In this document: positions 1 to 64,000 of the stretch, in pieces
How the letters are laid out: the number at the start of each line of letters is the position of its first letter
How positions within the stretch are numbered: the first letter of the stretch is position 1
NCBI RefSeq assembly: GCF_036588685.1
Contig: NC_086381.1
Location: 66,402,001 to 66,466,000, forward strand
Source: Mytilus trossulus
Lineage: Eukaryota
DNA: 64,000 bases
Direction of reading: 5' to 3'
Notes under the pieces: model-generated
Database searches by the model: none
What the model was told of the DNA's origin: nothing
What the model saw: the letters and a program-made list of their open reading frames with translations, nothing else
Made by a program: the position numbers and the translations under genes

Positions 1-1279
1 CCTAAGAAACTCATATTTTCCCAAGAGCTCATATGCATTGTATTAAATACCTCAATTATATATTGTGTTGTGGCGTAATTAAGAGCATGTGTTTGATACA
101 GATTTTGGCAATCCTGACTGATAGCAACACCATCAAGGATGGCAAACACAGAAAAAATACCATTTAGTGTACGAAACATTTCAAAATATAGGTGTACTAC
201 CAAGAATATGATTAATACATGAAATCGAAATCATATATATAAAGCTTCCCCTCAATTCTCTTTTTTTTTGGTAAATTGAAATGTAATACATGTATATGGG
301 ATAGATGTCTAAAGTACAGGAAATTATCAAATTAGCAAAGCAGCAATACAACAAAGCAGTAAACAATTTGAACAATAGGATAAACTCCGTATTCAATAAA
401 TTTAAGTTTGAGTGATAATATCATGTGTTACGCTATCGTACCTTGTTGCGATTCTGGTTCTTTCTGCGTGTTCTGTTTAATGTTTGGAAGCTAAGGAAAG
501 CATTGTTTAAAATTAAGCATACACAGTGGTTATCATACTCGGTTCTTCTAATGCATTTGAATAGATGACTTATAACATGTATAAAAAAGAGGAAACAAAA
601 CAATGTCAAATTCGTTTTATATTTGTATTTTAAAAACATTGGTCATTTTGTTATGCAATTTAAATTTCCTTCGAAGTTTTCATATTTTATCGATCGGAAA
701 TAGTTTGTTTTAAAATGCAGCATTGGTTAAATGAATTTCGTGAAAGAAACATGCTGTTGGGATTTTTTTGGCTTATTATCACTCCATATTTTCTTTATTT
801 TAGAAGTTGCGTTGTGCCATCTTATTAAATACGTGTTAGAATGTAAAACGTTTATACAACACTAAGAACACGCGCATTTGCAATATATTATGGTATACAG
901 TATGCTGATGTGAATGAATTCTGTTGGCATGTTAAAGTGGTATTCTTGTATTTCCAAACGAATCAGTTAACCATGTTAACTGTATTAAAAAAAGAAAAAG
1001 AAACAAACAGGTAAATGTTTAGTTTGCGCAAAATTATTTTTTACCTGATTTTCATTTTCATAACAAGCCGTATGTCATGCAACTGTTTAAAAAACTCATC
1101 GGTCAGAGCTAAGGACAGATTGTGTTTTACTCGCCTTTGACTTTTTAGTCATCTTAATGTGGTGTATATATGTGCCTTATATTTGTGCTGCGTTGCTTCG
1201 ATGCCGTTATAGTAATTTTTGGCTCTTTTGATACATTTTGATAGACCCTGCTTTGATTCATCATTCATTATTCCATTGT

Positions 1280-1447
1280 TCAACATGTTGAAATAATCAA
1301 ATTGGCAAGTAGAAGCTGAAGAAATATATTTTTTAATTGGGTCTCACAAATATTTATTGTGTTTTTCACAGTCAGTGTAATGACAATAAGAAGGAAAACA
1401 TTCGTTTTCTCTTTTATTTTTGACAACATATAAATACCTTTTCTTGT
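1280..1447 (-). CDS. chs: Candidate terminal exon of chitin synthase (TRKGIYML...IISTC*)
   Basis: tataaag acceptor gives a phase-0 open frame of 55 codons. The region is conserved in the inverted duplicate but no CHS motif is recognisable. Confidence 0.35.
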   Translation of the reverse strand, partial: TRKGIYMLSKIKEKTNVFLLIVITLTVKNTINICETQLKNIFLQLLLANLIISTC

Positions 1448-1894
1448 CTTTATATTTAAAAATAGTTTCACATTATGTAAAAAAAAATTCAGAAATGATA
1501 TCTTGCAATAGGTCACACATAACCCATCGAACAATTATGACAAACGTACTGTCAGTAATTAAAAAAACCCCACACATGGTACTACCTGTCTTTTATTCAT
1601 CGGATAGAAATGTCATCATCTACGTCATTTATTGACTAGTGGAAAGCTGTTTTTATCCTTCAACCTTATTATGCTTTTGTCCAACGTAAGGAGCATGTAA
1701 TTTAGTGACTGTGATTGGTTGCTGTATTATAATGTTATCATTTAAGCTGATATCAATTTATCTAGTTTGTATTGTTCTCACGTTCTCATGAATGGTCATG
1801 TATTGCCTTATATAGATCTTTATGCATTATTTTTTATTGCTTACTATCTTAGAAGACTAAAGTTGCTTTTATCAACTGAATTTGGTACCTATCA

Positions 1895-2216
1895 GATATG
1901 TTCCTTACGTCGTAACTACAATTCACTCCCCTTTCATGAATGTGACCTCCCGAATTAGACTATTTACCGGATTTGTTATCACATAAGCAACACGACGGGT
2001 GCCACCTGTTAAGCAGGATCTGCTTACCCTTCTGGAGCATCTGAGATCACCCCTAGTTTTTGTGGGGTTCTTGTTGCTTATTATTTTGTTTTCTATGTTG
2101 TGTCATGTGTAATATTGTTTGACTGTTTGTCTTTTTTTCATTTTTAGCCATGGCGTTGTCAGTTTATTTTTGATCTATGAGTTTGACTGTTCCTCTGGTA
2201 TCTTCGTCCCTCTTTT
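1895..2216 (+). mobile_element. Penelope-like element 3' fragment (related copies at ~5860-6093, ~7530-7640, ~61185-61517)
   Basis: Near-identical interspersed copies; absent from the duplicate at ~14.9 kb. The Penelope assignment is recalled from family knowledge, not searched. Confidence 0.6.
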
Positions 2217-2326
2217 GTAAAATAGTGGCCTTATTGACAATCATACAACATATTCTTATTTTTTTTTTCGGACAAAATAACTTTGAAATATGTTACATAT
2301 TTATATTTCATCAAACAGTCACTTAC

Positions 2327-2538
2327 CTTATCACGTGTACCCCATGATTGATCCACAATGTTACAGATTGCGTAGAGGGGTAATAAAATATACATAAATG
2401 GAATAAAAAACAAGTATACAGGACCAGTAAGCAATATCCATGCATCCCATGGGTATAAAACAGCTCCATATATGTAACTTCCAAATACAATTGCAACTGA
2501 CAAGCCTTCTGCATGTTCAAAATGTCCATTGTAATAAC
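2327..2538 (-). CDS. chs: Chitin synthase exon ending in SWGTRDK
   Basis: YAICNIVDQSWGTR motif; aaatag acceptor, gtaagt donor; phases 1/0. Confidence 0.92.
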
Positions 2539-4076
2539 CTATTTGTAGAGGAGATACTAAGTAATTGTAAACATTTACATATACATACACTATGCATGTG
2601 AGGGTTCTTTTAACATACATGTACAAAACGTTTTTTTTTTACAAAATATGTATGTCTGCTCTATTGAATTCTGTATACATGTAACCCTTGCCTGTGCCCA
2701 GTCAAGCACCTCGTTATTGCTCTATGATTATTTTTGTATTCTTGTAAATCATGTTTGCTAATATGCTTTGTCTATATGCCTTTTTTTTGTTTCTTTGTTA
2801 CATAACACGTGACCCTGTACTTATACATCCCGTCACTTTCTTATTTTCAATGATAATGTTTGTAATGTTTTATTTCATTTGTGATAATATGCTTTGTAAA
2901 TATCCCTTTTTCTGTTTCTTTGTATGACGTATGACGTGGCTCTGTACTTAAACATCCCGTCATTGTGTTATTGTTTCAATGTTTGTTTACATATTTGAGT
3001 GGTTTTATAGATTTAAATGACCAATTAATTGCCCCATAGGGTACAGCGATAGCCTTTATCGAGATACATACTTTAGAAAATTCATTAATTTAACAAAAAC
3101 TTGCTAGAATTAAAAACAAGTTATTAGAACAATATTTTTTCGTCCAAAAAATATAGGTTCGCGTTGATTTTCTTTGGCTCATTTGTACTTATCTCTCCAT
3201 GTTGCACTTAAACATACGTGTCATATCCTAGCGATCAAAATACATCTCAGTTCCGCTTGGGTTAAGAAAGTAATCTATTTGGCCTTTGGTACAATGCAGA
3301 ATGCATGAAGTCTTTAATAACAAACATACCGGGCACTCATATTAACCAATGAAGATAAGCTATAGCAGCCTTAATTCTGAAAACCATGTTATGCTCATTA
3401 AATGGCTGCGCCCATAAGTTCAATTGGTTTATTGTAACCTATAGTGATTTAGATAATAACGCAATGTGGACTGCTGTACTCCTATTTTTCATTTTTACCT
3501 ATTATTACTGTTTGCATCGTTGTCAATATAATAGATTTTTATGCGACTGTCATTCAACGTAGATGTTTAGCTAGCTATAAAACCAGGTTTAATCCACCAT
3601 TTTCCTCCTAAGAAAATGCCTGTTACATTTCAGGAATATGACAGTTGTTGTACATTAGTTTGATGTGTTTGAGCATTTGATTAGGAACTTTCCGTTTTGA
3701 ATTTTCTCGGAATACTGTATTTTTGTCATTTGACTTTTTATATATATCAATAGGGTCCTAATTATAATATTGGAGCAAATCATATATCGACTATATTTAG
3801 CTATTTAATGTCAGAAATTACATAAATAAAAATATCTGAAAACAAAAAAAAAACAAAACAAATGACCTTCAGCTCAACCAACGACAACATAAGCGTGATT
3901 GATAAAATGCATTATACATTACATAATATTATATCGTTGCGAAAGTGGTTAAGAAACATAACGATGAACCTGTTTGCATTTAACTTTTTTAAGGTTTCAT
4001 ATACCCCCAATACTCTTTCAAAACTACAGATGCATTCACATAATTGTATATAACAAAACGATACCACGCTACCTAC

Positions 4077-4559
4077 CATATGCCAAGTCTTTAAAGACAA
4101 TAACAGATATGTAGACTGTTCCTGCTCCGAAGATAATTATTAACATTTTTGTGATAACTAACTGTATTGTTGAAGGAACTCGGCTGAGTAGCATCAAGCA
4201 GTAGACAAGCACTATTGCAACGATCACAGGAGCTACAATGATAAGAGGGGCACCAGTTGCCAACTCTAAACCATAGCACAGTGTTACAATTGTAATTCCC
4301 GGATATAAAAGCTTTGTAAGAAATAGTTGCAATAAGTAGAGGACGAACAAAACGGAAAAAGCATCGTTTGTGGAAACCAAGGTTCTTAGCTGTCGAATAA
4401 CCAATACAGCATTTGCATAATCTGATAGTATCCATCTACGGCGTTGTTTCATAAACTCAGTCATATCTTCCGGACAAAACGTAGTATTTGTAGCCGTACT
4501 ACAATATCTTAATTTCCATCCCTTCAACATCATCAATGTACACATCCATCTGTCTTCCC
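4077..4559 (-). CDS. chs: Chitin synthase exon with catalytic GEDRW and QRRRW motifs and following TM helices
   Basis: GEDRWMCTLM and FMKQRRRWILS; acag acceptor, gtaggt donor; phases 1/1. Confidence 0.95.
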
Positions 4560-4664
4560 CTGTATATATAATTTCAATAAATATAACAAAAACCACAATT
4601 CAATGTTGATACCGACAAATTCAAACGTTAAAGGTCCATAAAAACTGACATTATCAAACGCTAT

Positions 4665-4780
4665 CAATAACAGATATGTACTCTGTTCCTTTGCCAAAGA
4701 AAATGAATAACATATTTTTCTAAATAACTTTTGCTGACGGCACTCGGCTGGGTAACATCAACCAGTATCCAAGCACTATT
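4665..4780 (-). repeat. Degenerate intronic copy of part of the GEDRW/QRRRW exon (4098-4217)
   Basis: caataacagatatgta...actcggctg.gta.catcaa.cagta...aagcactatt is shared between the two sites. Confidence 0.75.
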
Positions 4781-5646
4781 TCAATCAATGAAACTATTAA
4801 AACCAACTTCCATACTCCTTACTTGGTACAGGCGTTTTGTGAAGAAAAAGGGAAAGGAGTTACTTTGTTTTATAGTAAGCTAAAACTTACGCTTGTGTGC
4901 TCCGTTGCTTTTAGTTTGGTAATTTAGTAAAAAACAGAAACACACATTATAGGTTGATGTGACATTAATTGGGATCCATGAGTTTACACGTTGTAATTAC
5001 ACATCATATACAAACTTCGCAATTGTTTAATAAGAGAAAGACAAACATAAACATTAATCTAGCAAAAACCACAGCAGAAAATGTGTAGTAAACACCGTTT
5101 CGTCTACAACAGACTGAACGGTGAATTATAAAGAATTGAAGTTGTGTTGTCTATTTACAGTTCGGTTTGTATTGGCCAACAGTACTTTAATATTGTTATT
5201 CACAAAGATTTTTTTTTATCTATGAGAAGTATTCAGGCAATTTTGTTTATTTCCAAAATTAAAAGAAAGAAAACTCTGGACATGCTGTTAGTATATTATC
5301 ATATCTCATAATTCATTAATTATTGATATATTTCATGTAAAATGCAACTGTTTTCTATCTCATAGATTGCGGTTGCAAACCATTCAATGTTGACGACAAC
5401 ATTATTTACACTTTTTGTCATTGTCCTAATGCTTACATAGAAAGAGCAAAATATGGAACCATTGATGATTTAAACCTTGTTTTAACCAAATTTACTGTCT
5501 GGGTGATATGAGTATAAAATAATGAAGCATTAGAACATCGACAGCAGATGATTTTAACATTGATTAGTTAGCGTAAACATGATGTTTTATAGTCACTGAT
5601 ACTTTTATAGAAAAAGAATTTTCCAGAATAAATATATTTTTTTTAC

Positions 5647-5802
5647 CGTTGTCTTTTGTAAAGACATCTTCCATGTTTCCTACTGGTACCGAATATTCTG
5701 CAACAACGTCCCTAATAGCTTCCAATTTGAACATACTAAAACAGCCGGGGCAACACATAACTGAACCAATAATATTCTGTGCACTCTTATTCATCCATAA
5801 AT
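5647..5802 (-). CDS. chs: Chitin synthase exon (DLWMNKSAQNIIGSVMCCPGCFSMFK...KDN)
   Basis: Equivalent to the conserved G.VLC.PGCFS motif; phases 1/1. Confidence 0.92.
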
Positions 5803-7676
5803 CTTAAAGTACAATATTTCGAAATATAATATCATATTAAATAGAACTTTTTTGATGACATGAGGAACATGACGGGTGCCACATATGGAGAAATATCTGT
5901 TTATCCTTCCAGAGTACCTGAGATCACTCCCAGTTTTTGGTGGGGTTCGTGTTGATTTTTGTTTAGTTTTCTATGTTGTGTATTGTGTTTTATGATTTGT
6001 CTGCTTGTCTTTTTCTTTTTTAGCCATGGCATTGTCAGGTTATTTTCGATCTACGAGATTGACTGTCGCTCTAGTATTTTTCGAACCTCTTTTGTTGATA
6101 GCTCTTGGTTTATTTGTTCATGGTTTTGATTTCTATTGAATTATGGATGACTTATCAGCTCTTTAACATCTCAAATATGATTTAGATTTCAATTGCTTTG
6201 GTTTCTAGCAGCGCTGAATAGAAATCATTGCCCAAGTCATTTAAAGTTTGTACTGTTGATGGTCAGTAAATGCATTAATTTCGTTATCACATTGGAACTG
6301 TTTCGCTATTGACTGTACATGTTCCCTGTAGCTTTTTTATATTCCCAATAAAAAATTCATTGGTACATTCTTCAACTTATGTTTTGAACTTTCTAATATG
6401 AATGTGTTGCCCTTTTGCACAGTAGTAAGTCCAGTAAGACCACTTTTTGGTCCCGACATATAGCAGTTTTACAAACTAATTTAAAATGTAAACTTTTAGC
6501 TAATTATTGGAAAGAAGAATACTTCTGTTACATAAATATGCGCTGTTTTTGACAATACAATGCTCATGGTATCGGGTACTATCATCATATAATATAAAAT
6601 TTCAATCCTGGTATTTATTCTAAAATAATTGTCCAAAATCTATCATCAGATGAACCTGAAACTTAAATGCCAAAATCAGAACTTCCCTTGCTCTTTGATG
6701 TTTTATTTTAAGTTGAAAAAAAAATGCTTGCAAGGGAGATTGCTCATTACAACTCTAATGATGCCAACCTTGAAATTTAAAGGTGCTTATGTTTGCTATT
6801 TGTTATAACCTTATTGTTATGATTCTTAAACAAACAATCAAAAATGAATAATTAAGCTCACTGAAATGTCAGAATTGTAAATTTTAAGTAAAAGTCTAAA
6901 ATGATGTCAGAAGCGACTTTAAGCATGGTCTCATAGAACTGATTTTTTTAAAAAGTTTATTTTTATATTTGTTTCATAGTTAAATTTTATAACAAACATT
7001 TTGACATTTGTCTTTTTTTATAATTTATATTCAAAACAACTCTATTTTATCAGTATTTGAATTAAATTAATTTGATAAATGCTTTTTTATTGAAGTATAT
7101 ACAAAAGGAGATAATTCAAAATCGCTTTTTTTTAAAAAATTATTCTAACCTGAGTAGAAGTGATGAAAATAACTATGCTCAAGACATAAATGGAAAACCT
7201 TCCTGTTTAAGTACATCTATTAATTATCTTATATATTATTTTTATTTTGAAATTTTTTGTATATTATAATTTTGATTGAAAGATTTGGTAAAAACAATAC
7301 GTTCAGGAAATGTAACATTTTAGGAACCGGACATTACAGTCGAAATGAAATTAAGTAATCTGTTTTCGAATATCAATCATCGATTGAGATTTATCACATT
7401 GTTAATAGTTTTTTGTGTATTTAGTAAATGAGAAATGCAGTTGAGAAAGGGAAATCGATTTCTAAATATCAACAGAAAATTTTTCGACATTACAAATAAT
7501 GTCAATGAGCCAATCACTCGGTTTACAAAAAACTACTTTATTGTTTTTCTGTTTGTGTTTTTCATTTTTAGCCATGGCGTTGTCAGTTTGTTTTAGATTT
7601 ACGAGTTTGACTGTCCCTTTGGTATCTTTCGTCCCCCTTTTATTGAGAATTATTCCTGTTTCTGCACATGTTTTAC

Positions 7677-9324
7677 CTTTAGCATATTCGAACATCTGCA
7701 GCCAGACAATTGGAGGATACTGAATTCCTGTAGGATATGTTCGACCACAGACAGCCCCAACAGTCCGGTCTGATTCACACATGAGTAAAACTTTCAATAT
7801 ACTTGTATCCGTAAACGTCATATCAGCATCAGTTGCAAGGATGTAATTATCATAACCAAATTTATCCTGTTCGTGGTGCAATTGTTGTGAGTCTTTTATG
7901 GTGTGAATGATGTTAAATGATTCATTTCTATCTAAACACTTTTCATTTTTGCTCGTATTGGCTACAGATTTTTCTGTCGATTCTGTGTCAACACTATAAA
8001 TCTCATTTTGTTTTACTAACGGCTTACAATAATTATCTAGAAGTGTAAAATCATGTTGCGCGGTTTCGTATAACTCTTCAGGCGAGATCAATGTATCTAT
8101 AGAAAGTAAAGTTTCGTAAGGTGATCTCATTGGGAAATTGTCAGAGTACCTCCAAAAGTTAGACGTACGATAGTTTAAGATATACTCCATATACATTATT
8201 TGACTCCAACGCTTTTTCGCCTTGACCTTAGAAACATCTTTCAAGTGAACAAACAATGGGGTTGTTTTGTTTACTTCCCAGGAAAACTGTATTCCGTATG
8301 GCGTAAATAGCATGACTCCTTGGTTATTGTTTGTTATAAATTGGTTTTCAATTAAGCTCATTAACTGAAGACCAAACTGCTTTATAGTTTGTCCATCAGC
8401 ACCATTATCTAAGAATATATGAGATTCAAAAACAATATGCTCTCTTTTCAAAAGGTTTGAATCTGAAATATTTCGTATACTAGCCAGTAATTTGTCCATT
8501 TCTAGTGATGATTCCTGATGCATTGTAGTACAGACAAAGATTCGTCTTTTGTTGTCAGTCGACTTATTGCATGTTGGTGTCTCCATTGTATTGAAAGTTC
8601 TACTGATTAAATGTTGCAATATCAAAACGGCTTCATACATACTACAATTATTACACTGTATAGTTCTATCATTCAATATAATATCCAATAACAACGGAAC
8701 AATTAATAGTCCTGCGAGAGTTCCATAGAATGCAGTATTATCTGCTCCCACTTTAATTCCTTGAGAAAGTGTACCGATACTACAAGCCCATGTAATGTGA
8801 GATACATGTATTACTGACGAACACATAAATACTAGTATGCATGATACTATGATAGACGACACATACATCGGTAAATGAACAATACATCTATCAGATTTAG
8901 AATTAACATTGAAAAACTTAACGTACTGACAAAGACACGAGCTAAGTAAGATTGAAGCACAAAAGTAAAGACTTTTAGCGTTCGGTAAAAATAAAGTCTC
9001 AAAAAATAATCTCAATGATAATAATTCGTTTGTATCACTTTTTTGTTTCAGAATGTAAAGCAAAAACACACAGGTAAGCATCTTCAAAATGATATACAAT
9101 ATAGCGGAATTCTGAGTTCCTCTGTTATCTGTTGTATGAATACGTCTTTGTATGATCGGAGAAATAATTATTGATATCATCACCAGAAAGAGACACGTGA
9201 TGCCAGCTTCTTCTACCGACATTCTGTTTGTTATCACCAGCAATACAAAACAATAAATGACACAGCTTATGAAAACTAAAACCAACAGATGCTGTATGTA
9301 ACGACAACAGCTTGTAATGGTCTT
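7677..9324 (-). CDS. chs: Chitin synthase large exon: TM helices and first half of the GT2 catalytic domain
   Basis: Motifs CTTMHQE, HIFLDNG, HLKD..K.K.KKRWSQIMYM, YILATDAD, GAVCGR and QMFEYAK match metazoan chitin synthase consensus. tttcag acceptor; G|gtaaaa donor (phase 1). Confidence 0.92.
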
Positions 9325-9887
9325 CTGAAACAAAACAATATCAATCAATACTTTAGTATTTGAAACCGTAATACAGCAATAAAATATAGAAACTGACATC
9401 AAAACTAGTAATAAACTCTAGCTACTGAATCTTTCAAAGAATTATTTTTTATCAGTTCTGAACACTTTACAATCAATCAATCATCAACCTCATCTTTCTT
9501 TTGTGTATCTTAGATTTTGGTCTTCTGTCGTGTTTTTCTTTACTAATGGCAGTTTTCATATTGTAGGTCTTATTCTGGAAAAGAGTAGTTATATAAACTA
9601 TGTAAACACGCGAAGAGCTACATGTGTGTATGATCGAAATGGCACAGAGAGATATATTTACTCTTCCAAAAAAAGATTTGTTTCATATGTAATACTTGCT
9701 AAAAAAACATTCCATTTGTCATATTGTGCATACAACAAAACACTGTCAAAAATAATAAAACTAGTCTAAGATAACTGAAAAACGGGACAGAATCTAATAC
9801 AGTTATGTAAATTAATTACATTATATTTAAACTGTTGATAATGTTATCATACATGTTATAAAATGTTATTAAATGAAGTGAACCTAC

Positions 9888-10022
9888 CATTCCAGTGGTA
9901 CACATGGAAATGATCAATCCTGAGTGTAACACACCTAACAACAGAAATCCTGGTATTTTCCACAGATATCTCAAAAACAAGCTTGTCTGCATGTAACTCT
10001 CAGCAATGGATAATATAACACC
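9888..10022 (-). CDS. chs: Chitin synthase exon (GVILSIAESYMQ...ISMCTTGM), N-terminal TM region
   Basis: ttttaag acceptor, gtaggt donor; 135 nt, open, phase 0/0, hydrophobic. Confidence 0.7.
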
Positions 10023-11068
10023 CTTAAAACATTAACCTTTGGAATTATAAACAAACTTCTGAATATTATAACCAATTATGTTTATTTGTAACTTGTGCCA
10101 ATTAGTTGTAAGTGGATATCAGTCTCAAACAATTATTTGATCTAGGACTCACCTGACAAGACTAAGCATACCATTTGATTATCCCTTTTTTCATTCTTCA
10201 TGATTCAGTATGTTATTATTGTGTACTAACTACTTAGCAGTCACAATATCAATTTAACAGATTTGAATTCACCGCAAGCGACTTGTATGAACAACACTGA
10301 ATGTATCGTAGTCGGAAAATTGTCTTTATATATCCAACAAAAGACCCTAAATCTAGGTAATACATTGATAAGTTCCCTAAATGGAATGTATTTAGAGACT
10401 TCTAATATTTAATACATTGCTCAATAAATTAGATATACAATAACCCATTTTTTCAAACTGCTGAATGATATGTCTCATTTTAAATAAGTTGAAAATATAA
10501 TGCTCCATGTTAGAAAACATTCAGAATCAGGTGTGTCAATATTGAATATTCAATATGCCACGGCAGCAAAATTCTTCTTTATTCCATTGAACGCATAGTC
10601 AAAAGTATGGGTATCTTGCAATTGATAATAGCTAAATCTACATGTACATTATCTTATTTATATACTTGAAAAGTGTATAAAGGAGCCTCGGTTAAAGAGT
10701 GGTCTTTGTAGTTGATTAGCATGTATTTTCAAACTAAACAAGTGGCAAGTTCCGATCAACTTTGATCTAAGATAACAAGGATTGCCTGTTGTTGTTATTT
10801 CTGCTGTTTTCGCCAAAAAAATCTAACACTCAAACAATCAGCCAATCAATTAATTCAATAAAATACAGGACGGTGAAAATTGACATCCTACTTGAAGCAG
10901 TTTTTTCAGCATACTGATTTTTATTTAAAAAAAGAAACAAAAATAATATAGTCGAATGCGCAAATTTTAACGGGTAAAAAAATTAATTCCTTTTTCAAAT
11001 GATATATATACACTTATGAATATACAAGCAATGAACTATATAGCGGTCATATGAAAATTAAATCTTAC

Positions 11069-11195
11069 CAATAAAAGTGATTGCTTGTTTGGCCACTCCT
11101 TCCATTTCTGGCCTGTTGAAAACGAAGATGTCCATACTTTCGATACAAAAGAGGCAAAATATGGAAACAGAACGATTAACAGAGTAACCGATCTC
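11069..11195 (-). CDS. chs: Chitin synthase exon (RSVTLLIVLFPYFASFVSKVW...QSLLL), N-terminal TM region
   Basis: tttgcag acceptor, gtaaga donor; phases 2/0 fit both neighbouring exons. Confidence 0.7.
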
Positions 11196-11454
11196 CTGCA
11201 AATATATATATAAATATAATAATCATAGTAGCAGTGCAAAAACAATAATAAGCTTTAATTTACAATAGTACATTTTCGTAATTATTGACGGTTAACACTC
11301 ACAATGTGATACAACATTATTATATCGACTGTGAAACCATAATATTTGATTTATAAATATCCTTAGGGATATTTGTTTACCTAATTTGAGTTTTACCAAC
11401 AATAACTTTCCTACTTTGTTAGCCCAATTTAATACAATTATTTTTGAAAAAAAG

Positions 11455-12236
11455 TAAAATAATCCTGGTATCTATGATGAGTTGATTTACAACCACTGGG
11501 TCGATGCCACTGCTGGTGGAGATTTATTTCCCCGAGGGTATCAGACGCCCGATAGTCAGCACGTCTGTGTTGACTCATAATTATAAATTTACCGCTCACA
11601 AAATTTTGAAATTTTGCAACACTAAGGCTTTTTTACCTCAGGAATAGATTACTTTAGCTGTATTTGGCTAAACTTTTAGGAATTTTTGGTCCTCAATGTT
11701 CTACAATTTCGTACTTCATTTGACTTTTTAACATTTTTTTATTCGAGCGACACTGATGAGTCTTCTCATGAAGACGAACCGCGCGTCTGTCATAAATATA
11801 AAATTTTAATCCTGGTATCTATGATGAGTTTATTAATAAATAAACCTTGGATTGAAATGAAAATTCCAGACGGAAAGTCCTTTATTATGGTATAATCAAA
11901 GCTCAAACACATCAAACGAATTGAAAACAATTGGCATGTTCCTGGCAGTCAACACTTCGGTTTTGACATGAATATCAATAATGTGGTCATATTTTATAAA
12001 TTTCCCGTGAACAAAAGTTTAAATTTTTCGAAAAACTAAGGATTTTCTTATTCCAGGCAAAGATTTCCTTAGCCGTATTTGGCACAACTTTTTTGGAATT
12101 TTGGATCCTCAATGCTCTTCAACTTTGTAATTGTTTGGCTTTATAAATATTTTGATATGAGCGTCACTGATGAGTCTTATGTAGACGAAACGCGCGTCTG
12201 GCGTACTAAATTATAATCCTGGTACCTTCGATAACT
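11455..12236 (+). mobile_element. Retrozyme-like repeats (two related units) carrying hammerhead motifs
   Basis: aatcctggtatctatgatgagtt repeats at 11461 and 11808 (347 bp apart); hammerhead cores at 11753 (GAAA>GAAC) and 12167. Confidence 0.8.
12161..12204 (+). ncRNA. Type I hammerhead ribozyme (minimal, palindromic stem III)
   Basis: GCGTCA-CTGATGA-GTCT tatgt AGAC-GAAA-CGCGCG-TC-TGGCGT: complete core, stems I and II pair; predicted cleavage after C12198. Confidence 0.85.
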
Positions 12237-12367
12237 ATTAGTACAGATATTCCCTTATATAGAACATGCTTATTGAACATGGTTTTATATTAAAAATGCC
12301 CAACACTGTAGTGTAAACCTAAATTGGTCTTTTTTTTTTTATCTTTATAATAATTTTAGAGCCTTAC

Positions 12368-12489
12368 CATTCGTTGTTTGATTGCAATTCCTTTTGACTA
12401 AATAATAAAACTAAGGATCCCTGGTGAACACAGAAGACAATACAAATCAGGCTGAACAGAATACATTGAAGTAAGATTTTAAAGCTCAT
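12368..12489 (-). CDS. chs: Chitin synthase, first coding exon (MSFKILLQCILFSLICIVFCVHQG...NNE)
   Basis: AG acceptor at 12499-12498, ATG at 12489, GTAAG donor below 12368. Hydrophobic; ends in phase 2, which matches the next exon (TG+G = Trp). Confidence 0.65.
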
Positions 12490-14317
12490 CCTTGTACCTA
12501 AAAATATATTCATCGGGTTTTATTTGACCCAGACCTTCAATGATATTAATTTTATTCTGTTATAAGTTTCATATAATTCCATTTAATGTTACAAAAAATT
12601 ACTTTGATTTTGAATTGCTGTATTCGTTTTTGATTCAAGTTTGTTTCTGTTTGTTGATACAGTAACTGTTAATTGCATTGTTGTCCCGAATCGACAATTT
12701 AATGTAGACTGCTTGAGACACTACTAGTAAACTAGTAAATCTATGGACAAAAACAAAATTGGGATAACAAACTAAAATAAACAAATCATCACTCACTGTT
12801 TATTGCGTACCACATGTATGCATGTGTAATTTAGAGCAAATGGATAATTGTTTGCAATGTAAGCAACACAAAATCACATATGGCTGATCAGTATTGATGA
12901 TCAATATTGATGATATCTTACTGACAGCAAAACAAATGCTGGTTGTATATTATAATATATACTAAAGTTAACAACATATGCTAACATATTTGATCACACA
13001 CATACATGTAGTTTCTAATTATAAAACATATAGCATAATTTTAATTTCGTATTTTGGATTTTTTAATAACCAATGAGATTTTGGCTGTTATAATGCTTTT
13101 ATGATTAAAACTCAGACGTGCAAAACTATCTCTAGGTTTTTTTTAGCGTGGTCAAGTAAAAATACAACTCACCAATATATAAAAGCTTTGTTATTTAATG
13201 TGATTTATGGATTATTTGACAAAACCTAGACATGTTGCGTGACGTCTGTGTTTGAACATCTAGAAATGAGTTTTATATTACATTTCAAATGAAATCCAAT
13301 AATTGTTTTAAAAAAAAGTACAAAACAAATTTATTCAGATTTGATATATTTGACAATATTATATATGTAGCTTGTATTATATTGTGATACGTTAATTTTT
13401 ATTTTTCGTTTGTTATTTTTGTATTGTCTTTTGTTTTAAACTAGTCAATATATAATTGCGTAATTTCTTTTCAGACGGACTGACGATACTGCTGATAATT
13501 AAACTATATTAACATATCAAACATTTTTTCCATAAACCCGTCTTATATTTACTTAAATTTATTATTCAGCACGTTTCAAATTATATATTATTCAATTTCT
13601 TCGTTATGTTTTCCTAAATTGTGACTCAAATTCAGTAGATGATATATTTTGTTGATTTTAAAGGCGCATATTATTTTTTTTCTTAGTTTTTATTCTAACA
13701 AGCATTTGGATAATACGCAAATTAGAAAACCACCACAAATAGGCGAGTTCTGTGTTAGTTGTTGTTTCAATGTATAGATTGATGAAAAAAGCACATCACG
13801 TGACATTATTCTATACACACGCTGATTACTATGTCTCTGATGAAATCCAATATTAAGATGATATTGTTCAAAGTCTATGTTTTTTTATACAGACTATGAT
13901 GTATTGATCTCACAATAAATATATATTTTGACGTCATCACGTGACTTTTGTGTGTAAAATGAATTCAAACATGGTCAAACGGACTATCTCTGAAATTAAA
14001 CATAATTAGCGATAAACTCATCATAAATACATGAATTACGAAAGACTCATAAAATAATTATTTCAAACAGTCCAAAACGATAAATTGAGCATGTCTTTTA
14101 CAACAGTTGCCAACAAATCTTTGAAAAGAATCGAAAAATATTTACATCATATCCATTCCTCAAATATATACAATTATAGTCGTTCATTATTGGAAAAAGT
14201 AAATATTTGTTTCTTGAATCACTAATGAATTGGGATCAACAGGAGACTGGGACAGAAATTTGGCTTCATATTTTAAGGTATAAAGGTATATTTCTATTGT
14301 TCATTTGAATTTTAAAT

Positions 14318-16026
14318 ACAAAAAGGGATATAGACAAAGCATATTAGAAAAAATAAAATATAACAATTTAAATATTATCATTAAATAAAACAGTGACGGG
14401 ATGTATAAGTACAGGGCCACGTCATATGTAACAAAGAAACAAAAAAGGCATATATCTGAAGACAAAACATATTAACAAAAATGAATTTCAAGAATACAAA
14501 AAAATATCATAGAACAATAAAGAGGTGCTTGACTGGGCACAGGCAAGGGTTACATGTATACAGCATTTAACAGAGCATATTTTAGTAAAGAACGTTTTAG
14601 TTAATTTAACAAATAGGATATTACAATGGACATTTTGAACATGCAGGCGGCTTGTCAGTTGCGATTGTATTTGGGAGTTACATAATATATGGAGCTGTTT
14701 TATACCCATAGGGTGCATGGATATTGGTTACTGGTCCTGTCTACTTGTGTTTTATTCCATTTATATATATTTTATTACCCCTCTACGCAATCTGTAACAT
14801 TGTGGATCAATCATGGGGTACACGTGATAAGGTTAGTACTGTTTGATGATAATTTTATATGAAACAGATTTCAAAGTTATATTAGTATGAACCGAAGAAA
14901 TTAAGATATGTTGTATGATTATCAATAAGGTAACTACCTAACAGGTACAAAATACATTTTATAAAAGCAACTTAAGTCTTTGTAGATATTAAGTAATAAC
15001 ACAAATGCATCGATATCCATAAAAAGCAACACATGACAAAAAGAGAACAAAACTAACAAGAACAATTGAAATTTGATATCAGTTTAAATGATAACATAAT
15101 AATAATACATACAGCAACCAATCACAGTCACTGAATCACAAGCTCCTTACGTGGGACAAAATCATAAAGAATGTGGAATGATAAAAACAGCTTTCCACCA
15201 GACAATATATGACGTAGATGATGACTATTCTATCCGACAAATAAAAGACAGGTAGTACCTTTTGTTGGGTATTTTCGATTACTGAGAGGGTGTATCCCGC
15301 TCTCTGTACGTTTTTTATAGTCATAAAACGGGTCCATGTGTGATTTGTTGCATGATTTAATTTCTGATATCTTATAAAAAAATATTACATAATATGAAAC
15401 TATTTTTCAATATAGAGACAAGACAACTATTTCTGCTGTTGTTATAAATGAAAGGGAAAACGAACACTTCCCCCTTATTGTCATAACACTGACTGTGAAT
15501 GAAACAATGAATATTTGTGAAAACCCAATTAAAAGAATATATTTCTGTTGCTACTTAATTGCCATTTTGATTATTTCAACATGTTCAACAATAGAATAAT
15601 GAAAGACGAATCAAACATTTTGTCAAAGCAGGGTCAAATAATATATTCCAAAAAGAGCTACATAAATTGTAACGGCATCGAAGTAACGCAACACAAATTA
15701 GAATCTGCTGTACCTTTGACATCTATCCCATATATTTAATTTCTATTTACCAAAAATGAATGAGAAATTGGCTTTAGCTTTATACATGAATTTCTATTAT
15801 ATGTTTTAATCATGTTCATGGTAAAACATTATTTTTTGATATGGTTTGTACACTCAATTGTATTTTTTTCTGATGGTTTGATCTATGATGATGTTGATAG
15901 CATTCACGATTGCCAAATAATGTAGCAAACACATGCTCTTAATTACGCCACGTCACGTGTGAAATATATATTTGAAATATATTATACAATGTATATAAGC
16001 TCATTGGAATATATTGGTTTCTAAGG
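14318..16026 (+). repeat. Inverted segmental duplicate of the chitin synthase 3' region (matches ~1175-2912 and ~1-120)
   Basis: Colinear reverse-complement similarity across exon and introns; lacks the Penelope-type insertion seen at 1895-2216. Confidence 0.9.
14617..14831 (+). pseudogene. Duplicated chitin synthase SWGTR exon with premature stop
   Basis: Near-copy of 2327-2538 on the opposite strand; 3-nt insertion and TGG>TAG stop at 14709-14711; no copies of the upstream exons nearby. Confidence 0.9.
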
Positions 16027-18025
16027 TTGATACAGAGGGGATATTGGAATAATCATATGATCTTCTCTATTTGCAATGTTTATAAGCATACTTTTTTTTC
16101 CAAAAGACTTTGATAAATGTAAAATTCAAATTGAATAACATTGGTAAGAAAATATTAATTCCTAAGCTTTTTTTTTTCTTTTTGTCATTTGATTTTGCCG
16201 TGTGATTATGGACTTTCCCATTCGATTTTCCTCTGAGTTCAGTATTTTTGTGATTTTATTTTTTGTACGCAACGAATTATCAGTGGTGTAGACATATTTC
16301 AAACCCTACATTTCTGGCATCACACATGTCCGACTTGTAATATCCATCGCGAAATACAAGTATTCTTTTATTACCTCTGGAATGAAAAAAAACTCGTTCG
16401 CGTCCGTTCAGATTTTAATATCTCATGAGAAGAGAAAATCTGTATATAAGATTGATTTACAACAGTAATTAGACATACATTTTTAGGTATGGTTAAATCG
16501 AAATTTATTAACATCTTTTCTGTGATATATCAATTGGGTGTCAAATATCAAAGAAATAATGAATGTTAACATTGCAAACCAAACAGCGACGTAACAATTC
16601 TCAAAATTCATGCAGTAATCGCTGAAAGTATATTTTGTTTTATTAATAATACATTGAAGGTACTTAATTCTTTTTTTTCTTTTTCTAATGCTGTCGTATT
16701 TCATTTAAGCAAGTGGTAAATTTGTATGAAAACATTTTTTGCAGCTGAGACAATGTTTCTTAGAAGTTTGAGAGCAATATCGTTCAATTTGAGTGACTTC
16801 AACCAAGATGAATTCAATTTCTGGGAAGGACTTGTGTTCAACGCTGTAGGATTGTCGGTACCAATTGGATTATCAAACGAAGACAGAAAATTAGGATTGA
16901 AATTATTTAGAAAGAAGGCGTAAATATTCTTTCGTAGTGCTAATCTGATGTGCATGGTTGCACTAATAGGATTTTATTCCTTCTCAACGCATACTTTCTA
17001 TAGTAAATTTATGTTTAACATTGGTACGGGAGTTATGCTAGGGTTACCACTTAGCTACATTCACATTGAAATAACAAATTCCTTATTCTTCGAAATTTTC
17101 TTAATTTGTATCACTTACCTTTACCTAGAGTACACCTTAATATATATGAAATGAACGACTAAAATATATATTCATTGATTGTCCCAAGCATACCAATACA
17201 TTTTGTATTACATAATACATATTTCCTTTGTTGATTCGTTATGGAGTTTCAAAAACTTAAACGTTTTTCAAGTATAATATGGATATTTTGATAGTGTTTT
17301 ATCATCATGCATACTAAGAAAAATGACATCAAAGCAATGTAGTACTGTGTTGTTGATGAAACAACTTTCAATTAGTGAAACAAATAAACATATATAGCAT
17401 GTATAGGTACACGTGACCGTACGGCTTCCATCAATGATCAAAAATTCATATATAAAAAGGCTTTAAAGCTTTAAACGAGAAAAATCTACGGCCTGGTTGA
17501 TATAAAAAGGATTAAAGAAAAAAAAAATATATGGCAGTCAGCAACCTAACAAAATAACTGAATTCCGGGTCCTTGATATGCGATGTGAACCTAAAGAACA
17601 TAGCGGTGCTGAACAATTTTGATATATCTTGAATTCCTTGATTGCTGGTAATGGTAAACGAATTCGCATCCATCGTTTATCTAATGCATGCTTATATACC
17701 GTTTACCTTTTGTTAAGGTCAGAAGGTAATATTATTAAATGTATACACCAAGACGTATTGTGCTATATAGTTAAAAGTTTAAAAACAGCTTCAGTTTAAC
17801 GATGTCCAATCTCGTATTCCGATTGAGAAGAGACGAATCAAGGTATGAAATCAAAACTGGGGAATTGCGTGCGTGATCTCCAATATAAGAAAGACTGGAT
17901 GCTCAACAAGTTTGCAATATGTATAGATCAACGGTAATTAAAACCCACAATCAGTTTAAATGTAAATGTTATATTCGAGAATAGGACACAATCGGTAACA
18001 TTAAGAAGCAGACTCAGATGCTGGT

Positions 18026-18725
18026 ATGACCAATTTGTTTTTGTACTCCTATGAAGCAGAATTTATTCAAAACCTTCTAAAGAAACAAAAAGAAAATGAA
18101 CCTTGCGAAATTCTTAAATTTTATTTCATATGTATTGATGATGTCCTATCACTGAAAAACCCATATTTCAGTCAATACTTACATCTCAAATATCCCAGTG
18201 AGCTTGAAATTAAGGATACTACTGATACTAAAAAGACTGCTTCATACTTAAATCTTTTTCTCAATATTGACACAAATGAACGACTTAACACTAAAATATA
18301 TGACAAACTGAACGATTTCAACTTCCCAATTATTCACTTTCAATTTCACAGCATTTACGTACACCCTACGTATTGTGTTTACATATCTCAGTTAATTCGT
18401 TATGCTCGTGCATGTTTACACTATACGAACTTTATATACATGGGTGTGCTCTAAACGCAGAAATTACTCCAACAACTGTACGAGAAGGAACGATTGAAAA
18501 TTGACAATCCGTAAATTTTATGGACACCATCACGAATTGGTTGATCCATACGATGTATCTCTATCTAAACTAATTAAGGACAGTTTTACCACATCTTAGA
18601 TTGTTGGTTGTCATTTACGTCGTCTGGTCTTTTAAGTACCGAACGTTACTTATTACCGAATGTGACTGTTTTCTGCGATTGATTTTGCATTACTATAAGA
18701 CGTGTCAGAGTAGTTGTTATCCAAC
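18026..18725 (+). mobile_element. Penelope-like reverse transcriptase remnant
   Basis: LFLYSYEAEFIQ, IDDVLSL, YPSELEIKDTT, ASYL, IYDK..DFNFPI, YISQLIRYARAC; 5'-truncated with stops. Confidence 0.85.
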
Positions 18726-19261
18726 ATGCATATATTTGGTTACGATGTTGTATTTGTAATTCTGATTGGATATTGTTAAAAGTATTATTGTTTGTAGTTG
18801 TAATTTTTTTGTCAGAACTTTCTATTCGAATGTAAAAGTAAAGATAATTAATCACCCAATTCATTTACAAGAAATAAGTTTGCGGCAAATAAACGTACAC
18901 GATTTATTTGTTTTGCAGTTTGATTTAGAAGAAATACAGACATAGCTAGATAATACAAATTTATATTAATAAAATTGTTAATGTTATAATATACATCAAA
19001 TACAATTACAAAACTGATTTTGAACTATATCAAAATTTTTTAAATTTACCATTAACGTCACTTTTACCTGTGACGTCACTTTTGTAGCATTTTCTAGTCG
19101 TGTGACAGACAATGCATTGTTCTTTTGTGCGGTTTTATATGCTGTTGAATGTTCTTTTACGGGTTCGTTTCCATTCTGTGGTAAGTCACTATTTCGGTGT
19201 TGACATGATTTTTAATTATATGGTCATTTTTATAAATTTACTGCATGAAAAAGTTTGAATT

Positions 19262-20170
19262 AAACTAAAACCTGTATAAACCGGCCGGCTACGGGACTAT
19301 GAAAAAGGGCCGGTTTGGACAGTGAGCCGTTATATTCAGGTTTCCGTATCGACCGGAAGTTAATGACTTATGACGTCCGATAGTTGGCATATAAAAGTTC
19401 TCTTTAATGTTAAAGAATATCTGATCAATTAAAATACTTTTACTTCGTTTTCCATTGTTTAAATTTGCATCCTAATGCTCGCGTTGTTTGGATTGTGAGA
19501 CGAGAGTTTCGATTTACTTCCATGATCATTTATTTGAAATGTTGGAATGGCCGATCAAAAAGCCAGAATATTATCAAACGTAATTTCATCACTATTGAAA
19601 CGTTGTCGTACAGTGTACTATACCCATTGATTGTTGTCATCCGGGTGTTTTTCATTATCAAGGTCATTTGTTTAGGGGTTCACAGCAGGGAACCCAGGGT
19701 TTCGACATCACGTTGTAAATTTCTTATGCTGCGATTTAAATTTGTTTATCCAAGTTACAAAACGTAAGTTAAAACCGAGATATAGTCGGTGTGTCTTGTC
19801 GTTTAATTGACACGTTTATAATGTTTCAATAAATAATACAGCTCACTACTTTACGATTGTAAGTTCACTTCACAGTTTAACACCTGACTAATTGAGTATC
19901 CTGAAAAGTCATATTGTAAAAACAATTATGTTTTGATTGCATATCGATCAGTGAAATTAATTAGACAAACCGGTTTTGACAGGTAATAATTAATGTAATT
20001 AAGAGTATTGAGACTTCATAATTAGACCGGAATTCGGAATACACAGGGTCCGGTTTACCAAGGGTATTTTAACAATGACTTTGAAGGGGAAAAAATGGGA
20101 CTTTCATTTTCGGTCGGAATGTACAGGAAGCCGGTTTATTCAGGGTCCGGTTTAATCAGGTTTGACTGTA
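19262..20170. mobile_element. Non-autonomous TIR element nested in a retrozyme-like repeat
   Basis: Left aaaacctgtataaaccgg and right ccggtttaatcaggtttgactg-ta are inverted; the retrozyme-like sequence continues on both sides. Confidence 0.6.
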
Positions 20171-20320
20171 CTCTTAATACTTAGGGTTTTCTTATCTCGG
20201 GCATAGATAATCTTAGCCGTATTTGGTAAAACGTTTTAGAATATTTGGGTCATCAATGCTCCTCAACTTTGTACTTGTTTTCGTCTGTGTTCACTATTTT
20301 TATCTAAGCGTCACTGGTAA

Positions 20321-20749
20321 TATAAAAAAGAAGATGTGGTATGATTGCCAATGAGACAACTATCCACAAAAGACCAAAATGACACAAACATTAACAACTA
20401 TAGGTCACCGTACGGCCTTCAACAATGAGCAAAGCCCATACCGCATAGTCAGCTATAAAAGGCCACGATAAGACAATGTAAAATAATTCAAACGAGAAAA
20501 CTAACGGCCTTATTTCAGTAAAAAAATGAACAAAAAACAAATATGTAACACATTAACAAACGACAACAACTGAATTACAGGCTCCGGACTTGGGACAGGC
20601 ACATACTGTACATAAATAATGTGGCGGGGTTAAACATGTTAGCGGGACCCCAACCCTCCCCCTAACCTGGGACAGTGGTATAACAGTAACGAACTATAAA
20701 CATCAGTTGAAAAAAGGCTTAACTCATCAGATAGACCAAAAAATACAAA
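20321..20749. mobile_element. Abundant interspersed repeat inserted with 6-bp TSD TGGTAA (family copies at ~31810-32015, 35895-35960, 40825-41460, 52840-53780)
   Basis: TGGTAA at 20315-20320 and 20750-20755; high identity to 31810-32015. Confidence 0.8.
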
Positions 20750-21957
20750 TGGTAAGTCTTATGAAGACGAAACGCACAAATGGTGTATTAAATTAAAAAC
20801 CTGGTACCTTTGATGACTAACATCAAGGCGGTATTTCCTAGTGTAATTTTAATTTGTGTTTCTTTGTCCTGATTGTTCTTGCAATTGTTCGTACTGTAGT
20901 CCTGTCATGTAATATTGTCATTTTAGTTTTATATGTACCATTGCCATAAAAGCGCGAGGTTTGGAAAACCAGGCTCAACCCTCCATTATTTCTTAAAATG
21001 TCTTGTAATAAGTCAGGAAATTGGAAGTTGCTATCTTTAGTTCGTTACTGTGTGTGTTACATTGTCGTTCTGTTTTTATTTCACTTTGGTTTTTCTGTTG
21101 TTTTGATGTTTCACTCTTATAGTTGATGTGTTTACCTCAGTTTTAGTTTTTAATCCGGATTTGTTTTCTCTGTATCGATGCATGACTTTCTAACAATGGT
21201 ATACTACTGTTGCCTTTTTAAGCCCTCGGTTCTTATTATGGAAACTGATTGGAATTTCAACTTTGGTTATTTGAAATCTTCCATCTGTATAATATAACGA
21301 TATAAAGCGGACATTCTACTTTTGGCTGTATCCTTAATCTTAGGTTCACAAGTATATATGAGATGTAATGTAGGTTACTTATATATATATCCCATTTGAA
21401 AACTGAATATCACAACAGGATACAAACCGTTTACCAGCATGCTAATCATGTATTAGCGGAAAGTTTTTAAATATATTAACCCTACACGTACATGTAACAG
21501 CAATATTATATTTTGCATTATGGTCTCATTATCCAAAAGATGAGGTACAAGCTTGGTTTTATCAGTGATTCAATATTTGAAAAAGATCAAACACGGTTTA
21601 AGAAGCCCATCAGTCGACGAAAAATAAACAAACAGTGGCAAATGTGAATATCGCCGAATTAAATAAATAGTCAGCACAACATCTATGTTGACACCTATAT
21701 TGTTTATCGTACCTGATCAGATGCATCGTTGGTTTATTGTGTGTCTTTCACCAAATTTGCGTCTGTGCGCAAGGTATATATTAAGCTTTTTATAAAGATA
21801 ATATAATGTGCACCTTTTCAATATGGAATTTTAACATGTGTCTCTCTCATGCAAAGCTCTGATTCCTTTCACGGATATGGCTATACTTTTTGGACCTTTT
21901 GGATTATAGCTATTCATATTTTATATAAGCTTTGGATTTCAAATATTTTGGCCATGA

Positions 21958-22001
21958 GCATCACTGAAGAGACATGTATTGTCGAAATGCGCTTATGGTG
22001 C
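21958..22001 (+). ncRNA. Type I hammerhead motif, second sequence type (CTGAAGA core), stem III partly decayed
   Basis: GCATCA-CTGAAGA-GACA tgtat TGTC-GAAA-TGCGCT-TA-TGGTGC. Confidence 0.65.
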
Positions 22002-22249
22002 AGGAAAAGTGGTACAATTAATGTTATTCCATTGTGATAATGACGAAACAAAGAATTTCGTCTATGTTTTCGATTTCTGATATAAATATAAATAAGCAGG
22101 TAAAACATAAATGTTTGTCGGTAAGAAGGAGAGAAAAAGAAAGAGATAAATGACACTAAAAGTAACACAGAAAATTTAAATGTGAATGATATTGAAAGTT
22201 ATGATATTGGCGACGTGCAATGGATACATACATGCTCCTTTTTGAGCCT

Positions 22250-24200
22250 CTTCCTTCACACATATATGGTATCTGAAAAGGAACAGATTGCTTCGAATTT
22301 TAAACAATTACCGTGTTTACGTATTTCGTCTGATTTTTAAAAGAAAAAAGTTTGATGCAGACCATCGGATGTGTTCTAAAACCACTCCAAAGACACGGCA
22401 TATCGTTGGCCTAAATCCATCATATAAAAAAGCAACGATATAAACGATATAAACAACTGAATATAGTAGAGAATTGTGCCAGGCAATAGGTTGCATACCA
22501 AAAAGAAGACGTAGATACTCTTTCTTAAAGGAATGAGGCTGTGAGGTCATTGATACAAATCATGAATACCCATGCATATTTCATCCACCTTTTAAGACCA
22601 AAATATTGCAAAACACTTTTCCGTCCTCCATGACAAATATGTTTATGTCCATACAGATAAAGCCATAACAACATCGTTTCTGTTTTCCTCAATCACATTA
22701 CATAATCTGCTTCATAAATGAATAAGGTATTCACTTTAAACTCAACATATACACTGACACAAAGGGGAAATACTAGATGATCATACATTGTACATGTATG
22801 TCTGTTCTATGTTGCTTTGGACTTTCAACCAAAGACGAAGATATAAGATGCTGTTTGTGTTGGACCTGAACTACAGCACTGCCACCTGGGTTATCATTAA
22901 AGGGGAATACATGACCAATGTCTCTCATTACCACTGCAACAATTCACGACCGACTTAATAATGCGGGAAAACATTTTGAAATTTGTTGTCGGTCGCCATT
23001 ATATTTTGCAAATAAAGATTTCATTATACCATGTGAACGTAATTTTAAATCATTGGCAAAAGCTATTTTTATATCATTCCTTTGGGCCTTTGTAGCTCCA
23101 GGGAACATATACCGACACTAAAACTGAATTTGACCCCGTTGTATAGTATCTGCCAGTCTATTTATTGACCATAAAGGGTCAAATATTTCTTGCACTGCTT
23201 CTTGTTAATCTTGTACACTTTTTGCTTCCCCATCAGTAGTACAATAGTCCACAAGTAAATCAAGTTTAGCATTGACCTATTTCATACCCAAGATCAACCA
23301 ATGATATCATAATTGTCAGTTTCATTTTCACAAGTAATACTAACTAACTTGTGATGCATTTTGTCCCATTTTATGCCTACTGTTTATATGCACACTCTGA
23401 TAGGTACCATTCATTTGTAATTTTCATTTAGCCCTAATGTTTAATGTTTAATGTCTCTTCCTGAAACTCTCAACCACTTGTTTGTTTTCATTTTCATCAA
23501 CTTTTACAACCTTGACACAAACTGTATTTGTTAATCTCTGCATTGTTCTTTTTGACATAGGATGAATACATGAACCTGTCAACGTAGTCACCAATATTAC
23601 ATTTTATCACGCCAGTATGAAACCCGTATTTAATTGTAGCACTCTAACGACCAGGACGTCATGTGTTATTTTCTCTAAACAGTATATTTTTTTCTGAAAT
23701 AAATTTACATTTGGTACACTTCATTTTTAAAATCCAACCAAGACCCCATTAAGTCTCTTGTACCAGTTCAAAATGTGGAACAACACAAATTGTTGGTATT
23801 GCCTGTGAAAATGAAACTGACAATCATGATATCATCGGTTTTCACCTTGTAAACAAACTTTGCTGGGTTGGTGCATGGTTGCTAGGTAAAGGTTATAACA
23901 TTGAATGTCCTAATCACGAATACTGCACATCAAATGCAAATAGGTATGATCCTTGGACTGAGAAGGATCTTGGGTATGAAATAGGTAAAAAAAACCTGCT
24001 GAATTCCTTTTCTGTAAGGCAGGGTAACGAGACAGATTCTGTAGTGTTTTTAGGTGTCAAATCTTTAGTATTAACAATTTTTATGGATTCTTATAATGCT
24101 AAAGAACTGCTTGATGATTTTCTATCCCGGTCTGTTTCTGAAATTAATACTAACATAACTTTAGATTTTATAACCCATGTATACCACCATTCCCTATGTG
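22250..24200 (-). mobile_element. Highly decayed coding remnant, possibly a Mutator-like transposase
   Basis: Fragmented frames with DYCTTDGEAK and Cys-rich pieces; many stops. Confidence 0.3.
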
Positions 24201-24240
24201 AAATCCGTTATGGATTGGACAACGAAACAAGGTTAACAAT

Positions 24241-24630
24241 AGACCACTTTCGAGTTCATCCGTCACCGGCAAAAACTCGTCAATTATGCACGCCTTTATG
24301 ACGTCATTTACCAGATAGAGGGGCTCGCCTGCATCCCTGCACTATTTACGTTCATCAAGCGTCTTAGTGATCGTCTTTGTGCAGGATAAACTAGAAATAA
24401 TGGTTGCTCTGTAGGTACTTACTGACAATTCCCTAATGACAGCAGTGTTGGTTGTCAATTTTGAGAATTCAATTTGCCGAATAATTCGTACAATATAGAA
24501 TTATAGTTTTCCAACCACTCGCTCAACATTGGAAGGAAGTGACGACGCCCCTAATCGCACAAATGACGGTGATAAAGGCGCGTATAATTGACGAGTTTTT
24601 TCCGGTGACGGATGAACTCGAAAGTGGTCT
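24241..24630. mobile_element. MITE with ~70-bp terminal inverted repeats
   Basis: agaccactttcgagttcatccgtcaccgg... and ...ccggtgacggatgaactcgaaagtggtct; AT on both flanks. Confidence 0.9.
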
Positions 24631-26260
24631 ATTACAGCATGTCGTATGCGCACTTTGACTACACTGGACTCTTCATTTGGGCTTAAGTAAAAACTACCAG
24701 AAGGCCAACATAAATGACGATCTCGGATAGACGAGTGCTGGTTTGGAAGGAGTCTGTACTTATAAAATAATGACTAATACGTGATCATACAATAACGTTG
24801 GTATATACCAAACTGCTAACTATAGTCCGGCAGATCGGTGAACATTTTTTTGGGTTTGATGATAAAAGCACCGAAGTGGAAGTAGTTCTGGGTTTTTCAA
24901 ACAATATTAGCTATGGCACCACATTGACATTTCAATATGTTTTTTTTCAAGATGGTCGACTGAAAATATCACAATCGATATATTTCATCTTTAAAATGTC
25001 GAAATGTTTGTCAAATTTTGCATGATAGTAGTGCGGGGTATATCGAATAATATAAGTCATTGACCAAACGTGGAATCTCAAAATGACTGCTTTTACCAGG
25101 ATTGCCGTTTTAGAATACCAAAATCGACATATTTAACTTAATACTAGTATACAAGTGTTAATTTGGAATGCTAGAAGTGCTGGATACTTTAAACAATATG
25201 ACATACGGACCTAAGTTGAAATTTTAAAATGGCGGCTTTTTCTAAGATGGCTGCCATATGATATCAAAAACAAGAAATATCCATTATATAGGGTTTTTAA
25301 AGTGTTTTGTTTTGACGTACCTTCAGTAGAATCAAGTGACTTTGATACACAGTGCATGCTTCATTTTTAGACTAAACCCAAACATCAACTGTTTTGTGAT
25401 TTTTTTTTTTTAGAAAAACTACGGTTCCATACATGCATACGGTACCATATTTAATGCAGTATACAACTAGTGATCACGAATAGATACTGGCGTTATTCTT
25501 ATATTTAAACTAGACTTAACTAGAATGAAAACATTTTTCTTTCTGATCATATGGAACAGGATATAGTCATGAGCAGTAATCCGGGGCTTGCCATGCCATC
25601 AAAAAGGCAGTTGCTTACATATGAACTTCCTCTGTTCAATGATTATATCAGTATTGAGTATGTGGACTCTTCTGAAAATCGTAGTGCTTTAATAAAAGCA
25701 GCTGTGGAGAATATTGACAACATCAGGAGTTCAACTACGTATACGGCTGACGATTTGTGACATATATTCCTATATATTACAACCCATCACAAGTGTTCGT
25801 ATTATTGCTATAAATTTGTAACTTATATTACAAGTATAGAATACGACATGTCCTTGCATCAACCAAATGTAACTATGTGTTTCATACTTACAAATTAAAA
25901 GTATTATAGATATGCACTCTTTGAATTGTCTACCCAGAAATACGAAGTATGACTCGTCAATTGTGCAACTCAATACCTATAGTATACACAAATTCACAAA
26001 GTGAAACACAAATAGCTTGAAGGGGAAAAATAAAATGAAACCTCGCATTGATGATGAGGTAAGTGAATCAAAATCATAACAATTACTTTTTCTAAATGTA
26101 CAGTAGCTAACTAAGTTCATAACCAATGGCAATACCTTGAAAAAGCTATTCACTAGAAATAAGTAAGAGCAGTGCATATACTTTGGTTTTTAATTCACGG
26201 GGGCATTTGTATATGCTGTTAACTTAGAGTTCGACATTTTTTCTCTTCTTCTTCTTTGAT

Positions 26261-26354
26261 CTATTTTCCCTTATAAAATGTTGAACCGTCTTGTTTTCCC
26301 CAGCCATATGTTGGACGTTTTCTATATGAGCATTCTATGTTGTTCCAAGTTACT
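26261..26354 (-). CDS. Dermatopontin-like protein terminal exon (RVTWNNIECSYRKRPTYGWGKQDGSTFYKGK*)
   Basis: ttacag acceptor, phase 2; completes a DR.xW...C motif; TAG at 26263-26261. Confidence 0.7.
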
Positions 26355-26425
26355 CTGTAATATATTAAACGAAATTGTGAATAAGTATACAAATAAAGTA
26401 CAAAGTAAATTTAACAACTATATAC

Positions 26426-26500
26426 CTATCTGTTCTATCCTTAATTCTGGTCTGTTCACATTCTGTGCCATACTTTAGGTAGGCGATATAACTTTGGTTT
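26426..26500 (-). CDS. Dermatopontin-like protein exon 4 (GNQSYIAYLKYGTECEQTRIKDRTD)
   Basis: cacag acceptor, gtatat donor, phases 2/2, open. Confidence 0.65.
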
Positions 26501-27296
26501 CTGTGTTTGTATCATGACATGGAAGAAATGTACTCTTTTTATATCAAGGAATACAGAGATGCGATACTGGAAGGTGTCAATTGTTGATGCATTCCATTTG
26601 TTTGATGTTTTTGCGCGTTTGATTTTGGATATTGCTGAGGGATTTTTCGGTGTGAATTTTACTCGATAGTCAGTATTTGTGTGATTTTACTTTTTATATA
26701 TACAAGAGATACAATTATGCACTGGTAAAATATCAATGGTTCAATAACAAGTATCTTTCGAATATTTCTTTTTTGTATACTTGGTGTTTACTCATAAAAG
26801 TTAAAAAATTAAAATTTAGAGGTCAAAAATTTAATATGTGATAACTAAGAAATGTATGAATGAGTTATAATTTTGCAATGACATATATTTACGGATAATG
26901 AATGTCAATATATTATGTTTGAATGTATATTAACTGTTTTAGACCAAAAAAAATCAACCAATCAGTATTACACAGCACTGTTCGTTCAAATAAAGCAATA
27001 TAAAACGTTTAACATATATTATGAAAGTATGTCTGCAAAAATGTGTATGAATCTACTAGTTTTCTCGGCAATTTATCATCGCAACATTAGCAAATAGATA
27101 CAGCACCACCAGTATATAAAACTAGGAACTCCCAAGGTTTGTATTCAAACTTCACATAAAAATATAATATCACGAAAAAAATTGCCGTGGCGACATCTAG
27201 ATCAGGCTAAGCGGAAATACTCAATTAGATGAAAAGTTCTTTGCAAATTTGTATCTAGTTCAGTTATAAAACATGTAATGAAAAAAGTTTACAAAC

Positions 27297-27414
27297 CCGC
27301 CATCTTTACTGTTGAATCCAACGATAACCTTTCCTTTATTAATTCTATAGGTTCTCCCAAGTGATGTCGCGTCATCCAAATGTAAATCGCAGTCTCTGAA
27401 TGTGTACTCTATGT
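27297..27414 (-). CDS. Dermatopontin-like protein exon 3 (NIEYTFRDCDLH...GKVIVGFNSKDG)
   Basis: tttgcag acceptor, gtttgt donor, phases 1/2. Confidence 0.75.
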
Positions 27415-28008
27415 CTGCAAAAATTATTGCGTATCACTGCTTACATATCTGTTTGTTCATGTTAATATAGTAAGAGATATTTTTTAGCATTTTTGAACTG
27501 TTACTTAGATGCTAGAGGTGTTTCTTTTTTTTTGAAAATATGAAACTCATTAAATGTGAAATTATTATCTTCTTTTACTTTTGAAAGCGTGCGTTTGACT
27601 TCAATATTTATCTACTAAAATTGTCAGTTAATTTGCAGAAGGTCAGTGGTCCCATCCGTGCACTCCGGCTTCTCAACCAATATAAATTTACCGTGACAAA
27701 ATATCCACATATGGAGAAAGTGGCATAAAGCACAAATCAATCAATCAGTCAAGACTACATTTGAACATGTTAATGATCCGTGAGTTTCGTTCAATAATCA
27801 CATTGCTATGATTTACGAATTTGATACTTTTCGTTATCTTATTTGAGTGAAAGCCTTGATCATAGATCACTTTAAAAATGGCGGTAGATATCCAATGCTT
27901 TAAGATTTCGATAGTTTTTTTCAAAACATTTGTGCCAATTATACCAATAACGCATACATGATATACGTCATAATTTACTACACAGATGTCATGTTTGTAT
28001 ATACTTAC

Positions 28009-28113
28009 TTTTATCTTCACAACAGCGAACGTTTTCACCGAATCCTTCTAAATATTCCCATCCACTTACATAGCCATATCCAGGACATTTGAAAGAGTTT
28101 TTCAAATTATAAA
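28009..28113 (-). CDS. Dermatopontin-like protein exon 2 (FYNLKNSFKCPGYGYVSGWEYLEGFGENVRCCEDK)
   Basis: ccgtag acceptor, gtaagt donor, phases 1/1; F.CP..GY.SG...CC repeat pattern. Confidence 0.8.
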
Positions 28114-29682
28114 CTACGGAAATAAAAATTAGGTACATTTATGAAATTGATACAGAATGAAAATCCGGCAATTAAAAAGTGTTAAAAATGTGTTTGGTCC
28201 GTAAAACTTATTTTATTTCAATGATTTGTTTGTTTCTATACATGTAACGTCTGTGGTTATTTACGTTTCGTACTGATTATCACATTCATGTGTCATGTCA
28301 CCTTAGTTTTTTTGGTTATCTTGTTAGACAATTAGTCTGTCATTTTACACAAAAGAGCTGGTTCATTGTCTGATAATTTTGGTCCTAAAATTCAGATTTT
28401 TTTTCTCTACCAAAATTTGGTGAAAATTTGATGAGAACAAATGCTAAAATGTCTTATGGTTTCGCAGCTAAAAAAAGTGTTCACCATTGTCAATATTATT
28501 GATGTATTTTTGATTTCGGAAAATTGGGATTTTTTGCAGAATACTGCAATTTATTTAACAAGTATTTTTGTTGTAACATTCCTTATAGACCACTTTCTTC
28601 GTTTTCCATAAAAAAAAATGAGCTTCGGGTTTCGCTAAAAATTGAGGAAAATGAAGCAGAGATGCATCTGTTTTTGTATTGTACAAAACATTCATTCATC
28701 AATCAATGCGTATACATTAGATTTTGTTTGAAAATTAAAGTTTAAAAAACACCTTTTCATGACCGTTTATATTTGTTTCTGACTATACTCCTTAAATTTG
28801 ATCAAGCGGACAATTTAAATGCATATATGGTAAACCTGAAATTGATGAAGCACAAGAATGACTGGGAAGTAGAAATTTTGTCAATTTTGGTATTCGTTAG
28901 AGTGAACTTAACACCTTACTCAGCCTGGGTATTCGTTTAGAGAAAATGTAACGTCTCCTGCACATAAAGACTGTTGTACATGTAGCAACCCATCTAGGGG
29001 TACGTTGATGTCATTTTGTAGGTCTATATTTCTGTTTTAACCAATTACCAACTGTTGATAGTGGTTATCTTTATATTTTGCCCTTAATCCAAATAGACCC
29101 TTGAACAAGTCCAGCCTTATGTAAAAATTTATTTCAACCACTTATGAATCGGGACATATGCACTTAGCTGTAATATTGTCTTTTCATGTTTTCTCCCTAT
29201 TAGATTTTTTTAAGTTAAAGCATCTAATTTTTAGAGAAAAAGAATGTATAGAAAATACCAAAATAATAATTTAATCAACAAAGTTTGTACTTAAATCGAA
29301 AATCGACCGGGTCTTACAAAAACAGTTAAAAATGGCAGGTTTTACTAAGCATGTATCATTAAGGAGTAAGAGCAAAGACTAGTCTGCTCGAGATCAAAAT
29401 AAAATGACCCGGTGAGTTGCCATATCACCTGTGGAATGTTACATTGTAAACAAGCACGTTTAAAATGGAGATCAGCTAATCGGTTTTAAAACAAAGCATA
29501 TCCATTTTGCATTAATCTGTTCTCTTCCTGCCTGATTATGCATTTAATTGTGTTTTTTTTATACTATGTGAATTATAAAATCGCTAGTTTAATTTCACTT
29601 CCATGAAACTTCATCTGTCGTAAGTATGTTTAACGTTTATATTAGTGAGGATATATTTTATAAGTAGCTTAAATATACATAC

Positions 29683-29878
29683 AATGAGTTTTGCACACTA
29701 CGTTTCTTCCTGGTCCAGGTTTACACGTATATGGAAACGGATCAGGAAACATCTTATCAAGGGATTCGCCGTCTTTACAATACTGCCTATATGTTATTGG
29801 TCTTGATGTCTTTTCATAATTTTGGAAACCAAGGACATCGGAAGCAATAACAAATAATATGATCGTTGTTCCTTTCAT
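29683..29878 (-). CDS. Secreted dermatopontin-like protein, coding exon 1 (signal peptide MKGTTIILFVIASDVLG ... VVCKTH)
   Basis: tttttcag acceptor above 29903, ATG at 29878, T|gtatgt donor (phase 1). Confidence 0.8.
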
Positions 29879-30819
29879 TTTAACTTGGAGCACACGGAAA
29901 CGTCTGAAAAACAAAAATCAAATTAGTTGATAGGTTGGTAAAATAAAGAGGATTTATTTTTACTGTGAAATTTTAAAATATTTTTAAACTATATACATTA
30001 TGTTCTGTTTTGTTTGATGTTGGTTGTCATGTTTTCGTTTTTCGGTTTTTTATACATCATTGTCCATTTTGTTTTCGACTTATGTGTTTGAAAATCTCTT
30101 TTCGTCTAAATTCGCTCACACCGAACACCAAGCTATAAAGGACCCCAACAATTACTAGTAAAAAACCCATTCAAACGGGAAGTCAAAGGTCTAATGTATA
30201 CAGAAAACACGAGAAACGAGAAACATTTATATACCACATCATCAAAGGACAACTACATGTACTGAACATCAGGTTCTGGACTTAGGACAGTTGCAATTTT
30301 ACTAACCTTCTGCCGTGTATGAAACAATAGTGTAACATCACAACATAGAAAGACACACTATAAAATCTATATTATTGAACGAGAAAACCTCATTTTGTGT
30401 GTCGCTTCTCGTCCTTTCCCGATAAATTAATCAACATGCCACTGTGTTTTATAGGTAGCATGCATAGTCGCATTTGTCATCCATTCTTATGATTTTTAGA
30501 TTGAGTTATTTATGTTATTTTTGGAGAAAAACAAAAAAAAGGAATCCGGATTTTGATTCCGTAGTCAGTCACATATAAGACATATAAGACTCCGGGTTTG
30601 AAACATGTACAAATACAACCAATCGTATGATAGATAACAGAAAATAATTATATTTATAAGTACGTCTGAGTCAGTGACAACTCTACAACAGATTTATCCA
30701 TCGGATCACCAGCAGTGATGGTGATACATGGCTGTGTACATTATGTATATACAACTCGTCTAAACATCAACCCAACAATTTTAGACCTGTAAATTTGCTT
30801 TCGCAAATTTTTTGTTCTT

Positions 30820-30913
30820 CCCTCGCCGGGATTCGAACCCATGCTACTGCGATATCGTGACACAAAATCGCCTGCACTGTAGCCGTCCCGCTAGACCACA
30901 TGACCACCTAGGC
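30820..30913 (-). repeat. tRNA-like head (A box, B box GGTTCGAATCC) inside a ~360-bp repeat (30655-31015)
   Basis: Pol III boxes present with an extended spacer; no clean cloverleaf. Confidence 0.55.
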
Positions 30914-32270
30914 TTCATAAAAATGAAGCTTTTGCTGGCCATGTGTTACTTTTCCACGTCAGTTTTAATCTAGCGGCGTACTACAGTACATGATATATAA
31001 GGCATGGAGATGTTATATAAATAACAAGTCAAAAAGGGTACAACATCACCATTAAATAACTATAAAATGAACAAATATTAGATATTTCGGATAACAGAAA
31101 TCCTTCTTCAATAATAGCACGATGTCAAATGAATCATGTCAATATATCCAAACTGAGGAACTTTTTCCAAATCTTGTAATTTATACAATTTAGGCGAACA
31201 CCTCAGACGCTAGTACAATTTTAAAATTTCCGAACACGGCGCAAATATTTCAAAGATATGCCAAATAAAAATAAATAGTTATTTGCGATGCGAAATGGCG
31301 CAACTCTAAATTTCCAAAGGTTGTGACAGTTTATATGTTATAACTGCTTGGAGGGCAGTCCTCAAAAAAAAAAATCAAAAATGTCCTAAACGATCCAAGT
31401 TGGTATAATATTTCAAATTTGACAACGGTAGGTCAATTGCAACAAACACTGCATATTTAAGCCTCTCAAACGATTAGCAGTTTATAAATGATTAGAAAAA
31501 TAAGTTTTATCTGATGAGGTCACTTTCTAAAGTTGTTCCTCGCTCAGCTCACTGCTGATGACCTTTATTTTCGGCGGCATGTCCCAAACAGGAAGTTGTG
31601 TAAATGACTGTTTTTCCCGGATTGGACTAAATAGCGATAAACTTTAAGTGTATTATTGATGTCTAGGTTATTTGAGTTAGTCTATAGTCACCTTCGTGTG
31701 AAATTGGCACCGTGTTGTCGAAATATTTTTAATTGTCAGCCGCGTTAACTCGAGATAATGTTTTTGAATTAGTAGAATCAACCATTTTTCCAAAGACACT
31801 ACTGTCTTATAATTAAAAAGGAAGATGTGGTATGATTGCCAATGAGACATCTATCCACAAAAGACCAAAATGACACAAACATTAACAACTATAGGTCACC
31901 GTACGGCCTTCAACAATGAGCAAAGCCCATACCGCAAAGTCAGTTATAAAAAGCCCCGAAAAGACAATGTAAAACAATTCAAACGAAAAAACTAACGGCC
32001 TTATTTATGTAAAAATTAGCTTGTATTGTGTTTGCACTGTATAATCATGACCTTCACATTATCCTGTATGTCAATTTTACCTGTTGTCAATTTTAACCTT
32101 ACGGCGACTATAATTTAAAAAACCTGCAGATTTAAATGTTAAGTTTGACTATTATGGACTAATTAATTGAACTAAGATAAAGAAAAAATTCAAAGTTCTA
32201 TCATTTTATAAAACTTAAATCAAAAATATTACTTTTCTAGCATAAGAATAAAAGTTTTATAAGAATATAA

Positions 32271-33365
32271 GGCCGTGTTCACACCAAACGCCGTGTACAG
32301 TAAACATGTTTACATTTGGTTTAATGTAATGTACACTAGTTTCACAAAAAAAATGTTCACATCTATACACCTTGTTTAGTTACCTGTACATAAGATTTGT
32401 TCACACTTGCAAACTATATGTCATTTAAATGTTCATAACGTAGAACCAAATTTTCAAACAAACAACTTTACTTTTCTAGCTGTTAGGGAACGCCAATTAG
32501 ATTTATAAAGAAAACGGGGGATTGATGTTCCCTCAATTTGATCAAAACAAAAACCGGGTCATTCTGATGATTAGAATGGACAAAATCTTTTTAATATCCT
32601 GAACCCTCAGTTCCCCCTTACATTATAGTGTTGAATATTGAATTGGTATCGTTGAAAAAAAGTAAAATACAAACCTTCACGCGAGAAAAAATTAGAAAGT
32701 CATTTTGGATGATTTGCAGTAGTTTAAAGATGTCTCGATTACGCATTTAAAACGTAGGCTGCATTAGTGTGCTTACCGAAGAAGAAAAAAATTGCAATGT
32801 TAAGGATCAGTACATTTCTATATTTTCTGTTTGTTTCAAATGGTATTTTTTTCCCCAATGAGTATTTGGAAAGAAACGGTGACATATTTTTTTAAATTTC
32901 AAATTGTATTTTAACGGGTAAATAAGCAATTAAATTCACCCTTTTTCAGTAATGCATTTATGGGTGAATCGTTGTTTGAGTAAAAACCAGTGGCTAATAT
33001 TTCTGTCAGTGTGTACGTCCAATCAATTTGGGAAGATCTTTCAAACAAATTATGTGATCGGCAAAGATGAATGGGTTAATAAGGCTACGAAAAGTGCTTT
33101 TATAACAAATACATATATCAAGTTTAGACAAATATTTCGTAAAGAACTATATTAACAAGTGTTATAAGTATCAATTTTATATAAAAATCGTTTCTTCCTT
33201 AAATATTTATGGTAAAAATAATATTCTAAATGTCTAGTTTTGTGTACACTTAACCTACACAAGGCCTACATCGACTATCGACTGCATGTAGAAAAAAATT
33301 GATTTAAACTACATATAAACATTTTGTTTTATCAATGGGAACGTAATTATGTTTAATGTATGTGT
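32271..33365. mobile_element. PIF/Harbinger-like non-autonomous element, one end truncated
   Basis: TAA-ggccgtgttcacacc terminus; reverse-complement similarity to 48679-50118. Confidence 0.65.
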
Positions 33366-33640
33366 AAGTTTTAAAATAACGACTCAGCTTTCTATTTCAA
33401 CCACTAATTGCATGTAGCATCAGTACATACACTAAAAAAACGAAAGTATGCAAAAAGAAATTGTAAACACAATAAAGAAACTTAAGATTGGACAACATGT
33501 AATGAAAGCTTACGTAACGTTTCAACTAACGTTCATTGACAAATTGGATATTTTTGTTGTGAGTGTTTGAATATAAAAAAAACCCAACAAAAGCTGATCA
33601 GATGGATTTTCATTATGCCAGAGAATAAATGAACACTTAC

Positions 33641-33706
33641 CCCAATGTGTAATAGCAGACCTAATGCGAATAAGATAACTTTGTAAACGAAGTGGCTACT
33701 TATATA
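33641..33706 (-). promoter_or_regulatory. TATA box and short non-coding first exon, probably of the dermatopontin-like gene
   Basis: TATATAA at 33706-33700, Inr-like ttattc ~30 nt downstream, GG|gtaagt donor. Confidence 0.5.
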
Positions 33707-34683
33707 GCTCATACAATTAAAGTATTCAATCGAGGAATGCTGTAGGTGTGAAACAATAATCAGTGACATATGTTCTTCAGGTTTGTTCATTTTAAACATG
33801 TTAATGAATATGTAAAATGGGTTGGGTGTGCGACATCTTTCATCTTTTGTTAAACGAGTGGACTTTTACCTGTACTTGCAGATTATCAAACCATAATTTA
33901 AGGCAGTATTGAATTATGTATTACTTTAATATCTACAAAATGTGTTCACAATTGTTCCAAATGTTACGCTTTAATGGTTGTTGTTTAAAAAACCCATTTA
34001 ACTCCCTACATAATGTGATTGATTGATTGGTATTCAACGCCACTTTCAGCTGTATTTTGTTATTTTTTCACTGTCAACTATTTGCATTTGGTAGGGAAAG
34101 TGGTAATAATTCTAGTCAATTAGGTTGTGGTCAAGCGCATCTGGCACGTGAGGGATTCAAATTCACAACGTTAACTTCCATTTAGAAAGGTCAGTGAAGC
34201 AGTAGTTGCACAAGTAACCTCCTACCTTGCTAGATAAGGTTATCCTATAAGTAGCTGGAGTAATCTTATAAATTAATATAATGGTATATTTTTATGTGGA
34301 TTGAATTATAAAAAAAATACGAATATTTTATGTTACATTGAAAAATATTTAGTTGCACCACAGTATTTTTGTTGTTTCGTTGTTTTTGCTCCTATAATTA
34401 GCGTTTTTGTCTCGGTTTCGGTTTGTATCTCGGATTTTTTTCTGCATCAATCTATGACTTTATAACTGTTGCCATTGTGTAAGTTTATGATGCACAGGTA
34501 TTTCTTTCAACTTACATTCTTAAGGATATGATAATACACGTTTTACTATGTTCATTATATAGATATATCTATTTTGAGGGTCCTTTGTTTCTTGCTGTTC
34601 GGTGTGAGTTAAAGCTCTGTGACAAGACCGAACTTTGACCTATAATTGCTTTTACAACTTCTGACTTGGTTGGTATATAAGTC

Positions 34684-34843
34684 AGATAATGCCTATTATA
34701 AGGTTTTTCTTGTCGAAGAACACACCTCGGGTTGTCAGGATTGCTCAAAGAAAGACCTCCCTATGGTCGGTCTTCCATTTGATCAATCCTGACACCCCTC
34801 GATGTGTTCAACGACAAGAAAAACATTAAAATATGCATTATCT
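34684..34843. mobile_element. Palindromic (foldback) MITE
   Basis: Whole element is an imperfect inverted repeat, agataatgc...gcattatct; absent from the paralogous block. Confidence 0.75.
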
Positions 34844-35989
34844 ATAACGTAACTTCTTGATTAACATAATCATTTTGATTTCATCAGCAAAGTTTTACAT
34901 TCTCTTTCGACTATGGTAAATTTCTGTTTTCCTATCTTTAATGTTTAATCATATGCTTGGTTTGTTTTGTACTTCTTTGTTACATGTGTGTGTGGTTTTT
35001 TTTTCGTTAAGTGATTAGGATTATACCATTTTACCTAATATGTGTGATTGTTTTGTTCATGCATAGTTGTAAATATAACGGATTTTAATACGTGTCGTAT
35101 ACGTGGGAATTTAGCTAGCTATAAACCCAGGTACATTAGAAAATGTCTGTACCAAGTCAGGAATATGGTAGTTGGTATATATTCGTACGATGTGTTTGAT
35201 CTCTTAATTTTGTCTTTTGATTAGAAACTTCCCGTTTTGAGTTTTGATTTTTATGTTTTTTTTTCACGCTTATTAAGAGTAAATAGAATAAATGCATATC
35301 ATTTTTAAATGTAAAGTGTTGAGATATATTTTTTTATCAAATTGATTATGATTTTTTGTATGTTGCAATGGTAGCTAACGTTAAATAATATATAACAAAT
35401 ATAACAATTACAACATCAAAAAATGTCATAATTTGCATAATCAATTTAATTTCAAAAAAGAAAATCTAAATAGAATCAATGCATATTATTTATATATGTA
35501 AAGTGCAAATATATATTTGAAGTCAAACTGATTATGAATGCAAATGTTACAAAAATTGAATAATATACAACAGTTATTACAATTACAAAATCAAAACATG
35601 TCATAATTTGTCATAACTTCGTACTTTATTTGGTCTTTTTTTTTTTTTTTTTTTTTTTTTAACTTTTTTGGATTCGAGCGTCACTGATGAGTCTTTTGTA
35701 GACGAAACGCACGCATCGTGTATACATAAAACTTATTCCTGGTATCTATGATAAGTGTATTTGCATAATACATTTTATGAATAAAGAATATCCAAGTCTG
35801 CTATATACATGTATTATTGCTGCATACCTCGTCGTCATCATCATTAAAGTAATATAATTTAGTTTCACATGCGAGTATATAAAACGATATATAGTAGATA
35901 TAGGAAGATGTGGTGTGAGTGCCAATGAGACAACTCTCCATCCAAATAACAATTTAAAAATTAGTGTCTATTCTTTCTTAAGAGACTTT

Positions 35990-38900
35990 ACTTACATTTT
36001 CTAAACCTACTACAGTAACTTTTCATAATGAAAACCTGGACAAAACAGTTATTTGATATACTAGTACTTTATTATTCTGTTTCAGAAATTGTAGCCAACT
36101 TGTATCTCGAACGGAGCTTGTTATGATAGCCATGCGCGCATCAAATTTGCAAAATATTGGAGGTCTTTTTAAATAATCATACAGAAAATACTGCAATGCG
36201 AATTATGACATTTATTTTGTAATTTTACATGTTGTAACATCGGTTGTATATTGTACAACGTTTATAACAATGCAACATCAAGATTTCATAATCATGTTTA
36301 ACACCGCCGCATTTTCGCGCCTGTCCCAGGTCAGGAGCCTCTGGCCTTTATTAGTCTTGTACTACTTTAACTTTAAGTTCCTTGTGTATGATCTGGAGTT
36401 TAGCATGGCATTCATCATCACTCAACTAGTATATATTTTTGTTTAGGGATCAGCTAAAGGACGCCTCCGGGTGAGGGAATTTCTCGCTGCATTGAAGACC
36501 TATTGGTGACCTCCTGCTGTTGTCTGTTCTATTATATGAGTTAATTGAGATGTTAGGAATACGCAATAAACACTCAATTACTAATGTGTTAGTTTATTCT
36601 TCATTTACAAAAGTTTATGTTTCAATTTATAATTCGACAAGCATAGTTTTTGTTTAGCTATGAAAGAGACTAAACCATTGAAATTCATTCATTGGACAGT
36701 AAATATCGAGTTTTGCTGATGAGACTTGATGGATTTGGTGCATCTGAATCGCTTGACATACCGAAAGATTGACCCGATAGACCTTTGTGCAACACTAGTT
36801 ACAATATTTTTTTTATAGATAGATAGTTTCGGGATTGATCAATGTTATACTGAAAAGCTTTCAGATTAATTTCCTGTTTATACTGTTCCAAGCATTACAG
36901 AAAGATTACATTCAGCCAGAGGGAAACTACGTGTAAAAGTAATCTGAAACTTGAAGAAGTTGAAAAACGGATGTTTTTTTTAAAGTTAATTTTAATGTTT
37001 GAATAATTTCCCCTTAATTTTCACAAACATTTACTGGTATTAATTAGTTTCTTGCTTTACAATCCCACAAAGTACAATGATATATTTTTTCTGTGTAGTC
37101 TTGACATACTAGTCAAATTGATTATGCAAATTATGATCTTTTTTATGTTGCAATTGTAACATCTGTTATATATTATTCAACGCTCCTTAATCGTTTCCAT
37201 TCGTCACAACTCGGCTGATTCCGTAACATTGGATGAATGGAGAGCAGCGAATTCACCCGAGGATTAGCGATTGTAATCACGTCTTGATCATAATAATCTT
37301 TATGATTTCAACAGCAAGTTTTCTTATATTTCTTCAAAAGTTAAGAGCACAGTAAATAAATGAACATATATATAGTACAATGGTGTATCCTATAGCATAT
37401 TTAGTAGAAAGTTTGTAACTCAAGATGAGGCAGAAAAGGCATCTGTGTCGTCTGAATTGTTGGCAATACATAAAATAGATAAGAGAAAGGAAAAACATAG
37501 AAAAAGAGTGGCATGCAAGCGTGAAAACATCTTTGCATTTTAATACTATCAACAATTAAGTAACGCATAATTCGAATAGTAATAACTGTTTACGTCCAGA
37601 TTGTGTACTCTTATTTCAACAACGTTACAAATGTAACACAATCTTTGTCAATTTATTACGTAGATAACAATCGCCATATAGACGTTCATTACTATCGCAA
37701 GTAAACTGGCGTTTGGTTCTGCAATTATTTACGTCCATCGTTTATGGACAACGTAGGACAGGTAAACTGTCTTAATTGGGTAGACCTAAGTAATACCAAT
37801 GTTTTCCTCTCGTTTAGTTTTTCTTCAATTGACATCATTAAAAAGGTCGGGGTCCGTGCAACATCTCCCAAAGTCTTCAGGAAATTCACTGTTTTATTTT
37901 ATGTTTAGAGTATATTGAATACGACCAATTTTGGGATACCCTAAAACACTAGAAAACACTAGTAGGTAAAAATCATTGTGTGTTTTTGTACATGTTATTA
38001 TTTGAAATACCCCTGACTGTCAAATTGCATAGCGAGAACATATTTTAAAGTAAATCTGAAACTTCATGGTAATACAAATAGCCTGAATGTAAAGAAAAAC
38101 GGTTTTAAATTATTGATACGTCGGAAAGTCTGGCCAACTCAGATACCAATTTTTTTTTCAAACCTAGTCAGAAAAAAATACTGTCGTTAAATTCCTGCCT
38201 TAAATTTTAATAGTTATAAGTCTTTCTTATGTGACCATACTTACATTTTCTAAATCTACTACAGTAACTTTTCATAATAAAAACCTTAACAAAACAGTTA
38301 TTTGCTATACTAGTGCTTTATTATTCTGTTTCAGAAATTGTAGCCAACTTGTATCTCGAACGGAGCTTGTATTTGATAGCCATGCACACATCAAATTTGC
38401 AAAATATTGGAGGCCTTTTCAAATAATCATATAGAAAATACTGGAATGCAAATTATGACATTTATTTATGTTGTAAATGTACATGTTGTAACATCAGTTG
38501 TATATTATACAACGTTTATAACAATGCAACATCAAGATTTCAAAAAAGCATGTTTAACACCGCCGCATTTTCGCGCCTGTCCCAGGTCAGGAGCCTCTTG
38601 TCTTTATTAGTCTTGCAATACTTTTAATTTAAGTTGCTTCTTTATAATTTGGAGTTTAGTATGGCATTCATAATCACTGAACTAGTATATATATTTGTTT
38701 AGGGATCAGCTGAAGGACGCCTCCCGGTAAGGGAATTTCTCTCTGTATTGCAGACCTCCTGCTGTTGTCTGATCTGGTTGTAGTATATAAGTCAATTGAG
38801 ATGTTAGGAATACGCAAAAAGACAGTTATCAAACACGCAATTACTAGTGTGTTAGTTTTTTTTTCATTAACGAAAGTTTATGTTTTCAAATTACAATTTG

Positions 38901-39979
38901 AAAAGCGTATTTGTTTTAAGCTATTAAAGATACTTAACCATTGAAATTATTTCATTGGAAAATAAATATCGAGTTTGACTGATTATACTTGATGGATTTG
39001 GTGCATCTGAATCGCTTGCAGGTGCAAAATTAAATAGTTTAAAGGCTTGACATACCAAAAGATTGACCCGATAGACCTTTGTGCAACACTAGTTACAATA
39101 TTTTTTTTATAGATAGATAGATTCGGTATTGATTTCCAAGCAATACAGAAAGACTACATTTAGCCATGGAAACTACTTGTATAAGAGATCTATAACTTAA
39201 AGAGGTCAACAAATATTTTTTTTTTAGTTCATTACAATGTTTGAATAATTTCCCCTTAAGTTTCTCAAAAATTTGTTTGTATTTGTTAGTAACTTGCTTT
39301 ACAATCCCACAAAAATTTAAAGTACAATGATATATTTTTCTGTGTAGTCTTGACATACTAGTCAAATTGATTATGCAAATTATGATCTTTTTTATGTTGC
39401 AATTGTAACATCTGTTATATATTATTCAACGCTCCTTAATCATTTCCATTCGTCACAAATCGGCTGATTCCATAACATTGGATGAATGGAGAGCAGCGAA
39501 TTCACCCGAGGATTAGCGATTGTAATCACTTCTTGATCATAATAATCTTTATGATTTCAACAGCAAGTTTTCTTATATTTCTTCAAAAGAGCACAGAAAA
39601 TAAATGAATTGAAATATAGTACAATGGTATATCCTATAACATGTATAGTAGCAAGGTCGTAACTAAAGATGAGACAGAAAAGGCAACTGTGTCGTCTGAA
39701 TTGTTGGCAATACACAAAATAGATAAGAGAAAGGAAAAACATAGAAAAAGAGTGGCATGCAAGCGTGAAAACATCTTTGCATTTTAATACTATCAACAAT
39801 TAAGTAATGCATACTTCGAATAGTAATAACTGTTTACGTGCAGATTGTGTACTCTTATTTCAACAACGTTACAAAATTTAATGTATCGAAATCTGTCAAA
39901 TTATTACGTAGATTATAATCGTCATATGGACGTTCATTACTATCTCCAGTACACTGGCATTTGGTTCTGCAATTATTCA
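35990..39979 (+). repeat. Tandem duplication of ~1.74-kb units (35990-37730 and 38250-39979)
   Basis: Direct colinear similarity; duplicated ORFs 37334-37555 and 39557-39799. Confidence 0.92.
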
Positions 39980-39980
39980 T

Positions 39981-42125
39981 GTTCCGATCCATATTATGAC
40001 ATTTTTACTGACTGTAAAATTGTACCGTGGAAAGTGTATTCATATCAAAAAGACGCACACATTTTCAAAACATCCGGTATTACTTCTGGTTACGTTCCTG
40101 TGATTCCCTTTGTTTTTGGTTTAAAATATTGAAAACAACACGTATAATAATTTTATGCGTCCGACGCGTTTTTTGTCTGGATTAATCTTCATCAGGAACG
40201 CAAAAAACAAACATTTGAAATCCGAAGATGCATTAGTTTGTTTGTTTGTCTTCCTTATCGAATTATAATATCGGTTATGTACTGTTGCCTTTATTTGTGG
40301 TATCGTTATCGTTATATCGTCTTTTAACTGGTATTTAGTCTGCTGTACCTTTTGTATTTTGTTGTTTCTCTTGCGCACTCCCTTTATATCAGAAGTGATG
40401 ATTGTTATTTCTTAAAACAGTTTCATTCGCAGTTTTGCATCCTCTGAATAATTTAAGACTTCTTCTATTGACGAAAGTACTATAATTATTTTGACCTAGT
40501 TTTATCCATGTATCCCAAACATCTGAATTTAAAATCCTTCTGCGTTTTTCCTAAAAAGCAAAGTTTCTTTTAATTACACATACCTAACATTATTATCCTA
40601 AACAGTACAATAGTAGTTTTACTTGATTATATTAGAAGATAAAACTACCCGGTTCCAAAGGGAACATTCGTATAGTTAAAAACACCATTGTCTGCAGCAA
40701 ATACAAAATTTCCGTCTTGGTCAGGACTATTTGTACCACTATATACTTCATCCGCTAAAAGGAATTGACATGTAGTTTGTATCATTGGACTTGTAGAAAG
40801 ATTTTTAATCGTATTGAATCGTAAATATCAAAAAGAAAGATCTGGTATGATTGCGGATGAGAAAACAATACATAAGAGACCAACATGAAACATAAATTAT
40901 CAGCCCATATCGCATAGTCAGCTATAACAGGTTCGAAATGACAACCTTAAACAAGTCAAACGAGATAACCAACGACATAATTAATGAATGTACAAAACAT
41001 GAATGAAAAAAAACACGTAACACATAAACAAAAGACAACTGATGAATAACAGGTTTCTGACTTGAACAGTCACAAACAAAGTGAATGTGTTGGGGTTAAA
41101 CAGGTTATCATGATCCCCCTAACCTGAGACAGTGGTGTAATAGTGCAAAATATTAACGAACGATACGAGTCAGTTGAAAAAGCTTACAATGTAACTCATC
41201 AGTTCGATAAAAATAAAAAAAATCTACAAATACAAGTGGACGTGGCCATATATTTGTACATCCTAACATTACAAATATGGTAAGTACACATCTGAGATAA
41301 CTCGCCGTAACTGACAGCTGGTTCAAAGCCACTCACAACTAATGAAAAAGCATGCATATACGACTAAATTATCAATCAGTAAACATCCAACATTGAATTG
41401 ATTTAGTGTGAAGACGTCATAAACAGTCAGAGAAAAATGTGATATTGTGCAATGCCAAGAAACAGGTATTGACACATATCTATGAATGTCTATAATTATG
41501 TAGATAACAATACTATTTCATGTATTTAGTTTGCCTTTAATTTACTGATTTCAAAATCAATATTGATACAATTTAAAACAATATTCAGTGATCTAATAAC
41601 AGTCTTGAATTGGTAACCAAGGATAAGTTTATTTAAAGTTTACCAGGATTGTTTCTGAAACCAAATCTGTTTATCAGTGCATATTTTATTTGTAACTTAA
41701 GTTTGGGAAATACAATCCTTATATGTTGTTTTAGCACATTTTCGACACTTGTTAAGACTAACAATAATTAGGTAGGAATTACTTGCTTTCTACATCTTTA
41801 GTGCTTTAGGCTGGTAGTAAAATCAATAATTACAAAATCTATGTGTTTAGATACATGTCGTTCAACTGATTGATGTTAAGAAGTGAGTATTTTTTACATA
41901 GTTTCTAAGAACTAGTAAAACAAAATGTTTCGTCAATCAATAGACGCTGTTGCTATTAATTACAGCCCAGAAGTCAGCACTGTATGTGCTGACATGAATT
42001 ATCATTGATATGGTTATATCTATAAACTAACTGTTAACAAAATTTGGAGTTTACCTTAGCTGGATTTGGCGAAACCTTTATGAATTTTGGTCCTCAATGC
42101 TCTATAATTTCGTGCTTTATTTGCA
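39981..42125 (-). repeat. Inverted duplicate of C-type lectin intron/exon block 52110-54683
   Basis: Colinear reverse-complement similarity; lacks the HINE at 53306-53610. Confidence 0.9.
40650..40754 (-). pseudogene. Orphan duplicated C-type lectin exon (DEVYSGTNSPDQDGNFVF...VPFGT)
   Basis: Copy of 53853-53957 with W>Y and the donor GT shifted by 1 nt. Confidence 0.85.
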
Positions 42126-42139
42126 TGATATGGCCTAAT

Positions 42140-44623
42140 CAGTGACGCTCGAATCCAAAAAAGTAAAAAAAAAACAAATTAAGTACGAAGTTATGACAAA
42201 TTATGACATGTTTTGATGTTGTAATTGTTATAACTGTTGTATATTATTCAATGTTTGTAGCAATTGCATTCATAATCAGTTTGACTAAAAATATATCTTT
42301 GCACTTTACATATATAAATAATATGCATCGATTCTATTTAGATTTTCATTTTTAATCAAATTGATTAATATGCAAATTATGACATTTTTTGATGTTGTAA
42401 TTGTTATATTTGTTATATATTATTCAACGTTTGCAACCATTGCAACATAAAAAAATCATAATCAATTTGATAAAAAAAATTATATCTTTACACTTTACAT
42501 TTACAAATGATGTGCATTTATTCTGTTTACACTTTAAAAGCATGAAAAAAAATCACAACAATCAAAACTCAAAACGGGAAGTTTCTAATCAAATGACAAA
42601 GTTAAGAGATCAAACAAATCAAACGAATGGAGATCAACTATCATATTCCTGACTTGGTACAGGCATTTTCTAATGTACCTGGGTTTATAGCTAGCTAAAT
42701 TCCCACGTTTACGACACTTATTATATTCCGTTATATTGACAACTACTCATGAACAAAACAATCACACATGTTAGATAAATTAGTATAATCTTAATAACTA
42801 AACACATGTAACAAAGAAGTACAAAACAGACCAAGCATATAATTAAACATCAAAGATAAGAAAACAGAAATTTACCATAATCGAAAGAGAATGTAAAACT
42901 TTGCTGATGAAATCAAAATGATTATGTTGATCAAGAAGTTACTCAGAAAGATTGAATGCAATATTCAAATTGTAACATGTGCAACATATAGATGTACATT
43001 AATTGCATATCTTGCATAATCCGTTTGAAACACGAAGAAATTTGAATCATTGTTGCATGACTCATCGTTAACATTTAAGTATATAAATTAGCCTTAATTA
43101 ACTAAAATAACAAACATTTTGAAAAATATCAGAAGAAAACAGTATACCTTCAAATTAATTTCTGTAAACCAAACTAAAAATATCAGGAGAAACTGATTTA
43201 TTAATTAAATAATAGAAAGCTTAAAGTTTCTGGAAACTATTCTATATATTTATATCAGACATAATAATTGTATTGATAATAATTAGATATTAGAATTTGG
43301 TATATATGAGTGCCAAGGCGAATCTCCAACCAAGTCAGAAGTTGTAAAAGTAATTATAGGTCAAAGTTCGGTCTTGTCACAGAGCTTTAACTCTCACTGA
43401 ACAGCAAGAAACAAAGGACCCTCAAAATAGATATATCTATATAATGAACATAGTAAAACGTTTACCATCATATCGTTATGAATGTAAGTTGAAAGAAATA
43501 CATGTGTATCATAAACTTAAATAATGGCAACAGTTATAAAGTCAAAGATTGATGCAGAAAAAAAATCCGCGATACAAACCAAAACCGAGAGAAAAACGCT
43601 AATTATAGGAGCAAAAACAACGAAACAACAAAAATACTGTGATGCAACTAAATATTTTTCAACAAAATATTCGTATTTCTTTTTATTATTCAATCCACAT
43701 AAAATATACCATTATATTGATTTATAAGATTACTCTAGCTACTTATAGTATAATCTTATCTAACAAGGTAGGAGTCAACTTGTACAACTACTGCTTCACT
43801 GACCTTTCTAAATGGAAGTTAACGTTGTGAATTTTAATCCCTCACGTGCCAGATGCGCTCGACCAAAATCTTAATTGACTAGAATTATTGTCACTTTCCC
43901 TATCGAATGCAAATAGTTGACAGCGAAAAAATAACAAAATACATCTGAAAGTGGCGTTAAATACCAATCAATCAATCACATGTAGGGAGTTTAATGTTTT
44001 TTTAAACAACAACCATAAAAGCGTATCATTTGGAACAATTGTGAACACATTTTGTAGATATTAAAGTAATACATAATTCAATATTGCCTTAGATTATGTT
44101 TTGAAAATCTACAAGTACAGGTAAAAGTGCACATGTTTAACAAAAGATGAAAGATGTCGCACACCCAACCCATTTTACATATTCATTAAACATGTTAAAA
44201 TTGAACAAACCTAAATAGCATACGTCACTATTTATTGTTTCACACCTACAGCATTCCTCGCTTGCATACTTAATTGTATGAGCTATATAAGTAGCCACTT
44301 CGTTTACAAAGTTATCTTATTCGCATTAGGTCTGCTATTACACATTGGGGTAAGTGTTCATTTATTCTCTGGCATAATGAAAATCCATCTGATCAGCTTT
44401 TGTTGTTTTTTAAGATATTCAAACACTCAAAACAAAAATATCCAATTTGTCAATGAACGTTAGTTGAAACTTACGTAAGCTTTCATTACATGTTGTCCAA
44501 TCTTAAGTTTCTTTATTGTGTTTACAATTTCTTTTTGCATACTTTCATTTTTTTAGTGTATGTACTGATGCTACATGCAATTAGTGGTTGAACTAGAAAG
44601 CTGAGTCGTTAGTTTAAAACTTA
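42140..44623 (+). repeat. Inverted duplication block X' with TATA at 44284-44290 and donor at 44350
   Basis: Pairs with 33365-35700. Confidence 0.92.
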
Positions 44624-44859
44624 TCCTTAAACAACGAACCCTTCATGAAAAAGTCTCATACATTAGAATCAAATTACTCATATTGAATAAGTATTAGGTG
44701 TACGGAAAGTCAAATGCACATTTATACAAGATATAGTGCTGTAATTTGTATTTTGGAAACAATAAAACTGAGAAAAGAATTGGGGTATGATTCAAAAGAT
44801 AACCACCCGACCAAAGAGCAGTCAATAGCCGAAAGAGAAATACCTGAACGTACAAAATG

Positions 44860-44949
44860 TATAAAATGTCTACATATTCTGAACTAACTCCATTCTCAAG
44901 TATAAGTTTCATTGCTGAGACACCGAACTCGTCTGTTTGGTTTATGACG
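44860..44949 (+). promoter_or_regulatory. TATA box and non-coding first exon of the Cys-rich peptide gene
   Basis: TATAAAA at 44860, Inr-like ccattc at ~44890, G|gtgagt donor at 44950, acceptor tttcag ending at 45031. Confidence 0.6.
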
Positions 44950-45043
44950 GTGAGTTTGATTTGGTGTATTAGTATATTTAACGAGCTTGAAGATCATTGT
45001 CATAATCGATGTTTACAAATTTTCGTTTCAGTATTAAAGTATC

Positions 45044-45107
45044 ATGATGCAATTTTGTTGTTTGATTTTAATCCTTCTCTGTACAATTGGTGTTTCTACT
45101 GGCAGAA
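45044..45107 (+). CDS. Secreted Cys-rich peptide, signal-peptide exon (MMQFCCLILILLCTIGVSTGR)
   Basis: Typical signal peptide; A|gtaagt donor, phase 1. Confidence 0.8.
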
Positions 45108-45640
45108 GTAAGTATTGTTAGTGTTTTAACGTATACATGTAGGAATTGTCATTACTTATACACCATGATCACTAAAGTACTAAACCAGTTTATTTTGTTT
45201 TATAATTAGTTACGCATAACATTAAGAATGAACCTGATTTCATACCAACACATACTTGTATTAACGTGCAAGACCACTTTGAATCAATAAATGGAAATTA
45301 TATGAAGTCAACGCATACAACGATTGTATTCAAAAGAGTTGAGGGGATATTTCAAGTATACACATGTTGGTGTTTGAAAGATACAGTACGAAAATACCAT
45401 TAGCGTAACCTTGGTGTTTATTCACAGTTTATATTTCGTTTGTGGTGTCATAATATGCTATCGCAAATCGATTGGAGTTTTTATTCTGCGTTTCACATGT
45501 AGTAATATACTATTATATCATTTATTTGTATATTTCTATGTGCTGAGTGTTGTTGTGTTTCGAAAGCTATTTTCTTATTTATTAAGGCAAAGTTTGGTGC
45601 TCATAAATGTCAAATTGTATTCATAAACTGTATCCTTTAG

Positions 45641-45766
45641 GACTCACTAAAAATTGTGTTGCGTCAAATGGTACATGTGGCCGAAAAGGTGAAACTTGTG
45701 ATGATGCATTTGGTGAAGGATGGATCGAAAGAGGAAAATGTTGTTATGGAAAACCATGTTGTAAAT
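45641..45766 (+). CDS. Secreted Cys-rich peptide, core exon (RLTKNCVASNGTCGRKGETCDDAFGEGWIERGKCCYGKPCCK), beta-defensin-like spacing
   Basis: cctttag acceptor, gtaagt donor, phases 1/1; C-x6-C-x6-C-x13-CC-x4-CC. Confidence 0.85.
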
Positions 45767-47875
45767 GTAAGTAAACACATAAAGCATGATCAATAGTTCT
45801 TGTCCCTTCTATTAAAAAATGAAACATACAATGTAGGCACGTGTCTTAATAAAATATCATGTTGTAAATAGAATTAAACAATTTTATGCTGCAAGCAAAT
45901 TATATGATATATTGTTTTGATTATCTCAAGTGCAAAGAACACCATTGGAATCGAATAATATATGTGTTTTATTCCGATGGCAGTGAAATCTGAAATTTAA
46001 AACAAAAGACACATCAAATGCCCTGTTTTTACATTTCCCTTTATATTTTAAATTTAAAACACGATGTTTTTGTTGCGACAAGGTCTATGACATTGTTAAA
46101 TGTATTGTAACAGTTCCTGACATAGTTTATTGCAAACAATTGTAAGATATTCAGTTAGAAAATGAAATAAAAACTGTGTAATGCAAAGTTGACCTTATAC
46201 TGATTTGGCTTTAATTGGTATACCATTTTTGTAAGGGACAGAACCTTTGATGTCGACAAAATTATGGCCAATGTGAAAAACTGCTAAAATGATGGAAATC
46301 AAATATGTACATAAAAAACAATTAGATCTTTTGAATTAATTTTAAACCTCAGCAGTGTAAATAATTAATAACTGATTTCGTGTTGCTTGCCTGTTTATCT
46401 CATTAATTATTTATCGGGTTTACTACCCGCATTTGTTCTTTTTGTTTTCTTACATATTTTATTATTGTCCTTAAATTGAATTACATATTTGACACCATTT
46501 ATAAAATTATGTCAACAAAATATATCAAAACATTATTTAAACACAAGTTTCTCAAACAATGGCGATAATATACACTTGTTTGTACATTTTTATGAAAAAC
46601 AATGCCGATAATGAACGCACGTGTTTGTGAATTTAATTGGAGTCATCACTAAGGATACTTTAAAAGAATAACATCAAATTGTACACTCATATGCGGCAAA
46701 GGTGAGCGAAAAGTAATGCGACGTGATCAGTCAAACTAACTTTATTAGATAAACTCATAAAGGAACAATCGTTTTCATTTGTCAATTCAAACATTCGACC
46801 TCACACCTGCGAAAATAAAACACGTGTACTCTAAGTTAAACGGACTGGTCAGTATTCACGTAGCCGGTCAAGGTTGTTATAATTCATAATTTTGTGCAAT
46901 AGTAAAACTTTAAAACTTATAAGTAATATGTTTCACATCGAAATATTTAATTGTTCAACTGTTCACGTAGCCGGTCAAGGTTGTTATAACCTTCCATAGT
47001 AGTATTCACGTACGTGATTATGTTCTTGATTATTCCATAGCAATTCTAACTTTGATACATGTGCATGTAAAGTTCATTGAATTCATAATTTTGTGCAATA
47101 GTAAAATTTTAAAACTTATAAGTAACAGGTTTCACATCGAAATATTAAATTATTCAACTGTGTTCTCATTTGGTTCTGAATTAAGAGATCTACCATTTTT
47201 ATTTTTGGACGGGGGACTTAGATAAAACATGTTGTTCCTTTGTGAGTATTTATCTCTGTCCTGTCTTTTCATTTTTTGGTCTATATAGTCCTGCATTTTT
47301 TTGTCATCCGGTCTTTTTTTGCCAAGTTGTTCATCCTGCTTTTTCATATATTTCGTAAGTTTTAGGTATTCGACTAAAAAAAGTGATATTTTTTCTGATC
47401 CAGGAGATGGCAAACCATGGCACAGTGGAAGGAATATACTTTATAAACTCCAGCGATATACTTTATTAATTTTTATAATTAACCGTTTTGCTACTCTCGG
47501 TTTAAAAACGATCGTAACTTATATATTGTAAATATTTAAATAGTTACATAAAAAACAATCAATTTTTAAAAGCGTGTTTATTCATTTAATGTATTGATAA
47601 AAAGCGGGTGGGTCCCTTGTTGTCATGCATTCAGTCATCCTTATTTGTAGTTTCTTAATATTTCGATTCTCAGTTTATCTTACATGTATAATTTTGTCTT
47701 TTATTTTAAATACGCATGCATAATACACGTCACTTTTGGGGATAGTTCATCTATTTTTTCGGTATGAAATTAAAAAATAAGTTTTCAGCCAATTGAAATA
47801 AAAAAACGTACATTTACATTTTTTCTTATGAACTAGTCTACGATTATTCTTACAATTATATATTTATTATTTCAG

Positions 47876-47958
47876 TTCCACACATACAAAATAACAAATT
47901 TCGCCGATGTTACAAATCAATCCTTTTACATCAACATGCCTTCACTGAATTCATTTGA
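47876..47958 (+). CDS. Probable terminal exon of the Cys-rich peptide (FPHIQNNKFRRCYKSILLHQHAFTEFI*)
   Basis: tatttcag acceptor, phase 1; AATAAA at 48344. Confidence 0.5.
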
Positions 47959-48678
47959 ATTTCGTGGTGACATTGATAGTATATTGCATACTACGTCTTC
48001 ATACACGTGCAAAAATGATACGATTATTTTTGCTTTGTTTCTGTGTTTTGGGGACAATTTGCTCCGGAAATGATAGATAATTTCTGAATGACCAAACACT
48101 AAGCTTCTTCAAGTGTAACGTGTGTGGGTTGTATCTGATTCTTTCAACCAATGAAATGAGTCGTAACAAATTGTTTGTTTGTGATACGCCAGAATGATAT
48201 CAATGAACTATCAAACGTTCAACTTGATTGCATTTTACTGTAAGCTAAGTTTCAGATTTCAATGTCCGTTACTTTATAAACATATTTTCGACAATAACGA
48301 TTTAAACACGTCGCGAATTATTTTATGTTATCTGTAAAAATACAATAAATATAATCATTTTGAAACTAGATCTCTTGTTAGCTTCTTTTATGCAACTTTG
48401 CATGCATGACAGATTTTTTAGGTGATTTGTTTGGCCAATCTCATGGTTCGAGATCACAGACGCGCCTGCTCTTTCTCAATAATACGTTTAAAGAAAGTTG
48501 TACTACTTTTGGGATAAATTATATCAAAATAATTGAAAATTTCATCCACTCTAATACAAAATGTGGACAATTTATATATTGATGTTAAGGGGATCTATAA
48601 AACTGTTGACAACTTTTGAAATGCTAGATTGTAACCAATTTCAGTTGAACCAAATGACTACTCGTGTATAAAAACTAA

Positions 48679-50118
48679 GACCGTGTTCAACTTGAACTAA
48701 ATTCGGTGTTGTGTTAGTGTAACTTACACGTAAACTAATCACAATTGCGTTCCCATTGATAAAACTCAATGTTTACATGCAGTTTAAATCATGTTTTATC
48801 TACACACAGTCGATAGTCAATGTAGGCCTTTGTAGGGTTAAGTGTACACACAACTAGGCATTTAGGACATAGTTTTACGGTGTACATATTTAAGAAGGAT
48901 ACTATTTTTGAGTAAAATTGATATTTTTGATAATTATAAGTAAAGTTCTTTACACAAAATTGTTGTCTAAATTTTACTGATTTTTTTTTGTTAAAAAAAA
49001 TTAATGTACTTTATTTGATTCTGATCAAGACTCAAATCAGCATCATTGCCGAACCCATAAGACAGCAACCAATTGATTTTCAGGGGGAGGCTATTATAGT
49101 TGAGTATAAAACATAAAGGCAAGGGGTGGGTGTTGAGCTATGGATTTTGTTTTGGAAACAAAAATGTTTCCAGTATTTGGCCTTGAAAAAAAAATTGTTT
49201 GTTTCAACCTCAGCTGCCACTATATATAGTGCTAAAATTGATTTCGACTTCTCACCAAAATTTCTCCTGAAAACAATCAATAGCCCACGCACCCTTCCCG
49301 CTCCCTCTCCCCAAAAAATGAAAAAAATGCTGCCAAATTCATTTGAAAAGGTCTTCCCGAATCGACTTGACGTACACAGATATATTCGCCACTGGTCTTT
49401 ACTCAAACAACTATAAATGCATGACTAAAAAAGTGTGAGGTAAATGATATGTTTGTCTATCTCAGATCCGTTAAATATCATTTAAAATAAATATAAAAAC
49501 GTTACCCTATTCTTTTACCAAATACTCCTTTGAGAAGAAATACCATTTGAAACAAACAGAAAAGACAAAAATGTAGTGATCCCTAATATCGGCTGTAAGG
49601 ACGCTGCTGCAGCTAACGTTTTCTAATGCGTCATCGAGACATCTGTTGTATTAAAATGGCTTTCATAAAGTAGCAACCACTTAACTTAAAAAAGGGAGAT
49701 TTTTTATTTTTTTTTTATCTGAGTCAGATTATTTTCGCGCGTACGTTTTTATTCCTTTTTTTTCGATGCTGGTGATCAAATACTTTTTTTCAATATTTAA
49801 CACTATAATATCATCTGTATGACCATTTTTTTTTATCAAATTGTGGGATCGGAATATTTCCATTTCCATCCTCATCCCCCTTTTGAAGTCAAATGGTTGT
49901 TCCCTTACCGGTAGAAAAATTGTCCAAAAATTTTGAATTCAGTTCTACGTAATAAAAATTCAAATGACATATAGTTTACAAGTGGGAACAAATCTTATAT
50001 ACAGGTAGCTAAACAAGGTGTATAGATGGGAACAAATGTAATGTGAAACCTAGTGTACACTACACTAAACTAATTTTAAACATGTTTACTCTACACGGCG
50101 TTTGGTGTGAACACAGCC
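48679..50118. mobile_element. PIF/Harbinger-like non-autonomous element with TAA target duplication and nested small inserts
   Basis: TAA|gaccgtgttca ... tgaacacagcc|TAA. Confidence 0.7.
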
Positions 50119-51658
50119 TAAGATATCTAAACTTAAGTCATGTCATATCTGAAAATATTTATTGTACTTTATATATATCGATAACGATGATACAAATGAG
50201 GTATGCATAGTACTCACCTCCTATCAATAATCATATTATTTTGCGAGAATGCAGTTTATTGGTAACTTTTTTTTTCAAAGAAGTTGTACCACCTTTGGTG
50301 TGATATCCTAGACAAACTGATTACTGTTTTTCATTGACGAACTTTGTTTTGCCCTATCTAGGTGCGTACAGCTGCCTTATACAGTACAACAATTCTATAT
50401 AGGTTTATCACTGTGTGTATGTCTTCAAAATACCATGGGATGAATTTGACGAAATAGTTGTCTTCTTCTTGACAGGTTACATTACATTTTCATCCTGTCA
50501 ATGTTACATTTAACCTAAAAATATTTGTTAATGTCATAAGTTAATTCAATGTTGTAAATTTTGTTTTAACATTCAACTCTTTTTGTGTCATATAAATAGT
50601 AGAATGTGTTCCCACTACAACTTGTCCTGAAGGATATGCGCAGTTAGATAACCAAACCTCTAGTCCTAATTGCTTGTTTATAGTTGATTGATTTATATTG
50701 GTGTTTAATGCTGCTTCCAGCAATATCTTCTGAACATGTTATTTTTCTGCAAAACAACAGGTCTCAATGTAAAGCGAATAGTTATACCATGAAAATAATC
50801 ATCGTTAACCAAGTTATCTGTTCAGATCAAATTTTAAAACATTAATACGAGAATTATTTGATAGCGATGGAAAAACATGAAAAACTAATTGGTCTATCTA
50901 AAAATACATTTATATTGTATACATTGAGGATAAACCAATATGCATTATCAATTCAATGTTTGAAAAGATGATTTCACTATTACTGATGGAATTTCATGGG
51001 TATATCATAAGCTCGAATATTCACATAGGCTTGTAGGAAGGCTTTGTCGAAACCATGAGATCAAATAACCACAAAAGTATATTTATTCCCAAAGCCACAG
51101 AATTTAGTAGCATCGAAATTAAATGAATCCATAGAACTTAAAGTAACTTGATAAAAATCGCTCGCAATACTCAATTGCAGTACTAATTAGGGACAACATC
51201 AAAAGATCGATGTAGGATAAACAACTTAAATCAAATAGTTTGGGGGTGGGGGAGGGGGTTAAAATTCTGCAAGTTTTGTATATCTCAAATCGATTTTTAC
51301 ATATATCTCTATTGGTAACTCATTGTTTTCAAAATTAAGTTAAGAAGGGGTTGGGGGTCAGTGAAAAAAACAAACTATGTGAATTAAGTTTTGTATCCTT
51401 CATCTCCGGTGTAAAAAATGTATTAATGTTGTATTATCTTTATTTATCTTATTAATGTACAGTTTGTTCCTAAATTCTAGTCGATATGTACCATGACACC
51501 AGGAGCTTCTCTATGGAGACCAAATACTGAAGCAGAAGTTATTGCTGTCTTTGAACAGTTTCGATTTTTCAGTAAGTTATTATTTAAAAGTAACTAATTA
51601 TTCTTTTTTATCATTGTAAATAAACTCATCATAGATAACAGAACTAAATTTTGTATAA

Positions 51659-51702
51659 ACGCCAGACACGCGTTTCGTCTACAAAAGACTCATCAGTGAC
51701 GG
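51659..51702 (-). ncRNA. Type I hammerhead ribozyme
   Basis: CCGTCA-CTGATGA-GTCT tttgt AGAC-GAAA-CGCGTG-TC-TGGCGT. Confidence 0.8.
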
Positions 51703-52020
51703 TCGAATCCAAAAAAGTTAAAAAGGCCAAATAAATCACGAAGTTGAAGAGCATTGAGGACCAAAATTCCTAAAAGTTTTGCCAAATCCAGCTAAGGTAA
51801 TCTATGCCTGAGGTAGAAAAGCCTTAGTATTTCGAAAATTCTAAACTTTGTAAACAGTTCGTTTATAGATATAGCATATCAGTGATAATTCATGTCAGCA
51901 CACAAAACGTTACTACTGAGCTTTTGATACCCTCGGGGAAATAGATCTCCACCAGCAGTGGCATTGACCTAGTGGTTTTAAACAAACTCATCATAGATAC
52001 CAGGACTAAATTTTGTATAT

Positions 52021-52064
52021 ACGCCAGACGCGCGTTTCGTCTACAAAAGACTCATCAGTGACGC
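52021..52064 (-). ncRNA. Type I hammerhead ribozyme
   Basis: GCGTCA-CTGATGA-GTCT tttgt AGAC-GAAA-CGCGCG-TC-TGGCGT; complete core. Confidence 0.85.
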
Positions 52065-53305
52065 TCGAATCTAAAAGTTAAAAAGGCCAAATCATGAAAA
52101 TAAAGTACGAAATTGAAGAGCATTGAGGACCAAAATTCCTAACCGTTTTGCCAAATCTAGCTAAGGCAATATATGCCTGAGGAAGAAAAGCCTTAGTATT
52201 TCAAAAACTCCAAATTTGTAAACAGTTAGTTTATAGATATAACCATATCAATGATAATTCATGTCAGCACATACAGTGCTGACTACTGGGCTGTAATTAA
52301 TAGCAACAGCGTCTATTGATTAACGAAACATTTTGTTTTACTAGTTCTTAGAAACTATGTAAAAAATACTCACTTCTTAACATCAATCAGTTGAACGACA
52401 TGTATTTAAACACATAGGTTTTGTAATTATTGATTTCATTACCAGCTTATAGCACTAAAGATTTAGAGAGCAAGTAATTCCTACTTAATCATTTTTAGTC
52501 TTAACAAGTGTGGGAAATATGCTAAAACAACAGATAAGGATTGTATTTCCCAAACTTCAGTTACAAATAAAATTATACACTGAAATACTAATTTGGTTTC
52601 GAAGTTAAGTTGTTCCTGTAACAAACTTATTTCAAATAGTAATGGCACCCCCTCTATTTTACGGAAATGTTGTTTACCGCGCCAGGAAATTAAGAAACAA
52701 TCCTGGTTAACTTTCAATAAACTTATCCTTGGTTACCAATTCAACACTGTCATTAGATCACTGAATATTGTTTTATTTGTATCAATATTGATTTTGAAAT
52801 CAGTAAATTAAAGACAAACTAAACAGTATTGTTATCTACCTGTTTCTTGGCGTTGCACAATATCACATTTTTCTCTGACTGTTTATGACGTCTTCACACT
52901 AAATCAATTCGATGTTGGATGTTTACTGATTGATAATTTAGTCGTATATGCATGCTTTTTTATTAGTTGTGTGTAGCTTTGAACCAGCTGTCAGTAACTG
53001 TGAGTACTCTCAGATCTGTACTTACCATATTTTTAAATTAGGATGTACAAATATCTGGCCACGTCCACTTGCATTTGTAGATTTTTCTTATTTTTATCAA
53101 ACTGGTGAGTTATATTGTAAGCTTTTTCAACTGATTCTTATATATATTTTGTACTGTTACACCACTGTCTCAGGTTAGGGGGGATTCTGATAACATGTTT
53201 AACCCCAGCACATTTACTTTGTTTGTGACTGTCCCAAGTCAGAAACCTGTAATTCAGAAGTTGTCATAATTTGTTTATTTGTTTCCTGTTTGTTTTTCAT
53301 TCATT

Positions 53306-53610
53306 TTTATGCCCCACCTACGATAGTAGAGGGGCATTTTGTTTTCTGGTCTGTGCCTCCGTTCGTTCGTTCGTTCGTCCGTCTGTGCGTCCGTCTGTGC
53401 GTCCGTTCGCTTCAGGTTAAAGTTTTTGGTCAAGGTAGTTTTTGAAGAAGTTGAAGTCCAATCAATTTGAAACTTAGTACACATGTTCCCCATGATATGT
53501 TCTTTCTAATTTTAATGCCAAATAATAGTTTTGACCCCAATTTCATGGTTCACTGAACATAGAAAAATATAGTGCCAGTGGGGCATCCGTGTACTATGGA
53601 CACATTCTTG
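53306..53610 (+). mobile_element. Helentron-associated non-autonomous element (HINE/DINE-1-like)
   Basis: subTIR atgccccac/gtggggcat, internal (GTTC/GTCC)n microsatellite, 3' hairpin gtgt...acac, inserted in a T-run; empty site in the paralogue near 40995. Confidence 0.8.
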
Positions 53611-55525
53611 TTTTTACATTCATTAATTATGTCGTTGGTTATCTCGTTTGACTTGTTCAAGATTGTCATTTCGAACCTGTTATAGCTGACTATGCGATAT
53701 GGGCTGATAATTTATGTCTCATTTTGGTCTCTAATGTATTGTTATCTCATCGGCAATCATACTAGATTTTCCTTTTTTATATTTACGATTCAATACGATT
53801 ATAAATCTTCCTAGGAGTCCTATGATACTAACTATATGTCAATTCCTTTTAGCGGATGAAGTATGGAGTGGTGCATATAGTCCTGACCAAGACGGAAATT
53901 TTGTATTTGCTGCAGACAATAGTGTTTTTAACTTAACGAATGTTCCCTTTGGAACCGGTAAGTTTTGTCTTCTAATATAATCAAGTAAAATAACTATTGT
54001 TTAAAATGTACTGTTTATAATAATAATGTCAGGTATGTGTAATTAAAAGAAACTTTGATATTTATGAAAAACGCAGAAGGATTTCAAATTCAGATGTTTG
54101 GGATACATGGATAAAGCTGAAATGATATATATCAACGGGACGACAATGACCCAACAACACAAACAAGACATAGTAATTTTGTCAATAGAAGAAGTCTTAA
54201 ATATTTCAGAGGTTGAAAAAGTGCGAATGAAACTGTTTTAAGGAATAACATTCATCACTTCTGATATAAAGGGAGTGCGCAAGAGAACAAAAACAATAAA
54301 CAAAAGGTACAGCAAACTAAATACTAGTTAAAAGTCGATACAACGATAACGATACCACACATAAAGGCAACAGTACATAACCGATATTCTGATATCATAT
54401 TTCGATAAGGAAGACAAGCAAACGAACTTATACATCTTCGGATTTCAAATCTTTGATTTTGAGCGTTCCTGATGAAGGTTAATCCAGAAAAAAAAAACGC
54501 GTCGGACGCATGAAATTATTACACTTTTTGTTTTCAATATTTTAAACCAAAAGCACAGGGATTCACAGGAACGTAACCAGAAGTAATACCGGATGTTATG
54601 AAAATGTTTGCGTCTTTTTCTATGCATTCACTTTCTACTGTACAAATTTACAGTCAGTTAAACTGTCATAATATGGATCGGGACACTATCAATTAAATTG
54701 TATATAAGACATCTCTTCTGATATCTAAAGATCAAAGTCTATGAAAAGTCAGAAAAATGTAACCAAGTTAATTGAAACATTGATATATCGACCATTTTCG
54801 TCAACTTATTTGTGATGATAACATGGTTTCTTATGTGGTGTCATTTTCAGTCGGTCATGTCTCTGTTAGAGCGGATTTTGAATAAGACGAGCATCCCTAA
54901 GAATGAAGTCAGTAGTGTGTGAAATTACCCGATTACAAATGTGCTATCTACACACAAACTTAGGTATGAGGAATAACAACTAGAGTCGACACTACAGAAG
55001 ATAACATGTCACCATCACGAATTGTTTGACCGAAACGATGTGTGTTGATTCAACTCACTCACCACTTAATTGAGAGATGAAAACACCATACGAAATGGCA
55101 GAGGGACTATTACGAAACATGCATCTGGTAAAGTCGAATCTGTAAATTGAGAGTACCATACTCAGACGAGTAATTTTCCGAAAATGACTGTTTTTTTCGA
55201 AATGACGTCGACAACATTTCTAGAATGCCTCTTTTGAAGAGATGATAACGTTCAATGACGGTTTCTATACTGTTTATGTTTTCTTTAAACCATGATATCA
55301 GATGGTGAGAAACTGTGAATATATATATATATATAAATATTAATTGATTCAAATACCAGGATGTTCTTATATGATGAATTTTACCGATTTCTTGTCCTTC
55401 TACAGAAGCTATTGGGTATATTTTTGACAACGGCTTAGTCTATCAAAACTGTCTGACTGTTTTCCTTTTTTTCTGATTTACATTTAATTGTTTTCATACA
55501 ATATTCAGCATCTGTTTTAAAATCA

Positions 55526-55865
55526 GAGAGCTGCGGTGTAGTGGTTAGTGCATCGGACTACTAACACAAAGGTCCTGGTTCGATTCCCGTTCGGGGATGA
55601 ACATTTTAGAGACTGATTTTCGGCTCTCACTTGACACCATTTGCGAGTACGGTCTTTGGTAAACGATGATAGGCTGTCGGATGGGGACGATAAATGGCTG
55701 ACCCGTGTTAAGAGAGAGCCATATCTTTTGCAGATTAAAGACACTCTTGTAGATTTTGAAAAAAGAGTAGGCTTATACCGCGACAATGCAGCACTCGCAC
55801 CCGACAAGTGGAAAGGGATTAATATAAGTTGCAAGACTTGTTTCCCAATCCACTATAAATAAATA
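55526..55865 (+). mobile_element. tRNA-derived SINE (Deu/Nin-domain-like central region)
   Basis: A box ggtgtagtggtt, B box ggttcgattcc, (taaa)n tail. Confidence 0.75.
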
Positions 55866-57039
55866 CAAATGTATGTTTAAACTCCAATAAATTTTCTTTT
55901 TTTCTTTTTTTCAGGTTTTTTTTATTTCGAAAACCACTGTATTACTATTGATGTCTTTAATGGTAGTTCATTTTGGGGTGATGAAGTCTGTGCGAACGAA
56001 AATCAATATGTTTGTAAATTTCCATGGGTTAGTAGGAACATAATTTGTGAAATTATTTGATAGAACTGATTTCTTTTTGTATCTTATCATGCTTATTGAA
56101 ACAAAGTCACTTATCTACAGTCCATTATGTTATCATGTATAACCAAACATCAATCTGTATTATTAGTTTGTCTTTTTGCAAATTAAGCGAATTTAAACAA
56201 AGAAGCTACATCATAAAAATGGAAATGGGTCATATCATGTGACTGATTTTTTTACATGGATTTTTCGAGGAAACGGTAGTTTTTTTCCCAAAAAAAGTAA
56301 CACATAAAGTGTGTTCAATGGATAAGACTATCATCAATGTGTCCAATGAACGAGGCGTACAACGTATCATCAGTCTGTTTAATGAATGAGTCTGATCATG
56401 ATCGTGTTAAATGCATGGTAATTATCGTCGAATTGATCATAACATGTACATAAGAAGCACAAAGGGGCAACCTTTAGAAGCAGGAGCTCATCCTTTGTTT
56501 TGACGGCTTTCGATGAAGTTCACATTTTTGTGGGTATCAATGTTTCGTGGAATGAGGAAAACTTGCATTTTCGTGAATAGTTTATTTCGTAGTATTGCAA
56601 AAGTCTGCCTATATTCTCATTCCTTTGGAAAATAAATTATTCAAAAAGTTAAATAACTAAAATACCGAACTCCAAGGAAAATTCTAAAACGGAAAGCCCT
56701 TATAACATGGCAAAATCAAAAACAACCTAAGGTTCCACAATTGATTCACATCGGAGCCAGTTATTGTACTTTGTTTTTAAAACGGCAAATAATTTCTGAG
56801 TTACCCTTTAGCTGTAGGTTTCTTGCAAATGTATTACACTTTTTTTTGTTCATGTTTGGCTCTTTTAATAAAAGTTGGTTGTAAGAACATGGTTGAAAAA
56901 AGTGGTGTCTTTCTCATTTTGACATACCTAATAATTTGAGAAATATTTTGAACTAAATTTTGTACACTCAAGATTTGTACCGTCGTAAGCTAAAGCTAAT
57001 TGACCTGGCCTCGTGATAGTGGAAGATATTAGCAGGCAA

Positions 57040-59998
57040 AATCGAGGGAATTGTGCAAATGATGATACAAGCATGAAAATTACCACAAAGCATCATTATT
57101 ATATACTTTTAAAGAAACAACTGCTGGCCATTTAAAAAAAATATTTTTTCAAGATGGCCACCGCCGTTTTCTAAAATGGCTGTTTTTTTCAGTTTGAAAA
57201 TACTGATTTTTTCAGGAAAACTTTTCGTTTACCTTTTTTTGGTGAAAAACAGCTGTCAGGTTTGGTAGCTACCTTCTTTACATGTAAATAATTCACTAGA
57301 CATGAGTATTTGATACATACAGGGTTTGCGCATGCGCGAAAATGTAACAATATTCATTAAAAAATATTTAAACTATTTACTATAAAATAAGTGATTTGAG
57401 ATTTTCAATTATATTATGATTTGGTTTGATAACATTTTTCAAGGTTATAACACACATGATTTAACAATTTTGCGCATGCGCAAACTATTTATAGACTAAT
57501 GAGTGATTTGTATGCACTACCAGGGCAAACTGGTATAAATCGTAGATCATCTCATTACTCTTAAAAGCAAGTAAGTGTAAAATCTATGATGCCACTGTTT
57601 AAAAAACAAGCCAGTTTAGTTGCAATGATCAGATATTTGATAGATGAGACGGAAAATGTGGTTAAAACGAGAAAAACATCAATAGTAACGGCAGATCAGC
57701 CACTTTTAGTAATGGATATTCAGTTGGAATTGCCTGATTTGTACAGAGAGATAAGTTTATCGTCATGTAAGGTGGATTTCACATTTCACATTTCTCTTTG
57801 ACGTTTAATGATTTGATAGACTGGCGTAAAAGAATATAGTCATCTCTACCACAGTTCAATTCCTGGCGTTCAATTATAAAATAAGAACTTCTTGTGAATT
57901 TGGTAGTATATGCTTATTTCATGAGTCAGATTTTGTACAAACAGTCCATATAAAGCATGATACTGTATTCATTTAGGTTTTGATCGTGTAACATATTCTC
58001 GATCTCGACCGAGATATGGCTTCCCTTCTCACAGGTGACAATTGATTTTGAAAATGATAATTTTACTGTACGAAAGACAAGAAAATATTTTTCTTATAAC
58101 ACAATTGATCAGACAAAAACAGAATAATGCAATTGTAATGGGCGATGTGTTGTCATAGGTTTAACCGGTTTAACCGAAGACCTCATTTAGACGTATTGGT
58201 GGTAGCTAACCCAGAAGTCAGTAGACTATCAGATAAATTTACAAGATCTAGTGGTTGGAGGCATTCTATAATAGATGAACGACTTAATGAACACGCAAGG
58301 GTTTCTACAAAAAGATCAAAGGCAAATAATTTGAAGATCGTTTGAAGCAAATACAAAACGAAGGAGAACCGGTTTCTTATAACCAGATTAAAAAGAACAA
58401 CTCTTAGTATGTCGGTAAAATAAAACTGCAAACGTTTTTGTAAAAAACAAAGCTAGAGCTCTTAGATATCTTTTCTAGACTTTTATTTTTTGTCGCAGTG
58501 GGCAAATTAATTTGGAATATTTCTTAATCCATAAAGACAAACTACTCTTCCGTTTTTGTATTTGGATGTCATTGTAAACAGTGGTATTAAATCGGTGCCA
58601 ATTGATAAACTTGAAACATTTTGTAATTTGCAGATCCAAATTCTGACGCATTTATCGTTGATAGAGCAGCAATGGTTAATTCCAGGCCACCTTGTAGGGA
58701 ATCAATATTTGATGATTTTGCAATTGTGTTATACGGCCTTAAATAAAATCTTGCATCGATAAGTATTAAAGAGTATATATTGTGTTAGATTTACTAAATG
58801 AATCATTGAAAGGCTAGATGTGAGAAGACAACAGTTGGGTTCTGGAGTAGTTTTCTCTATGAAGATGACAACGAAACGAAATTTTTCAAGTGTCTTGCCG
58901 ACAGAAATGCTTCTGTAGAGACTAATAAGGATACTTTCCAGCTACCCCTTGTAAGCATGGAGAAGCAGATATACGAATGTTTGTCCATGTTCGGCCTGAT
59001 TATGAAAATTGTTGTAGGACGGTAATTTAAGGTAGCACCGACACAGATGTAGTAGTATTAAGAATTGCAGCACTACAAAAATATGGTGGAACAAACTGTG
59101 AATAGGTTTTGACAGGAATGAAGACTTTTGATGGCTTCCTGTACGTGATATATCAAATGCGTTTGGTCCTTGTGTAGCTACTCTTCCTTTCATTCATACA
59201 TTCAGTGCATGTGACACTAAGGGAAACGTCAGTTTGGATGACATAGGAAGTATTTCAACATATACGGGACGTACTTATTTCTTTGCTGAAGTATAAAGAC
59301 ACATACAAGGATATAACAGAAGCATTTATTTGCATCATGTATTACAGAACAACATCACTATTTGCTGTTAACGAGGCACGATGTAAATTTTTACCAAGGA
59401 AGCAGCGGCATTGTGACGTAGTTCCGCCTACAAGAGTTTTTTTTTCGGAGCACATCCAAAGAGCAGCGTATCAAGGAGGATAAGTTTGAGCTCAGCCTGA
59501 TTTATGTACCAATTCATGAACACTGGGGTTGGATGAAAGAAAAAAATCGAGGACTTCTTCGGCTACCGTTAAAGTTGCATCCTCCTGTCGGGAACTTTTG
59601 AAATGAGGAGGCGAAAAATCCAGTTGTGTTGGTGACTGTAAATGCTACCGTTCTGTCCTTGCTTGTACGAGTTTAGTTATTGGCTACTGTCCGATAATTT
59701 TAAGACTCGAACCTGTCTTTCTAACAAAACTAGGCATTTAATCTTAACAAAGAATGTGATATCACTTGTTAAGTTGATAAAAATTATAAAAAAAAAAAAA
59801 ATTTCAAACATTTTGCCGCCATTTTGAAACCGGAAATCACTCTTTTTTGTCATTTATGTGTTGTTTTTCCGTAATTTAGGAAATGTAATTTACGTTTAAT
59901 AAAACCTTTCATTGGATAATACCTATAACACAACTTTCAAAGATTTACAACTGGATATGACGCCATTTGCAAAATGATTGGTGGCCATCTTGAAAAAC
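57040..59998 (+). mobile_element. Decayed Academ-like DNA transposon
   Basis: Fragments PLF...AMI...TADQPL and VNEAR...PPT...HIQRAAYQG; inverted subterminal caagatggcc motifs. Confidence 0.65.
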
Positions 59999-60004
59999 CC
60001 TTTA

Positions 60005-60495
60005 AATACCCTCGGGGACTGATAGTCAACAAGCAGAGGTATCGACCCAGTGATGTATAAATTGAAAACAACACGTCATATAACTTAATGCGTCCGACGC
60101 GCTTTTCTGCGTTTACCTTCATCAAAAACGCTCAAAGCCTTACATTGAAATCCGAGGGAGTTGAAACTTTTGTTGCTTTATAATTACAAAGTGTATTAAC
60201 GGACATTTTAGAAAGGTTAGCTATAAATCATGTCAGTACCGAAGTACTGACTACTGAGCTGATGAAACCCTCGTGAACTGATAGTCCACCAGCAGTAGTA
60301 TTGACCCACCGATGTAAAAAATTGAAAACAACACGTCAAATAGTTGAATGCATCTGAAGCGGTTTTCTTGATTTACCGTCGTCAGGAACTCTCAAAGCCT
60401 AACATTTGAAATCCGAGTGATGTATAAGTTGAAGAGCTGGTTTACAAAAATACCTTAAATAAAAAGCCAAATTCATCTAAGGTCAACTTTGCTTG
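60005..60495 (-). mobile_element. Tandem retrozyme-like repeat, third hammerhead type (decayed); related copies at ~40125-40230 (-) and ~54455-54545 (+)
   Basis: ~260-bp repeat; core pattern GCGTTC-CTGATGA-agg..-GAAA-agcgcg-TC-GGACGC with point changes in each copy. Confidence 0.65.
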
Positions 60496-62388
60496 AGTAT
60501 ATGAGTTAAAAACCAAGATAAAGGTGCTTATTTTAGGACTTTAATAGACCGGCATACCTGCATGCAGGCTAAAAACGATTTTTTTGCAAAGCCAATAACT
60601 TAAGCTAACATTTTGCCCGGTCGTAGACATTTCATGCGGTGCAGTTTTTTTTAAAAGGAAAGAAAAAAGGCCTTGGGATTTGTCTTCAAATTTCAAGATG
60701 GGAAACAGGTTGTGAAATTTTTTACTTTTGTTTTTTATTTGACATATAATGTAGCATTTCATACATAATTAAATTGTTTATGCATAATGTTAAAATCAAA
60801 AACGTCCCAACAGACACGGGCATAGCGAACAAGTTGTGAAATATAAACACCGTAAGTACTCTATTATTTACTTCTAAATTATTTTCAAAATGTGATATTC
60901 TCTTATCTACCACATTCATACATTTATTTAAATATGAATAAAGAGATTTTTTTATCAGATTTTTCCCGTTTACACCATTTTTTACAAAACGAGGAAAGAG
61001 CATCTTTGGTGATTTGACAAAACTCTTTCTAATCTATTTTAATTGGAGGACGATATTTGGGCCCTTTTTTCAACACGTTTTTAACCTCTCTATCCTGGGC
61101 GATATTGAAGTCCTCTGTAATAACATGGCCATAGGGAACATATCTAAACTTCGACGATTCACAGTTTCAAGTTAAGGGAGTATTACTATGGTTATGGAAT
61201 AACCGTTTCACAAATGATATCGGATATGTTCCTTTCATGAATGTGACCTACCGAATTAGACTATTTACCGGATTTGTAGTCACATAAGCAACACGACGGG
61301 TGCCACATGTGGAGCAGGATCTGCATACCCTTCCGGAGCACCTGAGATCACCCCTTGTTTGTGGTGGGGTTCGTGTTGTTTATTCTTTAGTTTTCTATGT
61401 TGTGTCATGTGTACTATTGTTTTTCTGTTTGTCTTTTTCCTTTTTAGCCATGGCGTTGTCAGTTTGTTTTAGACTTATGAGTTTGTCTGTCCCTTAGGTA
61501 TCTTTCGTCCCTCTTTTACTATCTATATTCACGTCTGATGTAACCGACATATAATTATAAATTAAACTTCTGCTGTTTTTTTTTTTTATATGTATGACAT
61601 TATATGTGGTTCTGTTTTATCAAAAAAGGGAGGTATACAGTTTTGAACGGTAGCTAGAGTCATTAAATATACTAGATAAGTTGATAAAAAACACTTCTGC
61701 TAATATATTTAATTTTCAAAAAATGACGTTTATTATCTACAGGTTTGTCGATACGCGGGAACACCCTATGGTGGCTAAAAAGCTGTAATTGTACGATAAT
61801 ATTCATACAGTGGGCTGAAGAATGAGATGGTGTCACACTCTTTGAAAAAATCGTGTAATTTACTAAAGGTTATTTGACCTAGTTTACATAATAATTGATG
61901 CTTACCATTTTTTTTAAATATAGATAGGAGATTACCAATTGCATAATTTATACGATGTTTAACTCGTTGATTTCGATTGACACGTTTCCAATGAGTCCAA
62001 TAATTTCGTTGGTTTTAGTTATCAATAATATGCATGATATCAATAGAGGAAGTAATAGATATGTTCCCTTGTCCAAGTATATTGTCATTTAGACCAAGTT
62101 GATAAACTGTTTGAAGTCGTTTAATCCAAGACAGTTCGATAATTTTACGGGAATCGTCAAATTGTTTATGCGACTGTCCTTGTTATTTCTGGACCGTTTC
62201 GAGCGGTTGAATTCTATCAAATCTAATATTGTGGTTGTATTTACCTAAATTTTGATAAATTATGCTTTTGAATTTATTAGGTTTCCGGAAGCGGTATAGA
62301 TGTTCCTGTGTTCGTTAAAAAAACTCCCGTCCTGTTTGTCCTACATATTGTATACCACACTTGGGCTTAGTTCAGGTTTATATTCGTT

Positions 62389-63307
62389 CTAAACATAGTT
62401 CTTGTGTTTATCATCTTGTTTGCATCTGAAATGCATATACTCGTTTTTCCTATTCTGTTTTGCATTTGAAAGCCTTTTCAAAGCCTCTCTCAGCTTTTCG
62501 CTCATGAATATGAAGATAAAAAAGTCTGAAGTACATACAATGATCATTAAAAGCTTTAAAACTTCAATTAGAAGTTTTAAATGTTCCTGTGTAATATCAA
62601 TGTGTCCCAAAACAATGTTCATCATATAGTTTATTGGTTTGCTGTATGGTGACGATCCGAGTATACGAAAATATACTTTTTTTTATCAATGGTATATAGA
62701 CAGCTGTACCTAAGTATGTCAACGTATATATGTTTTCCTTAATATTGCGTAAGTATTCATCTGTTCCATTACGAAGTGTATTTCCTATGATTTCAAACGT
62801 TTGTTTTTCGTATGCTTTTAATTCCCTTGCATAACGAATATGTTGGCAGCAAAGACATCTAGATAATCAAAATAATGTTTAAAATGTCTCCTACACCTCT
62901 AATCCATAAGCCCATATACACGATTTTCAAATATGAGAGTCAGATCTTCTACTTTTTTGTCACATCATCTTCATGATTAGATGGTATTTTATCAAACTTT
63001 GAAATACAGGAACGATATGGTATATTACAGTAGGGAATATTATTTAAACATGCTGCAAATCGGTTGAACAGCTCAGTTTTTGTCTTATGTACATTTGTAA
63101 TGCTACGTTCTGCGTGTTCAGGTTGGATCTGTAAGTACTGAATAGAGTTGAGCTAACATTAATCCTTGGGAGTTCTGCTAGAAAATTACTATCATACCGT
63201 AAACAATCAATATGCAAGATTTCTTCTCGGCTCTTGAAACCGTGGCATCCACGTACAAGCTTCCTTCGGCAAAGTGTAAATATTATATAACATATTGATA
63301 TCAACAT
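62389..63307 (-). pseudogene. Possible frameshifted 7TM receptor remnant
   Basis: LKLLMIIVCTSDFFIFIFMSEKLREALK resembles TM7 plus helix 8; upstream frames are broken. Confidence 0.35.
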
Positions 63308-64000
63308 TGTAATAACTGCATTAAACAGTTTTTATGGAAAGTTGACAATCAAATTCCATTGTTTGTTCACTTGAAAGATGCCCCAAAGGTCAAAGCGAAA
63401 AAGCTTTTACTAAAACTCACAAAATAAATAAAACACTATCAAGTGAGCGATATATCTAAATCGATGAGATTACTTAATTTCTGTCGACTGAATTTCCAGT
63501 TTCTTAAATGTTCAATCATCCGAACGTATTGTTTTTAAAGTAATCTTTCAATTATAATATACAAAATTGTTCAAATGAAAAAAATAATAATAAGATAACC
63601 GATCGGATAAACTTAACCTGGAACGATTTGCTAAAAAAGACAACTTAATTCAAATAAGTTGAAACACGTTTATTCATGATTATAAAAAAAATACTATTGG
63701 ACACAGTCAGACGACAATAGCGAAGCAATTAAGATGTGCTAAAGACATTCTTGGTTTTATATACCATATACAGTAAATCTTTAAATCACTCCATAATTAA
63801 TTTCTATTTAGCGCTGATCACATTTAAATATCTAAATCACATTACAAAAAAATAATTCAAAGGAACGCCAAACCCCAAAGAGGAAAAATCAACCCACTTC
63901 AGAGGTATCGACAAATGCTATCTTTTTGTATATATGATATGTTATTTCGAAATATTGTACCTTAAGATTTATGAATGAATAAAAGTGCACAGCATACTGT

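What the first reader, a model, noticed from the sequence alone, without database searches (positions are those of the whole stretch)
33365..45107. Two unrelated, divergently transcribed secreted-protein genes share a duplicated promoter and first exon
Blocks 33365-35700 and 42140-44623 are inverted copies. Each has TATATAA, an Inr-like site and a ~30-nt exon ending GG|gtaagt. One points to the 5'-UTR acceptor of the dermatopontin-like gene (29903); the other lies ~680 bp upstream of the 5'-UTR acceptor of the Cys-rich peptide gene (45032), which also has its own TATA and exon. Both acceptors precede the ATG, so either splice would be productive. Inference: promoter capture that could co-regulate a matrix gene and a defence gene.
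Basis: partly seen in the sequence, partly recalled or inferred. Interest (0 to 1): 0.78.

Follow-up and report, generated by a model that had tools for sequence, protein, structure and literature searches.

The report
Peptide-gene promoter module captured by neighbour
A 2.4-kb upstream block (promoter region plus untranslated first exon) that normally heads a large family of small cysteine-rich peptide genes in this mussel-like genome has an inverted second copy next door, and RNA shows that an unrelated secreted-protein gene now starts its message in that copy.

Summary
Blocks 33365-35652 and 42157-44623 are inverted copies, with 2038 of 2250 aligned bases identical and 141 of 142 identical around the TATA motif, short exon and GTAAGT donor.

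- **The block belongs to the peptide family.** 32 of 43 genome matches to the block have a same-strand peptide exon within 25 kb downstream. In the fetched peptide-gene loci the order is distal core, proximal core, signal exon, peptide exon.
- **The left gene is the recipient.** Its paralogs lack the block core.
- **RNA supports the left splice.** One spliced contig from one public run joins 33742-33641 to 29903-29683 to 28113-28009, with GT..AG ends. The predicted junction 33641>29903 is therefore real.

Three points are not supported or not shown.
- The contig starts 36 nt upstream of the TATA motif, so the proposed start site and 30-nt exon are not confirmed.
- The right-hand junction 44349>45032 was never tested with RNA.
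- "Dermatopontin-like" has no Pfam support.

Gaining a promoter or leader exon through partial duplication is a known kind of event. This is a clean new example, not a new mechanism.

The parts
33365..35652 (-). Left copy of the block, B(L): inverted duplicate of the peptide-family upstream region, with no peptide gene behind it
   Evidence: alignment to 42157-44623; no peptide exon elsewhere in the window
42157..44623 (+). Right copy of the block, B(R): native upstream region of the Cys-rich peptide gene
   Evidence: the same block-then-gene order in paralog loci L015-L018 and in the fetched peptide-gene loci
33641..33742 (-). First exon of the left gene as seen in RNA (at least 102 nt). It contains TATATAAG at 33706-33699. 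The donor GTAAGT is at 33640-33635
   Evidence: X1 record 1 (positions 1-102, 3 differing letters); sequence
29904..33640 (-). Intron 1 of the left gene (3737 nt). It holds a dispersed repeat (about 32199-33370), a further repeat at 31810-32015 and a SINE-like element at 30637-31016
   Evidence: joint 29903/33641
29683..29903 (-). Exon 2 of the left gene: 5'UTR, ATG at 29878-29876, signal peptide and first Cys-containing part
   Evidence: X1 record 1 and X2 record 7
28009..28113 (-). Exon 3 of the left gene
   Evidence: joint 28113/29683 in X1 and X2
27263..27414 (-). The X1 contig has 147 more nt beyond exon 3
   Evidence: reading frame, acceptor; contig length; paralog hits
32016..32271 (-). 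Island colinear with the upstream regions of two paralogs of the left gene. It has a TATA-like motif at 32261-32254 and GT sites near 32097 and 32080: a candidate ancestral core promoter and first exon, now intronic
   Evidence: inference only, no RNA
44284..44355 (+). Right copy core: TATATAAG at 44284-44291, predicted exon end at 44349, donor GTAAGT at 44350-44355. An upstream TTAAAAT lies at 44195-44201
   Evidence: conservation; use in RNA not tested
44860..44955 (+). Proximal TATAAAAT (44860-44867), proximal untranslated exon ending at 44949, donor GTGAGT. The TATA motif is present only in the R clade of paralogs
   Evidence: alignment of 16 sequences
45032..45107 (+). Signal-peptide exon of the Cys-rich peptide gene (ATG at 45044, phase-1 donor)
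   Evidence: conserved in all 16 aligned sequences
45641..45771 (+). Mature-peptide exon (8 Cys, ends CKCK then stop)
   Evidence: 123 genome matches; P0001 84% identical

Best explanation
The 2.4-kb block is the native 5' module of an expanded family of small secreted 8-cysteine peptide genes. It comprises the upstream region, an untranslated leader exon with a GTAAGT donor, and the start of intron 1.

At this locus there are two copies, head to head and about 10.5 kb apart at their cores. The right copy still heads its peptide gene. The left copy has no peptide gene. It abuts a dispersed repeat and, 3.7 kb further on, the conserved 5'UTR acceptor of an unrelated small secreted protein gene.

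- **Shown:** transcription that includes the left copy's leader exon is spliced from its donor (33641) to that acceptor (29903). The unrelated gene's mRNA therefore carries a leader borrowed from the peptide family.
- **Inferred:** the left copy's promoter drives that transcript. The right copy's leader is used by the peptide gene, alongside a proximal promoter that only the R clade has. The left gene could capture the leader because its family already had an upstream untranslated exon and a strong acceptor.
For: **Inverted duplicate**
- 2038 of 2250 aligned bases match. The core is 141 of 142, with P about 4e-4 against well-aligned flanks at 7% mismatch.

**The block belongs to the peptide family**
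- 32 of 43 genome matches to the block have a same-strand peptide exon within 25 kb downstream.
- The order distal core, proximal core, peptide exon is seen in fetched paralog loci on five contigs.
- The block runs straight into the peptide-gene segment in L015, L016, L017 and L018.
- The donor is GTRAGT in 14 of 16 peptide-linked cores, and the TATA-like motif is present in 12 of 16.
- 9 of the 15 aligned paralogs lack the proximal TATA, which leaves the distal core as their only TATA-type promoter.

**RNA**
- X1 contig record 1 (575 nt, depth 41.4) reads 33742-33641 | 29903-29683 | 28113-28009, plus 147 nt further.
- Both joints have GT..AG ends on the minus strand.
- There are 5 differing letters in the 428 laid.
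- The X2 contig stops being colinear with the genome at the same acceptor.

**The left gene's relatives lack the block**
- No match to 33570-33761 in 10-20 kb upstream of five paralogs.
- The stretch around the acceptor is nearly identical in two paralogs, so a spliced leader is ancestral in that family.
Against: - The splice is seen in one contig of one run whose RNA nature is only guessed. The three-exon GT..AG structure argues that it is RNA.
- Two raw-read RNA runs of another species label (X21, X24) have zero depth on the left gene's exons.
- The contig begins at 33742, 36 nt upstream of the TATA motif. The TATA-driven start is therefore not shown, and the true start may lie further upstream, for instance after the conserved TTTAAAAT at 33796-33789.
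- The X2 contig has 17 unlaid nt before the acceptor, and these could come from a different first exon.
- A candidate ancestral TATA and exon island survives at 32271-32016. The block may therefore be an alternative first exon rather than the only one.
- No RNA was laid on the right-hand gene.
- High identity extends 270 nt into the intron (8 mismatches in 354). Recent gene conversion explains the core identity as well as selection does.
Confidence: 0.7

Rival explanations
1. Exon capture without promoter capture. The left gene's transcript starts upstream of the block's core, or elsewhere inside the block. The leader region then acts only as an exon with a good donor, and the TATATAAG motif lies inside the exon and is not the active promoter.
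For: - The RNA contig reaches 33742, upstream of TATATAAG at 33706-33699.
- Conservation among paralogs is broad, 74-82% from 44110 to 44360, not peaked on the TATA motif.
- A second A/T box (TTAAAAT, R 44195-44201) is conserved in most copies.
Against: - X1 depth upstream of the contig is near zero: the 33721-33900 bin has mean 6.07, of which the contig itself gives about 5. The start is therefore still inside the block, within about 100 nt of the core.
- A contig end is not a mapped 5' end.
Confidence: 0.35
2. The left copy is a decaying remnant of a lost head-to-head peptide gene. Its use by the left gene is occasional splicing noise, and the gene's main promoter is the retained ancestral one near 32.2 kb.
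For: - A head-to-head pair of complete peptide genes exists at C8:23.109-23.115 Mb.
- An island colinear with paralog upstream regions, with a TATA-like motif and GT sites, survives at 32271-32016.
- The X2 contig's 17 nt before the acceptor are unidentified.
Against: - The only first exon actually seen joined to exon 2 is the block's, in a contig of depth 41.4 that equals the depth of the coding exons.
- No joint from about 32.1 kb to 29903 is among the 15 joints shown, though 40 more were not shown.
- The left core is 141 of 142 identical to the right core while the flanks have drifted 7%.
Confidence: 0.2
3. The block is a mobile element or gene-trap-like repeat with its own promoter and donor, unrelated to any host gene.
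For: - 43 genome matches.
- Eight tandem copies of the core within 15.3 kb at C9:59.153-59.168 Mb.
- Orphan copies at C3:93.17 Mb and C9:0.738 Mb.
Against: - 32 of 43 matches sit in the same orientation upstream of a peptide exon.
- Copy number tracks the closest peptide paralogs, not the genome at large. A true dispersed repeat next door has 1851 first-look candidates.
- No terminal repeats or transposase frame were seen.
Confidence: 0.07

Closest known systems
Genes that adopt a foreign promoter or untranslated exons after incomplete segmental duplication, e.g. human HYDIN2 (PMC5345166, abstract read)
   Same: A partial duplication puts one gene's body under a promoter and 5' exons that are not its ancestral ones. 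Fusion transcripts span the breakpoint. Altered expression is expected.
   Different: In HYDIN2 the gene body moved and lost its promoter. Here the promoter and leader module of another family was duplicated in inverted orientation next to a resident gene. That gene seems to keep a remnant of its own core promoter, and only untranslated sequence is exchanged.
MgCRP-I genes of Mytilus galloprovincialis (PMC4558851; passages on gene structure and sequence features read)
   Same: A large, fast-diversifying family of short secreted Cys-rich peptides. The genes start with an exon holding part of the 5'UTR, followed by a signal-peptide exon that ends in a phase-1 intron.
   Different: MgCRP-I has six Cys in the array C-C-CC-C-C, a pro-region ending in a dibasic site, and four exons. 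The peptide here has eight Cys (C-x6-C-x6-C-x13-CC-x4-CC-x-C), no pro-region exon, and three exons plus an optional proximal leader.
Genes with tandemly duplicated alternative first exons, e.g. Drosophila hydra (PMC1904467; search listing and start of abstract only)
   Same: Repeated copies of a first-exon and promoter unit upstream of one coding body. This resembles the array of eight cores at C9:59.15 Mb and the distal plus proximal leaders here.
   Different: Use of the array copies is untested. Only 4 of 8 keep a GTRAGT donor.

Membership tests
Dermatopontin (Pfam DERM, PF14704), for the left gene | Match to the DERM profile | tested here: not met
   No DERM hit on the three exon frames at E<=10. 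A six-frame DERM scan of the whole genome gives 25 matches, none at C9:66.429-66.432 Mb or at the gene's paralogs at C9:68.08-68.18, C9:62.39, C12:23.56 or C2:102.16 Mb. The exons were searched singly, so sensitivity is reduced.
Promoter or leader-exon capture by partial duplication (chimeric transcription unit) | The 5' module is homologous to the 5' module of an unrelated gene and absent from the recipient's paralogs | tested here: met
   The block is family-wide upstream of peptide genes. It is absent from 10-20 kb upstream of five paralogs of the left gene.
Promoter or leader-exon capture by partial duplication (chimeric transcription unit) | A transcript joins the foreign first exon to the recipient's coding exons | tested here: met
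   X1 contig: 33742-33641 | 29903-29683 | 28113-28009. This is one contig in one run.
Promoter or leader-exon capture by partial duplication (chimeric transcription unit) | Transcription starts at the captured promoter | tested here: inconclusive
   The contig's end at 33742 lies inside the block but upstream of the proposed TATA motif. Contigs cannot map a 5' end, and the raw-read runs had no coverage.
MgCRP-I peptide family, for the right gene | Six-Cys array C(X3-6)C(X1-7)CC(X3-4)C(X3-5)C, with a pro-region ending in KR or RR | tested here: not met
   The mature exon reads C-x6-C-x6-C-x13-CC-x4-CC-x-C directly after the signal exon. The family definition comes from PMC4558851.
Only comparative support exists.

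The most novel reading that the evidence does not exclude
The block is a portable promoter-plus-leader-exon cassette of a hyper-expanded secreted-peptide family, and it duplicates on its own. Evidence for this includes a tandem array of eight cores before one gene, head-to-head pairs, and orphan copies. Such a cassette could rewire unrelated secreted-protein genes into the peptide family's expression programme. The left gene here would be the first RNA-supported case, and both divergent genes would be co-regulated from near-identical cores.
Probability: 0.25. Interest if true: 0.65.

Novelty: new member of a known kind. Interest (0 to 1): 0.45.

Why it matters
**What this case shows.** It shows, with transcript support, how a lineage-expanded effector-peptide family can donate its regulatory front end to an unrelated neighbour through a local inverted duplication. 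Only untranslated sequence changes hands, so expression can change without touching the protein.

**Practical uses.**
- Annotation of bivalve peptide genes: they have a distal untranslated leader 0.7-3.5 kb upstream that ORF-based tracks miss.
- A natural experiment: two promoters that match at 141 of 142 core positions drive different genes, which can be compared for expression.

**Limits.** The mechanism itself, a new promoter gained by partial duplication, is well known.

Tried and rejected
**Readings rejected**
- I first read the weaker likeness L 32199-33400 / R 50183-48692 as part of the duplication, with the peptide gene deleted from the left copy between short repeats. I rejected this because that segment is a dispersed repeat: 1851 first-look candidates, with full-length copies at 74-79% identity on many contigs.
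- I looked for a second copy of the left gene's coding exons to the right of the right block. There is none.

**Searches that led nowhere**
- Pfam on the exon frames of both genes: nothing useful.
- Word search with the peptide exon: one unnamed 60-aa ORF, 84% identical.
- Rfam at gathering threshold on 29000-55000: no match.
- Rfam at E<=1 on 30400-31300: one chance-level hit.
- I thought the element at 30637-31016 was a retrozyme. No hammerhead motif is there, and it contains a tRNA-like stretch instead.
- One orphan block copy (L044) has no peptide gene within 4.3 kb downstream and no obvious gene.
- Two word look-ups in earlier findings gave nothing on this question.

- I did not run the large representative search, or a second word search to name the left protein. 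Its family does not decide the finding.
- Spliced protein models were never joined. Exons were searched one at a time.
- Supplementary files of papers were not opened. Those of PMC4558851 may list peptide families that bear on naming the right-hand peptide.
Full report
**1. Observation**

The window is G000:C9:66402001-66466000 of a 1.30-Gb genome. An earlier unchecked note of this scan calls it a mussel.

Repeat search and self-BLAST confirm that 33365-35652 and 42157-44623 are inverted copies. A global alignment has 2038 matches, 212 mismatches and 272 gap columns. The middle of the block differs between the copies (L 34674-34848, R 42943-43325).

Both copies carry TATATAAG and, about 58 nt later...CACATTGGG|GTAAGT. 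The right gene also has a proximal TATAAAAT at 44860-44867 and a GTGAGT donor at 44950.

Around the core (R 44270-44411) the copies match at 141 of 142 positions. Well-aligned flanks mismatch at 7%, giving binomial P about 4e-4. Identity stays high for another 210 nt of intron: 8 mismatches in 354 overall, P about 6e-5. Either selection or a recent conversion tract could explain this.

**2. The block is not a two-copy feature**

A 481-nt probe over the core finds 43 places in the genome. The mature-peptide exon of the right gene finds 123 places.

I compared the 43 block matches with a typed subset of 40 of those peptide-exon matches: the top of the list plus a few near block hits. Of the 43, 32 have a same-strand peptide exon within 25 kb downstream. 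The 11 without one are:
- the left copy here;
- six short matches on C13 that cover only the first ~130 nt of the probe;
- four others.

In four paralog loci the whole block runs straight into the peptide-gene segment (L015, L016, L017, L018). In the fetched peptide-gene loci the order is distal core, proximal core, peptide exon.

Among 16 peptide-linked cores, 14 keep a GTRAGT donor and 12 keep the TATA-like motif. In the alignment of R with 15 paralogs, the proximal TATA motif is present only in the clade of the right gene (R, L015, L016, L017, L018, L037). The other nine paralogs lack it. The signal-exon acceptor is conserved in all 16 sequences.

The block is therefore the native front end of this peptide family. 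The right-hand arrangement is the family norm and not a capture.

**3. What lies beyond the block on the left**

The weaker likeness between L 32199-33400 and R 50183-48692 first suggested a larger duplication with the peptide gene deleted from the left copy. It is in fact a dispersed repeat, with 1851 first-look candidates and full-length copies at 74-79% identity on many contigs. The duplication is the block alone, and its gene-side end coincides with the end of that repeat.

**4. The left gene and its relatives**

The left gene has about nine relatives in the genome. Four lie at C9:68.08-68.18 Mb. None of the five upstream regions I fetched (10-20 kb each) matches the block core.

Two close paralogs are colinear with the left gene's intron 1 up to 32271. 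They share an island (32271-32016 and 31809-~31650) with a TATA-like motif at 32261-32254 and GT sites near 32097 and 32080. This is a candidate ancestral core promoter and first exon, but that reading is inference only.

The ~70 nt around the 29903 acceptor are almost identical in those two paralogs. An upstream untranslated exon is therefore ancestral in this family, which would make the gene easy to hook to any upstream donor.

The four C9:68 Mb paralogs have an extra intron inside the signal peptide that the left gene lacks.

No Pfam family matches the exon frames. A DERM-profile scan of the genome finds 25 matches, none at this gene or its paralogs. The label "dermatopontin-like" is not supported. 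Exon-by-exon searching is less sensitive than a search with the full protein.

**5. RNA**

The look-up of sequencing runs on 26200-34000 listed 24 runs. I laid four on 27950-33900: X1 and X2 (contigs, RNA only guessed, organism A) and X21 and X24 (raw RNA reads, organism B).

- **X1.** Record 1 (575 nt, depth 41.4) maps as 33742-33641, 29903-29683 and 28113-28009, plus 147 nt beyond the stretch. Joint 29903/33641 skips 3737 nt with CT..AC ends, and joint 28113/29683 skips 1569 nt with CT..AC ends. Both are GT..AG on the minus strand. Five letters differ in the 428 laid, which fits another individual's allele.
- **X2.** Record 7 shows the exon 2 to exon 3 joint.
- **X21 and X24.** Both have zero depth on the exons.

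Two cautions apply. The contig reaches 33742, which is 36 nt upstream of TATATAAG. The exon seen is thus at least 102 nt long, not ~30 nt, and the proposed start site is not confirmed. A second conserved A/T box (L 33796-33789, R 44195-44201) would fit a start near 33760, but a contig end is not a mapped 5' end.

**6. Mechanism**

- **Shown:** the duplication; the block's membership of the peptide family; its absence from the left gene's paralogs; the splice 33641>29903.
- **Inferred:**
  - The left block's promoter starts that transcript.
  - The right block's leader is spliced to 45032, alone or through the proximal exon.
  - The locus began as a head-to-head pair of peptide genes, like the pair at C8:23.109-23.115 Mb, and the left gene body was then lost at a repeat-bounded breakpoint.
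  - The two genes are co-regulated.

**7. Comparison and novelty**

Adoption of a foreign promoter and untranslated exons after incomplete duplication is established. HYDIN2 is an example (PMC5345166, abstract read).

Mussel MgCRP-I genes also begin with a 5'UTR exon followed by a signal exon with a phase-1 intron (PMC4558851, passages read). The peptide here does not meet that family's six-Cys array or its pro-region.

I found no paper on this peptide family or this locus. My two literature searches were not designed to prove absence. I rate this a new member of a known kind.

**8. Verdict**

- Observation: confirmed.
- Interpretation: partly supported. Capture by the left gene has RNA support. 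Shared use by the right gene, the start site, the protein labels and co-regulation remain open.

Noticed in passing
L013/L014 = G000:C9:59150001-59170000: Eight same-strand copies of the block core lie within about 15.3 kb, 1.1-3.3 kb apart, upstream of one peptide paralog (peptide exon at C9:59173096). Six of 8 keep the TATA-like motif and 4 of 8 keep a GTRAGT donor. This may be an array of alternative leader exons, or a decaying tandem duplication.
   Followed up: partly
L034 = G000:C8:23108501-23116500: A complete head-to-head pair of peptide genes, each with its own distal core, with the cores about 1 kb apart. This is a plausible model for the ancestral state of the window's locus.
   Followed up: partly
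window 30637-31016: A SINE-like element with a tRNA-like stretch lies in intron 1 of the left gene. Run X21 shows 950 reads with a 'goes back 380' joint (31016>30637), almost all with the first mate on the plus strand, plus hundreds of loose ends at both borders. The RNA is either circular or from tandem copies elsewhere. No hammerhead motif and no Rfam match.
   Followed up: partly
window 35684-35707 (+); 51673-51696 and 52035-52058 (-): An identical hammerhead-core-like motif (CTGATGAG...CGAAA) occurs at all three places. The unit at 35656-35765 abuts the outer end of the left block, and the right block keeps only about 20 nt of it (42139-42157). Rfam at gathering threshold reports nothing in 29000-55000.
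   Followed up: partly
window 39980-42052 and 52205-54685: A second inverted pair (89-94% identical) brackets the right block, the peptide gene and about 6 kb more. It is repeat-rich, and I did not check whether it allows inversion of the segment.
   Followed up: no
window 35972-37734 and 38221-39982: A tandem duplication of a ~2.25-kb unit (83-97% identical in pieces) lies between the two blocks. Part of it resembles the block's distal sub-repeat (36210-36291 and 38458-38529 vs 42197-42268).
   Followed up: no
window 29860/29861 vs L019-L022: The left gene lacks an intron that splits the signal peptide in four paralogs at C9:68.08-68.18 Mb. A more distant paralog on C12 matches across the site, so this could be intron gain in that cluster or loss here.
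   Followed up: partly
window 34684-34843: A palindromic ~160-nt insert (arms 66 nt, 85% complementary) is present only in the left block. A similar element lies upstream of a paralog of the left gene (92% over 181 nt). It looks like a MITE.
   Followed up: no
window 32199-33370 and 48692-50183: Two copies of a dispersed ~1.1-1.5-kb repeat (1851 first-look candidates in the genome). The left one marks the gene-side end of the left block.
   Followed up: yes

Follow-up and report, generated by a model that had tools for sequence, protein, structure and literature searches.

A seven-cysteine exon with a predicted beta-defensin fold is likely the N-terminal module of a predicted lectin-like gene in Mytilus trossulus

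A Cys-rich exon in a stretch of Mytilus trossulus DNA (RefSeq assembly GCF_036588685.1, contig NC_086381.1, positions 66,402,001 to 66,466,000 of the forward strand; 64,000 nucleotides, hereafter the window) raises the question of whether it encodes a small secreted peptide or the first part of a larger protein. A sequence-only reading had proposed a stand-alone peptide of ~90 aa, ending in an exon at 47876 and representing a new antimicrobial or protease-inhibitor family. The best explanation overall is that the exon likely encodes the N-terminal module of a predicted secreted lectin-like gene, in a copy likely broken in its CTLD (Table 1). Splicing is predicted throughout the locus from homology. 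No tRNA gene was found in the window.

Table 1. Features of the locus (window coordinates)
Feature	Position	Strand	Basis
Inverted copy of 42135-44623 joined to 48721-50119	32270..35691	-	self-blastn, 71-93% identity
Inverted decayed copy of 52084-54685	39980..42136	-	84-86% DNA identity, three blocks
Copy of WIGL-like exon, Trp to Tyr, donor altered	40648-40752	-	inside the 39980..42136 copy
TATA-like box TATAAAA	44860..44866	+	sequence
Probable non-coding first exon	44890..44949	+	donor GTGAGT at 44950, next acceptor at 45031
Signal-peptide exon, ATG 45044, phase-1 end	45032..45107	+	homology
Seven-Cys module exon, phase 1 at both ends, predicted beta-defensin fold	45641..45766	+	homology and model
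Terminal exon of the sequence-only reading, most likely intron DNA	47876..47958	+	0 family matches at E<1e-3, no family-profile match
Linker and first CTLD strands, 3 Cys	50600..50682	+	74% to P0011 residues 66-88; profile E 4.2e-7; 49 family matches
About 800 bp interrupting the CTLD: likely lesion, possibly intron	50683..51480	.	no profile match in gap
CTLD helix 1 end to helix 2, phase-1 donor	51481..51571	+	67% to P0011 residues 106-132; profile E 1.1e-7
CTLD exon with WIGL-like motif (W-S-G-A), phase 1 at both ends	53853..53957	+	tblastn E 6e-14; profile E 1.1e-8
Last CTLD exon, 4 Cys, stop 56058-56060	55915..56060	+	39% to P0011 residues 176-206, E 0.007; 7 family matches

The 5′ part of the earlier gene model (TATA box, UTR exon, signal exon, and Cys-rich exon) was borne out, with canonical phase-1 splice sites and a leader and module about 80% identical to those of relatives. 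It is position that backs the TATA-like box, because TATAAA is frequent in the window (96 on the + strand), and the start of the non-coding exon is placed ~30 nt 3′ of it. The signal exon is 80% identical to residues 1-20 of the relative P0011 (tblastn) and drew 60 family matches at E<1e-3 among 115 fetched proteins, and another relative, P0009, matches a few codons 5′ of the ATG (tblastn). The predicted leader is hydrophobic, with a peak 11-residue Kyte-Doolittle mean of 3.2.

The module exon is flanked by AG and GTAAGT, and its sequence confirmed the seven-Cys pattern described earlier, C-x6-C-x6-C-x13-CC-x4-CC. When the six frames of the window were searched with a loosely defined Cys pattern of beta-defensin type, this exon alone matched, which, together with the ~80% match to relatives, places the signal and Cys-rich exons beyond chance. 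The donor at 45766 is probably real, since the Logan relative P0004 continues Cys-Lys-Tyr across this point without a stop and the annotated relatives switch sequence precisely there. Among 92 protein clusters, 89 have seven Cys in the module whatever comes after it, arguing against the proposal that an eighth Cys from a last exon completes the module. G-x-CC-x4-CC is present in 91 clusters, and 12 of the 41 module positions are invariant in 20 members. All 91 named clusters are from Mytilus.

None of 20 members matched any Pfam family in a search whose filters drop weak matches, and the module exon by itself had no match in Pfam or PDB sequences. No relative came out of two metagenome pattern scans, whose 174 and 112 pattern matches included none that was confirmed; the Atlas searches gave no usable match. 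The representative matches P0032-P0034 were discarded as repeat-driven chance matches. No paper describing the module was found in the literature searched, subscription journals lying outside its coverage, and the mussel domain name 'D8C', which we take to be a possible lead, yielded no relevant paper by title there. As far as these searches reach, the earlier suggestion of a new family stands; the description of a stand-alone peptide does not.

Lectin-like exons lie downstream of the module exon. The M. edulis protein XP_071121987 matches the signal exon, the module exon, and four exons at 50600-56060, in order, and the tblastn matches of P0011 follow the query order (45044-45103, 45643-45765, 50605-50673, 51481-51561, 53840-53956, and 55932-56024); P0006 and P0014 each matched four or five of the same exons. 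With a CTL-type profile, the six segments and an inverted copy were the top seven matches in the window, and the six coding segments agree with full-length relatives in order and compatible phase. One core CTLD Cys falls in the 51481 exon and three in the 55915 exon, with W-S-G-A in the 53853 exon between them. P0011 itself exceeds the Pfam Lectin_C cut-off (32 bits versus 22.6) and its structure model matches CTLDs (best Foldseek E 1.6e-7), whereas the last CTLD exon alone stays under that cut-off (Lectin_C E 0.038, 15.2 bits). The pyrimidine tract of the acceptor at 50599 is weak. None of the EPN, QPD, and WND motifs of canonical Ca2+-dependent C-type lectins was found in the window's exons; the 50 direct-CTLD relatives contain EPN in two cases, WND in one, and QPD in none, and QPD occurs in 12 of the 17 Sushi-led relatives. 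Judged by homology, the Cys-rich exon is very likely part of a CTLD gene running to 56060.

The stand-alone peptide is accordingly highly improbable. The proposed terminal exon does have an AG at 47875, a 26-codon open frame with one Cys, and an AATAAA at 48344, and the module in front of it is predicted to be defensin-like. However, this exon has no relative in the family (none of the 115 fetched proteins matches it at E<1e-3), a 10-kb acceptor scan gave 19 candidate acceptors, several with frames equally long, and AATAAA, taken earlier as the gene end, occurs 79 times on the + strand (1.2 per kb). Further sequence of at least 43 residues follows the module in all 91 named relatives, and the lectin exons stand in order downstream of it here. 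No stand-alone secreted module was present among the 92 clusters or among 23 representative matches, and a search at 30-97 aa returned a single candidate, an intron-flanked genomic ORF. The core exon was instead found in a larger multidomain protein (signal, module, and CTLD), the outcome that the sequence-only reading had itself named as speaking against a free peptide.

Could the locus additionally yield a short product, through retention of intron 3, use of an acceptor at 50475, or the stop at 50686? A broken lectin gene would then set its defensin-fold module free as a peptide of its own, which we consider quite improbable. With intron 3 retained, the frame past 45766 would read Cys-Lys and stop at 45772, just after an eighth Cys, with AATAAA at 45848, and the Logan relative P0003 ends likewise. 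Yet an eighth Cys is the product of T/GT at any phase-1 donor, P0004 has no stop at this point, and AATAAA is found 1.2 times per kb. The acceptor at 50475 has a good pyrimidine tract and opens a short Cys-bearing frame, but nothing in the family matches that frame (best E 38). None of the leader-bearing database proteins terminates soon after the module, and a downstream mini-exon ending Cys-Pro-stop, sought 3′ of 50000, was not found.

The lectin domain of this copy is interrupted. An in-frame TGA (50686-50688) directly follows the 50600-50682 segment, and an 800-bp insert stands where ~14 codons, including a conserved Trp, are expected. The window copy lacks the stretch that joins strand 1 to helix 1 and carries this Trp; the Trp lies between the flanking Cys in 45 of 47 relatives. 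The gene would nevertheless be intact and produce a working lectin if the gap were a true intron, or two introns around a micro-exon: GT at 50683 and AG at 51480 fall at the homology edges, in frame, and the remaining exons contain no stops or frameshifts. Direct splicing, however, would remove the Trp that opens helix 1 and leave five residues between two Cys, compared with 14-21 in the 47 relatives, and no plausible micro-exon was found in the gap, where 18 phase-0 candidates include two with Trp, both with purine-rich acceptors. Decayed inverted copies nearby also mark a rearranged locus; the copy at 32270..35691 is without promoter, signal, and module exons. We therefore regard an intact gene as unlikely and the window copy as probably non-functional or truncated. 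If spliced out, the gap could give an internally deleted lectin instead of a dead gene.

The module is predicted to have a beta-defensin fold, a short helix with a beta-sheet of the trans-defensin type. In its structure model (mean pLDDT 84), the best Foldseek match was human beta-defensin-1 (TM 0.65, prob 0.97, E 0.17), and the best VIA match was crocodile CpoBD13 (Z 4.5, rmsd 1.6 over 34). These scores are modest, with VIA Z below 5 and no Foldseek E <0.001; the top Foldseek rows are beta-defensins at TM ~0.65. The beta-defensin-like core described earlier is thus upheld as a prediction. A sequence profile matched the module weakly to platypus DLP-1 (PDB 1b8w, E 0.012), and big defensins were not among the matches listed in the two fold searches. 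The full-length P0011 model has pLDDT <50 over most of residues 1-69, leaving the module unresolved there.

In database gene models, the signal-plus-module cassette stands upstream of CTLD, MAM, Sushi, fibrinogen, and EGF domains. Its partners in the 92 clusters are CTLD in 50 (about one-third of these assigned by motif or source name and not by Pfam), MAM in 20, Sushi-led in 17, fibrinogen in two, EGF in one, and other in two. A CTLD protein (P0053) and a fibrinogen protein (P0056, not a RefSeq entry) share identical leader (15/15) and module (41/41) residues, as do an EGF (P0093) and a Sushi-plus-CTLD protein (P0096) (23/23 and 42/42), both M. edulis RefSeq models on different-length records. 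Chimeric gene models are possible among the fusions, and P0015, P0079, and P0014 look so. In a module tree built on 41 columns, with unsettled bootstrap, the starred branches require at least five changes of the CTL label, and the window's module groups with two MAM rows. The symmetric phase-1 exon may have been shuffled repeatedly, together with its leader exon, onto other phase-1 domain exons.

What would such a module do? Beta-defensin disulfides pair Cys 1-5, 2-4, and 3-6. Six of the module Cys would form three such bonds. The extra one, which directly follows the G-x-C motif as the later Cys of the central CC, would remain unpaired and bridge two chains covalently. The module would then be a handle for covalent dimers or oligomers, raising the avidity of the recognition head that follows and doing what the Cys-rich N-terminus does in collectins and ficolins. 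Of 43 complete proteins, 37 have an odd number of Cys when mature, as do 47 of 58 leader-bearing ones, which suggests an interchain disulfide; XP_071123703 and XP_063443143 are among the odd-count members, and adding up the window's exons gives 15. The count is even in the two closest CTL relatives (P0011 and P0017) and in four of eight complete MAM proteins, so that the spare Cys may pair intrachain in these. We put this role tentatively, at somewhat under an even chance.

Alternatively, the module could serve not as an oligomer handle but as a working defensin-like domain that binds the membranes or cell walls of microbes while tethered to a recognition domain, resembling a big defensin with reversed domain order; this is possible, if rather unlikely. 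The predicted beta-defensin fold is consistent with such a binder, the module's net charge is positive across all partner groups (medians +2 to +7), and flanking basic residues might allow cleavage. A phase-1 intron before the Cys exon is common to big and beta-defensin genes in the sections of PMC7203481 drawn on here. The window's module, however, carries a net charge of only +2, the 12 invariant positions suit a structural role, and the invariant seventh Cys is unaccounted for by a tethered binder. The interchain handle extends to a broader proposal that we regard as speculative and unlikely, in which a Mytilus beta-defensin exon is a mobile secreted 'plug', still being shuffled, whose spare Cys links CTLD, MAM, Sushi, fibrinogen, and EGF chains such that mixed heads could pair. 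If true, this would give a combinatorial two-headed recognition repertoire to an animal without antibodies.

Taken alone, the locus is unremarkable: it is probably one damaged gene from a lectin-like family that has expanded in mussels, and not a new antimicrobial peptide. The point of interest is the module, with seven Cys, a predicted beta-defensin fold, members found only in Mytilus here, and at least five unrelated partner domain types, which automatic annotation overlooks while naming the partner. If undescribed, it would clearly exemplify the reuse of a defensin exon by shuffling, which those sections of PMC7203481 discuss as a mechanism in the evolution of defensins. It also offers an inexpensive way to test how oligomers of mussel lectins and fibrinogen-related proteins might form without collagen stalks. 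For Cys-rich exons with a phase-1 donor, several kb 3′ should be searched before peptides are called.

Among known systems, the closest are Mytilus C-type lectin-like proteins (XP_071121987 in M. edulis and XP_063399502 in M. trossulus), which have a signal peptide, a single CTLD, and the same segment order as the window gene, the first five coding segments being 65-80% identical and the last 39%; unlike them, the window copy lacks ~14 residues and contains a stop. Database names of the relatives come from the partner domain or read 'uncharacterized'. In a survey of the mussel CTL repertoire (PMC10140915), the main text contains no occurrence of 'defensin', 'N-terminal', or 'MAM'.

The module resembles vertebrate beta-defensins, crustacean panusins, and non-canonical big defensins in predicted fold, C-x6-C start, G-x-C, and terminal CC, and shares with them the phase-1 intron before the Cys exon, but it has seven Cys in place of their six-Cys array. 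A second phase-1 donor ends its exon and another domain follows, whereas those peptides end at the Cys domain (PMC7203481, in part). Big defensins likewise hold a beta-defensin-like domain within a larger secreted bivalve protein and have a three-exon start with a UTR exon, and phase-1 junctions flank the intron at 45107/45640 as they do in big defensins (same sections). In big defensins, however, a hydrophobic N-terminal domain comes first and the Cys domain sits at the C-terminus. No such hydrophobic domain precedes the module, which is itself N-terminal, comes straight after the leader, and has five kinds of partner.

Mytilin, myticin, mytimycin, myticusin, macins, and CRP-I are also secreted, Cys-rich, and from multigene families. 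Reported Cys counts in the free peptides are 8 for mytilin and myticin, 12 for mytimycin, 10 for myticusin, and 6, 8, or 12 for macins in the portion of PMC10608444 drawn on here, and six for CRP-I in the part of its source used. It is by these even counts, and not by sequence, that the module with its odd seven Cys is set apart from the described mussel peptides. In collectins and ficolins, such as mannose-binding lectin, chains ending in a CTLD or fibrinogen head are joined through a short N-terminal piece that carries Cys. The likeness is one of working only: the module proteins are without a collagen stalk, and their chains would be linked through a piece with a defensin-type fold.

The window is AT-rich (GC 28–36%) and poor in long ORFs, and the sole match in a six-frame scan with a loose defensin-type pattern was the exon encoding the seven-Cys module. 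The sequence-only reading had placed a stand-alone Cys-rich peptide gene here, and its first four elements (TATA, the donor of a UTR exon, signal exon, and Cys-rich core exon) were present in the sequence. The terminal exon of that model, 47876–47958, is a 26-codon open frame preceded by AG; a scan of 10 kb past the module-exon donor found 19 candidate acceptors, and the frame had no match among the fetched proteins at E < 1e-3. The AATAAA proposed as the gene end occurs 79 times on the + strand of the window. A good acceptor at 50475 is followed by a short frame with a further Cys and a stop (50476–50513, +), a possible alternative last exon that had no match in the family.

Lectin-like frames were seen 3' of the proposed peptide gene, outside its span, and a search for longer proteins returned 11 Mytilus relatives that carry a C-type lectin-like (CTLD), a MAM, or a fibrinogen domain. 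Closest among them is P0011 (XP_071121987, M. edulis, 211 aa), which matched six window segments in the same order as in the protein. When a profile of the CTL-type relatives was searched against the window, the best seven matches were these six segments and one inverted copy, the last lectin exon being weak (E 0.23). The junctions 51571/53853 and 53957/55915 have canonical splice sites and stay in frame, and P0011 is CTLD-positive (it passes Pfam Lectin_C, and its predicted model matches CTLDs), so the gene reads as leader, module, and CTLD across about 11 kb. The core exon thus lies within a larger multidomain protein, and the stand-alone peptide model at this locus is refuted. Judged by these relatives, the window likely comes from a Mytilus species or a closely allied mytilid. 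The motifs EPN, QPD, and WND are missing from most direct-CTLD members, so canonical calcium-dependent sugar binding by this branch appears doubtful.

Features of the window, with matches to the M. edulis relative P0011
Feature	Position	Strand	Remark
Chitin synthase-like exons	2231-9417	-	Pfam Chitin_synth_2 E 1.7e-7 for 4069-4596
Partial inverted copy of 1-2917 (chitin synthase-like region)	14314-16026		75-89% identity
149-codon frame	18005-18454	+	presumably resembles a retroelement reverse transcriptase tail; no convincing Pfam match
Mutator-like transposase fragment	23753-24301	+	Pfam PF20700 E 1.2e-6
Short inverted repeats near Mutator-like fragment	23781-23840 vs 23356-23296; 24561-24633 vs 24309-24238
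Inverted copy of 42135-44623 and 48721-50119	35691-32270	-	without promoter and first exons; decayed
Direct duplication, about 1.8 kb	35972-37729 and 38221-39977		84% identity
Inverted copy of 52084-54685	42136-39980	-	self-comparison; lectin exon without Trp and without donor; decayed
TATAAAA	44860	+	sequence
Splice donor	44950	+	sequence
Leader exon	45032-45107	+	ATG at 45044, hydrophobic leader, ends in phase 1; P0011 80%
Module exon, C-x6-C-x6-C-x13-CC-x4-CC	45641-45766	+	phase 1 at start and end; P0011 80%
P0011 match	50605-50673	+	74%
P0011 match	51481-51561	+	67%
P0011 match	53840-53956	+	69%
tRNA-like sequence, SINE-head look	55529-55600	+	by eye; no tRNA called by ARAGORN
P0011 match	55932-56024	+	39%

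The locus gene belongs to the CTLD superfamily and is probably damaged in this copy. In the exon at 50600, the frame runs past its third Cys into a TGA at 50686, and homology to the relatives restarts at 51481. Between the two flanking Cys the relatives carry 14–21 residues, with a Trp in 45 of 47; in the predicted P0011 model, this Trp (residue 101) opens helix 1. The sole in-frame splice (GT 50683 to AG 51480) shortens the segment to 5 residues and removes the Trp. Within 50683–51480, the gap, nothing matched the CTL-type profile, and only 2 of its 18 phase-0 micro-exon candidates contain a Trp, both behind purine-rich acceptors. A GATT-repeat motif at the gap start, which we take to resemble the tail of bivalve SINEs, has one further instance at 43977 on the other strand. 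Two points speak against a lesion: the GT and AG fall in frame just where homology stops and resumes, and the other exons are clean. The lectin locus is rearranged, as the inverted copies show; it is likely a damaged lectin-like gene, and this copy is quite probably non-functional or truncated. Pseudogenised variants and presence/absence variation of mussel immune genes are reported in PMC7653742.

The seven-Cys module, probably spread by shuffling, is genuine and merits family-level study. A module profile run against 4899 candidates (75–2000 aa) yielded 92 clusters, 91 from Mytilus (edulis, galloprovincialis, trossulus, coruscus, and californianus) and one an ENA sequence. When 1.84 billion representatives were searched without an index, using the module exon alone, 23 matches came back, of which three repeat-driven ones were discarded; the 20 kept include 17 from Mytilus (P0018 among them) and two genomic ORFs. 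Provisionally, the module is restricted to Mytilus, with the caveat that the word index is biased towards near relatives and that annotation of other mytilids is sparse. All seven Cys are among the 12 invariant positions of a 20-member alignment; seven Cys were found in 89 of the 92 clusters, and the module starts at most 35 residues from the N-terminus in 86. The partners were CTLD (50 clusters, about a third assigned by motif or source name only), MAM (20), Sushi-led (17, most with a CTLD behind Sushi), fibrinogen (2), EGF (1), and other (2), and all five named types are represented by RefSeq models. The module tree, built on only 41 columns and with unsettled bootstrap, requires seven changes of CTL label, at least five forced by starred branches. 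Because the module exon is symmetric phase 1, repeated exon shuffling would be the simplest explanation for these partners. Two pairs of relatives (P0053/P0056 and P0093/P0096) combine an identical leader and module with different partner domains, which suggests that shuffling took place very recently, that first exons are shared, or that the models are chimeric; the relatives P0014, P0015, and P0079 are probably chimeric gene models. Another gene model, P0026, has two module copies with Sushi-like sequence after each and is probably a fusion of two tandem genes.

The predicted module model had a mean pLDDT of 84 (near 80 in three of five models). In Foldseek, the best 11 rows were all human beta-defensin-1 structures (TM 0.62–0.66, E 0.17–0.72), and in VIA 21 chains reached Z ≥ 2, with beta-defensins from crocodile, birds, and human at the top (Z 4.5, rmsd 1.6 over 34). 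These modest but consistent scores suggest structural resemblance to beta-defensin; Pfam, searched with filters that drop weak matches, gave no family for any of 20 modules. Read with beta-defensin Cys spacing, the G-x-C motif would make the leading Cys of the central CC the canonical fourth and leave the second as the extra one. There is no fixed partner for the seventh Cys: the distance to the next Cys, which lies in the following domain, varies by class. Of 43 complete proteins, 37 have an odd mature Cys total (CTLD 24/26, Sushi 7/7, fibrinogen 1/1, EGF 1/1, MAM 4/8); these proteins are kin rather than 43 independent events, and the even-Cys exceptions include the two nearest CTL relatives. 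We tentatively propose that the module could act as an interchain disulfide handle. Its main rival, a tethered membrane-binding defensin, seems less likely; the net charge of the module is +2 in the window, with partner-group medians of +2 to +7. The family may serve in immunity or at mucosal surfaces, given the partner domains and the reports that mussel CTLs, taken generally, are expressed in gill and digestive gland (PMC10140915 and PMC5549309).

Literature searches and term look-ups in PMC12842671 and PMC3039611 brought up no account of the module; much mussel immunology appears in subscription journals, outside that scope, so a prior description elsewhere is quite possible. The module is similar to beta-defensin in predicted structure but differs in Cys number and in being no free peptide. 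Its gene has a phase-1 intron in common with big defensin genes, as described in PMC7203481, but the module is not a big defensin, because the hydrophobic N-terminal domain is absent. The mussel peptides described in PMC10608444 and PMC4558851 have even Cys counts.

What the first reader, a model, noticed from the sequence alone, without database searches (positions are those of the whole stretch)
51618..52290. Tandem hammerheads able to excise a 362-nt RNA monomer (retrozyme/circRNA precursor)
Two complete cores on the minus strand, with predicted cleavage after 52027 and after 51665, exactly one unit apart. The palindromic stems III could pair with each other as a dimeric ribozyme. Known: non-LTR retrozymes in animals, including mussels, yield small circular RNAs this way. 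This is the most activity-competent copy in the window.
Basis: partly seen in the sequence, partly recalled or inferred. Interest (0 to 1): 0.72.

Follow-up and report, generated by a model that had tools for sequence, protein, structure and literature searches.

The report
Aged copy of mussel hammerhead retrozyme
Two intact self-cutting hammerhead RNA motifs lie exactly 362 bases apart in a repeated element in mussel-like DNA; it is most likely an old copy of the published mussel retrozyme family, and although it would likely release a 362-base RNA if transcribed, nothing found here shows that this copy is transcribed.

Summary
Two type I hammerhead cores on the minus strand would cut after 52027 and 51665, 362 nt apart (shuffles give 0.02 per window). 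They lie in a 679-bp, 1.9-unit insertion of a repeat scattered through the window, in Mytilus-like DNA. Size, GC and layout match the published mussel non-LTR retrozyme (PMC7229834). A double-hammerhead fold is predicted 10-12.5 kcal/mol below two single ones, but the palindrome is a general feature of animal hammerheads. The copy looks old: its units differ at 28 of 306 aligned bases, and its 5' half was duplicated locally and has since diverged 6-9%. Two RNA runs hold relatives, almost none of this copy's letters, nothing in its unique flanks and no ends at the cut sites (possibly another species, so inconclusive). Side result: all 8 terminating copies compared stop within about 50 nt past the cut, which suggests a fixed, Penelope-like start of reverse transcription. 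The scan's notes hold two sea-squirt retrozymes; none match this sequence.

The parts
51614..52292 (-). Whole insertion: 679 bp, about 1.9 head-to-tail units of a ~362-bp non-coding repeat, 5'-truncated; no target-site duplication found
   Evidence: self-alignment 52292-51976 vs 51922-51614, 86.6% over 320 columns; TSD search
52027..52292 (-). Unit A, 5'-truncated (starts at about position 105 of the monomer), ending at the first predicted cut
52021..52064 (-). Hammerhead A, type I: stem I 6 bp, CUGAUGA core at 52058-52052, stem II 4 bp with 5-nt loop, GAAA, stem III 2 bp plus palindromic tetraloop, predicted cut after 52027
51665..52026 (-). 362-nt cut-to-cut monomer (37.6% GC), the predicted excision product; no ORF of 55 aa or more
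51659..51702 (-). Hammerhead B, type I: stem I 5 bp, intact core at 51696-51690, one change in loop III, predicted cut after 51665
51614..51664 (-). 51-nt tail past the last cut site; it ends where the other terminating copies also end, at an AC-rich stretch, followed by AT-rich flank
   Evidence: table 7
41956..42136 (+). Paralogous copy of unit A's 5' part, carried with about 2 kb of its flank in a local inverted duplication (39980-42136 vs 54685-52084)
   Evidence: flanks 5.6% and 8.5% diverged, element part 7.1%
11460..11844 (+). Related copy, one unit plus tail, 77.6% identical; GAAA core changed; one stem I pair changed on both sides (U-G to A-U)
11947..12240 (+). Related 5'-truncated copy of a second subfamily with one intact hammerhead (cut after 12198); the unmatched ends of the RNA reads resemble this subfamily by eye
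   Evidence: table 7
35656..35765 (+). Short related copy: T tract, decayed hammerhead and tail

Best explanation
This is a 1.9-unit insertion with two intact hammerhead cores 362 nt apart, most likely an old, neutrally decaying copy of the mussel non-LTR retrozyme family that was likely inserted by a Penelope-like reverse transcriptase. Shown by sequence: two cores, unit length, 5' truncation, a 3' end 51 nt past the last cut, many related copies, and divergence between the units. Inferred life cycle, from the published family: read-through transcription of a tandem gives a precursor; the two hammerheads cut it, probably as one double hammerhead, releasing a 362-nt RNA with 5'-OH and 2',3'-cyclic phosphate; a host RtcB-type ligase closes it into a circle; a borrowed reverse transcriptase starts about 40-50 nt downstream of the cut junction, copies through the ribozyme and stops at a variable point, here after almost two rounds. 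Odds: retrozyme-family copy about 0.9; cleavage if transcribed in vitro about 0.6; a real source of circles in the animal today about 0.15.
For: Intact cores and spacing far above chance. Host is Mytilus-like: all 5 named hits among the 8 for the window's chitin synthase exon are Mytilus, best 70%. PMC7229834 reports about 5000 type I hammerheads in 350-390-bp repeats in M. galloprovincialis, self-cleavage at about 0.1 per min, circles on northern blots and RtcB ligation of a dimer-derived monomer. High copy number: related pieces at about ten places in the window, and summed contig depth 10^4-10^6 over the element against 3-43 in the unique flanks (summed depth is not a copy number). Dimer ensemble is 12.5 and 10.3 kcal/mol below two single hammerheads in two precursor lengths. 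Age: 28 mismatches in 306 aligned bases between units; 5' half shared with a local duplicate 5.6-8.5% diverged; two intact 13-nt cores are expected by chance at this divergence with probability 0.30. Shared 3' end: 8 of 8 terminating copies compared (6 in the window, L001, L002) fall to 0.34-0.36 identity against the run-on sequence from cut+53, while the two run-on copies stay at 0.8-1.0 (background 0.44); 186 contigs of DNA run X4 leave the element at 51984 (cut+43) into sequence with 0.43 agreement.
Against: Identity to the published mussel sequences (MN642551-76, supplementary figures) could not be checked. The monomer is not more structured than shuffles (linear z +0.73; circular z +0.81, 47 of 60 shuffles fold as well), whereas published circles are called highly self-paired. 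Both ribozyme folds lie above the free ensemble (dimer by 7.9-10.8, single by 20.5-21.1 kcal/mol). Cores plus stems intact in both copies has probability only 0.04 under neutral decay if no stem change is allowed (one stem I change is in fact present, and 2 differences in 44 nt is not significant, p 0.17), so some constraint is not excluded. No target-site duplication. No sequence link to the RT fragment at 18005-18454 (best hit E 0.22), so the partner is unidentified. Only 1 of 9 predicted Xenopus dimers cleaved in vitro (bioRxiv 10.64898/2026.07.22.740005).
Confidence: 0.82

Rival explanations
1. This copy is a live source element: it is transcribed in some tissue and yields a 362-nt circle with its own letters.
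For: Both cores and both stems II are intact, and it is the only such pair in the window. The dimer fold is available. Family circles are abundant and heterogeneous in mussels. In run X21 the ribozyme strand seems in excess in some bins (first mate on + 442 vs 154 at 51772-51852, but 180 vs 174 at 51934-52014).
Against: At five positions inside the monomer nearly all RNA reads show the other letter: 51944 129 of 129, 51861 40 of 40, 51882 21 of 21, 51924 120 of 121, 51919 105 of 107. Only 12 of 3495 and 32 of 4014 laid reads are 99% alike or more. RNA depth is 0-0.19 in the unique flanks 51448-51609 and 52339-52581. No pile-up of ends at either cut site. No Pfam family above its cut-off in 74 of 74 ORFs of 55 aa or more in 44000-64000, and no Pol III B box. 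Caveat: the RNA runs carry the label organism D, whose DNA matches the flank with 16 differences in 136 bases, so they may lack this allele.
Confidence: 0.15
2. The repeat is the terminal repeat (pLTR) of an autonomous Penelope-like element, left behind as truncated copies; circles are a by-product and uncut multimers are the real template.
For: Partial tandem with a 5'-truncated upstream copy and a fixed 3' end is the layout described for Penelope-like elements (PMC8557442; PMC11167929). In the anole element, ribozyme cleavage was not needed for insertion in vitro. Xenopus retrozymes are homologous to pLTRs.
Against: No ORF of 55 aa or more lies in the element. No similarity to the window's RT fragment region. 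Two ribozyme motifs were absent from the one supplementary file of PMC8557442 that could be searched, and its Naiad_Mgal row has no HHR_core note. The ribozyme has a helix III, unlike minimal Penelope ribozymes. This rival differs from the best reading mainly in the template, which sequence alone cannot settle.
Confidence: 0.2
3. The tandem arose at the DNA level, by local duplication or recombination between single copies, like a satellite, with no RNA intermediate for this locus.
For: The region is rich in local duplications and inversions, and one junction (42135) joins two pieces of this repeat. The Xenopus preprint discusses local amplification.
Against: The 3' end sits at the same place relative to the cut as in unrelated single copies, and no flank is repeated between the units.
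Confidence: 0.1
4. Chance match or assembly artefact.
For: Both Rfam scores are under the gathering threshold.
Against: 0.02 hits per shuffled window. The units differ by 9%, so it is not a collapsed or doubled read. A contig of DNA run X1 matches 51812-51954 with 0 differences and another spans the 5' junction with 3 differences in 173 (X1 may not be independent of the window's source).
Confidence: 0.01

Closest known systems
Mytilus galloprovincialis non-LTR retrozyme (Cervera and de la Pena 2020, PMC7229834; parts 1-4 of 6 read, supplement not readable)
   Same: Type I hammerhead in a 350-390-bp, low-GC, non-coding tandem repeat in mussel DNA; two similar ribozyme variants in the genome; ribozyme not formed in the predicted circle (stem I and II pair probabilities 0.003 and 0.034), as the paper says of some mussel circles; a dimer giving a monomer is the construct the authors already tested.
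   Different: This is one aged copy; sequence identity to the cloned circles is untested; its monomer is not more structured than shuffles; the shared 3' end about 40-50 nt past the cut is not mentioned in the parts read.
Penelope-like elements, e.g. anole PAc (PMC11167929, passages read) and Naiad (PMC8557442, passages and one supplementary file searched)
   Same: Partial tandem with 5' truncation; insertion ends at a fixed site downstream of a hammerhead cut, in an AC-rich stretch, beside AT-rich DNA.
   Different: No RT or endonuclease ORF; ribozyme has a 2-bp helix III; no autonomous partner identified; Naiads are reported to lack canonical hammerheads.
Amphibian retrozymes (axolotl Rtz331/353; Xenopus, bioRxiv 10.64898/2026.07.22.740005, parts 1-3 of 5 read)
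   Same: Tandem type I hammerheads about 330-350 nt apart that work better as dimers; proposed Penelope mobilisation.
   Different: Axolotl monomers cleave poorly (6% and 22% in an hour) while a mussel repeat clone cleaved at about 0.1 per min; the preprint studied no mollusc.
Rfam RF00163 Hammerhead_1
   Same: Whole model matched, stem III of hammerhead A identical to the consensus.
   Different: Scores 32.5 and 27.6 bits are under the gathering score of 34.

Membership tests
Type I hammerhead ribozyme | CUGANGA and GAAA core, UH cut site, three helices with open helix I | tested here: met
Type I hammerhead ribozyme | Self-cleavage at the predicted bond | not testable with these tools
   needs transcription in vitro; no read ends piled at the sites, which standard RNA-seq need not show
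Type I hammerhead ribozyme | Loop 1-loop 2 tertiary contact | not tested
   PMC7229834 says mussel motifs lack most of the conserved nucleotides
Metazoan non-LTR retrozyme | One type I hammerhead per unit in head-to-tail repeats of 150-450 bp | tested here: met
   362 nt, two cores
Metazoan non-LTR retrozyme | GC under 50% and no coding capacity | tested here: met
   37.6% GC; no ORF of 55 aa or more in 51614-52292
Metazoan non-LTR retrozyme | No LTR, primer-binding site or polypurine tract | tested here: inconclusive
   the only long repeat is the unit itself and no 4-bp-type TSD was evident; PBS and PPT were not searched for
Metazoan non-LTR retrozyme | Dispersed, high-copy family in an animal genome | tested here: met
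Metazoan non-LTR retrozyme | Expressed as monomer-length linear and circular RNA | tested here: inconclusive
   relatives are in RNA; the go-back joint 52070-51711 (3 RNA reads) also stands in DNA contigs, so it shows no circle
Metazoan non-LTR retrozyme | Highly self-paired circle (a described property from MFE predictions, not used as a defining test in the parts of the paper read) | tested here: not met
   z +0.73 linear, +0.81 circular
M. galloprovincialis retrozyme family in the strict sense | Sequence homology to the cloned circles MN642551-MN642576 | not testable with these tools
   supplement too large; motif search of papers gave 0
Autonomous Penelope-like element | RT plus GIY-YIG ORF | tested here: not met
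Autonomous Penelope-like element | Partial-tandem pLTR layout with 5' truncation and fixed 3' end | tested here: met

The most novel reading that the evidence does not exclude
Mussel retrozyme insertions record their own mechanism: a Penelope-type reverse transcriptase starts at one fixed AC-rich site about 40-50 nt past the ribozyme junction, on the RNA circle, and rolls round it a variable number of times (1.9 here). That would be a genomic footprint of retrotransposition from a circular RNA in an animal, and would name the RNA element that the unknown partner enzyme recognises.
Probability: 0.35. Interest if true: 0.55.

Novelty: already known. Interest (0 to 1): 0.2.

Why it matters
As a finding it adds one more copy to a family whose cleavage and circles were shown in mussels in 2020. 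What could matter is the side result. How animal retrozymes are copied back into DNA, and by which enzyme, is still open in both papers read. A fixed 3' end just past the cut site makes that testable: it predicts the start site of reverse transcription and a shared motif with the autonomous partner.

Tried and rejected
Whole-genome search: no genome is held for this window, so copy number and ends could not be counted genome-wide. Rfam at gathering level: 0. Tandem Repeats Finder did not report the array. Pattern scans: 2 loci in metagenome contigs, 0 in prokaryote genomes, 0 in viral contigs; the two loci are of the second subfamily (95-96% to the 12 kb copy) and were picked by the ribozyme pattern, so they are not a random sample. 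Antisense hammerhead (symmetric replication): no core in a usable arrangement on the opposite strand of three loci; rejected. TSD: best match 9 nt with 1 mismatch, not flush with both ends; rejected. Pol III promoter: no B box, 15 runs of four or more T on the sense strand. Host gene nearby: 3 of 74 ORFs gave Pfam hits, all under the curated cut-off; short exons would be missed. Local folding did not rank this copy clearly above the 12 kb copy (cost of the ribozyme fold 6.7-8.8 for A, 6.9-10.8 for B, 4.4-10.2 kcal/mol for the 12 kb copy). Rows left out of the 3'-end count: of 13 candidates, the 21.9, 14.0 and 5.1 kb pieces were dropped as too weak to anchor, and the two 60 kb units because they are a far-diverged relative; the lower 60 kb unit's alignment runs to cut+106, which is against a universal end. 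The 6.6 kb piece is short (34 nt). The L001 end at +152 is over-extension by a lenient aligner (searches place it near +40). The 41.9 kb copy is a duplicate, not an independent insertion. Literature on the shared 3' end: and the texts read did not show it; subscription papers, Repbase and the unread supplement of PMC7229834 (its Figure S9 models insertion) may hold it. PMC5785218 was not held.

Full report
Observation. The minus strand holds two complete type I hammerheads. A descriptor scan of both strands found 3 in the 64 kb window: cores at 52058 and 51696 on the minus strand (cuts after 52027 and 51665, 362 nt apart) and one at 12167 on the plus strand; 100 dinucleotide shuffles gave 0.02 on average. 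Rfam RF00163 matches both at E 4.7e-6 and 1.9e-4, just under its gathering score. Each has stem I of 5-6 bp, stem II of 4 bp, and a stem III of 2 bp closed by a palindromic tetraloop.

Anatomy. The insertion runs from 52292 to 51614: a 266-nt 5'-truncated unit A, the 362-nt monomer, and a 51-nt tail past the second cut. The monomer is 37.6% GC and holds no ORF of 55 aa or more. No target-site duplication was found. Related pieces lie at about ten other places in the window, and the better preserved ones fall into two subfamilies. The 11.8 kb copy shows one stem I pair changed on both sides, a single hint of constraint on the fold in the family.

Host and family. The window's chitin synthase exon has Mytilus proteins as all 5 named hits of 8 (best 70%) and as the top hit of 76 longer proteins; the species is not determined. 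PMC7229834 (parts 1-4 of 6 read) describes about 5000 type I hammerheads in 350-390-bp repeats in M. galloprovincialis, cleavage of a cloned repeat at about 0.1 per min, abundant circles in gonad and mantle, and RtcB ligation of a monomer cut from a dimer. Sequence identity to the cloned circles could not be checked.

Dimer. The two palindromes pair at -12.8 kcal/mol, while each hairpin costs +2.4. In the real precursor the double hammerhead is 10-12.5 kcal/mol below two single ones but still 8-11 above the free ensemble (nearest-neighbour energies ignore tertiary contacts and magnesium). PMC4209133 (passages) calls a short palindromic helix III and dimer folding usual for animal type I hammerheads; PMC7761336 (passages) says most invertebrate motifs also cleave as monomers. 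The dimer is plausible and not new.

Is this copy active? The units differ at 28 of 306 aligned bases plus 14 gap columns. The 5' half and about 2 kb of flank exist again, inverted, at 39980-42136, diverged 5.6-8.5% in the flank and 7.1% in the element, so the insertion is older than that duplication and the element part shows no extra conservation. Two intact cores are expected with probability 0.30 under neutral decay; the 44-nt ribozyme has 2 differences (p 0.17); with all stem bases counted the probability is 0.04. The monomer folds no better than shuffles. Laying 4 of the 24 listed runs on 50800-53200 at 88% likeness: of 12.7 and 8.7 million RNA records read, 3495 and 4014 lay on the stretch, which also holds other repeats; 12 and 32 were 99% alike or more; at five monomer positions 415 of 418 reads showed the other letter; the unique flanks had depth 0-0.19; none of the 3 listed pile-ups of ends was at a cut site; both strands were read; the one go-back joint seen in RNA also stands in DNA. 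These runs may come from a species or allele without this insertion, so the test is inconclusive for the copy, and shows only that relatives are in RNA. As a base rate, 1 of 9 predicted Xenopus dimers cleaved in vitro.

Mechanistic side result. Anchored on a conserved motif past the cut, 8 of 8 terminating copies compared lose similarity to the run-on sequence by cut+53, while two run-on copies stay alike (5 weak or far-diverged pieces were left out, one of which aligns to cut+106). Independently, 186 contigs of DNA run X4 leave the element at cut+43 into diverse AT-rich sequence, although a rare letter in this copy at cut+44 may shift that point by a few bases. 5' ends vary. A fixed 3' end with variable 5' truncation is what target-primed reverse transcription from a defined start leaves (established knowledge). 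Because the end lies beyond the cut, the template cannot be the linear monomer; it must be a circle or an uncut multimer (inference). The anole Penelope element starts reverse transcription internally, downstream of its hammerhead, in an AC-rich stem loop, inserts into AT-rich DNA, and does not need cleavage in vitro (PMC11167929, passages). The Penelope link for retrozymes is already proposed, but I did not find the 3'-end signature in the texts read or in searches; unread supplements may contain it. No partner was identified: an RT-like fragment at 18005-18454 (4 of 12 homologs carry PF00078; Penelope-like from recall only) shares no sequence with the repeat.

Verdict. Real feature, known kind of system in the group where it was first characterised, and probably an old copy. 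Interest 0.2. The most novel reading, a fixed start of reverse transcription on the circle by a Penelope-type enzyme, has probability about 0.35 and would deserve about 0.55. The scan's notes hold two similar sea-squirt cases and nothing on this genome or sequence.

Noticed in passing
window 51614, ~11834, ~12240, ~20819, ~35765, ~6618; L001 ~223; L002 ~866: All these copies end within about 50 nt past the hammerhead cut site, with variable 5' ends.
   Followed up: partly
window 42135: Junction of two inverted duplications (39980-42136 = 54685-52084; 42135-42942 = 35691-34849) that joins two retrozyme pieces head to head; the repeat may have seeded the rearrangement.
   Followed up: partly
window 32270-54685: Dense local duplications: 32270-33370 vs 50119-48721, 33365-34673 vs 44623-43326, 35972-37729 vs 38221-39977; also 1-2972 vs 16026-14314.
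   Followed up: no
window 59950-60500 (-): About two far-diverged tandem units, 72-82% alike to parts of the monomer, with decayed ribozyme remnants; possibly an older related family.
   Followed up: partly
window 20176-20819 (+): A retrozyme copy split inside its hammerhead by another repeat (20318-20749) that recurs at 31810, 40824 and 53705.
   Followed up: no
window 2231-9417 (-): Exons of a chitin synthase-like gene, closest to Mytilus proteins.
   Followed up: partly
window 18005-18454 (+): Fragment of a reverse transcriptase (homologs 50-62% identical, some with PF00078); looks Penelope-like from recall, not tested.
   Followed up: partly
window 23753-24301 (+): Mutator-like transposase fragment (PF20700, E 1.2e-6).
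   Followed up: no
window 62389-62682 (-): ORF with a weak 7TM receptor match (PF10324, E 0.001, under cut-off).
   Followed up: no
L001 1-223: A marine metagenome contig carries the retrozyme end joined to sequence that looks bacterial by eye; host DNA carry-over or a misjoin is likely.
   Followed up: no
window 51124-51447 and 52582-53200: Other high-copy repeats beside the element, also seen in RNA reads.
   Followed up: no
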